A DNA stretch of 64,000 bases from an uncultured Acidobacteriota bacterium (GCA_963741955.1 CAVUKB010000005.1:1376001-1440000); one strand, 5' to 3'; positions 1 through 64,000 are shown, counted from the stretch's first letter. A program made the numbers and translations. The notes: generated by a model not told the origin, from the sequence alone.

Positions 1-876
1 CCACCCGTACATGGGGGTGAAAGCCCATCGTCCGTAGTGGTAGGGAACCCAACCCCACGGTTCCCACGATTCCCAGACCAGACATCCGGAGAGGCCGTAC
101 ATCCACTGACCGCTGTAGTAGGGGCGCCAGCCGACCGAGACGTAAGGTCTCCAGACCCAGCTGCTGTAGTCGCTCACGTAGACCCAGTTGCCGTAGGAAT
201 CGAGCTCACTCTCCGCGTAAGCGAGGTCGCCGCGAAGGTACTTGCCGGCGCTCCGGTCGTACCGTTCGGCGCGTCTGAGGTACCACTGCTCGAAATCGCT
301 GATGCCGACGCTCGCCAGGGTGCGGGTACGGTAAATCCCGCTGTCGTCGAGCGCAACCTGCTCACCCTCGCCCAGGCGCGTGGTTCCGGAGGGAGTTCTC
401 ACTTCAACCGATCCGGCATGCACCGAAACGAGATCGTTCCCGCGGCCATCCGTGTCGACGGAATAGATGCCGTAGCGCGAGCTCAGATAACTGGCGGAGT
501 TCGTATCGAGGCGAAGCGCAGAACTGTCCCGGTCGACCCGGTGAACCATGATCCGGCCGTACACGAGTTGAACCACCGTCTGCTCGGACGCTCCGTCGTA
601 ACTATCCAGAATCGACCGGAGCTGGAGGTCGGTGCTGCGGTCGAGGGCGATCACGTTGCCGTCGGCGAGGCGGACCTCGGCGCGGCCGTCGCGCGCGGTG
701 CGTATTTCATCGCCCGGAAAAACCGGCATGTTCACGCGCGCACTGATCTGTCTTCCGTCGTTCTGGACGACGACGGTGCCGTCTTCCTGGTACGTGACGT
801 ACGACTGATCACGGCCTTCCGCGAGAACCGGCAGCGCAATCATCGAAATGAGAAGGGGGAGGAGGATTCTTCGCAT
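1..876 (-). CDS. Exported FecR-like domain / DUF6600-type protein (3' end runs off the window)
   Basis: Not in the ORF track. Manual translation MRRILLPLLISMIALPVLA (signal peptide), NMPVFPGDEIRTARDGRAEVRL (FecR-like), and LDSYGNWVYV..WRPYYSGQW..EPWGWVPYHYGRW (DUF6600-like). SD AGGAG upstream. Confidence 0.75.
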   Translation of the reverse strand, partial: MRRILLPLLISMIALPVLAEGRDQSYVTYQEDGTVVVQNDGRQISARVNMPVFPGDEIRTARDGRAEVRLADGNVIALDRSTDLQLRSILDSYDGASEQTVVQLVYGRIMVHRVDRDSSALRLDTNSASYLSSRYGIYSVDTDGRGNDLVSVHAGSVEVRTPSGTTRLGEGEQVALDDSGIYRTRTLASVGISDFEQWYLRRAERYDRSAGKYLRGDLAYAESELDSYGNWVYVSDYSSWVWRPYVSVGWRPYYSGQWMYGLSGCLVWESWEPWGWVPYHYGRWAFTPMYGW

Positions 877-907
877 CGGCGTTCTCCTGTTTCCGGACGA
901 CCTCTAC

Positions 908-923
908 TGCGGACCACATGCCA
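908..923 (-). promoter_or_regulatory. Putative sigma-54 (-24/-12) promoter of the FecR/DUF6600 gene, with an IHF-like site at 938-950
   Basis: Minus strand TGGCATGTGGTCCGCA (GG-N10-GC). Upstream TATGAACCACTTG resembles the IHF consensus WATCAANNNNTTR. Confidence 0.4.
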
Positions 924-1106
924 CGGATCGCGAATTACAAGTGGTTCATACAGAGTTACTTACACCGGGAACTGGCGGCGTTGACGCCTGCCTCTGTCCT
1001 CTCGGGAAGACTGGCTGTCCACTCGAGGTGTCATCGCGACTGCAACTGATCTGCTGACAATAACTTCGTCGCGGGCCCGAATGTTTCCCGATCCTCGAGG
1101 GCCCCT

Positions 1107-1853
1107 TCAGGTCCCGGCAGTGAGACGCTCCGCCAGCAGCCGTGGAAGTCCGGCGTCCACGATCGAACGTTGTGTCGCGTTGACGTCGTACGGGACCCTG
1201 AAAAACTGAATCGTGGCACGCGCCGAGTCGTGAATCAGACACGACGCCAGAGGGATCCGATCCCGCGGCTGCCCCACCGACCCCGGGTTGATCACGTATT
1301 GGTTCGCCGGATCGAGCCGAAATGTCATCGACGATCGGGCCGGCGTTGCATGGACATCTCCCCGCGGCGTGATCTCGAAGACGACTCCGATATGCGTGTG
1401 ACCGAAGAAGATGATCGGCGGCTCCGGGAAGGCTTCTTTGAGTGAGCCGATATCCCTCGTGCTGAAGAGGTACTCGTCTTCGTCGGCCGGGCTGCCATGG
1501 CAGAAGAGAATGCCGGAATCGTCGGTCACCGGCCCCACGGTCAGATTCCGCAGAAAGATCTGGTTAGGACGGCTCAACTTCCCACGTGTCCAGAGTGCTG
1601 CCGTTCGGGCGGGCTGGTTGAAGTCGAGCCCTTCGTCGAAACCCGCAGCGACGCGATCGTGGTTTCCGCGAATGTAGAGCTTCGCCGCACGGTGGGTGCG
1701 CATCCGATCGAGCACCTGGTTCGGCTGTGCTCCGTATCCGACGAAGTCGCCCAGGCAGACGATCCGGTCGGTCCGTTTCCTCCGCACGTGTGCGAGGACG
1801 GCACGCAGCGCGCCTGCGTTCGAATGCAGATCACTGACGACCAGAGTTCTCAT
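1107..1853 (-). CDS. Metallophosphoesterase (calcineurin-like, YfcE/MJ0936 type)
   Basis: Motifs SDLHSN, LGDFVGYG, GNHD, CHGSP, GHTH, NPGSVGQPRD. Confidence 0.9.
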   Translation of the reverse strand: MRTLVVSDLHSNAGALRAVLAHVRRKRTDRIVCLGDFVGYGAQPNQVLDRMRTHRAAKLYIRGNHDRVAAGFDEGLDFNQPARTAALWTRGKLSRPNQIFLRNLTVGPVTDDSGILFCHGSPADEDEYLFSTRDIGSLKEAFPEPPIIFFGHTHIGVVFEITPRGDVHATPARSSMTFRLDPANQYVINPGSVGQPRDRIPLASCLIHDSARATIQFFRVPYDVNATQRSIVDAGLPRLLAERLTAGT

Positions 1854-2386
1854 GAGATTCCAGAAGCGGGATTTGCCCGGTTCGATCGCTCCGCAGGAAG
1901 CTGCAGGAGTATCCGCTCCACGATCTCGGCAGGCAGCTCCGTTTCGCGAATCTCGACCGTCATGTCCGCAGATTTGTAGTAGCGGAGCCGCTGCTGGTAG
2001 AGATCGAGCGCGGCGAGATCGTCCCGGAACATCGGACGTTCAGCTGCTTTGGTCGAGATCCGCCCGAGGAGGAGATGAAACGGGGCGGAGAGAAAGATCG
2101 AGACACCCTCCGACCTTATCAGATCGATGTTTTCATCGAAAGTGAAGGTACCTCCCCCCGTTGCGATCACCGCATCCTGAAGGTAGCGCGTCATCTGGAG
2201 CAGATCCCGTTCACGTTTGCGAAAATGCGGTTCGCCACGGGCACCGAAAATCTCCTTGATGGACATCCTTTCCGCGGCCTCGACGAGCTCGTCGAGATCG
2301 AAGAAGGGAATTCCGAGACGATCGGCAAGAAGCCGGCCCACCGTCGTCTTACCGCATCCCATGAACCCGACGAGATAGAGCTTCAT
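1850..2386 (-). CDS. aroK: Shikimate kinase
   Basis: LVGFMGCGKTTVG P-loop, GEPHFR, IATGGG, RP motif. Confidence 0.93.
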   Translation of the reverse strand: MKLYLVGFMGCGKTTVGRLLADRLGIPFFDLDELVEAAERMSIKEIFGARGEPHFRKRERDLLQMTRYLQDAVIATGGGTFTFDENIDLIRSEGVSIFLSAPFHLLLGRISTKAAERPMFRDDLAALDLYQQRLRYYKSADMTVEIRETELPAEIVERILLQLPAERSNRANPASGIS

Positions 2387-3021
2387 CGGCTCACCCCCGC
2401 GGCATCGAGGATTCGGTGCGCGTTCACATGGACGGATCCCTCCTCGGCGTAGAGGGCGGAGACGACCGCACAGCTGTCCGCGCCGGCATCGAGGACGGAA
2501 CGAATGTTCGATGCATCGATTCCACCGATTGCGACGACCGGTTTGGCGGTTGTGGCTCGTATGCGTCGGATCGCTTCCAGCCCCAGTGGGGGTCGCACGT
2601 TCTTGGTATTCGAAATGAAGATCGGGCCGATCGCCACGTAGTCCACGTCCGGGTCCGAAGCGACCGCGATCGCCTCGTCTTCCGAGTGTGTTGATCGGCC
2701 GATGATCAGAAGACGCTCGCCGGCGACGCTTCTCGCGATAGAAGGCGGGATGTCGAACTCGCCGAGGTGCACTCCATCCGCTCCCGTCGCAAGCGCGATG
2801 TCCGTCCTGTCATTCACGAAAAATGCGACACGGGCCGGGAGTGTGGTCGCGATGGAGCGAGCGATCTCGAACAACTGATCGTCGGGACGATTCTTTTCCC
2901 GCAGTTGGATCCATCGAACGCCGGCGCTGACGAGTTCCGCAACCACGTCCGCGGCATCCCGGCCGGCTCCGGTCGGGGTCAGGGCATACAGCGGCGGAAC
3001 GGCAGCTCGGAGAAGGCGCAA
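2383..3021 (-). CDS. thiE: Thiamine-phosphate synthase (TTG start inferred)
   Basis: IQLREK, VNDRTDIA, DGVHLG, GRSTH, DYVAIGPIF..TK, VAIGGI. Start placed just after the accC stop. Confidence 0.9.
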   Translation of the reverse strand: MRLLRAAVPPLYALTPTGAGRDAADVVAELVSAGVRWIQLREKNRPDDQLFEIARSIATTLPARVAFFVNDRTDIALATGADGVHLGEFDIPPSIARSVAGERLLIIGRSTHSEDEAIAVASDPDVDYVAIGPIFISNTKNVRPPLGLEAIRRIRATTAKPVVAIGGIDASNIRSVLDAGADSCAVVSALYAEEGSVHVNAHRILDAAGVSR

Positions 3022-3025
3022 GGGT

Positions 3026-4360
3026 TCACCGCGAGAACTCTTCCATGAAGCGGGTCGAGAACTCGCCTCGCCGGAATCGCTCGTCATTGAGGATCGCCAG
3101 GTGCAGTGGGATCGAGGTCTTCACTCCCTCGATGATGAACAGCTCCAGTGCTCTGCGTCCCCTCTCGATCGCTTCCGCTCGATCTTTCCCGTGGACGACG
3201 AGTTTCGCGATCATGGAGTCGTAGTGCGGCGGAATCACGTAATCACGATACGCGGCCGTATCCACTCGAACCCCCGGGCCACCAGGTGCATGGAACGTGG
3301 TGATTTTCCCGGGATTCGGGGCGAACGTCACCGGGTCTTCTGCGTTCACCCGGAATTCGATCGCATGACCGCGAAAGCGGGAGGCATGTTTGTGAAAGGA
3401 GAGCGGCTCGCCGGCGGCGACCCGGATCTGCTCTTTCACCAGATCCGTGCTGGTCACCGCCTCCGTCACCGGGTGCTCGACCTGAATCCGGGTGTTCATC
3501 TCCATGAAGTAGAACTGATCTCCCTCCACGAGAAACTCGATCGTTCCCGCGTTGACGTACGAGACCGCTTCCGCGACCTTGACTGCGGCGTCGCCCATCC
3601 GCTGCCGTAATGCTTCAGTCATCACCGGCGAGGGAGATTCCTCGAGTAGCTTCTGATGCCGGCGTTGGATGGAGCACTCGCGCTCGCCGAGGTGAATCAC
3701 TCTACCCTGCGTGTCACCGAAGATCTGGAACTCGATGTGTCGAGGACGCTGAAGGTACTTCTCCAGGTAGACATCGGCGACTCCGAACGCCCGCTCGGCT
3801 TCGCTTCGTGCCGTCTCGAACGCTGATTGGAGCTCCTTCTCGTCCCAGCAGATCCTCATCCCGCGGCCGCCGCCCCCGGCGGATGCCTTCAGAATGACCG
3901 GAAACCCGATCTCTTTCGCGATGTCGGTGGCATCGGCGATCGTCGCCACCGGGCCGTCACTCCCCGGAAGAACCGGAACGCCGGCCTCCTTCGCCGTCTC
4001 GCGGGCTTTGGCCTTGTCTCCCATCAGTCGGATCGCTTCGGGAGTCGGACCGATGAACGCGAGCTGACATTCTCGGAGTATCTCGGCGAAGTGGTGGTTT
4101 TCCGCAAGAAAACCGTAGCCGGGATGAACGGCATCCGCTCCGGTGATCTCCGCCGCGGCCACGATGGCAGAGATGTTCAGGTAACTCTGCCGGGAGGGAG
4201 CGGGACCGATGCAGACGTCGTCATCGGCGTAGCGCACGTGAAGTGCTTCGCGATCGGCTTCGGAGTGGACGGCAACCGTCCTGATCCCGAGCTCCTTGCA
4301 AGCCAGAATGATGCGAAGCGCAATCTCTCCGCGGTTCGCGATGAGAATCTTCGAGAACAT
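3026..4360 (-). CDS. accC: Acetyl-CoA carboxylase, biotin carboxylase subunit
   Basis: [54 protein letters not shown]. Confidence 0.97.
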
Positions 4361-4394
4361 GATCGATGTGTTGGTTGAAGCCTGCGACCTTACG

Positions 4395-4892
<498 letters not shown>

Positions 4893-4894
4893 GG

Positions 4895-5248
4895 TCAGCT
4901 CAACTCGTCCTGCAGATCGAATCTGGCTTTGCGCAACTCGAACCGCGCGCGGCCGAAATTTCCGTCGGGGGAAAGTATCATCAAAATGAAATAGTCGGAA
5001 GTCACGGCCGAAAAAAGCGCGAGGTGACGGTCGGTCGCCAGCGTGAACTGCCTCAGATCTCCGCTGTCGAGCTCGTTGATCGACAGCTGCAACGACTTGA
5101 CGAAGGCGCCCAGCTCCGCACTCCATGTCTCGAGGCTCACCCCCTCGCCACCGACGGTCTCGACGGCGATTCCATCGAGGCCCAGAAGAGAAACTGCGAG
5201 AGTGCCATCCACGCGGCGGAAGACACCTTCGAGCGTCTCCTTAAACAC
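4895..5248 (-). CDS. mglC: Roadblock/LC7 protein, MglC-like
   Basis: FKETLEGV..VDGTLAVSLLGLDGIAVET and DYF..LSPDGNFGRARFELR resemble the myxobacterial MglC pattern. GTG start overlaps the upstream stop. Lies between pilQ and accB. Confidence 0.7.
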   Translation of the reverse strand: MFKETLEGVFRRVDGTLAVSLLGLDGIAVETVGGEGVSLETWSAELGAFVKSLQLSINELDSGDLRQFTLATDRHLALFSAVTSDYFILMILSPDGNFGRARFELRKARFDLQDELS

Positions 5249-6440
5249 GCCGCGCCTCATCCCGCACCCGCGCCAGCCACCGTTCCAGACGATCCACCTT
5301 CTCGCGCCGTTCCTGATCCCCGAGAGCGGCTGGCGCGTCCGGGAGCGAGTCGAGCTTCCGGCGAACCTCCGCGTTCTCACCATCCCTTTCGAGAATCCTC
5401 GTGTAAATCTCGCGTGCGGCGCCGACATGACCTTGCCGGGCATAAAGATCCCCGAGTGTGACGGTCACCGTCGGCTCGCCGTGGCCTGGCTCCGCCGCGT
5501 CTTCGAAGGGTGATCCTGAGGCTTGACCGCCGGTCGCCGTGGAACCCCGCTCCTCCTCGAAAGGCGCGCGCTGAGGCTCTTCGTCTCCTTCCTCCTGGTA
5601 GACCGGTACCTGTCCCGCGAGTGTCGGGTGAAATGGCGGCTCTTCAGGCTCGGGCTCCGCTGCGACCCAGGGGGAGGCCTGATGCGACGTCTCGGCTCCC
5701 GGCGACTCTTCGAAAGACGAGAGGGCGGCGACATCCTCCCGCTCGTCCTCTCCAGCCGGCTCGAACGGATTCGATTCAGTGAAATCCGGTGCCTCGTCCG
5801 CCTCTGTTGACTCGTCGGCGTCGGAACGGGTGGCGCCCCAGTCGGCGAAAGGCGTCTCGGGTTCGAGATGCCCCTCCGTTGAGGAACCGGGCGCCGACAA
5901 CTTCGTCTCGGACGCTCTGCCGGTTTCATTCGGAGGCGGGACCTCCGCTTCCTCCCGCGCACGAGCTTCGTCCGTCTGGATCTCTCCCGAGTCGCCCTCA
6001 TCGGCGACGGAGACGGTCATCGGATGGAGCTCTCTCTCCAGCCGTCCGATGATTTCTTCGATCGAGTCGTCCCCGGGCATCAAGGCGTAGACGAGCTTGT
6101 ACTTCTTGATCGCCTCGAGAGCATTGCCGGTACCAAGATGCGCCTCCGCGAGGAGCTTCGCCGCGACGACGTTCCCGGGATCGAGCGAGAGTGCCCGCTC
6201 GAGGACCGTCACTGCTTCCGTGAAATTCTTCCGGTCTTTCAGGACGCGCCCGAAGCTGACCCAGGCGGAGAGATAGTTCGCATGGATGGTCAGTCCCTCG
6301 CGCAGGACCTTCTCCGCCTCCTCGACCCGCCCGATTTTCCGAAGCTCCTCCGCGAGAGGATAGAAAAGCCTCGACTTCGGATCCGCAGCCAGGCGGGCCC
6401 GCAGTTCTTCGATTCGGGGAGAAGTCGGTGAGTCAGGCAT
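5241..6440 (-). CDS. TPR protein with a long acidic linker and a C-terminal TPR
   Basis: N-terminal TPRs (DPKSRLFYPLAEELRKIG), Glu/Pro-rich middle, TVTLGDLYARQGH..AREIY C-terminal repeat. Confidence 0.8.
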   Translation of the reverse strand: MPDSPTSPRIEELRARLAADPKSRLFYPLAEELRKIGRVEEAEKVLREGLTIHANYLSAWVSFGRVLKDRKNFTEAVTVLERALSLDPGNVVAAKLLAEAHLGTGNALEAIKKYKLVYALMPGDDSIEEIIGRLERELHPMTVSVADEGDSGEIQTDEARAREEAEVPPPNETGRASETKLSAPGSSTEGHLEPETPFADWGATRSDADESTEADEAPDFTESNPFEPAGEDEREDVAALSSFEESPGAETSHQASPWVAAEPEPEEPPFHPTLAGQVPVYQEEGDEEPQRAPFEEERGSTATGGQASGSPFEDAAEPGHGEPTVTVTLGDLYARQGHVGAAREIYTRILERDGENAEVRRKLDSLPDAPAALGDQERREKVDRLERWLARVRDEARRV

Positions 6441-6515
6441 CGGAGTCCTATTCTAGAACATGTTCGAATACTGCCGGGCACCGTTTCCGCGCTCGGCAGG
6501 AACCCGGCCAAAGAT

Positions 6516-6544
6516 GAACGACCGCCCTCGAGGGGCGGTCGTTC
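6516..6544 (-). terminator. Intrinsic terminator ending the pil-lipoprotein transcript
   Basis: 12-bp perfect stem GAACGACCGCCC/GGGCGGTCGTTC, followed by ATCTTT on the minus strand. Confidence 0.6.
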
Positions 6545-6581
6545 TCATGGCTATCGATGTTCACGCGTACTCTCGCGGTAC

Positions 6582-8549
6582 TTAGACCCCGGTCCCGGTG
6601 AGAGCGATCGTCGGTTGTGTCGCAGCATTCGATCCGAACGTCACCGTCCCGGTTTTCGCACCCGTGCTGGACGGGGTGAACGTGACCGTGAAGGGTCCGG
6701 CACTCGTCCCCGGAGCAACGGTGATCGGGAATGCACTCGGCGCCGTGACCGAGAAGTCCCCTCCCGCTGCTGCCGAACTGATGATCAGATTCGTGCTTCC
6801 GGGATTGGAGACGGTGAACGTCTGAGTCGGCGATGGGCTCGTTCCGACCGCGACATCACCGAAGCTGATCGCCGTTGTGCTCGGCACGAGGGACGGCGCA
6901 ACCCGGCACGAAGTATCCGTGGGGTTGACGGTGATTGCGCCGGTAAGCTGGTCCGTACATCCCGTCGTCGTGTTCTCGAACGCGACGTCGAGGTCCGTCG
7001 GCACGTACTGATTTCCGCTGAGCCCACTCGTACTGGTACAGGTCTGTTCCGAGAAGGTCACGTTCGTCGGAAGCGTCACCGGGAAGGTCGCGAGATTCCC
7101 GCTGATCGTGGGAGCCCCGGGGATGATCGTCTTCCCGCCGATCGTGAACCGCACATTTCCTGGCAACCCGTTCGCCACCGTAATCGAGATCACCGATCCC
7201 GGCGTGGCCGAGGTCGGTACGACGTTGGTGATCGAAGGCTTGAGGGCCCGATACGTGAACTTCGGCGCCGGCGGGGGTGACGTCGCGCCGTCCTCGACGT
7301 TCGTCACCACCACATCTCCTGCAAAGTCCGAACAGCCCTGGGTCAGTAGCGGTGAAGTGACTGCGACGATCTCGGTACCCGACACCCGAATGGGCTGGGC
7401 TGCAACTCCGCCGATACTCACCGCGACCGGATCGTCGAATCCCCAGCCGCTGATCTTGACTTGTGTTCCGCCGCCGATCGGACCTTCCGTCGGCCCTACC
7501 GCGGTGATCTGCATGGCCGGACCGTAGCGGAACGCGTTCGCGACCACCACGTCCTTGTTCGTGTTGACGTTGAGGATCCGTATGGCGACCTGTTTGTCGC
7601 GCAGTTGGGTCGCCAGGCCTAGTGCGGGAGGCGTCATCGCGATGATCTGCCCGAAATTCACCTGAATGACCTGGACTTCGACCTGATCGGTGAGTGATCC
7701 ACCCGCGCTTCCCCCGGTTCCGAAGAACACTTTCGTCGGCGCCTGGAAGCCTTCACCGACAATCGAGATCCGCGTGTTCCCCTCGTTCGGTCCCGTTGAC
7801 GGACTGACGCTGTAGACCACCGGCGTCAGAACCTGCAGAACGTAACTGAAGTTGGTCGACGAGGTCGCTCTCGCTTCATTCGAGGTTCCGGCCTGCGAGA
7901 TGACGATGATAGGGACATCCCGCTTCTGTTCGGAGGCGCCGAGATCGACCTTCGGAGCAACTGCCTGGATCTGAGTCGAAGTCACCGAGACTACGGTGGC
8001 CTCCTTGTCGCCGAAGAGGACCCGGACTGGAGCGACGAAGTTGGTTCCCTGGATCGTCACGACCACTCCCCCCTCGGGGTTGCTCGTGGCTGGAGCGAAC
8101 GACGTGATCGTCACTCCGGACGGCCCACCACCTTCGAGTTTGAACTTCACCGTCACGTTCTTGGAGATGTTATTCACCCGCGCCGTAACTACTGCGTCTC
8201 CGGCATCTGCCGAGGTCAGAGTTGCCGTCGCAGCTCCTCCCACCGTCGTCTTGATGACCGTGGTCGTACCGCTGCTGGTGAATGTTCCGAGAGTGGTCGA
8301 GAATTCGACTGCCGTACCGTCCGGTACCGCCGCGCCGTTCTGGGTGACCATCGCGGTGACGTTCGTCGTCGACGACACGAGCGGTGTCGCGTTCGACACC
8401 GTGAGCGTGATGCTCGCTGCCGTCGGCGGTGGCGTTCCGCCACCGGGAGGATTGCCACGCGGCTCGGTGGGGGACTCCGCTTTACATGCGGCGAAAACCA
8501 CGAGCGCAGCCGCCAGCGCCACTGTTACTGTCCAACGAGTGCTTTTCAT
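6582..8549 (-). CDS. Multi-Ig lipoprotein (Big_1-like, several IPT/TIG domains, C-terminal ASH/choice-of-anchor D-like domain)
   Basis: Lipobox VFAAC. VPDGTAVEFSTTLG, repeated P..GP..GGT.V.I.G.GF IPT motifs, ISFGDVAVG..TFTVSNPG..VTFTP. Start could be 8549-8564. Confidence 0.75.
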   Translation of the reverse strand: MKSTRWTVTVALAAALVVFAACKAESPTEPRGNPPGGGTPPPTAASITLTVSNATPLVSSTTNVTAMVTQNGAAVPDGTAVEFSTTLGTFTSSGTTTVIKTTVGGAATATLTSADAGDAVVTARVNNISKNVTVKFKLEGGGPSGVTITSFAPATSNPEGGVVVTIQGTNFVAPVRVLFGDKEATVVSVTSTQIQAVAPKVDLGASEQKRDVPIIVISQAGTSNEARATSSTNFSYVLQVLTPVVYSVSPSTGPNEGNTRISIVGEGFQAPTKVFFGTGGSAGGSLTDQVEVQVIQVNFGQIIAMTPPALGLATQLRDKQVAIRILNVNTNKDVVVANAFRYGPAMQITAVGPTEGPIGGGTQVKISGWGFDDPVAVSIGGVAAQPIRVSGTEIVAVTSPLLTQGCSDFAGDVVVTNVEDGATSPPPAPKFTYRALKPSITNVVPTSATPGSVISITVANGLPGNVRFTIGGKTIIPGAPTISGNLATFPVTLPTNVTFSEQTCTSTSGLSGNQYVPTDLDVAFENTTTGCTDQLTGAITVNPTDTSCRVAPSLVPSTTAISFGDVAVGTSPSPTQTFTVSNPGSTNLIISSAAAGGDFSVTAPSAFPITVAPGTSAGPFTVTFTPSSTGAKTGTVTFGSNAATQPTIALTGTGV

Positions 8550-8617
8550 CTTCACCCCCATCATCCTCCCCGCCGGCCGCGTCTCCTCGGAGCAATCGCG
8601 TTCCGGCGAATCGCCCT

Positions 8618-9184
8618 CTATTGACTGCATCCGGCGCAGAACCAGAGAGGAATCCGCACGCGCGCCGAGACGTCCTCGCCCGCGAGAGTCTCGCCGAAAA
8701 TGTCCACGATCGCATCCATCTTCACAAGCGACTGCCCCGTCTCCGGATCGACCCCTCCCGCACTCGCATAGAGAGCCGCGAAAGGAGCCTGAATCAAGGC
8801 ACCCGGTTGCACCAGAACGAAGTCATCGAGAGCCGTCCCGCTTCCGTTCACCGGAACCAGTCCCGAGGTCGTTCGGGTGAACGGCTCGGGTACGAGCGTC
8901 CCGCCATCGGTACGCTGGTAAGAGACGCGGTAACTCTTCAACTTCACGTCCATGAAGGTCGGGTCTGCGTCGGTACGCTTCGAGATCGCTCTGACTTCGA
9001 TGGTGCCGATGTTGGCCGTAGGCAGATTCAGAAGATCGATCACGCTGACGTTCTGCTGTGCCGTGGCAATCAACTCGACCGGCGAGTTCGTCTTATTGAT
9101 CTCGCTGCAGCCCAGAACCGGGAGCAGCGCGAGAACGATCACGCACACTCTGAAACGCTTGCTCAAACTGATTGTCACCCCCAT
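8618..9184 (-). CDS. Hypothetical lipoprotein in the pil operon
   Basis: Lipobox LPVLGC, beta-rich body, C-terminal FCAGC. Same strand, directly after pilQ. Confidence 0.65.
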   Translation of the reverse strand: MGVTISLSKRFRVCVIVLALLPVLGCSEINKTNSPVELIATAQQNVSVIDLLNLPTANIGTIEVRAISKRTDADPTFMDVKLKSYRVSYQRTDGGTLVPEPFTRTTSGLVPVNGSGTALDDFVLVQPGALIQAPFAALYASAGGVDPETGQSLVKMDAIVDIFGETLAGEDVSARVRIPLWFCAGCSQ

Positions 9185-9255
9185 CTCACCATCTCCTCGC
9201 CCGCAGGTGCCTTTCCGGGCAACCTCGTCTTTCTTCTCGTCCCTCATCCGCTTCA

Positions 9256-11904
9256 TTACGAGTTCTTCAGAATATGCGGCGTGATGAAGATCAACAGCTC
9301 GTCATGCGTCCGCGTCAGTTTCGAGTTCTTGAACAGGTTTCCGAGTACCGGGATTTGCGAAAGGAATGGTATCCGGTCCTGCCCCGAATTATCGGTCGCC
9401 TGGTAGATGCCACCGATCACCGTCGTCCCGCCGTCGCGCACCATCAGGCGCGTCTGTGCTCTCCGGGTAATCAGAGGTGCATTCGTGCCGCCTGCGATGT
9501 TCAGCGCGATCGCGGGCTCCACCTTCTGCACCTGAATGTCCATGATCACAGTTCCCTCCGCGGTGATCTGCGGGGTCACGTTCAACCTCAATGTCGCGTC
9601 GATGTACGTGACGGTCGTCGTGAAGTTCACCCGGGTCTGAATCGGAATCTGAACACCGCTCTGGATCTCGGCGGTCTGATTGTCCTGGGTGGTGACCTTC
9701 GGCGCGGAGACCACTCGTATGAGTCCTTCGTTCTCCGCAGCCAGGAGTGTCACATCCAGATTGAACGTATTCAGGACGTTTCCAAGGCTCAGTGAAAGGA
9801 CAGGATTCGCTCCCGCACCAAGATCGAATGGACCACCGGTGACCGTGCCGTGGTTCGGGAATACCAGTCCCGTTCCGGTTCCAAGGGCCGGGTCCATGTT
9901 GCCGTTGAATCCCCACTCGATCCCGAGGTTGCGGGTGAAGTTCTTCGTGGTCTCCACGATGCGCGCTTCGATCAGGACCTGAGGAGTCGGGATGTCGACG
10001 GCGTCGATCAGGTTCGCCATCGTCTTGAGCACTTCCGGGATTTCCGTGATGATCAGCTGATTCGTCCGGGCGTCCACGGAGAGCTTTCCTCGAGGAGAGG
10101 CCATGTCCTTGAGGAGCGTCACGACATCCGTTGCCTTCGCATAAGAAAGGCGCCGCGTGAGCGTCGTGGTCGGTACGTTCAAGCGTTCCTGCTCGGCGAG
10201 TGCCCGTCTCTGCCCCTGTTCAGCGGTGAGGCGCTGGATGGTGCCGACGCGAATGAGATTGCCTTCCTGCACGAACGTCAGTCCGTTCTGGCGCAGAATC
10301 AGATCGAAAGCCTGGTCCCAGGGAACGCCGGTGAACTGCACGGTCACGGTTCCTGAGACCTGCGGGTCGATCGCGATGTTCAGACCCGTCAACTGCGCGA
10401 AAGTCCGAAGGACATCCTTGATGTCCGCATCCTTGAGGTTCAGATCGATCGGTTCACCGACCCAGACCGGCTCCGTCGCGCTGAGTGTGCGCTGCCCCCC
10501 TGGCGCGACGATCTCTGTGGTTTCGCCGGAGATCTTCTGTTGTTTTGGCGTCTGAAAGATGTCTCCGCCCGTGTTCCGAACGTCGGGCGGTTCGACCGGA
10601 TGCTCGGTGACCGTACTCTGCGGCATCTCCGCACTGACCGTGTTCCCGGCCGGATTGATCGTGCCGGGGGCGGGAGGAGGAGGAACCGGCTGAGCCTGCT
10701 CCGCAGGAGGGCTCGGCTCGCTGGACGACCGGATCACCGCTTTTTCGGTTCCAGTCTTCTGGTTGGCATTGCTCGCGATGACCGGGACATCGTCCGCAGC
10801 GAAGACGTCTTCGGCTTCTGCGGTCGCCGGGTTGTCCACGTTCCGGGTCACGACGGCATTCTGGCTCTCCGGCCGCGCCTTCTCCGGCGTGACCTTCACG
10901 GCCGCGGCGGCCACTGCTTCGCTGCCGTCCGCCGTCCCCGCTTCAAGGCTCGAAAAATCGAGGCGCAGCGACGATCCCACCTGACGGAGATGCGGGTCGA
11001 CCATCTCGTCGAGGTCGAGAACCACTCGAGTGACGGGCTCCGGCGTCGACTGGAACTGTGCCACTCGAATTCTCTTCACATAAGGATCGCCGAGCTCGTA
11101 CGTCTTGTTCCCCACCGAGTCGCGCAGTCCCTTGAGGTCGACCACGAGACGCAGCGGGTTCGAGAGTTTCATCGTGGAGTAGTGAACGGATCCGTCGGCG
11201 GCAAGGTCGATCTGCAGCGAGGATCCCGAACCGCTCGTCGCCACGGCCTTGAGCACTGTCGCAGGATTCGTGGCCGCAGGTTCCTCGGCGACCCGGATCG
11301 GCGCGGATTCGACCGTGGTCTTCTCCGGGGCGGGCGCGGCGACGGCCGGAGTCGGGATCGTCTCGGTCTCGGCCACCTGCGTCGACGGTGCGGAATCAGA
11401 TTCCGCAGAGTCCGGCTGCACTGGAACCGCAGCCGCCTCAGCTGCCGCATCCGCTGTCGGCTCGAAGCTCACCACCAGGTGTTTACCCGTTCCATCGGCT
11501 TTCGCGTGCACGGGCTTGGTGAATCGGAACGTCACCCGCGTCAGAGGCTTCCCGAGCTCGACCGCTTCGTCCGCGCTGACGGAGCTCACGAGCGACGGCA
11601 GCGAATCGGGCTGTGCGAAATCAGCGGCCTTGACTGTCCTCGGAAGATCGACCACGAAAACGTTGGACTGAGGACTGTACGAAGTGTAGGCCGCACTCCC
11701 CCGCGTCTCGAGGACGAACGCAGGAACCGGGTCCGACTGAACCTTCACGGCGAGGAGCGCTGTTGCATCCGTCGCAACCGGGGCGCTCGTCTCTCCATTC
11801 GAGGCAGTTGCCTCCGTCACGGGCTTGTCGGCTCTCGCCGAGGAGCACGCGACGAGCAGCAGAACCATACTGCCCACGAAGAGGAGATGCAGTTTCTTCT
11901 TCAT
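9256..11904 (-). CDS. pilQ: Type IV pilus secretin with AMIN domains
   Basis: Lipoprotein-like signal LLVAC, AMIN (PLRLVVDL..IRVAQF..RVVLDL), IDLNLKDADI, VPWDQAFD, QVLIEARIVE, IPFLSQIPVLGNLFK, ELLIFITP. Confidence 0.93.
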   Translation of the reverse strand: MKKKLHLLFVGSMVLLLVACSSARADKPVTEATASNGETSAPVATDATALLAVKVQSDPVPAFVLETRGSAAYTSYSPQSNVFVVDLPRTVKAADFAQPDSLPSLVSSVSADEAVELGKPLTRVTFRFTKPVHAKADGTGKHLVVSFEPTADAAAEAAAVPVQPDSAESDSAPSTQVAETETIPTPAVAAPAPEKTTVESAPIRVAEEPAATNPATVLKAVATSGSGSSLQIDLAADGSVHYSTMKLSNPLRLVVDLKGLRDSVGNKTYELGDPYVKRIRVAQFQSTPEPVTRVVLDLDEMVDPHLRQVGSSLRLDFSSLEAGTADGSEAVAAAAVKVTPEKARPESQNAVVTRNVDNPATAEAEDVFAADDVPVIASNANQKTGTEKAVIRSSSEPSPPAEQAQPVPPPPAPGTINPAGNTVSAEMPQSTVTEHPVEPPDVRNTGGDIFQTPKQQKISGETTEIVAPGGQRTLSATEPVWVGEPIDLNLKDADIKDVLRTFAQLTGLNIAIDPQVSGTVTVQFTGVPWDQAFDLILRQNGLTFVQEGNLIRVGTIQRLTAEQGQRRALAEQERLNVPTTTLTRRLSYAKATDVVTLLKDMASPRGKLSVDARTNQLIITEIPEVLKTMANLIDAVDIPTPQVLIEARIVETTKNFTRNLGIEWGFNGNMDPALGTGTGLVFPNHGTVTGGPFDLGAGANPVLSLSLGNVLNTFNLDVTLLAAENEGLIRVVSAPKVTTQDNQTAEIQSGVQIPIQTRVNFTTTVTYIDATLRLNVTPQITAEGTVIMDIQVQKVEPAIALNIAGGTNAPLITRRAQTRLMVRDGGTTVIGGIYQATDNSGQDRIPFLSQIPVLGNLFKNSKLTRTHDELLIFITPHILKNS

Positions 11905-11987
11905 TCTTCCCACCTTCACCATCACACAGCCCTCCACGCAGCCCTTCGTGCAGCCTTCCACGCTCCCAAATCTCCGAGTCGAAGAGC

Positions 11988-12533
11988 CTACCGCGGACCC
12001 TTCTGCTCGCTGGACTGCGGTGTCAACTCCTTCACGACCTCTCGATAGCGCTCGATGCGAGTCGGATCATTGACCTCCTGGCGAAAAACGACCGAATCGG
12101 CGGTGATTCGAATCACCTCGCCATCGAAGACTTTGTCGCCATTCCGCAGCAGATATCCTTTGTTGTCGGGGCCGTCGATCATTGCGACCAGTCCCTGTCC
12201 GGTTCTGATGATGCCCTGAAGATCGATCTCGTCGATCATGAATCCCGCCGGTCCTTCCGGGGCGTTCTCGCGGGTGATCTTGGGACTCGGACCGATCAGG
12301 GAACGGAAAGGATCTCGACGTCCCTGAGGATCGTAGCGGTACGTCTCGATCGGATTCTCCTCCAGGGCCTCCTGCAGGTTCTGCTCGATGTTCGAGCCTC
12401 CCGGCTGCTGACCGGCGCTCTCCTGCGCGGTTGCAGTCGTGTCCGTCTGAGCGGGCTCGCTCTGCTGGGCCCGTGCATCCGGGACGATGGCCAGGATCAG
12501 CACCGCGATGCTCAACATCACAGTCCGGGACAT
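11988..12533 (-). CDS. pilP: Type IV pilus assembly protein PilP
   Basis: YDPQGRRDPFRSL, LQGII..AMI..GD motifs, position between pilO and pilQ. Confidence 0.8.
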   Translation of the reverse strand: MSRTVMLSIAVLILAIVPDARAQQSEPAQTDTTATAQESAGQQPGGSNIEQNLQEALEENPIETYRYDPQGRRDPFRSLIGPSPKITRENAPEGPAGFMIDEIDLQGIIRTGQGLVAMIDGPDNKGYLLRNGDKVFDGEVIRITADSVVFRQEVNDPTRIERYREVVKELTPQSSEQKGPR

Positions 12534-12555
12534 GGAAAGTCTCCTGTTCCAGAGC

Positions 12556-13173
12556 TCATTTCTTGTTTCCACCGGGCTTCCCCTTCTCCGCAGTGTCGCC
12601 GGCTTTTGGCTCGATATAGACGAAAGTCTTCGCGATGAACTGCGCCGAAATGGTTCGGTCGACCTGCGCTGGAAGTGCGCGAATATCGAACTTTTCCACG
12701 TTGATGATTCGGGAGAAATTACTGAGCCGGTTGAACAGAATCGCCAGACTGTGGTAGTTCCCTTCCACATCCACGGTGATCGGCCACTCGGCGTAAACCT
12801 CTCCCGACGCTTCGTTCAGCGGAGGAAACACCAGCTTCTTGAGAACGAAGTCGCCCTGATCGACGAGCGACTTGATCTTCTTGATGATCTCTTCGGTGTT
12901 CCGGCTCGAGGGAAGGATGCGTCGAAGCTTCTCGAGCTCGACCTCCAGCCGCCGGACTTCCTCCCGAAACTGCGGGAGCTTCTTTTCCGCCGACCGGCCC
13001 TGTTCGATCTTCTTCGCCAGCTCGTCGAGCTTCGAATCGGCTGCCCGGATCTGGCTGTTGATGTCCGTGATCCAGATGTAGTACGTCCCCCCGACGAGGC
13101 CAATCGCGAGGACCAGCCCGATGATCAGACCGTAGTACCAGGGCTTTCCTTCGAGACCGGTTTCGACAGCCAT
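12556..13173 (-). CDS. pilO: Type IV pilus assembly protein PilO
   Basis: N-terminal TM, coiled coil, ILP, YAEWPI.V.G.YH.L..F..LSNFSRIINV. Confidence 0.9.
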   Translation of the reverse strand: MAVETGLEGKPWYYGLIIGLVLAIGLVGGTYYIWITDINSQIRAADSKLDELAKKIEQGRSAEKKLPQFREEVRRLEVELEKLRRILPSSRNTEEIIKKIKSLVDQGDFVLKKLVFPPLNEASGEVYAEWPITVDVEGNYHSLAILFNRLSNFSRIINVEKFDIRALPAQVDRTISAQFIAKTFVYIEPKAGDTAEKGKPGGNKK

Positions 13174-13182
13174 CGCTTTCCC

Positions 13183-13839
13183 CTATCTCCCCGAATTCGC
13201 CGCGGGAGCCGTATCGCCCGTCTGCGAATCGGTCGTCTCCCCACCCTCGGCTGGCGTCTTGAAGTGGAAATTCATCGTGAATCGGTACACCGCGGCATTC
13301 GAAGTCTGCCCCTGCTGGGAAACCTCGCCGACCGCAGGCTCCTCGAAGAGAGGATCACCCTTCAGGTTCTCCACGAAATTGGCCACCGCGTTCGGGTTGA
13401 GCGCCCGACCGACCAGAGTGATCGTATCGCCGTTCAGCGACATCGAATCGAGCCAGAGCAGATCGGGAAGGTCGCGGCTGATGTGATCCATCACCCGCAC
13501 CGGCCCCTTCTGGTTTCGCTTCAGGTCGTTGATCAGCTTGATCCGCTGTTCGAGCGATTCCCTCCGCTTCTGGTAATCCTCGACTTCTTTGATGATTGCT
13601 TCGAGCTTCTGTGCTTCTATCGTTCTCGCCGCCACCTGCTCCTGTTTGCCAACCAGTTGCTGGTGCTTGATGAACCAGAAACCGCCGGAAACTACGAGTC
13701 CGGCGATCACCAGCGCGACGATCAGAAGGTTGTTGACGTTCGTCGGAGTGGAGGGGCCTGCGGCAACGAAGGCCTGACTCGGACCTCCCGATCGGACCGC
13801 AGCGCGCCCGCCCTCCCTGATCAGATTGATCTTGATCAA
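13183..13839 (-). CDS. pilN: Type IV pilus assembly protein PilN (TTG start)
   Basis: IKINLI motif, TM, coiled coil, LPDLLWLDSM..G.A..VANFVENL. TTGA overlap with the pilM stop. Confidence 0.9.
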   Translation of the reverse strand: MIKINLIREGGRAAVRSGGPSQAFVAAGPSTPTNVNNLLIVALVIAGLVVSGGFWFIKHQQLVGKQEQVAARTIEAQKLEAIIKEVEDYQKRRESLEQRIKLINDLKRNQKGPVRVMDHISRDLPDLLWLDSMSLNGDTITLVGRALNPNAVANFVENLKGDPLFEEPAVGEVSQQGQTSNAAVYRFTMNFHFKTPAEGGETTDSQTGDTAPAANSGR

Positions 13840-14891
13840 GCGTCCCCCAACTTCCTGATTGCCAGTCCGACCGCAATCGCCATGCTCGGCGCAACCGCCG
13901 AGATCCACTCGAGATCGAACTCGCCCTCGTTGATCTGAATGCTCTTGAACGGGTTCATGATCTCCACCGCGATCCCGAACTTGTCTCGAAGGATCGAGTC
14001 GAGGTTCATGACTCCCGAACCACCCCCACTGAGGACGATCTCATCCACCCGTTCTGCACCGGAAGTCGCGGTGAAAAAGTCCAGGGTCTTCCGCAGTTCC
14101 CCTGCGAAGTCTTCGGAAACGGAATTCAGAATCGGGATCACCTGCTGAATGGTGTGATCGGCGACCGGTTCTCCCTTCTTGAGGGATTCAGCCTGACTGA
14201 ACGAGAGATTCAGCTCACGCTGAATCGCGTCCGTGTACTGATTTCCGCCGAAGGTGATGTCCCGCCAGAAGACCGAATTGGTGCCCGAGAGAACGTTCAC
14301 GTTCGTGACCGAGGCCCCGACATTCACCAGCGCCGCGACTTTCCCCGGTGACTGCCCGTAGTTGGCCTCGTAGCAGTTCTGCAGCGCGAAGGCATCCACA
14401 TCGACCAGCACCGGCGTCTTGCCGGCCTGCGAGATCACCGAGATGTAATCGTTGATCTTTTCTTTCTTCACCGCGACGAGAATCACGTCCAGGTTCTCGC
14501 CCGGAGCGGACGCGAGAGGGACGTAATCGAGATTCACGTCGTTGATGTCGAAAGGAATGTACTGCTCGGCTTCCCACTGGATCGATTCGGCCAGTTCCTC
14601 CGACGACATCGGCGGAAGCGAGATCTTCTTGATGATGACTGAATGGCCGCTCAGTGAGGTCCCGTAATTGGAATTCTTCACGCCGCGGGCGGCGTTCAGC
14701 TGTTGGATCGTGTCGACCACCATGGAAGAATCCATGATGGAACCGTCGACGATCGCCTCGGGGGAAAGTGCTTCGAGGCCGACCTTTTCGAGCTGAAACG
14801 AACCCTGCTTCTTTTCTTTCAGCTCTACGAGCTTGACCGCGGACGAGCCAATATCAAGCCCTACCAGATTCTTGCTCTTTGAGAAGAACAC
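13836..14891 (-). CDS. pilM: Type IV pilus assembly protein PilM
   Basis: VGLDIGSSAVKLVEL, EAEQYIPF, VDVDAFALQN, LSGGGS, AVGLAIR. Confidence 0.95.
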   Translation of the reverse strand: MFFSKSKNLVGLDIGSSAVKLVELKEKKQGSFQLEKVGLEALSPEAIVDGSIMDSSMVVDTIQQLNAARGVKNSNYGTSLSGHSVIIKKISLPPMSSEELAESIQWEAEQYIPFDINDVNLDYVPLASAPGENLDVILVAVKKEKINDYISVISQAGKTPVLVDVDAFALQNCYEANYGQSPGKVAALVNVGASVTNVNVLSGTNSVFWRDITFGGNQYTDAIQRELNLSFSQAESLKKGEPVADHTIQQVIPILNSVSEDFAGELRKTLDFFTATSGAERVDEIVLSGGGSGVMNLDSILRDKFGIAVEIMNPFKSIQINEGEFDLEWISAVAPSMAIAVGLAIRKLGDA

Positions 14892-14961
14892 CGCTCACCC
14901 CATCCATCTCACAGACTTCTCGTTTGCTCAAATCATCATGAATTACAGAAAGTTTGAGGCG

Positions 14962-14990
14962 AAGTTACACCGTTTCCAGAACGGTGTCAA
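14962..14990 (-). promoter_or_regulatory. sigma-70 promoter of pilM with a palindromic operator in the spacer
   Basis: Minus strand TTGACA-17 bp-TAACTT. Perfect inverted repeat ACACCGTT-N5-AACGGTGT at 14967-14987. Confidence 0.65.
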
Positions 14991-15064
14991 CAACGCAAGG
15001 TCATGAGATGCCGGAAGATACGGGAACGGAAGCGGTGACCCTCTCCGACGGGAATGGAAAGGCA

Positions 15065-15093
15065 TTGCGCGAAACCGCGCGGACGATTACAAT
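15065..15093 (+). promoter_or_regulatory. sigma-70 promoter of rpmB
   Basis: TTGCGC-17 bp-TACAAT, then SD AGGAG. Confidence 0.55.
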
Positions 15094-15128
15094 CCTCGCC
15101 CCTTCGCTGGGCAACAGGAGTCGAAACG

Positions 15129-15323
15129 ATGGCCAAAATGTGTGAAGTTTGTGGGAAAAAACCGGTGTTCGGAAACCGGATCAGTCATGCTCACAACGTG
15201 AGCAGCCGGCGCTGGCTGCCGAACCTTCAGCGGGTTCGGGTCCTCGTCGCAGGGTCAGTTCGCAGAATGAATGTCTGTACCCGGTGCATCCGTTCGGGCC
15301 GCATCGAGAAGGCTGCGCGCTGA
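15129..15323 (+). CDS. rpmB: 50S ribosomal protein L28 (zinc-ribbon form)
   Basis: [40 protein letters not shown]. Confidence 0.96.
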
Positions 15324-15345
15324 TCGCACGTGGCGACGACACTCG

Positions 15346-17523
15346 TCACGCGATCGCGTGACGGGTGTTGTACTTCCTCTGGACCGTCAGCACCCCCTCG
15401 GTCCCCTGAATCGATTTGATCAGCTTCTCCAGGTGCTTGAGGTCCGAAATCTCCACCAGCAGATCGATCACTCCCCGTCCGTCCGCCGTCCGGGCTTCGA
15501 TGTGGCGGATGTTCGTTTTCAGGTTCGCAATCGAGGAGATCACCCTCGCCAGGATGCCGGTCCGGTCCTCCAGCGTGATCTCCAGCTCGATCCGGTACTG
15601 GGCGTCCCCCTGACTCGCCCACTCCACGGTGATCTCCCGATCCGGGTTGAACATCAGATTCTTCACGTTCGGACAGTTGGAGCTGTGCACCGCGATCCCT
15701 TTTCCCCGCGTCACGTAGCCGATGATCGGTTCTCCGGGGAGCGGGCTGCAGCATTTCGCGAGATACGTCATCAGATCGTCATACCCCCGGACCTTGATGA
15801 CCGCTGAGCTGCCGAACGGAAAGATCCGCCGCACGGCCTGCTGCAGCACCCCTCCTTCCGCGGCCGGCTCCCGCTTCTCCTTCTCGTCCGCAGGGACGAA
15901 CCGCTCGATGATCGATTTCGCCGAGATCTTTCCGTATCCGACATCGGCATAGAGGTCGTCCAGCCGCGCCAGTCCGTGTTCGGCGAGAACGCCGTCCAGG
16001 GCGTTTTCCGCGATCAGCTTTCGGATCTGCACCTTGAATTTCCGAGCCTCCTTTTCGATCAGCTTCCTCCCCAGCTCGATCGAGCGCGTCTTCTGCTCGG
16101 TATTCAGCCAATGCCGGATCTTGTGTCTCGCCCTCGAGGTGACGGCGATGTTCAGCCATTCCCGGTTCGGCGTCTGGTTCGGTGCGGTGAGGATCTCCAC
16201 GATGTCGCCGTTCCGAAGCGGCGTGCGCAACTGCACGAGCTTGCCGTTGATCCGGGCGCCGACGCAGTGGCTTCCGACGTCGGTGTGGATCTGGAACGCG
16301 AAGTCGAGCGGCGTCGCCCCCCGCGGGAACGCGAATACGTCTCCTTTCGGCGTGAAGGTGTAGACCTCGTCAGGGTAGAGGTCGATCTTCAGCGAGTTGA
16401 GAAAAATTCTCGGATCCTTGATGTCCTGCTGCCATTCGACCAGCTGTCTCAGCCAGAGGAAGTTCGTGTCGTCCGGAGAAGGTCCGACCCGTCCTTCCTT
16501 GTACTTCCAGTGAGCCGCGATCCCCTGCTCGGCGATCAGGTCCATTTCCTTCGTACGGATCTGAACCTCGAACGGCTGGCCCTGCTCGGCCACGACCACC
16601 GTGTGGAGCGACTGGTAGAAGTTCGGCTTGGGCATGGCGATGTAATCCTTGATCCGCCCCGGAACCGGACGCCATGCCTGGTGGATGATTCCGAGCGCAG
16701 AATAGCAGTCCTTCACGCTTCCGGTGATGATCCGGAACGCCAGGTAGTCGTACAGTTCGCCGATGTCGATTCCCTGGCGGCGAAGCTTCTGGTGGATCGA
16801 ATGCATCGACTTGACCCGTCCGGTCACGTCGACTTCGATCTGGTTCTCCGTCATCTTGTCTGCAATCGATTTGCGGAGGCGTTCGACCACGTCCGCCGAC
16901 ACCTTCATCTTCTTTCGAACCGCCGAGCTCAGATCTTCGAACTCCTTCGCGTAGAGATACCGGAAGGAGAGGTCTTCCAGTTCGCTCTTGACCATTCCCA
17001 TCCCGAGCCGGTTCGCGATCGGAGCGTAGATCTCCATGGTTTCCTTCGCGATCGCGATCCGCCGCTCCTCCGGAAGGTGGTGGAGGGTCCTCATGTTGTG
17101 GAGCCGGTCCGCGAGCTTGACCAGGATCACCCGGAGATCCGAGACCATGGCCAGAATCATCTTCCGGAACGTCTCCGCCTGCTGCTCTTCCTTGGAGACG
17201 TACTCGTAACGGGAGATCTTCGTCACGCCGTCGACGATCTCCGCCACGTCCTCGCCGAACAGCTCCGCCAGCCGTTCTTTCGTGGTCAGAGTATCTTCGA
17301 GGACATCGTGCAGCAGCCCGACCGCGATCGAGGTCTCGTCGAGCTTCATATCGGTGAGGATGTGGGCGACGTTGAGAGGGTGAATCAGGTAAGGCTCTCC
17401 CGAGCGTCGCATCTGCCCTTTGTGAGCGAGTGCGGAAAAGATGTAAGCCCTGTCGAGAAGCGCCTCGTCGAACTGCGGCTTGTAGCTCTCGACTCTTTCG
17501 AGAATGTCCTCGAAACGAATCAT
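15346..17523 (-). CDS. relA: Bifunctional (p)ppGpp synthetase/hydrolase Rel
   Basis: RRSGEPYLIHP, LLHDVLEDT (intact HD), KLADRLHNMRTL, YQSLHT, EVQIRT, TGS, AKCC and ACT domains. Confidence 0.95.
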   Translation of the reverse strand: MIRFEDILERVESYKPQFDEALLDRAYIFSALAHKGQMRRSGEPYLIHPLNVAHILTDMKLDETSIAVGLLHDVLEDTLTTKERLAELFGEDVAEIVDGVTKISRYEYVSKEEQQAETFRKMILAMVSDLRVILVKLADRLHNMRTLHHLPEERRIAIAKETMEIYAPIANRLGMGMVKSELEDLSFRYLYAKEFEDLSSAVRKKMKVSADVVERLRKSIADKMTENQIEVDVTGRVKSMHSIHQKLRRQGIDIGELYDYLAFRIITGSVKDCYSALGIIHQAWRPVPGRIKDYIAMPKPNFYQSLHTVVVAEQGQPFEVQIRTKEMDLIAEQGIAAHWKYKEGRVGPSPDDTNFLWLRQLVEWQQDIKDPRIFLNSLKIDLYPDEVYTFTPKGDVFAFPRGATPLDFAFQIHTDVGSHCVGARINGKLVQLRTPLRNGDIVEILTAPNQTPNREWLNIAVTSRARHKIRHWLNTEQKTRSIELGRKLIEKEARKFKVQIRKLIAENALDGVLAEHGLARLDDLYADVGYGKISAKSIIERFVPADEKEKREPAAEGGVLQQAVRRIFPFGSSAVIKVRGYDDLMTYLAKCCSPLPGEPIIGYVTRGKGIAVHSSNCPNVKNLMFNPDREITVEWASQGDAQYRIELEITLEDRTGILARVISSIANLKTNIRHIEARTADGRGVIDLLVEISDLKHLEKLIKSIQGTEGVLTVQRKYNTRHAIA

Positions 17524-17566
17524 CGCGGCGGTACCAGCGGCGAGTATAACAAAGCGTTTTCGCGGT

Positions 17567-18352
17567 TTATGACCGGTTTCTCCGGGGCACCATCCAGCTG
17601 GCGACGCCATCTTCCGCATGCGCCGCGATCGCATCGAAACCGAAGTGCTCCTTCATGATCTCGGGCTTCATCACCGCCGTCGCCGGACCATCTGCGACCA
17701 CTCGGCCACGACTCATCACCACGATCCGGTCACTGTACGCAGCGCTCCAGTTCAGATCGTGCGAGACCAGCAGGATCGTCTTCGCCGTGGAGTCGACGAT
17801 TCCGCGAAGAAGCTCCATCAGATCCTGAATGTGCCGGACGTCGAGTGAAGCGAGTGGCTCGTCCAGGAGGATCAGCTCCGGGTCGGCCGCAAGCGCTCTC
17901 GCGAGGTAGACCCGCTTCCGCTCGCCGCCGCTCATCTCGTCCAGCCACCGCTCCGCGAGTGCGCGTGCGTCGCACAGCTCCAGCGCCTTTTCCGCAGCCT
18001 CCAGATCCTCGCGGCTCTCCCACCGGAACCGGCTCACGTACGGGGCCCGGCCGCTGAGGACCACGTCTCGAGCTCTCATCGGAAAGCTCGGGTCCGGCTG
18101 CTGCGAGAGGTAGGCGACTCGTTTCGCATACTCCCTCCGATCCCATTTCCTGATCGGCCGGTTCTCGAAACGTACCTCTCCCCGCTCCGGAGCGAGCACT
18201 CCGCAGAGAAGCTTCAGAAGTGTCGACTTGCCAGCTCCGTTCGGGCCGATCACCGAGACGAGCTCTCCCGAACCGAAGCGGGCGGTCACGTCCTCGACCG
18301 CTGCGACATCTTCGCGATAGGAAAACCAGACGCTCTGGAGCTCCGCCAGCAT
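17567..18352 (-). CDS. ABC transporter ATPase, cobalamin/iron-chelate family (BtuD/FecE-like)
   Basis: GPNGAGKST, MSGGERKR, LLDEP, SHDLN. TGATG coupling to the permease. Confidence 0.9.
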   Translation of the reverse strand: MLAELQSVWFSYREDVAAVEDVTARFGSGELVSVIGPNGAGKSTLLKLLCGVLAPERGEVRFENRPIRKWDRREYAKRVAYLSQQPDPSFPMRARDVVLSGRAPYVSRFRWESREDLEAAEKALELCDARALAERWLDEMSGGERKRVYLARALAADPELILLDEPLASLDVRHIQDLMELLRGIVDSTAKTILLVSHDLNWSAAYSDRIVVMSRGRVVADGPATAVMKPEIMKEHFGFDAIAAHAEDGVASWMVPRRNRS

Positions 18353-19332
18353 CAACTCTCTCTCCGGAGGATCAGAAGAAAAAAGGGGACTCCGATCAGC
18401 GCGGTGATCGCTCCGAGCGGGAGCTCGGCCGGAGCGACTGCAGTCCGCGCCAGAAGGTCCGCGCACACCAGAAGGATGCCGCCACCGAGCAGAGAGAGGG
18501 GAAGCAGCGCGCGATAGTCCGGCCGCCAGAGCAGCCGGATCCCGTGCGGCACCAGCAATCCCACGAACCCGATGATCCCGCCGACCGCCACAGCTGCACT
18601 GGTGATCAGCGAGGCGGCGAAGAACGCGATGAATTTCGTCCGCTCGACCTCCACTCCTTTTGCTTTGGCATCGTCTTCTCCAAACGCGAGGAGCCGCAGA
18701 TCCGATGCGATCCAGGCGAGCGCGGCCAGGGTCACTGCCACCGTCACGCCGGTCAGGGCCACGCCGCGCCAGTCGGCACCGCTGAGTGTTCCCATCATCC
18801 ACCGCATCGCGGCTACCAGATCGGTCGCACCGCTGAACGAAAAAGCGAGAAGGATCACCGCCGAGAAAAATGCATTCAGGATCAATCCGGCGAGAAGGAG
18901 CCGAACGGTATCGATCTGGCGCCCCCGGCGCCCGAGCAGATACACGAGTGCAGTGGCGAGCGTTCCGCCCCCGAAAGCAGCGAGAGGAACGACGATCCCC
19001 GAGCGGGCTCCGTGCAGCATCGCCGCGATCGCCGCCCCGCTCGCTGCTCCGCCCGAGACCCCGAGGATGAACGGGTCCGCGAGTGGGTTGCGGAGCAGGG
19101 TCTGGAAGGTCGCCCCGGCCATCGCGAGCCCTCCTCCCACCAGCGCCGCGAGAATCACCCGCGGAAGCCGGATGTCCCGTATCACCGCGATCTGCAGCGC
19201 GTCGCCCGAGAAGAGAGCGCTCAGTCCGATCCCCGATGCTCCGAGCTCCACCGAGATCACGATGGCGACCAGAAGCAGCGCGGCGAGAAACGCACACCGT
19301 CGCCACAGAATCCCGAACGCAGGGCTGCTCAT
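18352..19332 (-). CDS. ABC permease, FecCD/BtuC family
   Basis: IRLPRVILA, LLRNPLADPFILGVSGGA, GEDDAKAKGV, GIIGFVGLLVPH, ELPLGAITALIGVPFF. Confidence 0.92.
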   Translation of the reverse strand: MSSPAFGILWRRCAFLAALLLVAIVISVELGASGIGLSALFSGDALQIAVIRDIRLPRVILAALVGGGLAMAGATFQTLLRNPLADPFILGVSGGAASGAAIAAMLHGARSGIVVPLAAFGGGTLATALVYLLGRRGRQIDTVRLLLAGLILNAFFSAVILLAFSFSGATDLVAAMRWMMGTLSGADWRGVALTGVTVAVTLAALAWIASDLRLLAFGEDDAKAKGVEVERTKFIAFFAASLITSAAVAVGGIIGFVGLLVPHGIRLLWRPDYRALLPLSLLGGGILLVCADLLARTAVAPAELPLGAITALIGVPFFLLILRRES

Positions 19333-20231
19333 CGCCCGCCTTCCCACCGATCTTCGATTCTCGCGAGCTCCTTCGCCGCGGCTGCAACGCGCGGTCCCGG
19401 CCTCGAGAAGAGATCTTCGTCGACCGCGATGACTCCCCCCTCCCGCCGCCCCTTCGGGAGCATGCGACGGATCCTCGATCCACTGACGGAGCGGCCCGGA
19501 AAGAGCACCAGATCCGGCGGAGCGGAGAGAAGCACCTCCTGAGAGTACTGCGCCCACCCGTGGATGTCAGCGGCGGCATTTCTCCCCCCGGTCAACCGGA
19601 TCAGGTCATCCACGAACGTCCCTCCTCCTGCCACGAAGAGGGGATCGGTCGACGCGACGAAGAGGACCCGGGGAGGGTCGGGTCTCGATTGCGCGACCGA
19701 AGCGAGAGCGCGCCTCAACTGGTTGGCGACGCGAGGTCCGTCTCCGCATCGCATCGCCGCGCTCAGCTGCTCGATCGCCGGCGGGACGTCGTCGAGCCGA
19801 TCGGTTCGCACCAGCACCAGAGGTATCCCCGCCCGGCGGAGTTGACTCGCCAGTCCGGAGTAGTCCGCGCTGGTCGAGGCGAGAAGGAGATCAGGCCGCA
19901 ACGAGATGATCTTTTCGGCATTCGGCTCGAGCCCTCCGACCTTCGGCAGCGACCGCACCTCAGGTGGATAGTTCGAGAAATCGTCGGCTGCGATGACCCG
20001 TTCGCCGCATCCGAGGGCGTAGACGATCTCGGTCAGATTCGGCGCGAGCGTGATGATGCGACCTGCGGGACGCGAGTGGTGTTCGATCGGGGGAGCCGGA
20101 GATCCGCAGGCGAGAAGGATCAGAAGAAGTGAAGCGAGACTCCCTGCGAGTCGAAGGAAACCAGATCGGCTGAACGAAGCTGCAGTTCCGAGGCGGTGAC
20201 GGCGAATCGGAAGTGCCTTTGAAAACGGCAC
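19329..20231 (-). CDS. Helical-backbone substrate-binding lipoprotein, BtuF-like (start uncertain)
   Basis: Lipobox ILLAC, IITLAPNLTEIVYALG, NYPPEV, EKIISLRPDL, DLFSRPGPR. Confidence 0.85.
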   Translation of the reverse strand: MPFSKALPIRRHRLGTAASFSRSGFLRLAGSLASLLLILLACGSPAPPIEHHSRPAGRIITLAPNLTEIVYALGCGERVIAADDFSNYPPEVRSLPKVGGLEPNAEKIISLRPDLLLASTSADYSGLASQLRRAGIPLVLVRTDRLDDVPPAIEQLSAAMRCGDGPRVANQLRRALASVAQSRPDPPRVLFVASTDPLFVAGGGTFVDDLIRLTGGRNAAADIHGWAQYSQEVLLSAPPDLVLFPGRSVSGSRIRRMLPKGRREGGVIAVDEDLFSRPGPRVAAAAKELARIEDRWEGGR

Positions 20232-20257
20232 GACCTCTTCACTCCCGGACGATCCGG

Positions 20258-20488
20258 TCAGCTCTCGCCCTCGGATTCGTCCTCGAGGTCATTCCGGATA
20301 CCCAGCCGGTTGCATGCCGCTTCGTACATCTGTTTGGCGGCGTTGATGGCGCCCTGCAGTTCGGCGATACGCTCTTTGACTTTGGACAGCTCGTCTTCGA
20401 CCTGATCCTTCAGATCGTTGATCTCCTGTCGAGTCACCTGGAGCGTCGTCTCGTAGAACTTTCGTTGCTGGTCGGTCAGAACCGGCAT
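20258..20488 (-). CDS. Small coiled-coil hypothetical protein (76 aa)
   Basis: SD GGAG upstream, heptad pattern, acidic tail, fills the gap between the kinase gene and btuF. Confidence 0.7.
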   Translation of the reverse strand: MPVLTDQQRKFYETTLQVTRQEINDLKDQVEDELSKVKERIAELQGAINAAKQMYEAACNRLGIRNDLEDESEGES

Positions 20489-20544
20489 CAGTTTTCTCCC
20501 GAAGGTTTCGTGATTGCGGCTTCCATGGTCGAGGTTCGCGCGGA

Positions 20545-23517
20545 TTATAGCTTAAAGGGAATAGTGAAAGTCATGTGAGACTTGACGCGCACTCCGTCCT
20601 TGGTCGCCGGGCGGTACTTCGAGGTTCGCGCCGACTCGATCGCCGCGGCGTTGAGCAGTGGAACGCCCCGGAGAACCTTCACCTGCAGAGGGCGTCCGGT
20701 CTCGGAGACGAGCACCTGGAGCACCACGATTCCCTCCACTCCCATCCTTCTGGCAGCTGCCGGATAAGTGACGTTGCCTCGCTCCACGATCTGCGGAGGA
20801 TTCAACCCCGGCGTTCCGATGTCCACCAGATCGCCTTCTTTCACCGCGGGTGCCGGCGCGACGGTCTGAGTCACGGCCGGCCCTGGGGCCGGGGCTGCAG
20901 TTGCGGTCTCGACCGGCGCCGTCGATGCGGTGGTCGCCGTCGCCGGCGGTTCAGCCGATGTGGTCTGTCCCTGCGACGGACGGGGAGGAGCCTGCGACGT
21001 GGTCACTGCCGCTGGAGCCGGAGCCGTGGTCGCAGTGCGGGCCCGCTGGTCTGCCTCCGCCTGCTGTCGCTGCCTGTCGAGTCTCGCTCGCTCTTCCGCC
21101 AGTCTTCTCTGAACCTCGGCGTCGATCAGCGCGCGGTCACTTGCTCCAAGCTCCGTCGACGTTGCCGCATTCGCGACCGTGGCGGTCACCGGAACGGCAG
21201 TGCCGGTCGCCGCGGTCTCGGTCGGAACAGGAGCGGCATTCTGCGTCGAGGGCTGGACCGCCGGTACCGCAGTGGCAGAAGTCGTCGCCGCCGGGGCGGA
21301 CGTGGGCTGCGACGCGGTCGAGCGGCTGCGGAAGTAGAAGAATCCTCCCCCCGCGAGTCCCAGCACGATCACCACACCAGCGATCAGCGGCATCATCATG
21401 GACTTGCGTCCGCCGGCAGGCTGGGTTTCCGGAACCACCACCGGCTCGAACGCGCTCGCTGGCGTCGATTCGACTTTCGGCGCGACGATCCGCTCGATTC
21501 CCTGGGGTGTCGAGATCTCGATGGTGGGAGTCTGGGCAGCCGGGACAGCCGGCTCCTCGATGATCGGAGCCGCCATCGGAGGTTGCTCGCTGAACAGCCG
21601 GTGCATGTAGATCGCGAGATCCGCGCTGGTCGGCGTGGGCCTGAATCCATACAGGACCGCGTCGAGGTCGCGCGCCATTTCTGCAGCGGTCTGATATCTC
21701 CCTTCGGGCTCTTTCTGGAGAGCCTTCAACACGATCGCATCGACGTCGGGAGGAACCTCGTCGTTGATCGTGGAGGGAGCGACGACTTTCGCCTCACGGA
21801 CCTGATCGAGAATCGAGATCTCGTTTTCTCCGGTGAAGAGTTTCCTCCCCGTCAGCATCTCGAACAGCACGGTCGCCAACGCGAAGATGTCGCTCCGGCG
21901 GTCGATCGGACGGCCCCACGCCTGCTCGGGCGACATGTACTGAAGCTTTCCCTTCAGCGCGCCCGCCTGGGTGTGAGAGGCCTTCGATGCAGCCTTGGCG
22001 ATGCCGAAATCGCAAAGCTTGATGTCGCCTTCGTGCGAGATCAGAACATTCTGTGGAGAGACGTCGCGATGAACGAGACCCATCTCCCGATCCTGCATGT
22101 CACGTTTGCGATGTGCGTAGTCGAGCGCCGCCGCGACCTTCGACGCGACGAACACCGAGAGCTCCAGCGGGATCGGGTGACTCCGCTCGTCGCCCTGCCG
22201 GAGAATCGTCTTCAGATCGCAGCCTTCGATGTACTCCATCGCGATGTAGTACGAGCTGGCGATCTTCCCGAGATCATAGATGTGGATGATGTTGTTGTGG
22301 TTCAGCTGCGCAGCGAGCTTGGCCTCGTCGATGAACATCTCGACGAATTCCTGGTTGTCCGACAGATGCGGCAGGATCTTCTTGATCGCTACGATCTTCT
22401 CGAATCCCTCCACCCCTCGCATCCGGGCCTTCCACACCTCGGCCATACCGCCGGTCGCGATCTTCTCGATCAGTACGTACTGCCCGAACTGAATTCCGTC
22501 TTCTACGGCGGGTGCGGATTCCTTCACCTCCGCCAGAGGGACCATGACCGTCGGCGCCGCTTCCGCCTCGGCCGGAGGCGGAGCCACCGCGTGCGGCGAC
22601 GGCTCGTCCGCCATCGGAAAAGGAGCGACATCCGCTTCGGAGGGAAACGGCTCGGGCTCCGGCTCTTCCGCCACGGGAGCGGGAGGAGCGGTGGCGACCG
22701 GTGCCGCGTGCTCCGCCGGAAGCGGCTCAGGCTCCGGGAGTGATGCAGCAGGGGAATCGACGGGACCCGCTTCCCCATGAGGTCTCGGCCGGCCTGACCT
22801 CTCCAGCCCGGAGAGCGTGCTCTCGAGAAGCTTGTCGAATTCTGCAGACGCGTTCTTCGACCGACTCGGAGACGCGGAGGGAGGAATCGGCGTCTCGGCT
22901 GTCGGTTCCGGTTTCTTGCGAGCGGAAGCCTTCACCCCTGCCAGCGTGTCGGCGAGAATCTTGTCGAGCTCGTCCGCACCGATCCGTACGGTTCGAGCCG
23001 GCTCTGCTGGTTTGTCCTTCTCTTTCATCTCGGCCATCAGATCCTTCGTATTCAACTGAACAGTCGCTTCGGGTGCAGGCGGCGGCGCGCCGGGCGAAAC
23101 TGCCGGAGCGGGCCCGGCGGAGGTCGCCTGAACCTCCGGCTGCGGAGTGTCCCCGAGAATCTGTTGAACCTTCTGAAGAAACTCTGCCTCGTTGTACGGT
23201 TTTGGCAGAATGTCGGAAGCCCCGAGCCGCTGCGCATCCGTGGAGGGACTCTTTCCGGCATATCCGGAAACGGTCAGGAGAATCGGCGTGCGCTTGAACT
23301 CACTCCGGCCGCGGATGACGCGAATCAACTCCGCGGTGGTGACCTTCGGAATGATCGATGAGAGCACGATCAGTTCCGGCGTGCGCGACTCGAGAGCGGA
23401 AAGCGCCTCTTCGCCGTCTTTGGCGAAACGGGGGACGAAGACCCGCCCGTTGAGCGCATTTTTCACTCGCTCCGTGTAACGAGGTTCGTACTCGACTACC
23501 AGAATGTCTTGAGGCAT
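20545..23517 (-). CDS. Pseudo-receiver / Hanks Ser-Thr kinase / TM / TonB C-terminal fusion protein
   Basis: REC fold (ILVVEY..PELIVLS..LPKP), kinase IATGGMAEV, VAIKK, HRDVSPQN, DFGIAK, YMSPEQ, TM LIAGVVIVLGLAGGGFFYF, TonB_C YPAAARRMGVEGIVVLQVLV. Confidence 0.88.
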   Translation of the reverse strand: MPQDILVVEYEPRYTERVKNALNGRVFVPRFAKDGEEALSALESRTPELIVLSSIIPKVTTAELIRVIRGRSEFKRTPILLTVSGYAGKSPSTDAQRLGASDILPKPYNEAEFLQKVQQILGDTPQPEVQATSAGPAPAVSPGAPPPAPEATVQLNTKDLMAEMKEKDKPAEPARTVRIGADELDKILADTLAGVKASARKKPEPTAETPIPPSASPSRSKNASAEFDKLLESTLSGLERSGRPRPHGEAGPVDSPAASLPEPEPLPAEHAAPVATAPPAPVAEEPEPEPFPSEADVAPFPMADEPSPHAVAPPPAEAEAAPTVMVPLAEVKESAPAVEDGIQFGQYVLIEKIATGGMAEVWKARMRGVEGFEKIVAIKKILPHLSDNQEFVEMFIDEAKLAAQLNHNNIIHIYDLGKIASSYYIAMEYIEGCDLKTILRQGDERSHPIPLELSVFVASKVAAALDYAHRKRDMQDREMGLVHRDVSPQNVLISHEGDIKLCDFGIAKAASKASHTQAGALKGKLQYMSPEQAWGRPIDRRSDIFALATVLFEMLTGRKLFTGENEISILDQVREAKVVAPSTINDEVPPDVDAIVLKALQKEPEGRYQTAAEMARDLDAVLYGFRPTPTSADLAIYMHRLFSEQPPMAAPIIEEPAVPAAQTPTIEISTPQGIERIVAPKVESTPASAFEPVVVPETQPAGGRKSMMMPLIAGVVIVLGLAGGGFFYFRSRSTASQPTSAPAATTSATAVPAVQPSTQNAAPVPTETAATGTAVPVTATVANAATSTELGASDRALIDAEVQRRLAEERARLDRQRQQAEADQRARTATTAPAPAAVTTSQAPPRPSQGQTTSAEPPATATTASTAPVETATAAPAPGPAVTQTVAPAPAVKEGDLVDIGTPGLNPPQIVERGNVTYPAAARRMGVEGIVVLQVLVSETGRPLQVKVLRGVPLLNAAAIESARTSKYRPATKDGVRVKSHMTFTIPFKL

Positions 23518-23827
23518 GGGTCTTTTTTTTCGAAGTGGAAAGTTATCTTATTTTTGCATACGAGGGAGAGGGCGTCAATCAAATGAGGAACGGTGACCTC
23601 TTCGAATCCAGTCTTCTCGCGCCACCGAGCCCGTCGCGCCCCCACGAGAAATTCACTTGCGCGTCCGCGGCAGACTTCCGCTATACTACCCCCGCACCTC
23701 GTGCACGGATTTTGATGAGCATCACCAACCGGGCGTCGAGTTCACCAACTCCGCTGTGACTCATCAGAAGCTCCCAGGAACTGAGCCCTTCGCTCCGCGT
23801 GAGTGAACTGGCATTGCGAAAAACCGG

Positions 23828-25165
23828 ATGACTTCAGAAGATCGAGACCGAAAAAGGCGCCGCCGCAGACGCCGTTCGCGGCCGGGCGCGTCCCCGAAGC
23901 AGGGGAACGCGGCACCACCGGCTGAGAACGGGGGAAACCAGCGAAGCGAACAGACCGCTCCCGCGGAGGCCAAACCGGGAGGGCGCCGTAAACGCTCCCG
24001 CCGGCGCCGCCGCTCCGACGGACACCAGGCACCTGCACAGGGACAGCCGCGCGAAACCACGAGCGGCGAACCCGTCGAGGTCACCGGGATCCTCCACATC
24101 AAACCGAACGGAGGAGGCGTCCTGGTCTCGCCGCAGAACGACTACGTCCCGCAGCCGGGCGACGCGATCGTACCGCGGCCGATGGTGGACCGGCAGCGTC
24201 TTCTGGCCGGGCTGAAGATCTCGGGGACCGCCCGCCGCGGTGGCAACAACACCGAGCTCACTTCGATCGAAAAGATCGAGGACATGCCGGTCGAGCAGTA
24301 CTGGGAGTCGCGCCGGGCATTTTCCGACCTGATCTCCATCGATCCCCACGAAATGCTACGCCTGGAGACCGACGCCGAGAGGCTCTCGAACCGGGTGCTC
24401 GATCTCCTCTCGCCGATCGGAAAAGGGCAGCGATGCCTGATCGTCGCACCACCCAAGGCAGGCAAGACCACTCTGCTGAAAGACATCGCGGCAGGCGTCA
24501 CGAAGAACAACCCGGAAGTCATCCTGATGGTTCTTCTCGTCGACGAACGTCCGGAGGAAGTCACGGACATGCGGCGGAGCGTCCGGGGAGAAGTGATCGC
24601 CTCGAGCTCCGACCAGTCGGCGGAGAATCACATCCTGATCGCCGAGATCCTCATCGAAAGGGCCCGGCGGCTGGTGGAGCTCAAGCACGACGTCGTGATT
24701 CTCTGTGATTCGATCACCCGGATGTCGCGGGCGTACAACAACGAACAGAAGAGCAGCGGGCGGATCATGTCCGGGGGCATCGACGCCCGGACCATGGAAA
24801 AGCCGCGGCGGTTCTTCGGATCCGCCCGAAACGCCGAGGACTGGGGCTCGCTGACCATCGTCGCCACTGCCCTGGTCGATACCGGATCGAGGATGGACGA
24901 AGTGATCTTCCAGGAGTTCAAGGGGACGGGCAACACCGAGATCGTTCTCGACCGCGGACTGTTCGAGCGTCGGATCTTTCCAGCGATCAACGTCGCCCAG
25001 ACCGGGACGCGGAAGGAGGAAAAACTCCTCTCCGCCGAGCAGTTGCCGAAGGTCTACACACTCCGGCGGGCGCTGGCCGGTACCGATCCGATGAACGCGA
25101 TGAAGATGCTCCTCGAGCGACTCCAGAAGTTCCCGTCGAACGAGGCGTTTCTCAAGAGTTTCTGA
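23828..25165 (+). CDS. rho: Transcription termination factor Rho with an Arg-rich N-terminal extension
   Basis: PIGKGQR, APPKAGKT, DERPEEVTD, DSITR, TALVDTGSRMDEVIFQEFKGTGN, GTRKEE. Confidence 0.96.
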   Translation: MTSEDRDRKRRRRRRRSRPGASPKQGNAAPPAENGGNQRSEQTAPAEAKPGGRRKRSRRRRRSDGHQAPAQGQPRETTSGEPVEVTGILHIKPNGGGVLVSPQNDYVPQPGDAIVPRPMVDRQRLLAGLKISGTARRGGNNTELTSIEKIEDMPVEQYWESRRAFSDLISIDPHEMLRLETDAERLSNRVLDLLSPIGKGQRCLIVAPPKAGKTTLLKDIAAGVTKNNPEVILMVLLVDERPEEVTDMRRSVRGEVIASSSDQSAENHILIAEILIERARRLVELKHDVVILCDSITRMSRAYNNEQKSSGRIMSGGIDARTMEKPRRFFGSARNAEDWGSLTIVATALVDTGSRMDEVIFQEFKGTGNTEIVLDRGLFERRIFPAINVAQTGTRKEEKLLSAEQLPKVYTLRRALAGTDPMNAMKMLLERLQKFPSNEAFLKSF

Positions 25166-25213
25166 GCCACAGATGCTTCACGCGGATTTCACGTTTTCTC
25201 TGCTGTCAATCCT

Positions 25214-25242
25214 TTGACTAAACCGTCCGGTTCGGGTAGCTT
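25214..25242 (+). promoter_or_regulatory. sigma-70 promoter of the TBDR gene
   Basis: TTGACT-17 bp-TAGCTT, SD GGAGG before ATG 25322. Confidence 0.6.
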
Positions 25243-25321
25243 TGCACGACCAAATTTGTCCAGTTCGGTCGAGTTTTCACGTCCACATCCAAAATTTTCA
25301 GGAACAGATTCAGGAGGATTT

Positions 25322-28300
25322 ATGTCCGGTCCAGGTCGCACATTCTTTGCTTGGACGCAAGGAAGCGCACGAAACGTCTTCCTCTGCCTCGCTCTGCTCG
25401 CGTGCGCATCGCTCGTGCAGGCACAGGTCACTACCGGAAGTCTCGCCGGTACGATCACCGCCCAAGACGGCAGCGCTCTCCCCGGCGTGACGATCGACGC
25501 GGTTCACGTTCCGACGGGAACCCACTACACCGCCGTGACCAACGGTTCGGGACGCTACACCATCCCGAACGTCCGCGTCGGCGGGCCTTACAAGGTCACC
25601 GGAACGCTCGAAGGTTTCCGGACCAGTGAAGTCGACAAGATCGACGTCAGTCTGGGTCGGACCACGGAGGTCGACCTGAAGATGGCTCTCGAGAGCGTCG
25701 CCGAGTCGATCACCGTGAGCGCGAATGTCGACGAGATCATCAATCCGGACCGGACCGGCTCGACGTCAGCGGTCTCCGAACAGCAGATCGAGTCTCTCCC
25801 CACGGTCAGCCGCAGTCTTCAGGACTTCGCCCGCACGAACCCGTATTTCACGGTCGACGCGCAGGACTCGTCCTCGACCCGGATGTACGTCGCAGGCAAG
25901 AACAACCGCTACAACACCATTCAGATCGACGGCGCAGTCGACAATGACCTGTTCGGTCTCGCCGACACCGGCACCCCGGGCGGTCAGGCCGACGTTCAGC
26001 CGATCTCGCTGGAAGCGATCCAGGAGCTCCAGCTCGTCGTCTCCCCGTACGACGTCCGTCAGGGCGGCTTCACCGGCGGCGGAATCAACGCGATCACCCG
26101 CTCGGGAACGAACGCCTACGAAGGTTCCGCCTTCTACTCGAAGCGCGACCAGCAGTTCGTCGGTGACGGGCCGTACAACCGTCCGATCAGCGACTTCACC
26201 TCCAATCAGTACGGCGGCCGCTTCGGCGGACCGATCCTCCGCGACAAGCTCTTCTTCTTCGTCACCGGCGAGCACAACGACCGCAGCGAGCCGACCGGCT
26301 GGTCCGCCGAGCCGGGCAACATCACCATCAACCCGGCCATCGCTGCGGAAGCCGCCGCGGCCAAGCAGATTGCCATCGATAAGTACGGATACGATCCGGG
26401 CTCGCTCGGCGACACTCCTGCGAAGCGCGACAGCAACAACTACTTCGGCCGTTTCGACTGGAACATCGGGAACTCCAGCCAGCTGACTCTCCGGCACAAC
26501 TACGTCGAGGGTACCCGCGACGCGACGTCCGGCGGCTACACCTTCTTCTACTTCCCGACCTCGTACTACGCGTTCAACGACAAGACGAATTCGACCGTCG
26601 CGCAGCTCAACAGCGTCTTCGGCCCGAACTCGTACAACGAGGCCCGCCTCGGTTATCAGACCATCCGCGACAAACGCGCGGTCCCGATCGAGTTTCCTTC
26701 GGTCGAGATCGGCGGCGCGCCTCGCCGCGGCGAGGTGACCCTCGGCACCGAGCGTTTCTCCGGCGCCAACTCTCTCGACCAGGACATCCTCGAAGTCACT
26801 GACGACTTCACTCTGGTCCACGGCAATCACACCATCACCGTGGGAACGCACAACGAGTTCTTCTCGTTCAAGAACCTCTTCATGTCCGATGCGTTCGGCT
26901 ATTACTTCTTCCCGACGCTGGAAGATTTCGCGGCAGGAACGCCGACCCAGTACAGCCTCACCTACGCTCCCGGCAGCGATCCTCGCCGCGCCACGACGTT
27001 CGACGTGTCGCAGTACGGTCTCTACGCGAGCGACCAGTGGCGCGTCTCTCCGAACGTGAACCTCGTGTTCGGTCTCCGGGGCGACATGCCCAGCTTCCCC
27101 GACACTCCGTCGTTCAACCCGATCGTCTCGGAAGCCATCGGCTACAGCACCGCGCAGACTCCGGCCGAAGATGTGGTGTGGTCGCCACGGCTCGGATTCA
27201 ACTGGGATCCGAGCGGCGCCGGCAAGCAGCAACTCCGAGGCGGCATCGGCATCTTCGCCGGCCGTACGCCCTACGTCTGGGTCTCCAACGCATACGGCGA
27301 CACCGGCGTGGAGCAGATCGCGGTGAGCTGTGTGGCGCCGAACTGCACCCCGCAGTTCGTCACCGATCCGAACGCCCAGCCGACAAACTTCCCCTCCGGT
27401 GGCGGCGCGATCTCGGTCGATCTGATCGATCCGAACTTCCAGTTTCCGCGCGTGATGCGCAGCACCCTCGGCTACGACCGTGAGCTTCCGTGGGGAATCC
27501 GCGGCACGGCCGAAGTGGTCTACAGCAAGAACCTCGAGGACGTCTACTACGAGAACGTGAACAAAGTGCAGACCGGCACGAGCCCGCTCGACGGCCGGCC
27601 GACGTACTCGAACATCAGCAGCCAGGTTCGCGACGCGATTCTTCTCACCAACACCAGCAAGGGCTACCAGACCATGGAGTCGTTGCAGTTGAACAAGCGT
27701 TTCGGCCACGGCTTCACGCTGGCCACGTCGTACGCGCACCAGAACGCGAAGTCGGCCTTCGACGGAACGTCCAGCCGCGCGATCTCCAACTGGCAGTACC
27801 ACCACACCCAGGGCGACATCTTCGATCCGAAGGTCTCGCGCTCGGCGTTCGAGACGACGCACCGGTTCAACCTTTCCGCGTCGTACAACGTCCGGACCGG
27901 TCCTTTCGACCACACCATCGCCCTCTACTACAACGCGCAGTCCGGGCGACCGTACTCGCTCCTGTTCGGCACGGACGTCAACAAGGATGGATACTCGACC
28001 AACGACCTGCTGTACGTTCCCGGTTCGGCGGACGAGATCATCCTTCAGAACGCCAGCCGGCAGCCGATCGACTACTCGGTCCTCGCGGACTTCCTCAAGA
28101 GCGCAGGGATCGACCCGACCGCCGGACGGATTCTCAACCGGTACGAGTCGACCGAGCCGTGGGTCCGTCAGCTCGACTTTCACTACGAGCTCGGCCTTCC
28201 GGCCTTCACCGGTGTGCGTACCAGCATTACCGCTGACGTCCTGAACCTGCTCAACATGTTCGACAAGAATTCGGGCGTGGTCCGCTACGTCTCGAACCAG

Positions 28301-28459
28301 AACTATCTGCCGGTCTACTACCAGGGCATCGACTCTGCGACCGGTAAGCCGATCTATCGCGAACGGTTCAACGGCGCGCTCGATCCGGGTGCCCAGTTCA
28401 GCACCGCGGACGTTCGCTCCCGCTGGCAGGCACGCCTCGGGCTGCGCGTCACCTTCTGA
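25322..28459 (+). CDS. TonB-dependent receptor, Oar-like, with N-terminal carboxypeptidase-regulatory-like domain
   Basis: Signal peptide, LPGVTI..TNGSGRY..GGPY, IDGAVDND.FG, GGFTGGGINAITRSGTN, SPRLGFNWD, C-terminal LRVTF. Confidence 0.92.
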   Translation: MSGPGRTFFAWTQGSARNVFLCLALLACASLVQAQVTTGSLAGTITAQDGSALPGVTIDAVHVPTGTHYTAVTNGSGRYTIPNVRVGGPYKVTGTLEGFRTSEVDKIDVSLGRTTEVDLKMALESVAESITVSANVDEIINPDRTGSTSAVSEQQIESLPTVSRSLQDFARTNPYFTVDAQDSSSTRMYVAGKNNRYNTIQIDGAVDNDLFGLADTGTPGGQADVQPISLEAIQELQLVVSPYDVRQGGFTGGGINAITRSGTNAYEGSAFYSKRDQQFVGDGPYNRPISDFTSNQYGGRFGGPILRDKLFFFVTGEHNDRSEPTGWSAEPGNITINPAIAAEAAAAKQIAIDKYGYDPGSLGDTPAKRDSNNYFGRFDWNIGNSSQLTLRHNYVEGTRDATSGGYTFFYFPTSYYAFNDKTNSTVAQLNSVFGPNSYNEARLGYQTIRDKRAVPIEFPSVEIGGAPRRGEVTLGTERFSGANSLDQDILEVTDDFTLVHGNHTITVGTHNEFFSFKNLFMSDAFGYYFFPTLEDFAAGTPTQYSLTYAPGSDPRRATTFDVSQYGLYASDQWRVSPNVNLVFGLRGDMPSFPDTPSFNPIVSEAIGYSTAQTPAEDVVWSPRLGFNWDPSGAGKQQLRGGIGIFAGRTPYVWVSNAYGDTGVEQIAVSCVAPNCTPQFVTDPNAQPTNFPSGGGAISVDLIDPNFQFPRVMRSTLGYDRELPWGIRGTAEVVYSKNLEDVYYENVNKVQTGTSPLDGRPTYSNISSQVRDAILLTNTSKGYQTMESLQLNKRFGHGFTLATSYAHQNAKSAFDGTSSRAISNWQYHHTQGDIFDPKVSRSAFETTHRFNLSASYNVRTGPFDHTIALYYNAQSGRPYSLLFGTDVNKDGYSTNDLLYVPGSADEIILQNASRQPIDYSVLADFLKSAGIDPTAGRILNRYESTEPWVRQLDFHYELGLPAFTGVRTSITADVLNLLNMFDKNSGVVRYVSNQNYLPVYYQGIDSATGKPIYRERFNGALDPGAQFSTADVRSRWQARLGLRVTF

Positions 28460-28478
28460 TCGACGCGACTGCAGTCGG

Positions 28479-28508
28479 AAAGGGAGGGGCTCCGGCCCCT
28501 CCCTTTTT
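28479..28508 (+). terminator. Intrinsic terminator after the TBDR gene
   Basis: AAAGGGAGGGGC-TCCG-GCCCCTCCCTTTTT. Confidence 0.8.
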
Positions 28509-28567
28509 GTTTCCCTCCGATCCCGATATCATCGCCCGCGCGGCGCCGCCGCTCCTCGAGGCAAATC

Positions 28568-30262
28568 ATGAAGAAAGCTCTCTTTTCTCTTCTCTTTCTC
28601 GCAACCGTCGCGCTCCCGCTGCCTCTCGCAGCCGCCGATCGGCCCGATCTCGTCGTGGTCATCTCCATCGATCAGTTTCGTTACGAGTACGTTCAACGCT
28701 TCGCGCCGTACTTCGGAAAGGATGGGTTCAACCGTTTTCTGATCCATGGCGCGACGTTCGAGAACGCTCGCTATCCGTACGCCATCACCTACACCGGCCC
28801 GGGACACGCTGCGATCGGCACGGGCCGCGATCCGGCGCACAGCGGCATCGTCTCCAACGACTGGTGGGACCGCCGCGAGGAACACAACGAATACTGCGTC
28901 GAAGACGACCGCACCGTACCGACCGCTCCCGGAGTCGAGCCGGTGTCCCCCCTCAATCTCGCGAGTGACTCCCTCGGCGATCGACTCGAGGAGCACGATC
29001 GCGGCGCGAAGGTCATCGGGATCTCGATCAAGGACCGCGCCGCGATTCTGATGGCGGGGCGCAAAGCCACCGCTGCCTACTGGTTCGATCCGAAGCTCCC
29101 GGGGTTCGTCTCCACGAACTACTACAAGTGGGATCCCGGCGTCCTCGCATTCAACGAGAAGGTGCCGGAGTTCGTCGCATCGCATTCCGTCTGGGACCTC
29201 TCCGGCCTCCTCACCACCGAACAACTCGACAAACTGACCTTCGATCCTCCGAACCTCCGCCAGTACAAGAGCGACAGAGCCGGACTCGGACGAAGCTTTC
29301 CCCATCCGATCGGGAGCGCCAACGCTCTCCTCTACACCCCGTTCGGAAACGATCTTCTTTTCGCCTTCGCGCGGCACGTGATCGACGCCGAACGCCTCGG
29401 CACGCACGACGACGAGCCGGACATCCTCTGGATCGGCCTCTCACCCCAGGACTATCTGGGGCATGCCTTCGGTCCCGACTCGATGGAAGTGGCCGACTCC
29501 GTAATGCGGATCGATGCATCGCTCGCGACGTTCCTCGACTGGCTCGACACGCGATTCCCGGGACGCGTCACGGTCGCTCTCACCGCAGACCACGGCGTGC
29601 AATCGATACCGGAAGTCGCGAAGGCCCGGGGGAAGGATGCCGGCCGCGTTTCGCTCCGCAACCCGGGGAAGAATGCAAAGACCTTTCGGGATCTCCCGCC
29701 GCTGCGCCACGACCTCGAAAGGCGGATCGCCGGTACGCTCCGGATCAAGGTCACCGACTCCACTCCTCTCTCTCAGGCCATCGTCCTCCGATTCGAGGAG
29801 CCTTCCATCTACATCAACTGGAAGCGCGTCGCGTCACTGCACTTCGACCCGGAGTACATCAGGAAGGTCGTCCGCAATGCGGTCCTCGAGATCAACGGCG
29901 TGTCCCACGCGTACACGGCGACGGAGCTGATGCTTCCCACACCGACGGACGATCCCATCCTCACTGCCGTTCGCCGCTCTTTCCGCGCCGACCGCTCGGG
30001 CGACGTTCTGATCACCCTGAAGGAGGGAACCATCTGGAGCTATGACCCTCCGACCGGAACCACACACGGGCAGCCGGTCGAAGCCGACCAGCACGTGCCT
30101 CTCATGTTCTGGGGTTTCGGAATCCGGGAGGGGGTGTACGACGACGCGGTCTCGCCGCTCGATCTCGCATCCACGCTCGGATCGATCCTGGGGGTGGAAG
30201 CGGGAACTCCGGGGGCGAAGCCGCTCCCCTGCGTGGAGAAGACGACCGGCGCCGTAAAGTGA
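28568..30262 (+). CDS. Exported alkaline-phosphatase-superfamily enzyme, PafA-like
   Basis: Signal peptide, VISIDQFR, TYTGPGHA (Thr nucleophile), SIKDRAAIL, DYLGHAFGPDS, TADHG, GTTHG. Confidence 0.88.
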   Translation: MKKALFSLLFLATVALPLPLAAADRPDLVVVISIDQFRYEYVQRFAPYFGKDGFNRFLIHGATFENARYPYAITYTGPGHAAIGTGRDPAHSGIVSNDWWDRREEHNEYCVEDDRTVPTAPGVEPVSPLNLASDSLGDRLEEHDRGAKVIGISIKDRAAILMAGRKATAAYWFDPKLPGFVSTNYYKWDPGVLAFNEKVPEFVASHSVWDLSGLLTTEQLDKLTFDPPNLRQYKSDRAGLGRSFPHPIGSANALLYTPFGNDLLFAFARHVIDAERLGTHDDEPDILWIGLSPQDYLGHAFGPDSMEVADSVMRIDASLATFLDWLDTRFPGRVTVALTADHGVQSIPEVAKARGKDAGRVSLRNPGKNAKTFRDLPPLRHDLERRIAGTLRIKVTDSTPLSQAIVLRFEEPSIYINWKRVASLHFDPEYIRKVVRNAVLEINGVSHAYTATELMLPTPTDDPILTAVRRSFRADRSGDVLITLKEGTIWSYDPPTGTTHGQPVEADQHVPLMFWGFGIREGVYDDAVSPLDLASTLGSILGVEAGTPGAKPLPCVEKTTGAVK

Positions 30263-30358
30263 GGTGACGCGCGCGAGGGGTTCGGCTCCGCATCCGGAAT
30301 TCGCGGTGTGAATTCTCTTCGCCAGCGACAGAGCATCCGTCGAAGGCCACCTCTTCAT

Positions 30359-31723
30359 CTACTCCACGACGGCGGCGACCAGATCGTACGGAAACGTCTC
30401 GCTGATCTCGACGTTCACGATCGCAGGAAACTCTCCGACCAGTTCGATCCCGTCATTGATCAGAAGCCTTCCGTCGATCTCCGGAGCCTGGCTCACCAGG
30501 CGTCCCTCGAGGAGATGTTCCGTCTCTTCGCAGACCCCCGTCACGATCGCTTCGAAGCGCCGGCCCACCTTCGCCGAGTTCTTTCGCTCCGAGATTCCCT
30601 GCTGAAGTGCCATCAGTGCATTCATCCGCGCTTCGGCGACCGCGGCGGCCGGAATGTCCGCCATACGTGCAGCCGGCGTCGACTCCTCCTGCGAATACGG
30701 GAAGACACCGAAGTGATCGAACTCCGCCCACTGCACGAATTGAGCGAGCTCCTCGAATGCGTCGTCATTCTCACCGGGGTGTCCGGCGATGAAAGTCGTG
30801 CGCAGCGTGAGATCGGGAACGAGATCGCGCATCCGGCTGATCATCGCCCGGTACTCCGCCGGCGAACCGGGGCGCCTCATCGTCTTCAGCACTTCGGCCG
30901 AGACGTGCTGCAGAGGGATGTCGCAGTACGAAAGGAATCGCTTCTCGCGTCCCATCAGTTCGAACAGGGACCAGTCGAGACTTCCCGGGTAGGCGTAGAG
31001 AAAGCGGATCCACGGGAATGAAGTCTCTGCGAGGAGACGCTCGACGAGTCGCGTGAGACCGTTCGCCACGCCGAGGTCCTGTCCGTAACGCGTGGTGTCC
31101 TGAGCGACCAGGCAGAGCTCCTTCACTCCCTGGCTTTCCAGCTGCTTCGCTTCCCCGACCAGCGAGTCGATGGTCCGGCTCCGGAACTTTCCCCTCATCT
31201 GCGGAATCGCGCAGAAGGTGCAGGGATTCGAGCAACCTTCGGAGACCTTGAGGTATGCGTGCGAGCGCCCCGCAGTCAGCACGCGCGGCAGATCTTCGTA
31301 GAGTCGAACCGACATCTTCCGGCGCACCGGAGCGGAGTCGGTCGGCAGCGGAAGCCCGGTGACGGCAGGGGTGATCTGTTCGAGCGCGTCGAGGCCGACG
31401 AACGCGTCGATCTCGGGAATCGCTTCCTGGAGCTCGGTCCGGTACCGCTGCACCATGCACCCGCTCACGACCAGACGCTGCAGACCTCCGTTCTTCCTCT
31501 GCGCCATCTCGAGGATCGTGTCGATCGATTCCTTCTTCGCGGAATCGATGAATCCGCAGGTATTCACGATCACCACGTCGGCGTCTTCGAGATCATGTGT
31601 CAGCTCGACTTCCGATTCGCCGCTCAGCTGGCCGAGCATGATCTCTGCGTCGACGAGGTTCTTGGGGCAGCCTAGGGAGATCATCCCCACGCGCTTGACG
31701 TTCTTCTTCTGCCGCTGGCTCAT
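30359..31723 (-). CDS. rimO: Ribosomal protein S12 methylthiotransferase
   Basis: SLGCPKNLVD, VNTCGFI, KVSEGCSNPCTFCAIP, QAPEIDG. Confidence 0.95.
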   Translation of the reverse strand: MSQRQKKNVKRVGMISLGCPKNLVDAEIMLGQLSGESEVELTHDLEDADVVIVNTCGFIDSAKKESIDTILEMAQRKNGGLQRLVVSGCMVQRYRTELQEAIPEIDAFVGLDALEQITPAVTGLPLPTDSAPVRRKMSVRLYEDLPRVLTAGRSHAYLKVSEGCSNPCTFCAIPQMRGKFRSRTIDSLVGEAKQLESQGVKELCLVAQDTTRYGQDLGVANGLTRLVERLLAETSFPWIRFLYAYPGSLDWSLFELMGREKRFLSYCDIPLQHVSAEVLKTMRRPGSPAEYRAMISRMRDLVPDLTLRTTFIAGHPGENDDAFEELAQFVQWAEFDHFGVFPYSQEESTPAARMADIPAAAVAEARMNALMALQQGISERKNSAKVGRRFEAIVTGVCEETEHLLEGRLVSQAPEIDGRLLINDGIELVGEFPAIVNVEISETFPYDLVAAVVE

Positions 31724-31919
31724 GTCCTCGCCCCTCAACACGACAGGCACGCCGCGGTATTCTCCGGCCGCATGATGCCGCCACGCAGACCCGATGCTGG
31801 TCCGGCCCGGGAACCGAAGGCGCGGGTTCACCCCGTGCGCTGCAGCGCAATCTCCGGCGGTGGTCCGGTTGCCGGCCCCGCGTTCAGCAGGGAGACCCGG
31901 GGGGCATTGAAACGAAGAA

Positions 31920-32906
31920 TTACGCGACGCCGTCCGTCCCCACCAGTCGAAGCGCGTCGATGCGCCAGAGCGCCGCAGCGGCGCCCTTCTCGGTGACCAC
32001 TCGATGCAGCTCTTCGTCCATCAGATCCGTTTCCAGGAGCGGATCCGTCTCTTCGTCCATCGGATCCGCAAGACGTGACCCCATCGCGGTCACCACACGC
32101 TCGACGAGGCGGTCGTGCAGTTCCGGGACCGACGCGCTACCTCGTTCACCGGCAGTCGGGAGGGCGTCACCACGGACCACGTAGATGATCCGAGCCCGAG
32201 CCTCCAGCCATACCAGTGCGGCGGCGAGCGTCGCGACGTCCCAGTTCCGCTGCCGCTCCCAGACTGCGGCCAGAGAGGATGAACTGCCGCCGTTCGGCTC
32301 GAGCACATTGGCCTGAATCTCCCAGATCAGCGCGAGCGCACCGGTGGGATCGAGTGTCCCCGCCGTGGCTCCCACCGATCCGGGGAGCGTCTGCTGCTTC
32401 CCGGCGGCCAGAGCGATCTCGATCGCGTCGCTCTCGGAATCGACCACTACGTCGAACGTGATCGTTTCGGGGCGCCCTTCGAGATGCGCGTTCCGCCCCA
32501 TGATGATCAGCCCGGCGGGGACCGGTTCCCCTTGATCCAATGCGCAGCGCGTCACCCGCTCGACTTCAGAGGGATATTCGCCGGCGCCGCTCTCCAGGGG
32601 ACCGAGCGGCGTGACGAACCCCGCCATCCGCCCGCCGAAGATCCTCGGACGCCAGAAGCTCTCCGTCGGTTCCATCGCCCGCCATCTCGGCAGCGACTTC
32701 TGCACGTACTTTTCGATCACCGACTGCCGAAGACCGGAAAGGTCCTCCGGCCGGATCTCGTGGGGAGGAATCGATTCTGCGAGCTCCGCGAATTCCTCGA
32801 GGAGGGGAGCGCCGAGCCCGACGTAGAGCTCGTACAACGCACTCTTCGTCTCCGGCGCGATGCGGTAGGCTTCGAGAAGCGCAGCTACCTGGGGCGGAAA
32901 AGTCAT
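31920..32906 (-). CDS. Hypothetical protein (328 aa)
   Basis: Long ORF with normal composition between dusB and rimO on the same strand. No family recognised. Confidence 0.65.
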   Translation of the reverse strand: MTFPPQVAALLEAYRIAPETKSALYELYVGLGAPLLEEFAELAESIPPHEIRPEDLSGLRQSVIEKYVQKSLPRWRAMEPTESFWRPRIFGGRMAGFVTPLGPLESGAGEYPSEVERVTRCALDQGEPVPAGLIIMGRNAHLEGRPETITFDVVVDSESDAIEIALAAGKQQTLPGSVGATAGTLDPTGALALIWEIQANVLEPNGGSSSSLAAVWERQRNWDVATLAAALVWLEARARIIYVVRGDALPTAGERGSASVPELHDRLVERVVTAMGSRLADPMDEETDPLLETDLMDEELHRVVTEKGAAAALWRIDALRLVGTDGVA

Positions 32907-32969
32907 TCAGTGTTGGCCAACAACGGCGCTTCCCATCGCACTCCCCCGCCGCCACAGACGGGGAAAACG

Positions 32970-34010
32970 TCACGATTGCACGGCGAGAACCGCTTCGTCG
33001 ACTGTCCCGGACGGATGGAATCGCGTCGCCTCTGCGAGCTCGTGCGCGCGGGTGAGGAGGCGCAGAACGTCGTCGATCGATGCGGTGTCCGCCAGTCCCT
33101 GCCTGAGGTCCTTCCCGTGCGGAATCCCTTTGGAGAACCAGCCGAGCATTGTTCTCGCTTTGTGGAGCTTCCACTTGAGCGGTTGAGGTGCCGCATCGAT
33201 CTTCCGGAGATACCGCTCCATCGCCTCGATCCGCCGGTCGATCTCATCCGGAACCGCCTCGCCGTTCACGAACGCCTGGATGTCGCTGAAGATGAAAGGA
33301 TTGTGGAGTGCGGCGCGCCCGATCATCACCCCATCGCACCCGGTCTCCTTCACCATTCTCACCGCATCCGCGGGAGTCTTCACGTCACCATTCCCGAAGA
33401 GCGGAATCCGGATCTCCTTCTTGACCTGTGCGATGTACGCCCAGTCGCTCGCACCCGTATACGCCTCGCTGCGGGTGCGCCCGTGAATGGCGATGGATGC
33501 GACGCCGATCTCTTCGAACCGCTTCAGCAGCGGAAGGACGTCATCGCTCTCCCATCCCTTCCGCACCTTCACCGTCACCGGAATCTTCACCCGCCGCCGG
33601 ATCTTTTCCACCACGCTGGCGGCCCGATCGAAGTCCTTGAGAAGCGCGGACCCTGCCCCGCTGTTCACGATCTTCTTCACCGGGCAACCCATGTTCACGT
33701 CGACGATGTCGACCCCCTCCGCCTCGACGATCGCGGCCGCATCGTCCATCCGATCGGGATCTCCGCCATAGATCTGGATCGCCACCGGACGTTCCGCGTC
33801 GTTGAACGTCAGCATCTGGCGACTTCGCTTGTTCTTGCGGGTCAGACCTTCAGCGGAGACGAATTCGGAAACGACGAGGCCCACCCCTCCCAACTCCTTG
33901 ATCAGCGACCTATAGTACGTATCGGTCACCTCGGCCATCGGGGCGAGTGCGAGAGGCGGATCGATCATGACTTCACCGATCCGGAAGGGCGAGAAAAAAG
34001 GCTTCTCCAT
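32970..34010 (-). CDS. dusB: tRNA-dihydrouridine synthase
   Basis: LAPMAEVTD, DVNMGCPVKK, GSALL, VTVKVRKGW, HGRT, GNGDV, GVMIGRA. Confidence 0.92.
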   Translation of the reverse strand: MEKPFFSPFRIGEVMIDPPLALAPMAEVTDTYYRSLIKELGGVGLVVSEFVSAEGLTRKNKRSRQMLTFNDAERPVAIQIYGGDPDRMDDAAAIVEAEGVDIVDVNMGCPVKKIVNSGAGSALLKDFDRAASVVEKIRRRVKIPVTVKVRKGWESDDVLPLLKRFEEIGVASIAIHGRTRSEAYTGASDWAYIAQVKKEIRIPLFGNGDVKTPADAVRMVKETGCDGVMIGRAALHNPFIFSDIQAFVNGEAVPDEIDRRIEAMERYLRKIDAAPQPLKWKLHKARTMLGWFSKGIPHGKDLRQGLADTASIDDVLRLLTRAHELAEATRFHPSGTVDEAVLAVQS

Positions 34011-34110
34011 AGGTTCTTTTCTCAACGTTGGAGCCTCATTCGATGTTCCTGGCAGAACCGTTCGCCCCTCCATCGCGTCCCATTTCATAGAAAAACCCGG
34101 AGCCGCGGTC

Positions 34111-34126
34111 TGGCACTCCGAATGCA
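34111..34126 (+). promoter_or_regulatory. Putative sigma-54 promoter of degP
   Basis: TGGCACTCCGAATGCA (GG-N10-GC), suitably placed before SD AGGAGG and ATG 34170. Confidence 0.55.
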
Positions 34127-34169
34127 CGCCCGACCACGGAAGGGTAACCTTCAGGAGGTACAAGTACAC

Positions 34170-35663
34170 ATGTCGCAGTCAGTAAAGCGTACCATCTCGA
34201 TTCTCGCGATCATCGTCGCTTCGGTCGCCGCCGGCGTGATCCTCACCGCAGATTTCGGCTGGATGAAGAAATCCGCCGCCCAGCAGGTGACGACCACCCC
34301 CGACGGGAGCGTCGCCATGATGACCGTTCCGTCATTTGCCGACCTCGCGGATCGAGTGATGCCGGCCGTCGTCTCGATCACCTCGAAGGAGATCGTGCAT
34401 GGGCAGAGCGGTCAGGGGATCAACCCCTTCGATTTCTTCTTCCCCGACCATCCCCGGATCCCGAACAATCAGGACAATGAGCGTGAGCAGATCAGCGGCG
34501 GCTCCGGATTCATCATCTCTCCTGACGGGTACATCCTCACCAACAACCACGTGATCGAAGGCGCCTCATCCATCGAAGTCCGGATCGGGAAAGAAGACAC
34601 CACCGTCCCGGCGAAGATCATCGGTCGCGATCCGGCCACCGACATCGCACTGATCAAGGTCGACGTCGGCCATCCGCTTCCGACCGTGAAACTCGGTGAC
34701 TCCAATACCACCCGAGTCGGAGACTGGGCCATCGCCATCGGCAACCCCCTGGAGATGGAGAACACCCTCACCGTCGGCGTGATCTCCGCGAAGGGACGCT
34801 CGCTCGGTATCAGCGAGGCGACCGCCTCCTTCGAGAACTTCCTCCAGACCGACGCGGCGATCAACTTCGGTAATTCCGGAGGGCCACTGCTGAACATCAA
34901 GGGCGAGGTCATCGGCATCAACACCGCGATCCGCGCCATGGCTCAGAACATCGGCTTCGCCATCCCGATCGACATCGCCAAGAAGGTCTACCCGCAGCTG
35001 AAGGCATCGGGCAAGGTCACCCGCGGATACCTCGGGATCAACATCACCGAGATCGACGAGAAGTACCAGAAGGCATTCAACCTTCCGAACATGAACGGCG
35101 TCCTGGTCCAGAACGTCGAAGCATCCGGTCCCGCAGCGAAGGCGGGCATCCAGCCCGGAGACGTCATCATCCAGGTCGATACCCGGCAGATTAAGAGCAG
35201 CCGCGACCTGATCGACTACGTTTCGGATCTCGGGCCGGGCAAGCGGATCTCCATCACCCTGATCCGCAATGGCAAGACCGAGCACGTCACTGCGACCACC
35301 GGCGAGCGGCCTCCAGTCGGACAGGAGACGAATCAGGAGGGCGGCGAGGAGAATCCTGCCCGGAACCGGATCGGTCTCACCGTCCAGCAGATCACTCCGG
35401 GACTGCGGCAGATGTACGGTCTCCCGTCGAGCGCGAACGGAGTGATCATCACCGACGTGAAGTCCGTGTCACCTGCGGCAGAAGCGGGTCTTTCTCAGGG
35501 TGACGTCATCACCTCCGCCGCCGGAGAGACGATCAATACGCCGCAGGAGCTGAAACGGATCGTGGACCGGATGAAGAGTGGAGAGTATCTGAGACTCTAC
35601 GTCAGCCGATTCGGACGGAACGGTCAATCGCAGTCGTTCTTCGTTCCCGTCCAGATTCCGTAA
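34170..35663 (+). CDS. degP: HtrA/DegP (Do) serine protease with two PDZ domains
   Basis: GSGFII, TNNHV, DIALIK, QTDAAINFGNSGGPL, two PDZ domains. The ORF-track extension to 32484 is antisense to dusB. Confidence 0.93.
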   Translation: MSQSVKRTISILAIIVASVAAGVILTADFGWMKKSAAQQVTTTPDGSVAMMTVPSFADLADRVMPAVVSITSKEIVHGQSGQGINPFDFFFPDHPRIPNNQDNEREQISGGSGFIISPDGYILTNNHVIEGASSIEVRIGKEDTTVPAKIIGRDPATDIALIKVDVGHPLPTVKLGDSNTTRVGDWAIAIGNPLEMENTLTVGVISAKGRSLGISEATASFENFLQTDAAINFGNSGGPLLNIKGEVIGINTAIRAMAQNIGFAIPIDIAKKVYPQLKASGKVTRGYLGINITEIDEKYQKAFNLPNMNGVLVQNVEASGPAAKAGIQPGDVIIQVDTRQIKSSRDLIDYVSDLGPGKRISITLIRNGKTEHVTATTGERPPVGQETNQEGGEENPARNRIGLTVQQITPGLRQMYGLPSSANGVIITDVKSVSPAAEAGLSQGDVITSAAGETINTPQELKRIVDRMKSGEYLRLYVSRFGRNGQSQSFFVPVQIP

Positions 35664-35689
35664 TACCCCCCGGGACCCCCCCTGTCCCG

Positions 35690-35723
35690 TGCCCTCCGCG
35701 TCTTTCGACGCGGGGGGCATTTT
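35690..35723 (+). terminator. Intrinsic terminator after degP
   Basis: TGCCCTCCGCGTC-TTTC-GACGCGGGGGGCA-TTTT. Confidence 0.75.
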
Positions 35724-35762
35724 CGTTTTGCGCGACAGCAGCCGGCCGATAGAATCCCCCCG

Positions 35763-36848
35763 ATGAACCTCGATCACCAGATGATGGCCAGAGCGTTGGA
35801 TCTCGCGGCCGAGGGACGCCATTCCACCAGTCCCAACCCGATGGTGGGATGCGTGGTGGTGAAGGAAGGGAAGATCATCGGGACGGGATGGCACGAACGG
35901 GCGGGGAAACCGCACGCCGAAGTCCTCGCAATCGAAGCGGCCGGCGAGGCGTCCCGAGGCGCGACCGCATACGTCAACCTCGAGCCGTGCTGCCACACCG
36001 GACGGACCGGACCCTGCACCGACGTTCTCATCCGCGCCGGTGTCAGCCGGGTGGTGGTCGCCATCTCGGATCCCAATCCGAAAGTGGACGGGATGGGAAT
36101 CCAGGCGCTTCGAACGGAAGGGATTCACGTCGACGTCGGCGTGCTGGCCGACGAAGCCGAGTCGTTGAACGAGAAGTTTCTCTTCGCCGCGAGGACGGGA
36201 CTTCCATTCGTTCTTCTCAAGGCGGGGATGACCACAGATGGGAAGCTTGCGACGGAAGGAGGGAGGAAACAGTGGATCACCTCACCCCCCTCGCTCGAAC
36301 GAAGCCTCCTTCTCCGCGAAGAATACGACGCGATTCTCGTCGGGAGCGGAACGGTGATTGCCGATGATCCGCGGCTGACGCGGCGTCTGGGCCTGAACCA
36401 TGCGGTGACGCCGTGGCGGCGCGTGGTGGTGGACTCGTCCGGCGAGATTCCCGCAGACTCTCACGTTTTCGACCGCGATGCCGAGACGATCGTCTACGTA
36501 CCGAATGCGAGCTGGTACGCTGGAACCGCGAAGAACGTCGCCATCGTCGAAGTGGCCGGCCAGAACGGGCGGCTCGATCTCCGGGAGGTACTCGCGGATC
36601 TCCATCGGCGCGGCGTCGGCTCCGTGATCGCGGAAGGAGGAGCGAAGCTCCACACCAGCCTGATCGAGCAGGAGCTGTGGAGGAAAGTGACCCTCTTCGT
36701 CGCGCCGATGTTTCTCGGTGGAGCGCATTCACCGTCGATCTTCGATCGGGAGGTCGCCGATCTCGACCAGGCGTACCGATTCCGATTCGACTCGGTGGAG
36801 CGGATCGGCGACGATCTCCAGGTGACCGGCTACAACGATCGCGCGTGA
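35763..36848 (+). CDS. ribD: Riboflavin biosynthesis deaminase/reductase
   Basis: PNPMVGCV, HAEV, LEPCCHTGRTGPC, DPNP, DDPRLT, EGGA. Confidence 0.95.
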   Translation: MNLDHQMMARALDLAAEGRHSTSPNPMVGCVVVKEGKIIGTGWHERAGKPHAEVLAIEAAGEASRGATAYVNLEPCCHTGRTGPCTDVLIRAGVSRVVVAISDPNPKVDGMGIQALRTEGIHVDVGVLADEAESLNEKFLFAARTGLPFVLLKAGMTTDGKLATEGGRKQWITSPPSLERSLLLREEYDAILVGSGTVIADDPRLTRRLGLNHAVTPWRRVVVDSSGEIPADSHVFDRDAETIVYVPNASWYAGTAKNVAIVEVAGQNGRLDLREVLADLHRRGVGSVIAEGGAKLHTSLIEQELWRKVTLFVAPMFLGGAHSPSIFDREVADLDQAYRFRFDSVERIGDDLQVTGYNDRA

Positions 36849-36893
36849 GCGGCTCTCCACCCGCACGTGATCACCAGAGGAAAGGGTGAACCG

Positions 36894-37505
36894 ATGTTTA
36901 CTGGACTGATTCACGAAACCGGCACCGTGGTGGCGTTCGAGAAAAGTGCCGCCGGTGCCCGACTCGAATTGCAGTGGTCCCCCCGCGACGAACCGGTGGT
37001 GCACGGCGAGAGCGTCGCGGTGAACGGCGTCTGTCTGACGTTCCTCCCGGAACCGGACGGTCGCGTCTCGGCCGACCTCTCGCCGGAGACGCTCGCACTG
37101 ACAGCACTGGAAGATCTCGTCCCGGGCGAGGCCGTGAATCTCGAGCGTGCTCTTCGCCTCGCGGACCGGCTGGGAGGCCACATCGTCCAGGGACACGTCG
37201 ACGCGGTCGGGGAGCTGATCAGCACGGAAACCCAGGGTGAGTTCGCCGTCTACCGCTGGACGTATCCCGCGCAGTTCGCACCGCTGGTCGTCTCGAAAGG
37301 ATCGATCGCGGTGGACGGAATCTCTCTCACCATCGTGGATCCCGACGAACGAAGCTTCGCGGTGGCACTGATCCCCGAGACGCTGGAGAAAACGAACCTC
37401 GGGCGATCGAGACCCGGCCGGCGGTTCAACCTCGAGTTCGACGTCACCGCCAAGCTCGTACAGCGGATGCTCGAGCCTTATCTGGAACGGATCGCCTCGC
37501 GGTGA
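36894..37505 (+). CDS. ribE: Riboflavin synthase (alpha chain)
   Basis: MFTGLI, SVAVNGVCLT, VNLERAL, GGHIVQGHVD, KGSIAVDGISLT, IPET, NLEFD. Confidence 0.95.
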   Translation: MFTGLIHETGTVVAFEKSAAGARLELQWSPRDEPVVHGESVAVNGVCLTFLPEPDGRVSADLSPETLALTALEDLVPGEAVNLERALRLADRLGGHIVQGHVDAVGELISTETQGEFAVYRWTYPAQFAPLVVSKGSIAVDGISLTIVDPDERSFAVALIPETLEKTNLGRSRPGRRFNLEFDVTAKLVQRMLEPYLERIASR

Positions 37506-38551
37506 TCACCTACGTCCGGCAGGCTGCGATCCAGGTGCGGCAGTTCGAGGCTCCGCAGGCTCCGTTCTGGACCGGCGCAGCCGTGAGCCCGTATTCGAAG
37601 AAGCGCTCGACGCCTCTCTCGCTCGATCTCATCGCCCTCACCGCGCTCTCCGTCGATCGCGCGGAAGTCGCCGTCGCCACTCCGGCAGGAGAGCTCCTCG
37701 CGCGGGATAACCGCCTGAGCGGAGCTCTTCCGGTTCTCGTCGACGCCACCGGAAGAGCGGAGCTCACCTTCCGCCGGGGCCGAGAGGCACTCGAAGCCCT
37801 CCTCGACAACGGCGTCGCCGCCGTCCATCTCACCTCGGCCGATGGGGTCATACCTGTAGTTGCACATGCTTCTTCAGACATGACCCTATGCATAAGCACA
37901 TGGCCGCTGCTGGAAGATGATCTGCAGGTGTTGTTTCAGGAGGCCGGGGAACGTTCGCTGCGCTGGGGAATCCTCGTCCCGGTGATCTATCCGTTGACCA
38001 CCGATCTTCCCCTGATCGAGCGGCTGGTCGAGGCGGCGGCGCGGCGCGGCGCTTCATTCGTCGCCGCGGCGGCGATCGAGATGGATCCGGCGGCCCGCCA
38101 CGCGGTCGCACTCCTCGGGGACGGAGAGATGGACGAGGACGTCCTGCGGACACTGTACGAATCCGACCTCGACACCCTCGAGGTCGCGACGGAGCGGCAC
38201 GTCGCGGCACGTGCGGCGGAGCTCGGCCTCGCGGACCACGTCGTCCCTCCGCGCGCGGCGGAGCCTTCGAACTGGAACGGGGCGTCGCTTCTCGCCCGGA
38301 CCGCGTACCGGATGATCCGGATGGACCGCGACGTGGAGCTCGGGTGGGAGATCGCGAGGGCCGCCCGGACCATTGCCCGGCTCGGAAAACCGCTCACGGT
38401 GATCGCCGGAAGTGCGAGCCTCTCCATCGTGGACGACATCGAGGAGCCGGCGGCCGAGATCCTCGAGGAGTGGCTCGACCGCGGTACGGCGGGATTCGTC
38501 GAGCGCGTCGATCGCGAGTGGCGTCTTCGACGCGACTACCTCGCAGAGTGA
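37502..38551 (+). CDS. Hypothetical protein: degenerate SPL-like radical-SAM barrel plus C-terminal PolX-type HhH (HHH_8-like) domain
   Basis: GTGA overlap with ribE. GILVPVIYPLTTD..IERLVEAAARRGASF and N..SLL.R.A..AARTIARL..PL..L..V..I..A..LEEWL..G. No CxxxCxxC. Confidence 0.6.
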   Translation: MITYVRQAAIQVRQFEAPQAPFWTGAAVSPYSKKRSTPLSLDLIALTALSVDRAEVAVATPAGELLARDNRLSGALPVLVDATGRAELTFRRGREALEALLDNGVAAVHLTSADGVIPVVAHASSDMTLCISTWPLLEDDLQVLFQEAGERSLRWGILVPVIYPLTTDLPLIERLVEAAARRGASFVAAAAIEMDPAARHAVALLGDGEMDEDVLRTLYESDLDTLEVATERHVAARAAELGLADHVVPPRAAEPSNWNGASLLARTAYRMIRMDRDVELGWEIARAARTIARLGKPLTVIAGSASLSIVDDIEEPAAEILEEWLDRGTAGFVERVDREWRLRRDYLAE

Positions 38552-38681
38552 CGCCGGCGAAGCTCCGACCCGGCTTTTTCCCACCGTCGCGCATTTACGG
38601 CAAAGACTCCAGGTGCGGGCGCCAGCCCGGCTCTCGACCCGCTCCGAATTTCTGATTCTGCGAAGATGTTCCTCCGAGAGC

Positions 38682-39329
38682 ATGCGAAAACGCACTCTGA
38701 TCACCGTCGCGGGAGTTCTGGTCGCGTCGGCGCTCCTCATGTACGGAGGGCTGCGCCTGGCGAAACGAATGGCGTCCGCTCCCGCCCGGATCGCGCGGCA
38801 GGCGGTCGAGAAGCGGGAAAATGTCGTCGATCTCGCTTCGGTGGTCCAGCAGATCCGAGGTTTGGATCGGCTCGAGACGATTTCCCTTCGGGTGATCCAC
38901 GTCTCTCACGCCGAACAGTCGTATGGCCTGATTCCCAATGCTCTCACCGGAGACGAGATCACGTTCTTCGCAGTCGGCGACGTGATTGGTGGCGTCGATC
39001 TGTCACGTCTGACTCCTGGCGATTTGAGGCTCGACTCCGACGGTGCGGTGAGGGTCACACTCCCCCCTGCCGAGATTCTGGTCACCCGGCTCGACAACCG
39101 CCAGTCGCGGGTCCTCGACCGGAAAACCGGAGTCATGCGGAAAGCGGACTCCGGATTGGAGGGACGGATCCGGGAAGCGGCGGAGCGGTCGATCCGCGAG
39201 GACGCCATCGCGAAGGGGATTCTCCCGGGCGCCGAGAAGAATGCGCAGAAGGCGATCGCAGATCTCCTGCACAGCGTGGGATTCTCGAAGGTACGGTTCA
39301 CCGAGTCGTCCCCTCGCCGCGATCTCTGA
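38682..39329 (+). CDS. DUF4230-family protein
   Basis: N-terminal TM, VVQQIRGL.RLET, GDVIGGVDLS, VTLPPAEIL, AI..GIL..AEKNA. Confidence 0.8.
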   Translation: MRKRTLITVAGVLVASALLMYGGLRLAKRMASAPARIARQAVEKRENVVDLASVVQQIRGLDRLETISLRVIHVSHAEQSYGLIPNALTGDEITFFAVGDVIGGVDLSRLTPGDLRLDSDGAVRVTLPPAEILVTRLDNRQSRVLDRKTGVMRKADSGLEGRIREAAERSIREDAIAKGILPGAEKNAQKAIADLLHSVGFSKVRFTESSPRRDL

Positions 39330-39338
39330 GCGGACCGC

Positions 39339-40727
39339 TCAGCTCTCGTCGATGGTGGTGAGCTCGCGCGTGCCGATCTTCATGCTCTCGCCGATCGCAG
39401 CGTCCACCGGAGCGAGATCGGGGAGGTCCCTCGTGCTGGAGACGTGACCCTGAAGCTCCTTCGCTTTCGGCAGGAGACGGCTGTCGATCGAACGGATCGC
39501 TTCGTTGTACTTCTGCACCGCGCTCTCGAGACTCCGGCCCACCGATTCGATGTCCCGGAATACCTTCACGAACCGTTCGTAGAGATCGTTCCCGATCTCC
39601 AGCGCCTTCTTCGCGCTCTCTTCGGTCTGCTCGGCCTTCCACGCCGCCGATACCACCCGCAACAGCGGAACCAGAACGGTGGGCGTCGCGATGAAGACTT
39701 TCTTTTCTGCGCCGTACTCGAACAGAGACGGATCGACGATCAGAGCCGAGTAGAGGAACTGCTCGCCTCCGAGAAACAGAACCGTGAAGTCGAGCGACTC
39801 GCCGATGTTCTCGTGATACAGCCGATTGCTCAGCTGGTCGATGTGACGCCTCAGGTTCTTCGCGTGCTGCTCGAGCTGCTCCTTCTGACGCCCCTCGTCG
39901 GCTTCGGCCATGGCGCCGAGGTATGCCGTCATCGGAGCTTTCGAATCGACGGCGATGCGCCGGTCGCCGGGGAGTCTCACGATCAGATCCGGGCGGATCC
40001 GTCCGCTCTCCTTCGTGTCGAACGTCGACTGCTTGTCGAAATCGCAGTACTCGGACATCCCCGCGAGCTCCACGCATCGCTGAAGCGCCTGCTCGCCCCA
40101 CGTCCCGCTCACCTTCGGGTTCCCGAGTGCGTTCGCGACTTTCGAGGTCTCCTTCCGGGTCGCTTCGGTCGCTTCGAAGAGCTGCTTGATCTGCTGGGCG
40201 AGCGTCGCGTATCCCTGGGTGCGTTGTACCTCGCTCTCCTTCAGCTCCGTCTGATAACTCTTGAGCATTTCGCGCACCGGGAGAAGGAGCGCGTCGATCT
40301 CCCCCTTCTTCGCGTCGAGCGTGCTGACGATCTCGCCCTTGTTGCGCTCCAGATGCGGGTTGACCAGCTTCTCGATCTGCGCGACCGCCCCTTCCAGAGC
40401 TTCGCGCGAGAGCTTCGCGTACACCCCTTCGAGCTGCTGCTGCGCCTGGGTGACGAAGCCACGCAACTCCTCGATCCGCCGCGCCGCTTCCGTCTCCCGG
40501 GTCTCGGCCACCGTCCGTGACTGCTGTTCGCTGTCGAGCTTCTCGCGCAACGTACGAAGCTCCTCATCCGCGCGGGCGCGCTCCTGAACGGCCAGGTCCC
40601 GCTGCGCGGCCGAACGTTGCTGCTCGGCTCCGACGGACTGGAGACGTTTCGACGCCCGGAGCGAAGCGATGAGCCAGCCGATGATCAGGCCGGCGACGAG
40701 AGCGGAGAGAGTGGCGAGGATGAGCAT
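39339..40727 (-). CDS. rmuC: DNA recombination protein RmuC
   Basis: N-terminal TM, coiled coil, GTWGEQAL, RPDLIVRLP, VDSKAP, DFTVLF, IATPT. Confidence 0.92.
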   Translation of the reverse strand: MLILATLSALVAGLIIGWLIASLRASKRLQSVGAEQQRSAAQRDLAVQERARADEELRTLREKLDSEQQSRTVAETRETEAARRIEELRGFVTQAQQQLEGVYAKLSREALEGAVAQIEKLVNPHLERNKGEIVSTLDAKKGEIDALLLPVREMLKSYQTELKESEVQRTQGYATLAQQIKQLFEATEATRKETSKVANALGNPKVSGTWGEQALQRCVELAGMSEYCDFDKQSTFDTKESGRIRPDLIVRLPGDRRIAVDSKAPMTAYLGAMAEADEGRQKEQLEQHAKNLRRHIDQLSNRLYHENIGESLDFTVLFLGGEQFLYSALIVDPSLFEYGAEKKVFIATPTVLVPLLRVVSAAWKAEQTEESAKKALEIGNDLYERFVKVFRDIESVGRSLESAVQKYNEAIRSIDSRLLPKAKELQGHVSSTRDLPDLAPVDAAIGESMKIGTRELTTIDES

Positions 40728-40789
40728 GGACCTTCCCGGATCAGTGATCGATTCCGATCATGCGGGAATCGGAAGGAGAGGTCAACTCG

Positions 40790-41129
40790 GGACTGCGAGG
40801 CTCGAGGCTCGCAGAAGCCGAGACTCGAGACTGGAGGCTCGAGGCTCGCAGAAGCCGAGGCTGGGATCTCGAGGCTGAAGGCTCGCAGAAGCCGAGGCTG
40901 GAGTCTCGAGGGGAACCGCAGGAGAGAGAGCCGCGATCACTTCGTAAATGTTCGCGCAACTGACGATTTTTGAGAATTAAATTCTGTAGCTACTGATCTA
41001 CACGAATAATATACGTCAAAGTTGGAAAATTTGCGAATTATACTGGGACCGGAGGCGTGCCGGGTCGTCATCTCCGAGCCACGGTCTCTGCTTCCCGAGC
41101 CCCCGAGCCTCTAACCTCGAGCCTCTAAC
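40790..41129. repeat. Inverted heptamer-repeat arms flanking an AT-rich core
   Basis: Left arm GGCTCGA-type units with AGGCTCGCAGAAGCCGAG three times at 37-bp period (40805, 40842, 40879). AT-rich core about 40940-41046. Right arm CCCGAGC/CTCGAGC/CTCTAAC at 41094-41129. Confidence 0.75.
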
Positions 41130-42336
41130 TTCCCCCCCGCAGATCCTGCAACACCGCGACCACCCGCTCGATCTCGCTCACCTCGTTGTAGAAGTGCGGA
41201 GAGAATCGGAGCATCCCTTCGCGCGGTGCGCAGACGATCTTCTCGCGCTCGAGGAGAGTGTGGAACGCGAGGAGGACCGCTCCGCTCCCGCTCAGCTCCG
41301 GAGTACCTCCGCCGAGGAGCCGACGCAGACGGGAGCGATCGGTGTCGGGAGGGGAGATCGCGACGATTCCCGACCGCACCGGCCGCGGAGTGCAGACTTC
41401 GAATCCGGAATCCTCGAGGCGGTCAGCGAGCTCGCTCGCGACCGAGAGAAGCTCCATCTCGACGCGTTCGATTCCGATCTCGTGAATCAGCGAGAGCGAC
41501 GCTTCCAGCGCCATGACTCCGGTCGTGTTCAGGGCCCCGGCCTCGAAGCGCCGCCCGTCCGGCAGCAGATCCGTGGGGCAGCCGATGAACTTCCCTTTCC
41601 GCGCGAGGTTCATCCACCCCGACTCGAGTACCTCGAGTCGAGCCCGGGCCTGTTCCGCGCAATAGAAGACCGCGGCTCCCTCGGGTGCGAGCATCCACTT
41701 GTGACCGTCGGCCGCTAGAAACGAGATCCGGCACTCCCGGACGTCGATCTTCACCGCTCCGAGCGCCTGGATCGCGTCGACGCAGAGGAGGACTCCTCTC
41801 TTTTCGCAGATCTCCCCGATCGCCTTCAGATCGGGACGGAAGCCGTTGTGGAACGCGACCGCGCTCAACGCGACGATCCGGGTCCGCTCGTCGATCGCCT
41901 GCGCCACGTCGTCCGGCGAGAAAGTCCCGTTGACGGTCCGGATCTCACGGCACTCCACCCCTCGGGTCTCCAGCCGCTTCCACGGCGCGGCGTTCGAAGG
42001 GAACTCCATGTCGGTGGTGACGACGTTCTCGCCGTCGTTCCAGCGGTATCCGTTCGCCACGAACGAGAGTCCTTCGGACGTGTTCTTGAGGATCGAGATC
42101 TCGCCCGAGTCGCAGCCGAGCAGAGATGCGACGCTACGGCGGAGCCGTACGTAGGCTTCGTCCCAGTCGCGCCAGTGCAGCGCGCCCCATTCACGGCAAT
42201 CGCGCGCCTGCCGCTCGATCGCGTCGAACGTGCGCTGTGGCAGCGGTCCGACCGCGGCGTGATTGAAGTAGACGAGGTTGGAGGTGACGGGAAACTCGCG
42301 CGTTCTGAGGGCGTTCTTCTCTGCGGGTGACAGCAT
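41125..42336 (-). CDS. Class V PLP-dependent enzyme (lacks the IscS/SufS catalytic Cys loop)
   Basis: YFNHAAVGP, NTSEG, EFPSN, VDAIQALG, DGHKWMLAPEG, RFEAG, RFSPHFYN. Confidence 0.85.
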   Translation of the reverse strand: MLSPAEKNALRTREFPVTSNLVYFNHAAVGPLPQRTFDAIERQARDCREWGALHWRDWDEAYVRLRRSVASLLGCDSGEISILKNTSEGLSFVANGYRWNDGENVVTTDMEFPSNAAPWKRLETRGVECREIRTVNGTFSPDDVAQAIDERTRIVALSAVAFHNGFRPDLKAIGEICEKRGVLLCVDAIQALGAVKIDVRECRISFLAADGHKWMLAPEGAAVFYCAEQARARLEVLESGWMNLARKGKFIGCPTDLLPDGRRFEAGALNTTGVMALEASLSLIHEIGIERVEMELLSVASELADRLEDSGFEVCTPRPVRSGIVAISPPDTDRSRLRRLLGGGTPELSGSGAVLLAFHTLLEREKIVCAPREGMLRFSPHFYNEVSEIERVVAVLQDLRGGS

Positions 42337-42379
42337 CGGGTCCTCCGAGAGTCTCGTGTCGAACGCGTGCGCGTTCGGA

Positions 42380-43552
42380 TCAGTAGCGTCGCAATTGCGC
42401 GAGATAGCCTTCGAAGTTGCGGTTCATCTCGGTGAGGGAATCGCCTCCGAACTTTTCTCGCATCGCATCGGCGAGGGTGAGAGCGAGCATCGCTTCACAC
42501 ACCACGCCACAGGCCGGAACGGCGGTGACGTCGCTCCGTTCCCACTGCGAGCGATGGACATGGTGGGTTTCGACGTCCACCGACGGAAGTCCGCGGCGGG
42601 TGGTCGAGATCGGCTTCATCCAGGCACGAACCACGACGTCGCCGCCGTTCGTCACCCCTCCCTCCAGGCCTCCGGCGCGATTCGTCGCACGGTGATACCG
42701 CTGCTCTTCGTCGAACTCGATCGCGTCGTGAACCTCGGTGCCGGGAACCCTCGCCGCGGCGACTCCGTCGCCGATCGCGACCGCCTTCACCGCGTGCACC
42801 GAGAGGATGGCCTGTCCGATTCTTCCGTCGAGCTTCTCACTCCATTGAACGTAGCTTCCGAGTCCGACCGGCACTCCATGTGCGGCGAGGTAGATCACCC
42901 CGCCGAGCGTGTCGCCGTTATGACGCGCCTGATCGACCTCCTTCACCATTTCTTCTTCCGTGGAGGCCGGGAGCGCTCGAAGCGGCGACTCGTCGTTCAT
43001 GGAGAGAAGATCCTGCCAGGCCGGCGAGTATTCGGGATCTCCTGCGCTTCCCATCGCGATGACCGCAGAGCGGATCTCGATGTCGAAATAGCGGAGAAGC
43101 TGTTTCGCGAGCGCCCCTGCCGCGACGCGCGCGGCGGTCTCTCTCGCCGATGCACGTTCGAGAATGTCCCGCAGATCCTTCCGATCGTACTTCAGACCGC
43201 CGGGAAGATCGGCGTGCCCCGGACGCGGCGCGTGAAGGCGTCGCTTCGAGGTTTCGTGCTCGTCCTTCTTCCACGGGTCCATCACTCCGGACCAGTTCTC
43301 GAAGTCGTGATTTCGGATGGTGATCGAGATTGGTGAACCGAGCGTCTGACCGGCACGAACCCCGGCGGTGACCTCCGCGGCGTCGGATTCGATCTTCATC
43401 CTCCCGCCCCGGCCGTGGCCGTGCTGCCTCCGCCGCAGCTCGCGGTCGATCGCGTCGCGGTCGAGAGTCAGTCCCGCCGGCATGCCGCTGACCGTCACGG
43501 TCAGCCCCGGTCCGTGCGATTCACCCGCGGTGATGAACTCGAACCCGCTCAT
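42380..43552 (-). CDS. aroC: Chorismate synthase
   Basis: TAGESHG, RRQ..GRGGRM, PRPGHADL, ERASARETAARVAAG, GGLEGG, MKPIST, ERSDV. Confidence 0.97.
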   Translation of the reverse strand: MSGFEFITAGESHGPGLTVTVSGMPAGLTLDRDAIDRELRRRQHGHGRGGRMKIESDAAEVTAGVRAGQTLGSPISITIRNHDFENWSGVMDPWKKDEHETSKRRLHAPRPGHADLPGGLKYDRKDLRDILERASARETAARVAAGALAKQLLRYFDIEIRSAVIAMGSAGDPEYSPAWQDLLSMNDESPLRALPASTEEEMVKEVDQARHNGDTLGGVIYLAAHGVPVGLGSYVQWSEKLDGRIGQAILSVHAVKAVAIGDGVAAARVPGTEVHDAIEFDEEQRYHRATNRAGGLEGGVTNGGDVVVRAWMKPISTTRRGLPSVDVETHHVHRSQWERSDVTAVPACGVVCEAMLALTLADAMREKFGGDSLTEMNRNFEGYLAQLRRY

Positions 43553-44358
43553 GCATGTTCCACCGCGGCCACCTTCGGCATCCGTTTCGCGCGCGCGAGC
43601 ATCGCCCCTCCGACGATGACCAGAACCACACTGATCAGCTGCGCCAGAGTGAACGGCCCGAAGAAGCGATCGTCCTTCGCCCGCACGATCTCGACCAGAA
43701 ATCGCTCCGTTCCGATGAGCACGAGATACGTCGCGAAGACCATTCCCTTTCCGTGCGCCCGGCGCGAGAGCCACATCAGGATGCCGAACATCACGAGCCC
43801 CGCCGCGACTTCGTAAAGCTGCGTCGGATGCACCCGAAGGAGCGTGTCGCCCGGAAGAGTGGGATCCACCTTCACTCCGAACGAGCGGAGACCGTCTGCC
43901 GTGGTGGGAGGAAGTCCCTTCGGGAATGCGATGCCCACCCAGCTGTCGGTCGGACGCCCGTAGTCGTCACCGACCAGGAAACATCCGATCCGGCCGATCG
44001 CGTAGCCGATGGCGAGAGCGGGCGCGGTCGCGTCGGCTGCGGTGAGGTAGCTCACCTTCTTTCGCAGAACCACCCACGAAGCGGCGAGGAATCCGCCGGC
44101 CAGACCTCCGTACCAGACGAGACCGGCACGGGTGAAGAGGAGGCTCATGTCGTGGTAGAGGATCGCGTAATAGATCTTCGCGCCGAGGATCCCTCCGATC
44201 ACGGCGGCGATGAGGACGGAAGAGGCGAGCTCGTCGTCCAGCCCATAACGGCGATACTGCTTCGCCATGAGAATCCCCGCGATCAGAAACGCGAGGAACA
44301 TCATCAGCCCGAAGGTCGAGAGCTCGAAATTACCGATGCGAAATAGAGTTGGCCACAT
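43549..44358 (-). CDS. lgt: Prolipoprotein diacylglyceryl transferase
   Basis: GLVWYGG, YAIGRIGCFL.GD.YG, HPTQLYE, RFLVE.VR. Confidence 0.92.
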   Translation of the reverse strand: MWPTLFRIGNFELSTFGLMMFLAFLIAGILMAKQYRRYGLDDELASSVLIAAVIGGILGAKIYYAILYHDMSLLFTRAGLVWYGGLAGGFLAASWVVLRKKVSYLTAADATAPALAIGYAIGRIGCFLVGDDYGRPTDSWVGIAFPKGLPPTTADGLRSFGVKVDPTLPGDTLLRVHPTQLYEVAAGLVMFGILMWLSRRAHGKGMVFATYLVLIGTERFLVEIVRAKDDRFFGPFTLAQLISVVLVIVGGAMLARAKRMPKVAAVEHA

Positions 44359-44402
44359 AGTCGAAAGCAACAACCATCCCGGAGGGTCGATTCACTCCCG
44401 CA

Positions 44403-45530
44403 TCAGTCGAACGCCTGCTCCAGTTCCGCTTTCTGCTCGGAGATGAACCGGAAAATTTCCACTTTCGCGGCTGCGTCGAGGTGCTGCGAGACTTCGAAAA
44501 GCTGGATCGACAGGAGTGTGTTCAGCCCCTCGTCGAGCACCGTCTTGCGTTGCTCGAACGGAAGCTCGGAGATGTTCGCGATGAGCATGTTCTCATCGAA
44601 CCGGCCGAACTGATCGAAGAAGACCCCGACCCACAGCTCGTTCGAATCGGAGTTTTCGAGCGCGTTGGTGAAGATGTCCCGCGCCTGTTCTTCTCCCACC
44701 GCGTTCACGAGCGAGCGGAACAGCCGCTCGAACATGTCGTTGTACGTCGAGACCACCTTCAGCAGCTCCGGAGAGTCTTCGACGTCGAGAAAGACGGGAC
44801 GGGACGATCTCGCCTGCGGAACCGGTTCGATCAGGCGCGCCGAGAGGAGCTGGAAAAGGATGCGGGTCGACTCGAACTCCGTCAGATCCGAGACGCGGAT
44901 CAGACTCCGGATGTCCTTCGTCCCGTCGATCTGTTCGAACAGCCGGATTTCGTGAGCGCTCATCTCCAGATTCGCGAGCTCTTCCGCGGTGGCCGGAAGC
45001 CTGGAGAAGACGATGTCGAGGCTGGGGATCTTCTCCCGGATCCGCGCGGATTCGTCCATCCGCCGGATCCCCTCCATGATGATGCTCGAGGTCGAGGTGG
45101 AGAGCGTGATCCGCTCCTGCAGTTCTTCCTTTCCCTCGTACAGGACGAAGCTCCCCTGCTTCCACGCAAAGAGCGAATAGATGATCTCCAGAACCTGATT
45201 CTTCACGCCCCACCAGAGGTCCTTGGGAGAGATCGCTCCCATCTGGACCAGCAGCTTTCCGTGGCGCGTATCCGCGGTCAGTCTCTGGTGCGATTCCTCG
45301 TACTGCTGACGGGTGATCTTTCCGTTGCGGAGTAGAAACTGTCCCAGCGAATGCTCGGGCGAATTGGACGTCGCGAAAACGATGTCGCCCGCGTTCCAGT
45401 AGATGCAGCGCTCGAGGGTGAGCTGCCGTACCAGCATCGTCCCGTTGTGGCGGATCATGGAGACGAACGAGAGAACGTCGGGGAGCTGGATGCTTCCCAC
45501 GTCGCCTTCCAGGATGACCTTCCCTCTCAC
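44403..45530 (-). CDS. DUF4388 (PATAN-like) protein with tandem MshEN-like motifs (GTG start)
   Basis: LEGDV..IQLPDVL..IYW..GDIVFA.S, SLGQFLLRNGKIT and HGKLLVQMGAIS, LFAW.QGSF, IIMEGIRRMDE. SD GGAGG. Confidence 0.78.
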   Translation of the reverse strand: MRGKVILEGDVGSIQLPDVLSFVSMIRHNGTMLVRQLTLERCIYWNAGDIVFATSNSPEHSLGQFLLRNGKITRQQYEESHQRLTADTRHGKLLVQMGAISPKDLWWGVKNQVLEIIYSLFAWKQGSFVLYEGKEELQERITLSTSTSSIIMEGIRRMDESARIREKIPSLDIVFSRLPATAEELANLEMSAHEIRLFEQIDGTKDIRSLIRVSDLTEFESTRILFQLLSARLIEPVPQARSSRPVFLDVEDSPELLKVVSTYNDMFERLFRSLVNAVGEEQARDIFTNALENSDSNELWVGVFFDQFGRFDENMLIANISELPFEQRKTVLDEGLNTLLSIQLFEVSQHLDAAAKVEIFRFISEQKAELEQAFD

Positions 45531-45639
45531 CACCCCTCCATCCACGACGTGACCGGACCCTGGATGCCTCTTCCCCGCCGCGGGCGTGCAATCGTGCCGG
45601 GGACGATCGGGAGCTCGATGCACGACGTCGAGATCATCA

Positions 45640-46821
45640 TCAGTTCTGCGATTCCCGCAGCCGCGCCGCCGCACGCCCCGGCCCCGCAGCAAGTTCTCCT
45701 CGGTTTTTCGAAACGGCCTCCGACAGAAGCTCGACGAGCCGGTCGATCTCCGCGATCGTCGTGAAACGGCTGAGAGAGACCCGGATGGTACTCCGCGCAT
45801 CATCACCCGAAACCCCCATGGCAAGCAATACATGACTCGGTTCGAGTCGACCCGATGAACATGCGGATCCGGTCGAGACGGCGACACCCGCGAGATCGAG
45901 TGCGATCACGATCGCCTCACCATCACAGCCCCGAAGCTCCACACTGCTCGTGTTCCCCACCCGTGGGACCGTGGCGCCATGGATCGACACGTCGGGAACG
46001 CGTTCGGCCAGCCTCTGCTCGAATCGGTCGCGCAGCTCCGCCACCCGTTTCACCGGCGCAAGGTCGGCCGCCAGAACCGCAGCGGCTCCGAACCCGGCGG
46101 CCAGCGGAACACTCTCGGTGCCGGCCCGTCGCCGCCGCTCCTGCGCTCCGCCGGAGAGAAGAGGCTTGAGGACGCAACCGCTGCGGACGAAAAGAGCACC
46201 GATCCCTTTCGGCCCGTGAATCTTGTGCGCAGTCACGGTCAGAGTCGTTGCGCCGATCGCTTCGACGTCGAGGGGGAATCTTCCCGCGCCCTGCACCGCA
46301 TCACAGTGGAAGTGAATCCCCCGGCTGCGGCAGATCTCACCGACCACGGCGACCGGCTGCAGCACCCCCGTTTCATTGTTCGCCAGCATCAGTGCAACCA
46401 GCCCCGTGTCGTCGCGCAGAGCCTCCGCGATCGCTTCCGCGGGAACGACTCCGCGGGAATCGCAATCGACCACGGTCAGAGGATGCCCGTTCCGCTCGAG
46501 TCTGCGGCATGCTTCCAGCACGGACGGGTGCTCGATGGAACTTGTAACAACATGGCAACGCCCGGACCGTGTCATTGCCGCACCGAAGATGGCAGCATTG
46601 TTGGACTCGGTGCCACCGCTCGTGAAGACCACCTCCCGAGGAGTCGCGTGGAGCAGCGCGGAAACTTCCTCCCGGGCCTTCTCGATCACCCGGCGGGCCG
46701 ACTGACCATCCTGGTGGATGCTGGAGGCATTACCGAAGGTCACTCGAAAATGGTGATTCAGCACATCCAGAACCTCAGGATGGATCGCAGTCGTTGCGTT
46801 GTTGTCGAGATAGATCCGCAT
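45640..46821 (-). CDS. iscS: Cysteine desulfurase, IscS/NifS type
   Basis: IYLDNNATT, FTSGGTESNN, NNETG, HCDAVQ, AHKIHGPKG, STGSACSSG. Confidence 0.9.
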   Translation of the reverse strand: MRIYLDNNATTAIHPEVLDVLNHHFRVTFGNASSIHQDGQSARRVIEKAREEVSALLHATPREVVFTSGGTESNNAAIFGAAMTRSGRCHVVTSSIEHPSVLEACRRLERNGHPLTVVDCDSRGVVPAEAIAEALRDDTGLVALMLANNETGVLQPVAVVGEICRSRGIHFHCDAVQGAGRFPLDVEAIGATTLTVTAHKIHGPKGIGALFVRSGCVLKPLLSGGAQERRRRAGTESVPLAAGFGAAAVLAADLAPVKRVAELRDRFEQRLAERVPDVSIHGATVPRVGNTSSVELRGCDGEAIVIALDLAGVAVSTGSACSSGRLEPSHVLLAMGVSGDDARSTIRVSLSRFTTIAEIDRLVELLSEAVSKNRGELAAGPGRAAARLRESQN

Positions 46822-46863
46822 GGTTCACGGCTCCTTCAGGGCCAGAGCGCGAGGTGTCCATCG

Positions 46864-49800
46864 ATGATTCGCAGGTTCGCCATCATTCTTCTCACCGCAC
46901 TCGCGGCGTTCAACGTCGACGCGAGAACGAACGTTCCAGCCTCCGCTCAGGAGGCGCCACCGAGTCAGGGAACGGTCAAACTCTCGAAACCTGCCCAGCC
47001 CGTGCTCCCGACGCTCTCCCGCGCCGAACGGAAACGCTTTCGCGAGAAGCTCGACCCGAAATACCGGACCTTCCTCGACACCGTCGATCCGATCATCGTC
47101 CCTCAGGAGCTCGATCTCTTCCTCTCTCTCCATACCGACGCGCACCGCGACGCGTTCATCGATTCGTTCTGGAGCCGCCGCGATCCGCAGGGAGCGCATC
47201 CCGGGACCTACCGTGAAGACTACCTCGCACGACGCGACGAGGCCAAAGCGAAATTCGAGCGGCTCGACTCGGATCGCGCACGAGTCTACCTTCTCCAGGG
47301 ACGTCCGGCCGAACAACACGACATCGACTGCCCCCGCTATCTGCAACCGATCCAGCTGTGGCGGTATCAGTCCCTCCCCGGTGCCGGCCGCACGTCGTGG
47401 CTCGTCTTCTACCAGCCGCGGAGCGGCGTCGAGTACCGCCTCTGGAGCTCGATTCCCCAGCGGGGAAACGACGCCCTCAATGAGCTTCTTTCACAGGAAG
47501 CGATCGTCGACGGTGAGACCGTGGCGAGCATCTTCACACCCCAGTCGGCACAGCCATTCGGCGGGATCGGCGGCAGCGTCGCGGGCTCGTCCGCTCCGCG
47601 GAAACTCGACACCTGCTCCGGCGCCGATCTCCTGCTGAGCGTCGCGCTGAACCAGACTTCGATGCCTTCAGGGCTCGCCGCCGCGGCGATGCGGCAGCCG
47701 AAGGTCGAGGAGGAAGCGCTCCGGCAGTTCGCGTCCACACTGGTCGGACCCGCTGCCGAGGATGGCCATGAAACCGCAAAGGAGACCACGAAGAAGGCCG
47801 CGGCCCTGAAGGCGGACCCCACTCAGAACCCTGGCGTTCGCAAGCTGTCGCGGCGTGAGCGCAAAGACCGGATCGCGGCTCTCGGCGAGAAGTACCGGCA
47901 GTTCCTTCTCGACGTCGAGCCGATCATGCAACCGGTGGAGCTGAACACCTTCCTTCTTCTCGAATCGGATGCGCAGCGGGATCTCTACATCGACGACTTC
48001 TGGCGACGACGCGACGTCTACACCCACTCGGCGGACAGCGACTACCGCCGCGATTACTACGAACGCCTCGAAGAGGCGAAGTCGATGTTCAAGTACATCT
48101 CCTCCGATCGATCGAAGATGTATCTCATCCACGGGCGACCGGACGACGTCCTCCGCTCCGACTGCCGCGAGTACCTCCAGCCCATCGAGATCTGGCACTA
48201 CGGCTTCATCCCGGGTCAGGGTCACGACATCGTGCTCCTCTTCTACCAGCCCCGGATGGGAAACGAGTACCGGCTCTGGATCCCGATGGGCGACATGCAG
48301 GACGAGCTCGGAGATCTCCTCTCCAGCGAGATCGCCGGCTCGATGGGGGTTCAACGCGGCGTGCAGTTCGTCTTCTACGACAGCGCGGGCGGCGGCGGCT
48401 CTCAGGTCAGCAAGATCTACTTCAGCTGCAAATACGGCCAACAGATTCTCGATGCGATCTTCAAGAGCCAGCAGAACCGCCTGGAGATGGGGAAGCTCTG
48501 GGACGCTCCGAAGGTCAATGAAGAGGATGTGAACCGGATCCTCAAGGCGACCGTTCTGTCGGACCCGAACGCTCCGAAGTTCCCGGCAGAGCTTTCCGCC
48601 ACCTATCCCGGCAAACGAGGTGCTCGGACCGCGACCCAGCTGACCGCGCTCGTCGACCGTGACGAGCTCCTCACCAAGGACATCAACGGTGCGAAGTTCT
48701 ACGACATCGACGTGACCGGCGAGATCATCCGCGACGGCCGGATGTACGAGAACTTCCGCTACCGCTTCGACTACCCCGCCGAGACCGCCTCACAGAAGAT
48801 ACCGGTCGTCGTCGACCGCTTCATCCGCCCCGGAAATTACAAGGCCAGATTGAAGATCGTCGACGCGAATTCCGGCGCGGAAGCGATCGTGGAGAAGGAT
48901 CTCGAAGTCCCTTACATCCAGGACTCTCCTCAAAAGGAAGCAGCCGCGCAGGAGGGAAGCGACACCGTCAACCGTCTTCAGAAGGAGTTCTGGACCGGAG
49001 AGTCGCGCCTCCGCATCGTTCCTCTGCCCGACGAGCTGGTGACCGGTCTTCAGAAAATCGACACGATCGTCTCCGGCGACAAGATCACCAGCGTCGATTT
49101 CTATGTCGACGGCAGGAAGATCATGTCCAAGCGCACTCCCCCCTTCTCACTGGAGCTCAATCTGGGCGATGTCCCCAGGATTCGGACCGTGCGTGCGGTG
49201 GGACTGAACGACAAGGGCACCCCTCTCGCCGCCGACCAGCTCACGATCAACGAAGGTCGTGACCCGTTCCGGGTGAAGATCGTTTCGCCGCAGGTCGCGG
49301 TCAAGGCCGCCGGCGCCCTCAAAGTCGAGCTCGAATGCAAGATCCCCCAGGGAAAGAAACTCAAATCACTCGAGCTCTATCTCAACGAGACGAAGGTCGG
49401 GACCTTGTACTCGCCCCCCTTCATCACCAGCGTGAACGTGCCGCCGGATCTCGGCGTAGGGTACCTCCGCGCAGTCGCCACGCTGCAGGACTCGAGCTAC
49501 AACCCGGTCGAAGACGTCGTCTTCATCAATACCCCGGAGTTCATGCAGCAGATCGACGTTCACCTGGTCGAGCTCCCGACCTCCGTCCTGGAAGGGAACG
49601 AGCCGGTCTTGAATCTGAAGGAATCGGATTTCAAGGTTTTCGATGGCGGAAAACAGACCAAGATCGCCCGCTTCGACTACGTCAAGGATCTCCCTCTCTC
49701 GATCGGTCTCGCGGTCGACAGCTCCGGCTCCATGCTTCCGCGGATGGACGAAGCGCAGAAAGCCGGCGCCGAGTTCTTCCAGCGCGTGCTGCGACCGGGC

Positions 49801-50337
49801 GACAAGGCCTTCGTGGTCGGGTTCGACACCCAGCCGATGCTGGTTCAGAAGTGGTCCTCGCACCTCTCCGCTCTCAATGCAGGACTCGCCTCGCTCCGTG
49901 CGGAAGAGGCGACCGCTCTCTACGACGCCATCGTCTATTCGCTCTACAACTTTCAGGGAATCCGAGGTCAGAAGGCGCTGGTGGTGATCACCGACGGGAA
50001 GGACACCGCGTCGAAGTTCACGTTCGAACAGGCGCTCGAGTACGCGCGACGTCTCGGCGTTCCGATCTACACCATCGGAATCGGCCTCAACTCCTCCGAG
50101 ATCGACGTACGCTACAAGCTGACCAGGTTCGCGAGCGAAACGGGGGGGAACGCGTACTACATCGAGCGCGCCTCCGACCTCCGCAAGATCTACAGCGACA
50201 TCGAGAACCAGCTCCGCTCGCAGTACGTCCTCGGCATCTATCCCCCTCCGGACGTCAAGCCCGGCTCAGAGTGGAGAGAGGTGCGGGTGGAAGTCTCGAA
50301 AGGAAAAGCGAAAACGGTCCGAGGATATTACCCGTAA
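46864..50337 (+). CDS. Exported protein with two GWxTD-like domains, Ig-like domains and a C-terminal VWA domain
   Basis: Signal MIRRFAIILLTALAAFNVDA, two copies of FI..FW.RRD...SDR...YL..GRP..W.Y, and MIDAS DSSGSM, TALYDA, VITDG, ETGG. Confidence 0.85.
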   Translation: MIRRFAIILLTALAAFNVDARTNVPASAQEAPPSQGTVKLSKPAQPVLPTLSRAERKRFREKLDPKYRTFLDTVDPIIVPQELDLFLSLHTDAHRDAFIDSFWSRRDPQGAHPGTYREDYLARRDEAKAKFERLDSDRARVYLLQGRPAEQHDIDCPRYLQPIQLWRYQSLPGAGRTSWLVFYQPRSGVEYRLWSSIPQRGNDALNELLSQEAIVDGETVASIFTPQSAQPFGGIGGSVAGSSAPRKLDTCSGADLLLSVALNQTSMPSGLAAAAMRQPKVEEEALRQFASTLVGPAAEDGHETAKETTKKAAALKADPTQNPGVRKLSRRERKDRIAALGEKYRQFLLDVEPIMQPVELNTFLLLESDAQRDLYIDDFWRRRDVYTHSADSDYRRDYYERLEEAKSMFKYISSDRSKMYLIHGRPDDVLRSDCREYLQPIEIWHYGFIPGQGHDIVLLFYQPRMGNEYRLWIPMGDMQDELGDLLSSEIAGSMGVQRGVQFVFYDSAGGGGSQVSKIYFSCKYGQQILDAIFKSQQNRLEMGKLWDAPKVNEEDVNRILKATVLSDPNAPKFPAELSATYPGKRGARTATQLTALVDRDELLTKDINGAKFYDIDVTGEIIRDGRMYENFRYRFDYPAETASQKIPVVVDRFIRPGNYKARLKIVDANSGAEAIVEKDLEVPYIQDSPQKEAAAQEGSDTVNRLQKEFWTGESRLRIVPLPDELVTGLQKIDTIVSGDKITSVDFYVDGRKIMSKRTPPFSLELNLGDVPRIRTVRAVGLNDKGTPLAADQLTINEGRDPFRVKIVSPQVAVKAAGALKVELECKIPQGKKLKSLELYLNETKVGTLYSPPFITSVNVPPDLGVGYLRAVATLQDSSYNPVEDVVFINTPEFMQQIDVHLVELPTSVLEGNEPVLNLKESDFKVFDGGKQTKIARFDYVKDLPLSIGLAVDSSGSMLPRMDEAQKAGAEFFQRVLRPGDKAFVVGFDTQPMLVQKWSSHLSALNAGLASLRAEEATALYDAIVYSLYNFQGIRGQKALVVITDGKDTASKFTFEQALEYARRLGVPIYTIGIGLNSSEIDVRYKLTRFASETGGNAYYIERASDLRKIYSDIENQLRSQYVLGIYPPPDVKPGSEWREVRVEVSKGKAKTVRGYYP

Positions 50338-50340
50338 AGG

Positions 50341-50511
50341 CATCTGATATCTATTATCTGTTATCTGTTATCTGTTATCTGTTATCTGTTATCTGATGGC
50401 TGATATCTATCTGATGCCTGATATCTGATGAATATTGCATGACGTTATCTGTTATCTATTTATCTGTCCCTTCGATATCAGATATTAGATAACAGATATT
50501 AGATATTAGAT
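50341..50511. repeat. AT-rich heptamer array (TTATCTG)n with an inverted arm between convergent genes
   Basis: Six perfect TTATCTG at 50354-50395 plus variants. Inverted units GATATCA/GATATTA/GATAACA at about 50474-50511. Confidence 0.9.
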
Positions 50512-51444
50512 GTCTTTCTCTTCTTTGCGCTCGCGTGCGATTCGCTCGCGCTCGGCGGCCTTCTCTTCGCGGCGCTGGTTCGCATCGGCCTTGATCCGCT
50601 CCGCGATTTTCTTTCCCGTCGGCGTGACCGCGAGTCCCCCCTCGGCGGTCTCCCGCAGCCCTCGCGGCAGCGCCCGGCCGATCCGCACCATCGCCTGCAC
50701 CACCTCGTCCATCGGAATCACCGACTCGACCCCGGCCAGCGCGAGCTGCGCCGCCGTCAGGCCGTGGATGGCGTAGAACGAGTTCCGCTTCACGCACGGA
50801 ACTTCGACCAGCCCTCCCACCGGGTCGCACACCAGCCCGAGGACGTTCTTGAGGCCGAGCGTCGCGGCGTGAATGCATTGGGATGTGCTTCCCCCAACCA
50901 TATACGCGGCGCCCGCTGCGCCCATCGATGCAGCCACGCCCACTTCGTTCTGGCAGCCTCCCGCCGCGCCGGAGATGTTCGCCTTGATCGAGACCAGCGA
51001 CCCGATGCCTCCGGCCACCACCATGGCTCGGACTGTCTTGACCGGATCGATCTCTCTTTCTTCTTCGAGTGCGAGAAGCATCCCCGGGACCACACCTCCC
51101 GCGCCGGCGGTCGGGGCAGCGACGATCACGCCCATCCGCGAGTTCTCACCCATGACCGCCAGGGCGTAGACCATCGCCTTGACCGTCAGCGGGTCGAGGA
51201 ACGTCCGTCCCTCGTTGTACGCCGCGGCGAGGAGCTTCGCCTCTCCTCCCACCAGCTTCCCCATCGAGATGCCGCCATCCTGTCCGCGGCGCACGCACTC
51301 GAGCATCACTTCCCGGCGGCGCGAGAGCGCGTCGAGAATCTCCTCCGGAGAGTGACCGCTCTCCTCCGAGTCGCTCTCCAGAAACACATCGGCCAGATCG
51401 CGATCGCGACCGACCTCCTCGAGCTCCGCAAAAGTTCGAATCAT
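50506..51444 (-). CDS. sdaAA: L-serine dehydratase, Fe-S, alpha subunit
   Basis: IVAAPTAGAGG, ISGAAGGCQNEVG, LGLVCDPVGGLVEVPCVKRN, LRETAEGGLA. Confidence 0.93.
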   Translation of the reverse strand: MIRTFAELEEVGRDRDLADVFLESDSEESGHSPEEILDALSRRREVMLECVRRGQDGGISMGKLVGGEAKLLAAAYNEGRTFLDPLTVKAMVYALAVMGENSRMGVIVAAPTAGAGGVVPGMLLALEEEREIDPVKTVRAMVVAGGIGSLVSIKANISGAAGGCQNEVGVAASMGAAGAAYMVGGSTSQCIHAATLGLKNVLGLVCDPVGGLVEVPCVKRNSFYAIHGLTAAQLALAGVESVIPMDEVVQAMVRIGRALPRGLRETAEGGLAVTPTGKKIAERIKADANQRREEKAAERERIARERKEEKDI

Positions 51445-51499
51445 CGAGACCTCGTCATCTTCAGCTTCGGTTCCGGATCAGCACACCGCGCGGCATTGG

Positions 51500-52183
51500 T
51501 CAGGGAATGCGGTCCAGGTAGCGGACGTCCGCGACGTCCGGGAGATCGCAGATCCGCTCCACGGCTCCGTGCGAAAGAGGCGAATCGACGTCGATCTCCA
51601 TGAACGCCTCTTTTCCCCGCTGGTTCCGCGAACAGTAGAGCGATGCGATATTGATTCCTTCATCGGCGATAATTTCCGTCGCCTCGTGAATCATTCCGGG
51701 GCGGTCCCGGTAGAACATCAGCAGAGTCGGCGAATCCGCCTTGAATCGGGCCGCGAATCCGTTGATGCTGAACACTTCGATCGCTCCACCGCCGATCGAT
51801 GAACCGATGATCTCGACTTCCCGCGTCGGACCCTCCAGAACGATCCGTACGGTGTTCGGGTGTACGTCGCCGAGGTCCTCTTCCTGGAAATCGACGACGG
51901 TCCCCTTCTGCTCCGCGATGCGAATCGCCTCGGGGATTCGCGGATCGTCCACCGACAGACCCGTCGCTCCCCCCACCAGTGCGAAGTCCGAGCCGTGACC
52001 CCGATACGTCTTCGCCAGAGGGGGATGGAGGAAGATGCGGATCGTCTTCGGCTCTTCGTGAAGAATCTCGAAGGCCACCCGGCCGAGTCTCGCGGTCCCC
52101 GCCGTGTGCGAGCTCGACGGACCGACCATCACCGGCCCCATGATGTCGAGGATCGGGATTTTGCGCTCCTGCTGCCTTGCCAT
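51500..52183 (-). CDS. sdaAB: L-serine dehydratase, Fe-S, beta subunit (C-terminal ACT)
   Basis: GPVMVGPSSSHTAG, TYRGHGSD, HPNTV, SIGGG, DRPGMI..INIA. Confidence 0.93.
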   Translation of the reverse strand: MARQQERKIPILDIMGPVMVGPSSSHTAGTARLGRVAFEILHEEPKTIRIFLHPPLAKTYRGHGSDFALVGGATGLSVDDPRIPEAIRIAEQKGTVVDFQEEDLGDVHPNTVRIVLEGPTREVEIIGSSIGGGAIEVFSINGFAARFKADSPTLLMFYRDRPGMIHEATEIIADEGINIASLYCSRNQRGKEAFMEIDVDSPLSHGAVERICDLPDVADVRYLDRIP

Positions 52184-52321
52184 AGGTGCGGATGATTCTA
52201 CGACGGGAGCGCGTCGGGCCGCGAGCTCTTCGGGCGGGAGACCTTCGCCCCCCGTGATGCGTCTCACTCCATGACGCCGCCCACTACGAACGCGATCGGA
52301 GGTGTTCCGCGTCTTCTTTAG

Positions 52322-52498
52322 CCCGCATTTCTCACATCGCCTCGACGCGAGGAGGCGGAGAGCGGCTTGGATACAAGGCGCGCGCAACTTCGGCGACGAA
52401 GGCATAGTGGTGACTATGTTGAGGAGCCGAAGCTGTGCGCAACGTAGTAGACAGCCCGCTATCCGGCTCCGCAGCAGAGACGATCTGAGAAATACGGG
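52322..52498. mobile_element. Putative MITE 1 (177 bp fold-back element)
   Basis: Terminal inverted repeats CCCGCATTTCTCACATCG / CGATCTGAGAAATACGGG (16 of 18 match), flanks TTAG and CTAG, internal dyad centred on CATAGT-GGTG-ACTATG. Confidence 0.7.
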
Positions 52499-52502
52499 CT
52501 AG

Positions 52503-52661
52503 GAGTCTGCGCGATAGAAACGTCCGTAGCGAGAAAGCGGAGCAACGAGGCCAAATTCGTTCGGATTTGAGGTGCGTAGCGGTGGCTACTCGCCGAAAAT
52601 CCGGGCGGATTTGGACCGTTGACCCGCTTTCGCAGTAGGACAGTTTCCACCGCGCAGACTC
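52503..52661. mobile_element. Putative MITE 2 (159 bp fold-back element)
   Basis: Perfect 11-bp terminal inverted repeats GAGTCTGCGCG / CGCGCAGACTC, flanks CTAG and CTGG, internal dyad centred on GTAGC-GGTG-GCTAC. Confidence 0.7.
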
Positions 52662-52693
52662 CTGGGATCGGTTAGACTTCGCGTCGGAATCTC

Positions 52694-53077
52694 ATGAGCT
52701 CGAAACGAACCATTCTCGTCGTCGATGATGATCAGCCGATTCTCCTCCTGATGGAGAACCTGCTGCGCGAGTTCGGCTTCAGCGCCCGAACTGCATCCTG
52801 CGGGGAAGATGCAATCGAGGCGGCCCGGCAGGAGATCCCGGCCGCGATTCTCCTCGACATGAACATGCCGGGGATGTGCGGCGAAGACGTGATCGCCGAA
52901 TTCCGGAAGGATCCGTCGCTCGCCGGCGTCCCGGTGATCATCCTGAGCGGAGAGAAGATGTCGGAGAGCGAAGTGAAGGCATTCGACGCGTATGCCGCCG
53001 TGCAGAAGCCGTTCGAGCTGTCGGAGCTGATCCGGATCATCCGGGAGAGCGTCGATGCCTCCGAAGTTTCCAGCTGA
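52694..53077 (+). CDS. Single-domain response regulator (CheY-like)
   Basis: ILVVDDD, ILLDMNMPGM, IILSG, QKPF. Confidence 0.9.
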   Translation: MSSKRTILVVDDDQPILLLMENLLREFGFSARTASCGEDAIEAARQEIPAAILLDMNMPGMCGEDVIAEFRKDPSLAGVPVIILSGEKMSESEVKAFDAYAAVQKPFELSELIRIIRESVDASEVSS

Positions 53078-53332
53078 CGCCGCTCCCGCCGAACCTCTGC
53101 CCCAAGAACGCTTTTTGCTATAAGATCCAGCACCGTCCTGCCTCTCCGGCAGACGTTCCCATCGGCACGGTCGCGGAGCTCCCGCCGGCCCGGATGACCC
53201 GCGGGAGATCGTGAGGAGGCGGAGCAGACGGGCTCGTCGCCGCAGAAGAATTCCGCAACGATCCGGGGAGGGAATGACCACTCCTTCAACCGCTCGGGAT
53301 GCGAAAGAAACGAATGATCACGGAGGTCTCTG

Positions 53333-54772
53333 ATGATTCACGAAACACTCGAAAGTCTACGCAAGGCGCTCGCAGATGCGGGCGTGATCGGTCACGAAGC
53401 AGGAGCGGGGAAGACGGAGCTCGCGAAAGTGCGCGACACACTGATCGATGATCTGATCCGGACCGGCGTCTTCTCCTCCGACGAAAAGACCCGCGATGCC
53501 GCTCGCGACGCGATTCACGTCCTTGCTCGCCAGTGCGGCGCGATCCCCTGCTCGATCCAGGGCCTCTACGAAGCGATCGGCCGCGGTGAGCTGAAGCCGA
53601 CCTTCACCGTTCCCGCGCACAACATCCGCACCATGACGTACGACATCTGCCGCCGCCTCTTCCGGGCGGCCATCCGCAACGACGTCGGCCCCTTCATCTT
53701 CGAGATCGCCCGCTCCGAGATCGGCTACACCGAGCAGCGTCCTGCCGAATATGCCGCATGCGTCCTCGCGGCAGCGGTGAAGGAAGGCTACCAGGGCCCC
53801 GTCTTCATCCAGGGCGACCATTTCCAGGCGAGCGTGAAGCGCTGGACGGGCGGCGAAAAGGAGAAGGAACAGAAGGCGATCGAGGCGCTGATCGACGAAG
53901 CTCTCGCCGCCGAGTTCTACAACATCGACATCGACACCTCGACCCTGGTCGACCTCAGCCAGCCGACCATACCCGAACAGCAGCGCCCGAACTTCGAAGG
54001 AACCGCTCATTTCACCCGCTACATCCGTGAGCGCGAGCCGAAAGGGATCGAGGTCTCCATCGGCGGCGAGATCGGCGAAGTCGGAAAATCCAACACCAGC
54101 CCCGAAGAGTTCCGGGCCTACATCGACGGATTCCGAAAACTCGTTCCGGCCGGAACGAAGGGGGTGAGTAAAGTCTCCATCCAGACCGGCACGTCTCACG
54201 GCGGAGTGGTCATGCCCGACGGCTCGATCGCGAAGGTCAGCATCGACTTCGGCACTCTGCGCACCATCTCCGACGTCGCCCGCTCCGAGTACGGAATCGG
54301 CGGCGCGGTGCAGCACGGCGCGTCGACCCTCTCCGAGGATGTTTTCGACGAGTTCCCGAAAGCGGACACCCTCGAGATTCATCTCGCGACTGCCTTCCAG
54401 AACATGGTCTATGACCACCCGAGCTTCCCATCCGAGCTTCACGACGAGATCGCCGACTGGTGCCGCGCGAACCTCGCCAGCGAACGGAAGGAAAAGGACA
54501 CCGAGGAGCAGTTCGTCTACAAGAGCCGCAAGAAAGCCCTCGGACCGTTCAAGCGCCGCATCTGGGATCTTCCTTCCGACCGCAAAGAGGCGATCCTCGA
54601 CGACATCGAAAAGAAGTTCGCGTTCCTCATGGACAAGCTCGGCGTCTACGGGACGAAGGAGATCATCCAGAATTTCGTCTCGACCGAAGCGTCGGCCTCC
54701 CGCCCCGAGTTCTCCTCCCGCGCCGCCCTGCAGCCGCTCTCGGCTCTGGTCGTCGAGGGAGAAGGAGAGTAG
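53333..54772 (+). CDS. fba: Class II fructose-bisphosphate aldolase (long form)
   Basis: FIQGDHFQ, NIDID, GEIGEVG, GTSHGG, VQHGAS. SD GGAGG. Confidence 0.85.
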   Translation: MIHETLESLRKALADAGVIGHEAGAGKTELAKVRDTLIDDLIRTGVFSSDEKTRDAARDAIHVLARQCGAIPCSIQGLYEAIGRGELKPTFTVPAHNIRTMTYDICRRLFRAAIRNDVGPFIFEIARSEIGYTEQRPAEYAACVLAAAVKEGYQGPVFIQGDHFQASVKRWTGGEKEKEQKAIEALIDEALAAEFYNIDIDTSTLVDLSQPTIPEQQRPNFEGTAHFTRYIREREPKGIEVSIGGEIGEVGKSNTSPEEFRAYIDGFRKLVPAGTKGVSKVSIQTGTSHGGVVMPDGSIAKVSIDFGTLRTISDVARSEYGIGGAVQHGASTLSEDVFDEFPKADTLEIHLATAFQNMVYDHPSFPSELHDEIADWCRANLASERKEKDTEEQFVYKSRKKALGPFKRRIWDLPSDRKEAILDDIEKKFAFLMDKLGVYGTKEIIQNFVSTEASASRPEFSSRAALQPLSALVVEGEGE

Positions 54773-54774
54773 AG

Positions 54775-54930
54775 GCATCGAGGATCGACGAACTGCAATC
54801 GAGGATCTGAAGAAGAAGGAGTGTCGGACAAGTCGGACTGGTCGGACCTGTCCGACTTGTCCGACGAATCTCCCCCCGAGCCCCGAGCCTCGAGCCTCCA
54901 GTCTCGATTCTCGATTCTCGATTCTTGACG
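54775..54930. repeat. Composite repeat: heptamer arms around a nonamer hairpin
   Basis: GGATCGA-type left arm, GTCGGAC x3 and GTCCGAC x2 at 9-bp period (16-bp perfect stem 54823-54838 / 54850-54865), right arm CCCGAGC/CTCGAGC/CTCGATT. Confidence 0.8.
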
Positions 54931-54962
54931 GCACCGATCCCGCTTTATACTCTCTCCGCCCG

Positions 54963-56381
54963 ATGTCGGAACTGAAGCTTTTCAACACCCTGACCCGCAA
55001 GACGGAGACCTTCCAGCCACTGGTGCCTGGCTCGGTGCGCATGTACTGCTGCGGACCGACCGTCTACAGCTATGCGCACATCGGAAATCTCCGGACCTTC
55101 CTCTGGGGCGATCTTCTCCGTCGCTATCTCGAGTGGAAGGGCTTCAAGGTCACCATGGTGATGAACCTCACCGACATCGACGACCGGATCATTCAGATCG
55201 CGAACGAGAAAGGCGTGGACATCAACACCCACACCGCTCCCTTCATCGAAGCGTTCTACGGCGATCTCGACACGCTGCGGATCCGACGCGCCGACATCTA
55301 CCCCCGCGCGACGCAGCACATCGACGACATGGTGCAGCTCGTCGAGCGCCTCGGCGCGAACGGTCACACCTACGTCGTCGAAGGATCGACGTACTACCGC
55401 ATCGCCACGTTCCCCGACTACGGCAAGCTCTCCCAGATCCCCGTCGCCACCGAGAGCACTGTCGGCCAGAGCCGCATCGATACCGACCGTTACGAGAAAG
55501 AAGACGCCCGCGACTTCGTCCTCTGGAAGGCGAAGAAGGAAGGCGAGCCTTCCTGGAACGCACCGATCGGTGAAGGACGTCCCGGCTGGCACCTCGAGTG
55601 CTCCGCGATGTCGATGCGCTACCTCGGCGAGACGTTCGACATCCACACCGGAGGCGTCGACCTCGTCTTTCCTCACCACGAGAACGAGGTGGCCCAATCC
55701 GAGGGAGCCACGGACCTCCCCTTCGTCAAATACTGGATCCACGGCGAGCATCTCATCGTCGAAGACCAGAAGATGTCCAAGTCCCTCGGGAACGTCTACA
55801 CCCTCTCCGAACTGATCGAGCGTGGATTCACTCCGCTCCAGATCCGCTACGCACTTCTCTCCGTCCCCCACCGCACCAAGCTCAATTTCGCGGAGAGGAC
55901 TCTCGAGGACGCGAGACACGCCGTCGAGCGCGTGCAGCTCTTCATGCTTCGGCTCAACGACGTCTCCTCCTCCAAGCAGACCGCGGTGGAAGGAGTCACC
56001 GACCGCGGCAAGGAGATGATTCACCGGTTCCTCACTGGATTCGAAGAAGCGATGGATGACGATCTGAACACGGCCGCGGCACTCGGCTCACTCTTCACAT
56101 TGATCCGCGACACGAACATCGCCATCGACGAAGGAACCGTCAGCGCCGCCGACTGCGAGGCGATCGCCGCAGCAGTGCGGCGGGCCGACCAGGTGTTCGA
56201 CATCCTCCCGGCCCAGGAGCGCGAGACGGACGAGGAGATCGACCGAATGATCGAAGCACGGAACGAGGCTCGCCGGCAGCGCAAATTCGACGAGGCCGAC
56301 CGTCTGCGTGACGAGCTGACCTCGCGCGGAATCATCCTCGAGGACACTCCGGGGGGCACCCGCTGGCGGAGAAAGATGTAA
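54963..56381 (+). CDS. cysS: Cysteine--tRNA ligase
   Basis: CGPTVY..HIGN, DFVLWK, GRPGWHLECSAM, FPHHENE, KMSKSLGN, DDLNT. Confidence 0.97.
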   Translation: MSELKLFNTLTRKTETFQPLVPGSVRMYCCGPTVYSYAHIGNLRTFLWGDLLRRYLEWKGFKVTMVMNLTDIDDRIIQIANEKGVDINTHTAPFIEAFYGDLDTLRIRRADIYPRATQHIDDMVQLVERLGANGHTYVVEGSTYYRIATFPDYGKLSQIPVATESTVGQSRIDTDRYEKEDARDFVLWKAKKEGEPSWNAPIGEGRPGWHLECSAMSMRYLGETFDIHTGGVDLVFPHHENEVAQSEGATDLPFVKYWIHGEHLIVEDQKMSKSLGNVYTLSELIERGFTPLQIRYALLSVPHRTKLNFAERTLEDARHAVERVQLFMLRLNDVSSSKQTAVEGVTDRGKEMIHRFLTGFEEAMDDDLNTAAALGSLFTLIRDTNIAIDEGTVSAADCEAIAAAVRRADQVFDILPAQERETDEEIDRMIEARNEARRQRKFDEADRLRDELTSRGIILEDTPGGTRWRRKM

Positions 56382-56466
56382 TCGACGTGCCGACGCGGCG
56401 AATCGCCCGGATCAGCCCGACCAGACGGCGCGGGACAACCGGGGAGGAAACGGCCGCGAATCTCCA

Positions 56467-57057
56467 ATGATTGCTTACCTCGAAGGTCCGATCCGAACGC
56501 TCGACACCAACCGCGTGGTGCTGATGGCCGGAGGCGTCGGCTATCTCGTGCACATCCCCCTCTCGACGTACTACAAGCTGGAAGGGAAGAGCACCGCGGC
56601 ACTCGAGATTCACACCCACGTGCGCGAAGACGCTTTGTCGCTGTTCGGCTTCGCGACCACGGAAGAGCGGGAGACGTTCGAGAAACTGATCTCGATCTCC
56701 GGCATCGGGCCGCGGCTCGCGCAGGTGATCCTCTCCGGAATCGAGGTCGGCGATCTGACGGACGCGGTGATGCGGAGCGATTCCAGGCGCCTCGCCTCCA
56801 TCCCCGGCGTCGGAAAGAAAACCTCCGAACGGATCTGCCTCGAGCTCCGCGACAAGCTCGTGGCCGGAGAAAAGAAAGGTGCGGCCCTCCCATCCCCTCG
56901 CGGAGGAGTCGCCACCGACGTCGTCTCCGCGCTGGTGAACCTCGGGTACAAGGAGAACGTGGCGGAGAACGCGGTTCGCACCTCGCACGAGGAGACCGCA
57001 GAGGAGCCGGAGTTCTCGACCCTCCTGAAGAGCGCACTGAAGAAACTCACGCGGTAG
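56467..57057 (+). CDS. ruvA: Holliday junction DNA-binding protein RuvA
   Basis: MIAYLEG, GGVGY, VRED..LFGF, ISGIGPRLA, IPGVGKK..ERICLEL, ALVNLGY. Confidence 0.95.
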   Translation: MIAYLEGPIRTLDTNRVVLMAGGVGYLVHIPLSTYYKLEGKSTAALEIHTHVREDALSLFGFATTEERETFEKLISISGIGPRLAQVILSGIEVGDLTDAVMRSDSRRLASIPGVGKKTSERICLELRDKLVAGEKKGAALPSPRGGVATDVVSALVNLGYKENVAENAVRTSHEETAEEPEFSTLLKSALKKLTR

Positions 57058-57081
57058 GAAGGGCGGTCGAGCCCCCCACAA

Positions 57082-58340
57082 TGACGCGTCCTCCTGGGGT
57101 GCGGATCCTCTGATCCGCCTCGAACATCGTGTTGCTCACGACGAAGACCAAGGCTGTGGCTGAACGCGAAGCGTCGACGGCCCTCGCCCCGACCGTCTCT
57201 TACCGACGAGGCTCCGCTTCTGCCACAGCGATCGTCTCGATCCGCTCTGAACGCGATCCCCGCCGCGGATCGGAGGATCCGCACCCCTCGAGACCCACGG
57301 CCCCCGCCGCGGATCAGAGGATCCGCACCCCTCGAGACCCACGGCCCCCGCCGCGGATCAGAGGATCCGCACCCCCTCGAGACCCACGGCCGTCTTCTTC
57401 GTCGGTGACGCGTCCTCCTGGGGTGCGGATCCTCTGATCCGCCTCGAACATCGTGTTGCTCACGACGAAGACCAAGGCTGTGGCTGAACGCGAAGCGTCG
57501 ACGGCTGCGGCACGACTGTCTCTTACCGACGAGGCTCCGCTTCTGCCACAGCGATCGTCTCGATCCGCTCTGAACGCGATCCCCGCCGCGGATCGGAGGA
57601 TCCGCACCCCTCGAGACCCGCGGCCGTCTTCTTCGTCGGTGACGCGTCCTCCTGGGGTGCGGATCCTCTGATCCGCCTCGAGTATCGTGTTGCTCACGAC
57701 GAAGACCAAGGCTGTGGCTGAACGCGAAGCGTCGACGGCTGCGGCACGACTGTCTCTTACCGACGAGGCTCCGCTTCTGCCACAGCGGTCGTCTCGATCC
57801 GCTTCGAACGCGATCCCCGCCGCGGATCAGAGGATCCGCACCCCTCGAGACCCACGATCCCCGCCGCGGATCAGAGGATCCGCACCCCTCGAGACCCACG
57901 ATCCCCGCCGCGGATCAGAGGATCCGCACCCCTCGAGACCCACGATCCCCGCCGCGGATCGGAGGATCCGCACCCCTCGAGACCCACGGCCGTCTTCTTC
58001 GTCGGTGACGCGTCCTCCTGGGGTGCGGATCCTCTGATCCGCCTCGAGTATCGTGTTGCTCACGACGAAGACCAAGGCTGTGGCTGAACGCGAAGCGTCG
58101 ACGGCCCTCGCTCCGACCGTCTCTTCCCGACGAGACTCCGCTTCTGCCACAGCGATCGTCTCGATCCGCTCTGAACGCGATCCCCGCCGCGGATCGGAGG
58201 ATCCGCACCCCTCGAGACCCACGATCCCCGCCGCGGATCGGAGGATCCGCACCCCTCGAGACCCACGGCCCCCGCCGCGGATCGGAGGATCCGCACCCCT
58301 CGAGACCCACGGCCGTCTTCTTCGTCGGTGACTCGTCCTC
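57082..58340. repeat. Nested REP/REPIN (BIME-like) array: 4 large units containing 44-bp tandem subunits
   Basis: Units start at 57082, 57406, 57640 and 58006. Each has one GGGGTGCGGATCCTCTGATCCGC and 3, 1, 4 or 3 inverted copies GCGGATCRGAGGATCCGCACCCC at 44-bp period. Confidence 0.9.
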
Positions 58341-58410
58341 GATGATGTTTGACGACGAGGAGAGACCCAAATCAGGAATGCCATCCGGACACCCGACGAT
58401 TGAATCTCCC

Positions 58411-58821
58411 ATGGACTCCTCTTCCGCACCGGCGGCCCGCGCGCGTGTCAGCGACCGGATCGTGCTCGGGATCTCGGCCTTCGGCGTCGCTCTCTCCGTG
58501 GTTCTCGGGCAGCTCACGCGCGCAGGAGGACACCCGCTGCCGAAGCAGTCGTTCTGCTGGAGTCAGATCCTGCTCCACCGCGCGTGTGCGGGATGCGGAC
58601 TCACCCGGAGCTTCGTCGCTCTCGGCGCGGGCGATCTCGCCGGGGCGATCCGCTTCAACTGGGCGGGGCCGCTTCTCTTCGGCTGCCTTCTGCTTCTGAT
58701 GGGCTCGAGGCTGTTCCGCATCGCGCGACCCGCGCGCGAGCTCCGAAGGTTCGATCTCGCGCTCGGGGCTGCGGTTGCGTTGATCCTCGTCGTCCGCGGA
58801 ATCGCGTTCTACTTCGCCTGA
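58411..58821 (+). CDS. DUF2752-family membrane protein (start uncertain)
   Basis: FC..CAGCGLTRSF..GD..AIRFN..G motif and hydrophobic helices. Confidence 0.75.
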   Translation: MDSSSAPAARARVSDRIVLGISAFGVALSVVLGQLTRAGGHPLPKQSFCWSQILLHRACAGCGLTRSFVALGAGDLAGAIRFNWAGPLLFGCLLLLMGSRLFRIARPARELRRFDLALGAAVALILVVRGIAFYFA

Positions 58822-58825
58822 GCGT

Positions 58826-59698
58826 TCACCGCTCGGAGTCTGTGCGGGAGCCGCGACGTGCGAGGAAATCGGCGACCGAGCCGCTCCAGCCGAACATCTT
58901 CAGGTCACGGCGAAGCACGGGCGGTACACCGACACGGAAATCGAAGACGTAGAACGCATTCCCGAGTACCCAGCTGAGCGCCACTTCCTGCGCCACGGCG
59001 GGGAGGGCACCGATCGGAGGCTGATACGCGAAGAGCTCGGAGATCTTCCTCAGATCGCGCCCATGCTCGTGCGCGAGAAGCCACGGCGCGACTCCTTCGT
59101 CGCAGACCACGACCTTCGCTCCCTCCTTGGCGACCCGCGCCATCTCCCGAAGTGCGCGCGGCACGTCACCGAAGCGGTTGATCGTCCCGATGTGCAGCAC
59201 CGCGTCGAAGCTCCGGTCGGCGAAGGGGAGGTGGAGCGCGTTCGCGGTGACCAGATCGATCGAACAGTCGATCTGCGCTCCCTTCAGGCTCGCCTGCTCG
59301 ATCATCGACTCGGAGAGGTCCAACCCGACGATCTCGCCGTTCGGACCGATGCCGCGCGCGAGGTCCGGGAAGTTCGACCCGGTGCCGCACGCGATCTCGA
59401 GGACCCGGTCGCCGGGCTCGAGCTCGAGCTTGTGGACCAGAGCATCCCGCGTCGCCCGTTCGTCCCCGCCGAGGAGATCCGAGAGCCAGCGGATCAACTC
59501 GTCGTAGCTCACCGCGTCCTCATCGTCGGCGGGTGCGGCCTCGGGAGGATGGACCAGTCGAGGAATTCCGTTGCGCATCGCGTAGGAGACTTCGCAGCCG
59601 GTGCACTTCAGCGACGCGTCTTCGCTCTCCGCGGCGACCGAAGTGAGCGGAGCGGCACACGCCGGGCACCGGAGGATCTCGAAAGTCGTCGCCTTCAT
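58826..59698 (-). CDS. Trm112-like zinc domain fused to a class I SAM methyltransferase (UbiE-like)
   Basis: LRCPAC..LKCTGC..Y..RNGIPRL, VLEIACGTG, GLDLSESM, LPFADRSFDAV. Confidence 0.85.
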   Translation of the reverse strand: MKATTFEILRCPACAAPLTSVAAESEDASLKCTGCEVSYAMRNGIPRLVHPPEAAPADDEDAVSYDELIRWLSDLLGGDERATRDALVHKLELEPGDRVLEIACGTGSNFPDLARGIGPNGEIVGLDLSESMIEQASLKGAQIDCSIDLVTANALHLPFADRSFDAVLHIGTINRFGDVPRALREMARVAKEGAKVVVCDEGVAPWLLAHEHGRDLRKISELFAYQPPIGALPAVAQEVALSWVLGNAFYVFDFRVGVPPVLRRDLKMFGWSGSVADFLARRGSRTDSER

Positions 59699-59717
59699 GG
59701 CCGAAAGAGTAGCAGAG

Positions 59718-59814
59718 TATCGTGGATCGCGGATCGTGGATCTGAAAGACATCGCGGATCGATCCTCGATGCTTCTCAGATCCTCGATCCTCGATCCTAG
59801 ATCCTCGATGCTTT
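59718..59814. repeat. Inverted heptamer arms (GGATCGY versus GATCCTC)
   Basis: Left GTATCGT-GGATCGC-GGATCGT-GGATCTG, right GATCCTC/GATCCTA/GATGCTT units. Confidence 0.75.
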
Positions 59815-60534
59815 TCAGGGTATCAGTCCTCCGTCGACGGAGAGGACAGCGCCGTTGATGAACGACGCGTCATCCGAAGCGAGAAAGAGGTACGCGCTCG
59901 CGACTTCCTCCGGCTCGCCGATCCGGCCGAGGGGCGTGCGCGCGATCGCGGCCTGCTCGGTCTCGGCATCGTTGCGCTCGTTCATGCGGGTGCGGATGTA
60001 TCCGGGGCGCACCGCGTTGACCGCGATACCGAACGGACCGAGCTCACGCGCCCAGACCCGGGTGAGGCCGACGATCGCCTCCTTCGTCGCGGCATATGCG
60101 GTCTGCCCGGGAAATCCGTACGCCGAGATCACCGAAGCGACGTTCACGATGCGGCCGCTGCGCTTCTCCTTCATGGCCGGGATGACCGCCTGAGTGCAGT
60201 GGAGCGTGCTCTCGAGATTCGCCTCGAGAACGACTTTCCAGTCGTGCGGAGAAAGATCGGCAGCGGCGATGAACCCCGGAGTGATCGCCGCGTTGTTGAT
60301 CAGGACGTCGATTCTTCCGAAACGCTCGCGCACTTCGGCGGTGGCCTCGAAGACCCGTTCCCTCCGACGGAGGTCGATCCTGCGGCGGAGTGCGCCATCG
60401 TTCTCTTCGTCGGACGCAGCGACGTCCCACACTGCCACCCGCGCACCCTCGCGCAGAAGGCGATCCACCGCAGCCGCGCCGATCCCGCGCGCCCCTCCGG
60501 TGACGATGACCACCTTCCCGTCGAATCGACTCAC
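59815..60534 (-). CDS. Short-chain dehydrogenase/reductase, FabG-like
   Basis: TGGARGIG, INNAA, YAATK, NAVRPG, VDGG. Confidence 0.9.
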   Translation of the reverse strand: MSRFDGKVVIVTGGARGIGAAAVDRLLREGARVAVWDVAASDEENDGALRRRIDLRRRERVFEATAEVRERFGRIDVLINNAAITPGFIAAADLSPHDWKVVLEANLESTLHCTQAVIPAMKEKRSGRIVNVASVISAYGFPGQTAYAATKEAIVGLTRVWARELGPFGIAVNAVRPGYIRTRMNERNDAETEQAAIARTPLGRIGEPEEVASAYLFLASDDASFINGAVLSVDGGLIP

Positions 60535-60586
60535 TCCACCTCCCGCCGGCCGCCGTGGTTCGCTCGCGTCCCGGCCGCCGCGGCCG

Positions 60587-60997
60587 TCACCGGCCGGACT
60601 TCACCTGGTTGACAGTTTCCACGAATCGGCGTGCGTCATCGGGATCGAACATCGCGAGCGCCGGCTTGCCGTCGATGAAGACGCCGGAGAACGGAGCCTC
60701 TCCGCCCCCCTTCCGCTGGATCGCGATCCGATCGTCGCGATACTCGATCTCGGCGATCTCGTCGATCGGCACTTCCATCTTTCTCGACACTCCGCCGGTC
60801 ACAGCTTCGCCCACGCTCTTCTGCACCATGGAGGAGATCATTCTCGAAAGATCATTCGGCGGACCGCTCGTCTCGTGCTGTTTCAGATTCTTCCGAATGT
60901 CTTCGATCACCCGATCGGAAAGCTTCATCGAGACTTTCCCGTCGGCGACTCCGAGCGTCACGCTGCCGTCCTTCGACGTCATCTCAAAATTCGACAC
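60587..60997 (-). CDS. Hypothetical protein (136 aa)
   Basis: GTG start with SD GGAGG, protein-like composition, no family recognised. Confidence 0.7.
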   Translation of the reverse strand: MSNFEMTSKDGSVTLGVADGKVSMKLSDRVIEDIRKNLKQHETSGPPNDLSRMISSMVQKSVGEAVTGGVSRKMEVPIDEIAEIEYRDDRIAIQRKGGGEAPFSGVFIDGKPALAMFDPDDARRFVETVNQVKSGR

Positions 60998-61125
60998 GGA
61001 TCACCTCCCGAAACGTTTTTCACGGATCGAGCATAAGTTAAACGAGACTTCGCGATTCGTCGACCCTAAGTTTACGAAGTGGTGAGCCGGCAGGTTCGAG
61101 GCTCTGTTACAATCGGCTTTCCCGA

Positions 61126-62304
61126 ATGAAAACTGAGGCACCAGAAGCGATGCAGACCGGAGATTCACTGGTCCGAACGAGCTGGAAATCCGCTCCCTCA
61201 CCGTCCATGTCGGATCGCGAGTACTTCATGAGCGAGACCGCACGGCGGGTGCGGCAGCTGGCCGTTTCGGAGTGGAGCGACTCCCGTCCGGTGGAGATGG
61301 TGGGAAAATCCCCCCTCTACATGGACCTCCAGAAGAAGGTCCTGAAGATCGCTCCGTTCCAGGAACCGGTGCTGATCACCGGCGAGAGCGGGGTCGGGAA
61401 GGAATCTCTCGCGCAGGCCATCTACCTTCTCGGCGGACGCAGAGGAAAGCCGATGATCTCGGTGAATTGTCCTCAGTACCGCGAAGGGAATCTCACCGTC
61501 AGCGAGCTCTTCGGTCACAAGAAGGGGAGCTTCACCGGCGCAACTGCGGACCGGCAGGGGTGCTTCGAGATCGCGAACGGCGGAGTGATCTTCCTCGACG
61601 AGATCGGCGATCTGCACATGAGCGCACAGGTGATGCTGCTCCGCGCGCTGGCCAACGGCGAGTTCCAGCCCCTCGGGTCGGACACCACCCGCAAAGTCAA
61701 CGTCCGGGTGATCGCCGCAACCAACCGGCAACTGGACAAACTAATGGTGGGCGAAGAATTCCGCCACGATCTATTCTTCCGTCTGCAGTACTTCCTGCTG
61801 AAGGTGCCGAGCCTGCGCGAGCGGGGCGACGACTGGCGACTCCTCCTCGACTTCTATCTGGAGAAGCTCTACCGCAAATACGGAGTGCGCAAGTACTTCA
61901 CCGGTGAGTCACTGAAGACACTGGAGAAGTACGAGTGGCCGGGCAACATCCGGGAATTGATCAGCCTCACCACCACCGGCTACGCGATGTCCGACGGCGA
62001 TCAGATCCGCCCCGAGGATTTCGTGACGGTGATGAACGGCGCGACTCAGCCCCGATCGGCCGACCTGGTGGAGACTCTCTACCGGAAGATGGTCGACGAG
62101 AGACTGAGCTTCTGGGATGCCGTGCACACGCCGTTTCTCGATCGCGATCTGAACCGCGCAGAAGTGCGCGAGCTGATCCGCCGCGGCCTCACCCGGGCGC
62201 ACGGGAGCTACCGGCAGTTACTGACGCTGTTCGGGCTTCCGGAAGAGGAATATCAGCGGTTCATGGATTTTCTGCGCCACCACCGGTTGAAGCCGGACGC
62301 CTGA
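61126..62304 (+). CDS. sigma-54-interacting AAA+ activator lacking an N-terminal sensory domain
   Basis: GESGVGKE, SELFGH.KGSFTGA, FLDEIG, IAATN, FRHDLFFRL, WPGNIREL. Confidence 0.88.
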   Translation: MKTEAPEAMQTGDSLVRTSWKSAPSPSMSDREYFMSETARRVRQLAVSEWSDSRPVEMVGKSPLYMDLQKKVLKIAPFQEPVLITGESGVGKESLAQAIYLLGGRRGKPMISVNCPQYREGNLTVSELFGHKKGSFTGATADRQGCFEIANGGVIFLDEIGDLHMSAQVMLLRALANGEFQPLGSDTTRKVNVRVIAATNRQLDKLMVGEEFRHDLFFRLQYFLLKVPSLRERGDDWRLLLDFYLEKLYRKYGVRKYFTGESLKTLEKYEWPGNIRELISLTTTGYAMSDGDQIRPEDFVTVMNGATQPRSADLVETLYRKMVDERLSFWDAVHTPFLDRDLNRAEVRELIRRGLTRAHGSYRQLLTLFGLPEEEYQRFMDFLRHHRLKPDA

Positions 62305-63037
62305 CCACGTCGTCCAGGTACGGCAACCGGTTGAATCCCCACGTGAATCCGATCATCGCTTCCACCTGACCGAATCCGTTCGGGTAGCGATAGACGCGCG
62401 TGCACTCGCCAGTGCAGTCACGATTGGTGATCCGCTCGGTGTGGCGCACGCCGCTGTCGGTCGCGACCCAGTGAGCGCGGGTCTCGAACCGGAGTGCGGT
62501 GGTCGGTGTCATCCAGAGGTCGAACCCGATTCCTCCGCTGACGGATGGCGCATTCGTGGAAGGGAGCGGTGAGCTCGGCGAAACGTGCGTGATGCCGACC
62601 GCGGCGGTGGCGAAAGGCTGCAACAGCCCTTGCGCGCGCGCGGTCGGGGTCGACGTGCCGCGGAAGTTCCACAGAACTCCCGCGTCCCAGTGCGTGACGT
62701 TGACGTTGACCACGTTGATGTCACCGGCGGGGAACGGTCCGGACGGCTCTTCGCCGAACAGACGATTGCGGTCGACGAACTGCGAGGACTGATTCAGTAC
62801 GCCCAGCTCGATCTGGTACGCCGGATGCGAAAGGAGACGCCGTCCGACCCGCAGACCGAAGACGTTACTGCGCGAGATGTCGACGCCGATGTAACGCGAT
62901 CCCGAGAGCTGGGAATCGCGAACCCGCATTCCCCCTCCGGCCATGTAACCGAGCGACGGAGTGATGGTGAACAACGACTCCTGCGCAAACACGAGTGATG
63001 GGACCGACAGACAGAGTGCCAGTAGAATCTTCTTCAT
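62261..63037 (-). CDS. Exported outer-membrane beta-barrel-like protein
   Basis: Signal MKKILLALCLSVPSLVFA, alternating beta-strands, LQPFATAAVG, GGIGF, terminal strand IGFTWGF. Confidence 0.65.
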   Translation of the reverse strand: MKKILLALCLSVPSLVFAQESLFTITPSLGYMAGGGMRVRDSQLSGSRYIGVDISRSNVFGLRVGRRLLSHPAYQIELGVLNQSSQFVDRNRLFGEEPSGPFPAGDINVVNVNVTHWDAGVLWNFRGTSTPTARAQGLLQPFATAAVGITHVSPSSPLPSTNAPSVSGGIGFDLWMTPTTALRFETRAHWVATDSGVRHTERITNRDCTGECTRVYRYPNGFGQVEAMIGFTWGFNRLPYLDDVVRRPASTGGGAENP

Positions 63038-63210
63038 TTTCCCCGCCTCGATTTTTTCAGGACCGCGCGGCAGTATAGCACCGGCACCGGGTCCGGGTAT
63101 TCGCCCTTGGTCTGCTTTTCAGTGCTTCGCGATCACGAAATGTTTCGCGCCGGACCACGCAACCCACCCGTTCGAGATCCGCGATCGATCCGCTATACTC
63201 GCCGCCATCC

Positions 63211-64000
63211 ATGACTCCCATCCGCGCCGTGGTTTTCGATCTGTACGGAACGCTCCTCCGGGTCCGCTCACGTGGACTCCACCGCGAAATGCCCCGGATC
63301 CTCGGCACCTCCGTCTCGGCCTGGCTCGAGCTCGTCCGCGACGAACTGCTGACCCGACCCTTTGCCACCTCGTCCGAATTCGCCCGTTTCATCTGCGACC
63401 GTCTCGCGTCGAACGAATCAGAAGAGCCGGAATCGCGATGCGTCGCAGCGATCGATCGGGAGCTGGCCTCCGTGGAAGCCTTCGAGGGAGCGATCTCCCT
63501 CCTCTCTTTTCTCAAGCGGCGCGGCTACCGGCTCGGTGTGATCTCGAATCTTTCCAGCAGCTACAAGGAGCCGCTCGCCCGCTGCGGGATGGATGCCCTC
63601 TTCGATGCGACCTGCTTCTCCTGCGACGAGGGCGTAGCCAAGCCCGATCCCGTGATCTACCAGCGGATGTGCGAGCGGCTCGAAGTCACGCCCGGAGAGG
63701 TCCTCTTCGTGGGCGACTCGCACGCAAACGACGTCGAGGCTCCGGCGGCACTCGGGATGAAGACGCTTCCGATCGGTACCGGACCGGGATCTCTCCGCAC
63801 CGTGTCGGATCTCGGGTGGTACGTGTTCGGCGAAGATGGGAGCGTACGCCCCCTCCTCACACCGGACGCACGTTTCCGTTTCGGAGCGGCCGAGCTCCCG
63901 CTCGGCGACATCAGGCCGGTGGAAGACGACGAACAGGGCCGCTACAACGTCGTGTACCGCCTCCGGTCACTGGAGCCGAACGAGACCGACCAGCAGGTCT
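63211..64000 (+). CDS. HAD-superfamily hydrolase with an additional C-terminal domain (runs off the window)
   Basis: Not in the ORF track. Manual translation MTPIRAVVFDLYGTL, VISN, KPDPVIY, FVGDS..NDV. Frame stays open to the window end. Confidence 0.85.
   Translation, partial: MTPIRAVVFDLYGTLLRVRSRGLHREMPRILGTSVSAWLELVRDELLTRPFATSSEFARFICDRLASNESEEPESRCVAAIDRELASVEAFEGAISLLSFLKRRGYRLGVISNLSSSYKEPLARCGMDALFDATCFSCDEGVAKPDPVIYQRMCERLEVTPGEVLFVGDSHANDVEAPAALGMKTLPIGTGPGSLRTVSDLGWYVFGEDGSVRPLLTPDARFRFGAAELPLGDIRPVEDDEQGRYNVVYRLRSLEPNETDQQV

Follow-up and report, generated by a model that had tools for sequence, protein, structure and literature searches.

The 64-kb stretch of DNA analysed here (the window) carries a real gene for an uncharacterised membrane-spanning protein kinase of the Thermoanaerobaculia (Acidobacteriota). 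Its stop-free translation of 990 aa runs, from N- to C-terminus, through an aspartate-less receiver, a disordered linker of ~220 aa, a PknB-like kinase, one transmembrane (TM) helix, a spacer of ~160 aa and a TonB C-terminal domain (TonB_C), and no characterised function for this architecture was found in the literature searched. The initial annotation had proposed a receiver, a Ser/Thr kinase, a TM segment and a TonB C-terminus in a single protein; Pfam, hydropathy and structure matches bear this out, and every motif it quoted (ILVVEYEP, PELIVLSS, VAIKK, HRDVSPQN and DFG) is present in the translation. AF2 models the receiver, the kinase, a periplasmic helix and TonB_C as confident folds with disordered linkers between them. 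Coordinates of all features are collected in Table 1.

Table 1. Features of the kinase gene and its neighbourhood, in window coordinates; residue numbers refer to the 990-aa protein.
Feature	Residues	Position	Strand	Basis
Whole gene: receiver-linker-Hanks-type Ser/Thr kinase-TM-spacer-TonB_C		20545..23517	-	Pfam, NCBIfam, homologues
Pseudo-receiver (aspartate-less)	1-121	23155..23517	-	Pfam, RR468/CheY alignment, AF2
Disordered cytoplasmic linker	122-341	22495..23154	-	Alignments, AF2
PknB-like kinase and conserved C-terminal helix	342-645	21583..22494	-	Pfam, PknB match, AF2
Single TM helix without His, Asn or a conserved polar residue	711-729	21331..21387	-	Hydropathy scan
Charged periplasmic helix	792-828	21034..21144	-	AF2
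TonB C-terminal domain and preceding 'EGDLV..GT.GL.PP' strand	890-990	20548..20850	-	Pfam, NCBIfam, 2k9k, AF2
76-aa acidic-tailed helical protein		20258..20488	-	ORF, conservation
BtuF-like periplasmic binding protein (Peripla_BP_2)		19329..20231	-	Pfam E 1.1e-18
FecCD-family ABC permease		18352..19557	-	Pfam FecCD E 3.5e-87
Heme/corrinoid/siderophore-type ABC ATPase		17567..18349	-	Pfam ABC_tran; NCBIfam heme, corrinoid and FecE ATPase models, E 1e-55 to 1e-66
rho, divergent from the kinase gene		23828..25165	+	NCBIfam PRK09376, 471 bits vs cut-off 315
TonB-dependent receptor (TBDR): CarboxypepD_reg N-terminal domain, Plug, barrel		25322..28459	+	Pfam; start codon and signal peptide
Sigma-70-like promoter match, TTGACG-17 nt-AAAAAT with TG		23550..23578	-	About 30 nt upstream of kinase start

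Our locus sample comprised 79 genome loci, with flanks of up to 10 kb on either side, plus the one 64-kb window. All 79 loci kept derive from Thermoanaerobaculia/Acidobacteriota MAGs, and at least 535 of at least 601 pattern-matched stretches from species-representative genomes encode a relative. The four-part fusion is common to 119 of 120 homologues among the matches listed and is conserved across one bacterial class; when the closest TonB_C domains in proteins of 544-1733 aa are considered, all 120 among the matches listed are again kinase fusions. High-GC DNA does give over-long ORFs here, as in the 670-aa frame at 17567-19579, of which only residues 411-670 match the ATPase, but we found no support for an assembly chimera or a mis-called ORF in the case of the kinase gene: the full-length architecture also occurs on complete chromosomes and on contigs as long as 5 Mb, and start, stop and domain order are conserved among relatives in both alignments and loci. 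We rejected this explanation, to which we attach a negligible probability. Since the architecture recurs and the altered receiver residues are themselves invariant, the fusion is, judged from sequence, a conserved one and not the product of chance.

The N-terminal domain retains the CheY-like fold of response-regulator receivers, and lacks their phospho-acceptor Asp and Mg-binding acidic pair. Pfam Response_reg matches residues 5-117 (E 1.2e-10, 42 bits against a cut-off of 30.2), 143 solved receivers match at E<=0.01, and the AF2 model has alternating strands and helices (pLDDT about 90-97). In the alignment to the solved receiver RR468 (3dge_C), Ser53 takes the place of the phospho-Asp and E9-Y10 that of the acidic pair, and the conserved Thr and the pocket Lys correspond to S84 and K106; E9, Y10, S53, S54, S84 and K106 are invariant in 120/120 sequences among the matches listed, and position 53 in 57 locus-derived sequences is Ser in 55 and Thr in 2. 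The Ser that the initial annotation saw at the phospho-Asp position is therefore where it was said to be, whereas the acidic pocket it described as lost (VVEY) is lost in its second residue (Y10) and kept in its first (E9). With Ser53 in place of Asp and Y10 in place of the second acidic residue, the domain belongs with the aspartate-less receivers. As far as the available text of PMC4395418 goes, Ser stands at the phospho-Asp site in 15% of these, and Ser there, together with a pocket Lys and Ser/Thr that are kept, is often seen among them, so that finding it here is not specific evidence for a phospho-Ser switch. Aspartate-less receivers, of which FrzS and RitR are examples, resemble the present domain in the replaced phospho-Asp (Ala in FrzS; PMC4395418, in part), the first acidic residue and pocket Lys that are kept, and the second acidic residue that is lost; here, by contrast, the receiver is fused upstream of a Ser/Thr kinase, and the available portions of PMC4395418 and PMC12632262 make no mention of 'Pkinase' or a kinase effector for aspartate-less receivers.

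Between receiver and kinase, the linker is modelled by AF2 with low pLDDT and short helices at 181-192 and 225-235, and it carries two kinds of motif. The first, 'LTSxEIFGDLL', is conserved in the family and degenerate in the window copy; the second, '(D/E)xDKxLxDTLSG', is present twice (about residues 183-195 and 226-239) and was not found elsewhere in the window or the 79 loci. Alignments show linker motifs kept even in the sister subfamily.

Pfam Pkinase matches residues 347-610 (E 4e-41), and among solved structures M. tuberculosis PknB matches best (E 3.9e-49); T516, which lies with S514 in the activation loop, aligns to PknB T171. Every hallmark of a Hanks-type kinase is present, namely the catalytic Lys, the alphaC Glu, HRD...N, DFG and an APE-like motif. 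K379, E398, HRD 483-485, N490, DFG 503-505 and T516 are invariant across the 120 listed and 57 locus sequences; in the SPE motif at 529-531, P and E occur in 120/120 and S in 105/120 listed sequences; all 79/79 loci carry HRD, DFG and VAIK-type motifs; and kinase-domain identity to relatives is 66-84%. The kinase, which had been described as catalytically intact, is indeed competent at the sequence level. The NCBIfam PASTA-kinase model PknB_PASTA_kin aligns with residues 345-762 at model positions 7-378 only, scoring 312 bits against a cut-off of 450, and neither Pfam nor NCBIfam matches a PASTA domain in the 990-aa protein, which therefore has neither the extracellular PASTA repeats nor the above-cut-off score of a PASTA kinase. 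With PknB, PrkC and StkP it nevertheless shares a cytoplasmic PknB-like kinase, an activation-loop Thr in register, a juxtamembrane linker, one TM and an extracytoplasmic putative sensor. It differs from them in that this sensor is a TonB_C on a periplasm-spanning spacer, that its N-terminus is extended by an aspartate-less receiver and a 220-aa linker with short motifs, and that the host is a diderm.

The TM helix is the best 19-residue hydropathy window (mean 2.19) and the least conserved segment of the protein (identity to relatives 11-26%), and a hydropathy scan found His or Asn in none of 58 family TM cores, in keeping with the single His-less TM described initially. The Thr/Ala/Pro composition attributed to the spacer (residues 730-889) is likewise confirmed; it is largely disordered and contains the predicted long helix (pLDDT about 70-80), with the motif 'D..VD.EV.KRLAAERARLE' conserved in the main family and not in the sister subfamily. 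The C-terminus scores as TonB_C, as had been claimed, above the cut-offs of both Pfam (residues 915-990, E 2.2e-16, 60.5 bits vs 24.6) and NCBIfam (tonB_Cterm, 43.3 bits vs 27.1). Among solved structures it comes closest to 2k9k, the C-terminal domain of Vibrio anguillarum TonB2 (E 3.7e-6), AF2 models it at pLDDT 95-98, Y918 and P919 of the YP motif are invariant in 120/120 listed sequences, and identity to the sister subfamily is 46-64%, a degree of conservation that indicates a domain under selection.

A TonB C-terminus raises the question of whether the protein is energised. TonB energy transducers have an N-terminal TM with a conserved Ser...His (SHLS) signature contacting ExbB (PMC12204202, available in part), and just past it a D-box, in which hydrophobic and hydrophilic residues alternate along a Pro-flanked strand that binds ExbD (PMC10907165, likewise in part). 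The protein shares with TonB a TonB_C with YP motif, a Pro-rich spacer, a single-pass N-in topology and a gene that neighbours a TBDR and a BtuFCD/Fhu-type importer; it differs in that about 700 cytoplasmic residues precede the TM, which is not at the N-terminus, and that the SHLS signature is absent. No conserved D-box motif lies beside the TM, as conservation is poor over the first 60 or so periplasmic residues, though a chance-level pattern match in this low-complexity Thr/Ala/Val sequence is possible. The 64-kb window has no ExbB/ExbD homologue, and within 10 kb on either side 78/79 loci have none and 1 has them. Genes for exbBD are often unlinked to tonB and may lie elsewhere in the genome; as the sample reaches at most 10 kb to either side of each locus, besides the single 64-kb window, their absence here is only weak evidence. 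In this class one canonical TonB-like protein was seen next to exbBD, a 236-aa protein in the sister-subfamily locus L079; this single-protein control does carry a TM His and has a Pro-flanked strand-like segment after the TM.

A working TonB, whose C-terminal half would pass ExbBD energy to the neighbouring receptor that serves the BtuFCD-like importer while receiver and kinase only regulate or report from the cytoplasm, would account for several observations. The kinase is the sole TonB_C protein in a locus with a TBDR, binding protein, permease and ATPase (no other TonB_C gene occurs in the window, and a separate one in only 2/79 loci); its periplasmic part, Pro-rich, with a YP motif and about 260 aa long, is sized like that of a TonB; relatives carry the source annotation 'TonB family protein'; in L079 the exbB-exbD-tonB-like cluster is some 1.6 kb away from the sister-subfamily gene; and GltG and GltJ are motor-coupled TonB-like proteins with cytoplasmic N-terminal domains (PMC11761067, in the part available). 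Against this stand the His- and Asn-free TM cores and the low conservation of the TM, the absence of a conserved strand motif after it, the absence of exbBD from the window and from 78/79 loci, and the TM His of the L079 control, and we consider a working TonB distinctly unlikely. The view, already implied in the initial annotation, that the protein is not an energy-transducing TonB gains support, since the TM is unconserved, no conserved D-box-like motif is found and exbBD is unlinked in the stretches covered. The TM is probably a generic anchor.

Downstream of the kinase gene lies an operon-like row that had previously been missed, in which the 76-aa gene is followed by a BtuFCD-like importer. 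The small gene fills a supposed 313-bp 'gap', starting 56 nt past the kinase stop and ending 26 nt ahead of the binding-protein start, and it is found directly downstream (11-163 nt) in 69/69 loci whose flank extends for 500 nt or more and in 72/79 overall. Identity among the small proteins is 64-85%, L079 included, with T19 and C59 invariant in 73/73; the ORF is intact in 67/68, and differences per codon position (0.148, 0.109 and 0.468 over 68 ungapped pairs) indicate strong purifying selection. It matches no Pfam or NCBIfam family at cut-off and no PDB relative, and in the ESM Atlas it falls into 'hypothetical protein' clusters of 126, 870 and 105 members, whose commonest phylum is Acidobacteriota. 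Kept in the sister subfamily and in loci without the importer, the small gene is the kinase's tightest genomic partner.

The remaining neighbours are conserved less strictly. The binding protein, which among NCBIfam models comes closest to BtuF (E 9.4e-32, below cut-off), is encoded downstream on the same strand in 61/66 loci with enough flank, and the ATPase gene is present in 45/57; the permease ORF as listed is too long, its true start lying further downstream, because the domain begins at residue 94. On the other side, rho is divergent and adjacent in 53/55 loci with enough flank, and a TBDR follows beyond it in 41/46 (28 at >=45% identity and 13 at only 26-36%), the slot being kept even where a different TBDR occupies it. 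The window TBDR starts at ATG 25322, as initially annotated, and carries a Ton-box-like 'ESITVSA' at residues 127-134 (nt 25700-25723), in which E128, I130, V132 and A134 are invariant in 32 orthologues. The promoter match is weak evidence only, with 1 site in 9 kb where 0.7 would be expected. The importer is missing from loci L072-L074 and the TBDR from several, and L079 has no rho, importer or TBDR nearby. The always-kept core is the kinase and small gene only. The tie to this TBDR or importer is therefore loose and could be inherited gene order within one class.

The protein could be an envelope-state sensor or tether, its TonB_C binding a partner other than a Ton box (such as a scaffold protein of the periplasm or outer membrane, or peptidoglycan) and its kinase, in the manner of PknB with its PASTA domains, reporting envelope integrity, growth or geometry and not the occupancy of nutrient receptors. 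The conserved unit of kinase and small protein, without the transporter genes, fits such a role, as do the PknB-like kinase with its sub-threshold PASTA-kinase score, the TonB-CTD-like domains of GltG and GltJ, which bind GltD in structure predictions (PMC11761067, part of the text), and SjdR, a TonB-like protein tied to septal structure (PMC8262864, part of the text); feature-based Atlas neighbours also include Myxococcota GYF-domain clusters (score 0.80-0.81), a lead only. The YP motif and overall TonB_C profile are, however, those of Ton-box-binding TonBs, and an envelope sensor leaves the conserved position beside a TBDR and a TonB-dependent-type importer unexplained; we judge it unlikely. 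Less likely still, and in our view quite improbable, TonB_C would be a mere address label under the outer membrane, with regulation wholly cytoplasmic through pseudo-receiver, linker motifs and small protein. Outside the catalytic domain the richest conservation is indeed cytoplasmic, short motifs and small protein being kept in both subfamilies, and pseudo-receivers, FrzS among them, often serve as localisation or interaction modules (PMC4395418, as far as available). Yet conservation of TonB_C between subfamilies resembles that of many catalytic domains and is more than a simple anchor seems to need, and a lipoprotein or TM anchor would cost less.

The reading we prefer, tentatively and at somewhat short of an even chance, is that the protein is a PknB-like Ser/Thr kinase of the receptor type in a diderm host, with a TonB_C that would act as an extracytoplasmic sensor reading Ton boxes and not as an energy transducer. 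Having a dead receiver on its cytoplasmic side and a TonB-type docking domain on its periplasmic side, the protein may use phosphorylation to signal the state of nutrient receptors in the outer membrane. The spacer holding TonB_C would be long enough to cross the periplasm, and the domain would dock by beta-strand addition on Ton boxes exposed by substrate-loaded TBDRs, the conserved neighbour being one candidate among many such receptors in these bacteria. A largely disordered spacer and an unconserved TM allow only clustering or tethering mechanisms; docking would alter the clustering or pairing of the single-pass protein, upon which kinase domains would trans-phosphorylate their activation loops (T516), as in PknB, and the active kinase would phosphorylate cytoplasmic targets. 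The 76-aa protein is the most likely direct partner or substrate, the aspartate-less receiver and linker motifs may be built-in regulatory or docking modules, with Ser53 possibly a phospho-site, and the output could plausibly tune the co-oriented BtuFCD-like importer or broader nutrient-stress responses.

Known systems offer partial likenesses to such a receptor kinase. PpkA of the Pseudomonas aeruginosa T6SS threonine phosphorylation pathway (PpkA/TagQRST) is likewise a Hanks kinase that spans the membrane in a diderm, and signals from the envelope reach its periplasmic domain via outer-membrane or periplasmic partners; the two have this kinase type and setting in common, but PpkA's VWA-like ectodomain, its Tag partners and its target, the FHA protein Fha1, are absent here. 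FecA-FecR-FecI shares the concept that a protein crossing the inner membrane once passes the state of a TBDR on to a regulator in the cytoplasm, and the initial annotation had set the protein against such a FecR/ECF cascade. The contrast is apt insofar as the window TBDR has no STN signalling domain by Pfam (STN occurs in the window only in the PilQ secretin) and no FecR-like or ECF/sigma-70 family was found among the window ORFs scanned; it is an analogy only, in which the proposed relay would read the Ton box and put out Ser/Thr phosphorylation. Myxococcus GltG (FHA-FHA-TM-TonB-CTD) and GltJ (ZnR-GYF-TM-TonB-CTD) similarly combine cytoplasmic signalling domains, long disorder, one TM and a periplasmic TonB-CTD-like domain in one chain (PMC11761067; PMC11135422, both in the parts available). 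Both, however, are parts of a gliding machine driven by a motor (AglRQS), and in place of an enzyme they have binding modules. No Glt/Agl genes lie at the kinase locus, and the homology seen is that of TonB_C.

In its fullest form, the proposal is that a motor-less TonB_C reader converts TBDR occupancy to Ser/Thr phosphorylation across the Thermoanaerobaculia, through a relay that may include the Ser53-rewired receiver and the 76-aa protein as phospho-partner. This complete scheme is unlikely to hold in every part; if true, it would amount to a novel type of cell-surface signalling that is conserved throughout the class.

The initial annotation had described a receiver, a Ser/Thr kinase, a transmembrane (TM) helix and a TonB C-terminal domain (TonB_C) within one protein, and Pfam, NCBIfam and structure alignments recovered this entire architecture, together with the residues quoted for it, where they had been placed (see table). 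The C-terminus does score as TonB_C, with NCBIfam calling tonB_Cterm in agreement with Pfam, and the solved structures matched by the last 99 residues are TonB C-terminal domains only (best Vibrio anguillarum TonB2, 2k9k, E 3.7e-6). The best NCBIfam model for the whole protein is a PknB/PASTA kinase (312 bits, below the cut-off of 450), and the nearest solved kinase is M. tuberculosis PknB (E 3.9e-49), whose T171 aligns with T516. When residues 1-128 are aligned to solved receivers, the reported loss of the phospho-Asp is borne out: relative to RR468, Ser53 occupies that site, E9-Y10 the acidic pair (with Y10 as its second member), S84 the conserved Thr position and K106 that of the pocket Lys. 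The best-supported reading of this protein is that of a receptor-type Hanks kinase with a motor-less TonB_C ectodomain.

Features of the window, segments of the kinase protein and the cluster at the sister-subfamily locus L079, with identity of the window protein to its relatives
Feature	Position	Strand	Remarks	Identity, main-family relatives	Identity, sister subfamily
Kinase gene	20545-23517	-	990 open codons		
Receiver segment (Response_reg)	residues 5-117		Pfam E 1.2e-10, above curated cut-off	69%	17-31%
First linker motif	22996-23080 (residues ~147-174)	-			
Kinase segment (Pkinase)	residues 347-610		Pfam E 4e-41, above curated cut-off	79-84%	66-69%
TM segment	residues 711-729		most hydrophobic 19-residue window past the kinase domain; no His	16-26%	11-26%
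TonB_C segment	residues 915-990		Pfam E 2.2e-16, above curated cut-off	51-64%	46-58%
Small gene	20258-20488	-	76 aa; begins 56 nt past the kinase stop, ends 26 nt ahead of the next gene		
FecCD permease	18352-19557	-			
670-aa ORF	17567-19579	-	longest ORF in its region		
Long RelA/SpoT gene	15346-17634	-	HD, RelA_SpoT, TGS, ACT; kinase-operon strand		
pilM-pilN-pilO-pilP-pilQ	9256-14891	-	type IV pilus assembly; downstream of relA/spoT		
rho	23828-25165	+			
TonB-dependent receptor (TBDR)	25322-28459	+			
TBDR and PafA-like gene	25322-30262	+			
HtrA-like protein	32484-35663	+	1059 aa		
DUF4388 protein	44403-45887	-			
VWA protein	45979-50337	+	1452 aa		
Sister kinase gene	L079:9608-12595	+			
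exbB-exbD cluster	L079:5732-8011	-			

AF2 models of the full-length protein and of its cytoplasmic part, which give folds per domain without inter-domain contacts, predict the receiver (1-121) with confidence, then a long disordered linker in which two short helices fall on a repeated motif. The kinase domain (342-624) is extended by a further conserved helix (631-642) and followed by a disordered juxtamembrane stretch; the periplasmic part has a helix at 792-828 and ends in a very confident TonB_C (pLDDT 95-98). The kinase region is taken from the cytoplasmic-only model, the full-length one being poor for the kinase N-lobe and TM. The linker carries 'LTSxEIFGDLL' once and '(D/E)xDKxLxDTLSG' twice, the latter confined to the kinase-family linker in a search of the rest of the window and about 1.2 Mb of related loci. 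The first motif is degenerate in the window copy, reading 'QLNTKDLMAEM' where 120 relatives mostly have 'QLTSxEIFGDL', and is otherwise kept in both subfamilies. These motifs and the receiver are candidate regulatory or docking elements.

Relatives dispel the concern that the fusion might be an assembly chimera. Receiver, kinase and TonB_C occur together in 119 of the 120 best homologues listed (909-1015 aa); the lone exception, from a 14.5-kb contig, is 768 aa long and identical to the protein of the window. By title, all 79 loci kept come from Thermoanaerobaculia or Acidobacteriota MAGs, and contigs or chromosomes as long as 5-6.6 Mb carry some of them. Species-representative genomes gave at least 601 pattern matches, at least 535 of which encode a relative, and within one class the kinase-TonB_C protein is widespread. 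All 79 loci have HRD, DFG and VAIK-type motifs, and 67 have the receiver motif 'EY'; of the remaining 12, nine are truncated by a contig edge, L066 has its N-terminus missing from the extracted ORF, L042 has ER at this position in a gene broken off by the end of its contig, and L079 is a member of a sister subfamily. Invariant in the 120-sequence alignment are E9, Y10, S53, S54, S84 and K106 of the receiver, K379, E398, HRD, N490, DFG, S514 and T516 of the kinase, and Y918 and P919 of TonB_C.

With TonB_C alone as query against proteins of 544-1733 aa, all 120 matches listed are kinase fusions, about 15 of them from the sister subfamily (1000-1286 aa). The receiver of this subfamily is more degenerate (weak Pfam match in 5/7 tested; N, A, S, D or T at the phospho-site), and the motifs C-terminal to it are retained; the L079 protein is 41% identical to the window's, its receiver barely recognisable. 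Among shorter proteins with the same TonB_C, 48 matches mostly on contigs below 5 kb included no close TonB standing alone and supplied no set that could be used as a control, and one of the four fetched (P0224) is a truncated call of a kinase-family gene. A TonB_C profile search of 1.84 billion representatives returned 117,224 matches at E<=0.001, the top 150 being uninformative on kinase fusions elsewhere, and ESM Atlas matches to the periplasmic half of the protein (scores up to 0.86) are leads only. The top 150 profile matches are mostly proteins with 3-7 TonB_C repeats; such tandem proteins (P0248-P0393, e.g. 643 aa with five and 1080 aa with seven) out-score single-domain TonBs.

A kinase carrying TonB_C could instead be an energised TonB with a regulatory head. 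Features of TonB motor coupling are an SHLS motif in the N-terminal helix (PMC12204202) and the D-box, a Pro-flanked alternating strand directly past the TM (PMC10907165). The TM, located by hydropathy, lacks His as the initial annotation had noted, and the family extends that observation: none of 58 TM cores contains His or Asn, the TM is unconserved, and a search of the first ~60 periplasmic residues found no conserved motif. No ExbB/ExbD homologue occurs in the 64-kb window, and only 1/79 loci (L079) has any; there, the 236-aa TonB-like protein adjoining exbB-exbD, our control, has both a TM His and a Pro-flanked strand-like segment past the TM. The second TonB_C gene of another locus (L041) was discarded as a TonB control, its 159-aa product being lipoprotein-like and not a canonical TonB. 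The kinase protein shares its domain with TonB, but two tested defining features, the TM signature and the D-box, fail in it. It is probably not motor-coupled; this is probable and not proven because the control is a single one and exbBD can be unlinked.

As a receptor-type kinase, the protein would use TonB_C as its sensor. Substrate binding by receptors makes their Ton boxes accessible, and TonB C-terminal domains attach to these by strand addition (PMC10907165); TonB_C would therefore be a ready-made detector of loaded receptors. Through predicted binding to Ton boxes it would detect such receptors, and the signal would pass by altered clustering or pairing to activation-loop trans-phosphorylation, as in PknB, clustering or pairing being the sole plausible route because the TM is generic and the spacer floppy. 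Activation of PknB by activation-loop trans-phosphorylation is established. The window's TBDR begins with a CarboxypepD_reg domain, followed by 'ESITVSA' and the plug, and 32 orthologues all share E128, I130, V132 and A134. A complex prediction of TonB_C (880-990) with TBDR residues 35-265, run without controls, gave a score of 0.21 (mark 0.32) and speaks neither for nor against binding. TonB_C might instead bind a partner other than a Ton box, making the protein an envelope-state sensor; a non-Ton-box partner is predicted for the TonB_C-like domains of GltG and GltJ (PMC11761067). It might also be a mere localisation anchor.

The receiver joins the aspartate-less receivers. Ser53 may be a phospho-site, since Ser/Thr is kept in 177/177 sequences checked (at position 53 of 57 locus-derived sequences, Ser in 55 and Thr in two), and the sequence does not specifically indicate it. 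Retention of S84 and K106 beside Ser53 was considered as a specific sign of a phospho-Ser pocket and set aside: among aspartate-less receivers surveyed, the phospho-site is Ser in 15%, and the pocket Lys, first acidic residue and Ser/Thr are commonly retained (PMC4395418).

The 313-bp gap that the initial annotation had left 3' of the kinase gene is not empty and holds the small gene. A homologue lies 11-163 nt 3' of the kinase gene in 69/69 loci with enough flank (64-85% identity), L079 and three loci without transporter genes (L072-L074) among them, making it the kinase gene's most constant neighbour. T19 and C59 are invariant (73/73), substitutions per codon reach 0.468 at position 3 against 0.148 and 0.109 at positions 1 and 2, and the ORF is intact in 67/68 ungapped comparisons. 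Neither Pfam nor NCBIfam has a family that the product matches above cut-off, and solved structures gave no match; the ESM Atlas places this helical protein in unnamed clusters, Acidobacteriota being their commonest known phylum, with a confident model (pLDDT 0.88). As partner or substrate of the kinase, this always-linked protein is the foremost candidate.

Past the small gene, the same strand carries a BtuF-like binding protein (61/66 loci), a FecCD permease and a heme/corrinoid/siderophore-type ATPase (45/57), beyond which the window has relA/spoT and then pilMNOPQ. relA/spoT follows the kinase unit in 7/47 loci; in L072-L074, which have no importer, it stands directly past the small gene. 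Automatic ORF calls in the window over-extend 5' ends, and the 670-aa ORF is a GC-rich artefact of which only the last 260 residues are ABC ATPase; it and the permease, in another frame, both overlap the binding-protein ORF. Upstream of the kinase gene, rho is divergent in 53/55 loci and a TBDR lies beyond it in 41/46. Of these receptors 28 are orthologous at >=45% identity and the other 13 reach only 26-36%, so the slot persists even though its receptor is not always the same one. The window's Rho has a ~77-aa N-terminal extension ahead of the Rho-model match.

The window holds no ECF sigma or FecR gene, its TBDR has no STN domain, and other TonB_C genes are absent from it, just 2/79 loci having a separate one. 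At Rfam gathering thresholds the whole window has no match, with no riboswitch, and 20150-20650 has none at E<=1; the tRNA scan and a Fur-box consensus at up to three mismatches gave none. After the TBDR lies a PafA-like alkaline phosphatase/phosphodiesterase gene (NCBIfam PafA E 4e-100, below cut-off), found in 13/39 loci; because it adjoins, there are hints that the TBDR may serve organophosphate scavenging and not the BtuF-type importer's substrate. Further along, the HtrA-like protein has a C-terminal trypsin domain with two PDZ domains and ~670 N-terminal residues without a family match, and the DUF4388 gene adjoins one whose sole recognised part is a C-terminal VWA. In L079 the sister kinase gene is ~1.6 kb from a ruvC/exbB/exbD/236-aa TonB-like/DUF4388/TPR cluster resembling a Ton or Tol system; DUF4388 is also beside exbBD there. 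That locus keeps the small gene without rho, importer or TBDR nearby. The invariant core is the kinase gene with the small gene; the transporter and receptor linkage is strong, not universal, and might reflect a gene order inherited in a single class.

The kinase protein's working would most resemble that of PknB-type receptor kinases, yet it is not a PASTA kinase. Its nearest architecture is that of the TonB-like Myxococcus GltG and GltJ, which carry binding modules in place of an enzyme. The literature searched, with most subscription journals outside it, gave no kinase-TonB_C fusion, no kinase-based TBDR signalling and no characterised function for the architecture; in an MBE 2025 paper on TonB/TolA evolution the word 'kinase' appears nowhere in the text. 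Among the best homologues listed, relatives are named only 'TonB family protein', a name that gives no sign of the kinase and would lead metabolic reconstructions astray in Acidobacteriota, a phylum rich in kinases and TonB-dependent receptors. The family offers two concrete objects: a receiver, fused to a Ser/Thr kinase, in which the phospho-Asp position is an invariant Ser, and a highly conserved 76-aa partner gene that has no name. Diderm bacteria take up scarce nutrients mainly through TonB-dependent receptors, and the well-described inward signalling from them is the FecA-FecR-ECF sigma route. If TonB_C is the kinase's sensor, a second, phosphorylation-based route would stand beside it, the Ton box would be not just a handle for force but also a signal, and receptor-type Hanks kinases would gain a new ectodomain class.
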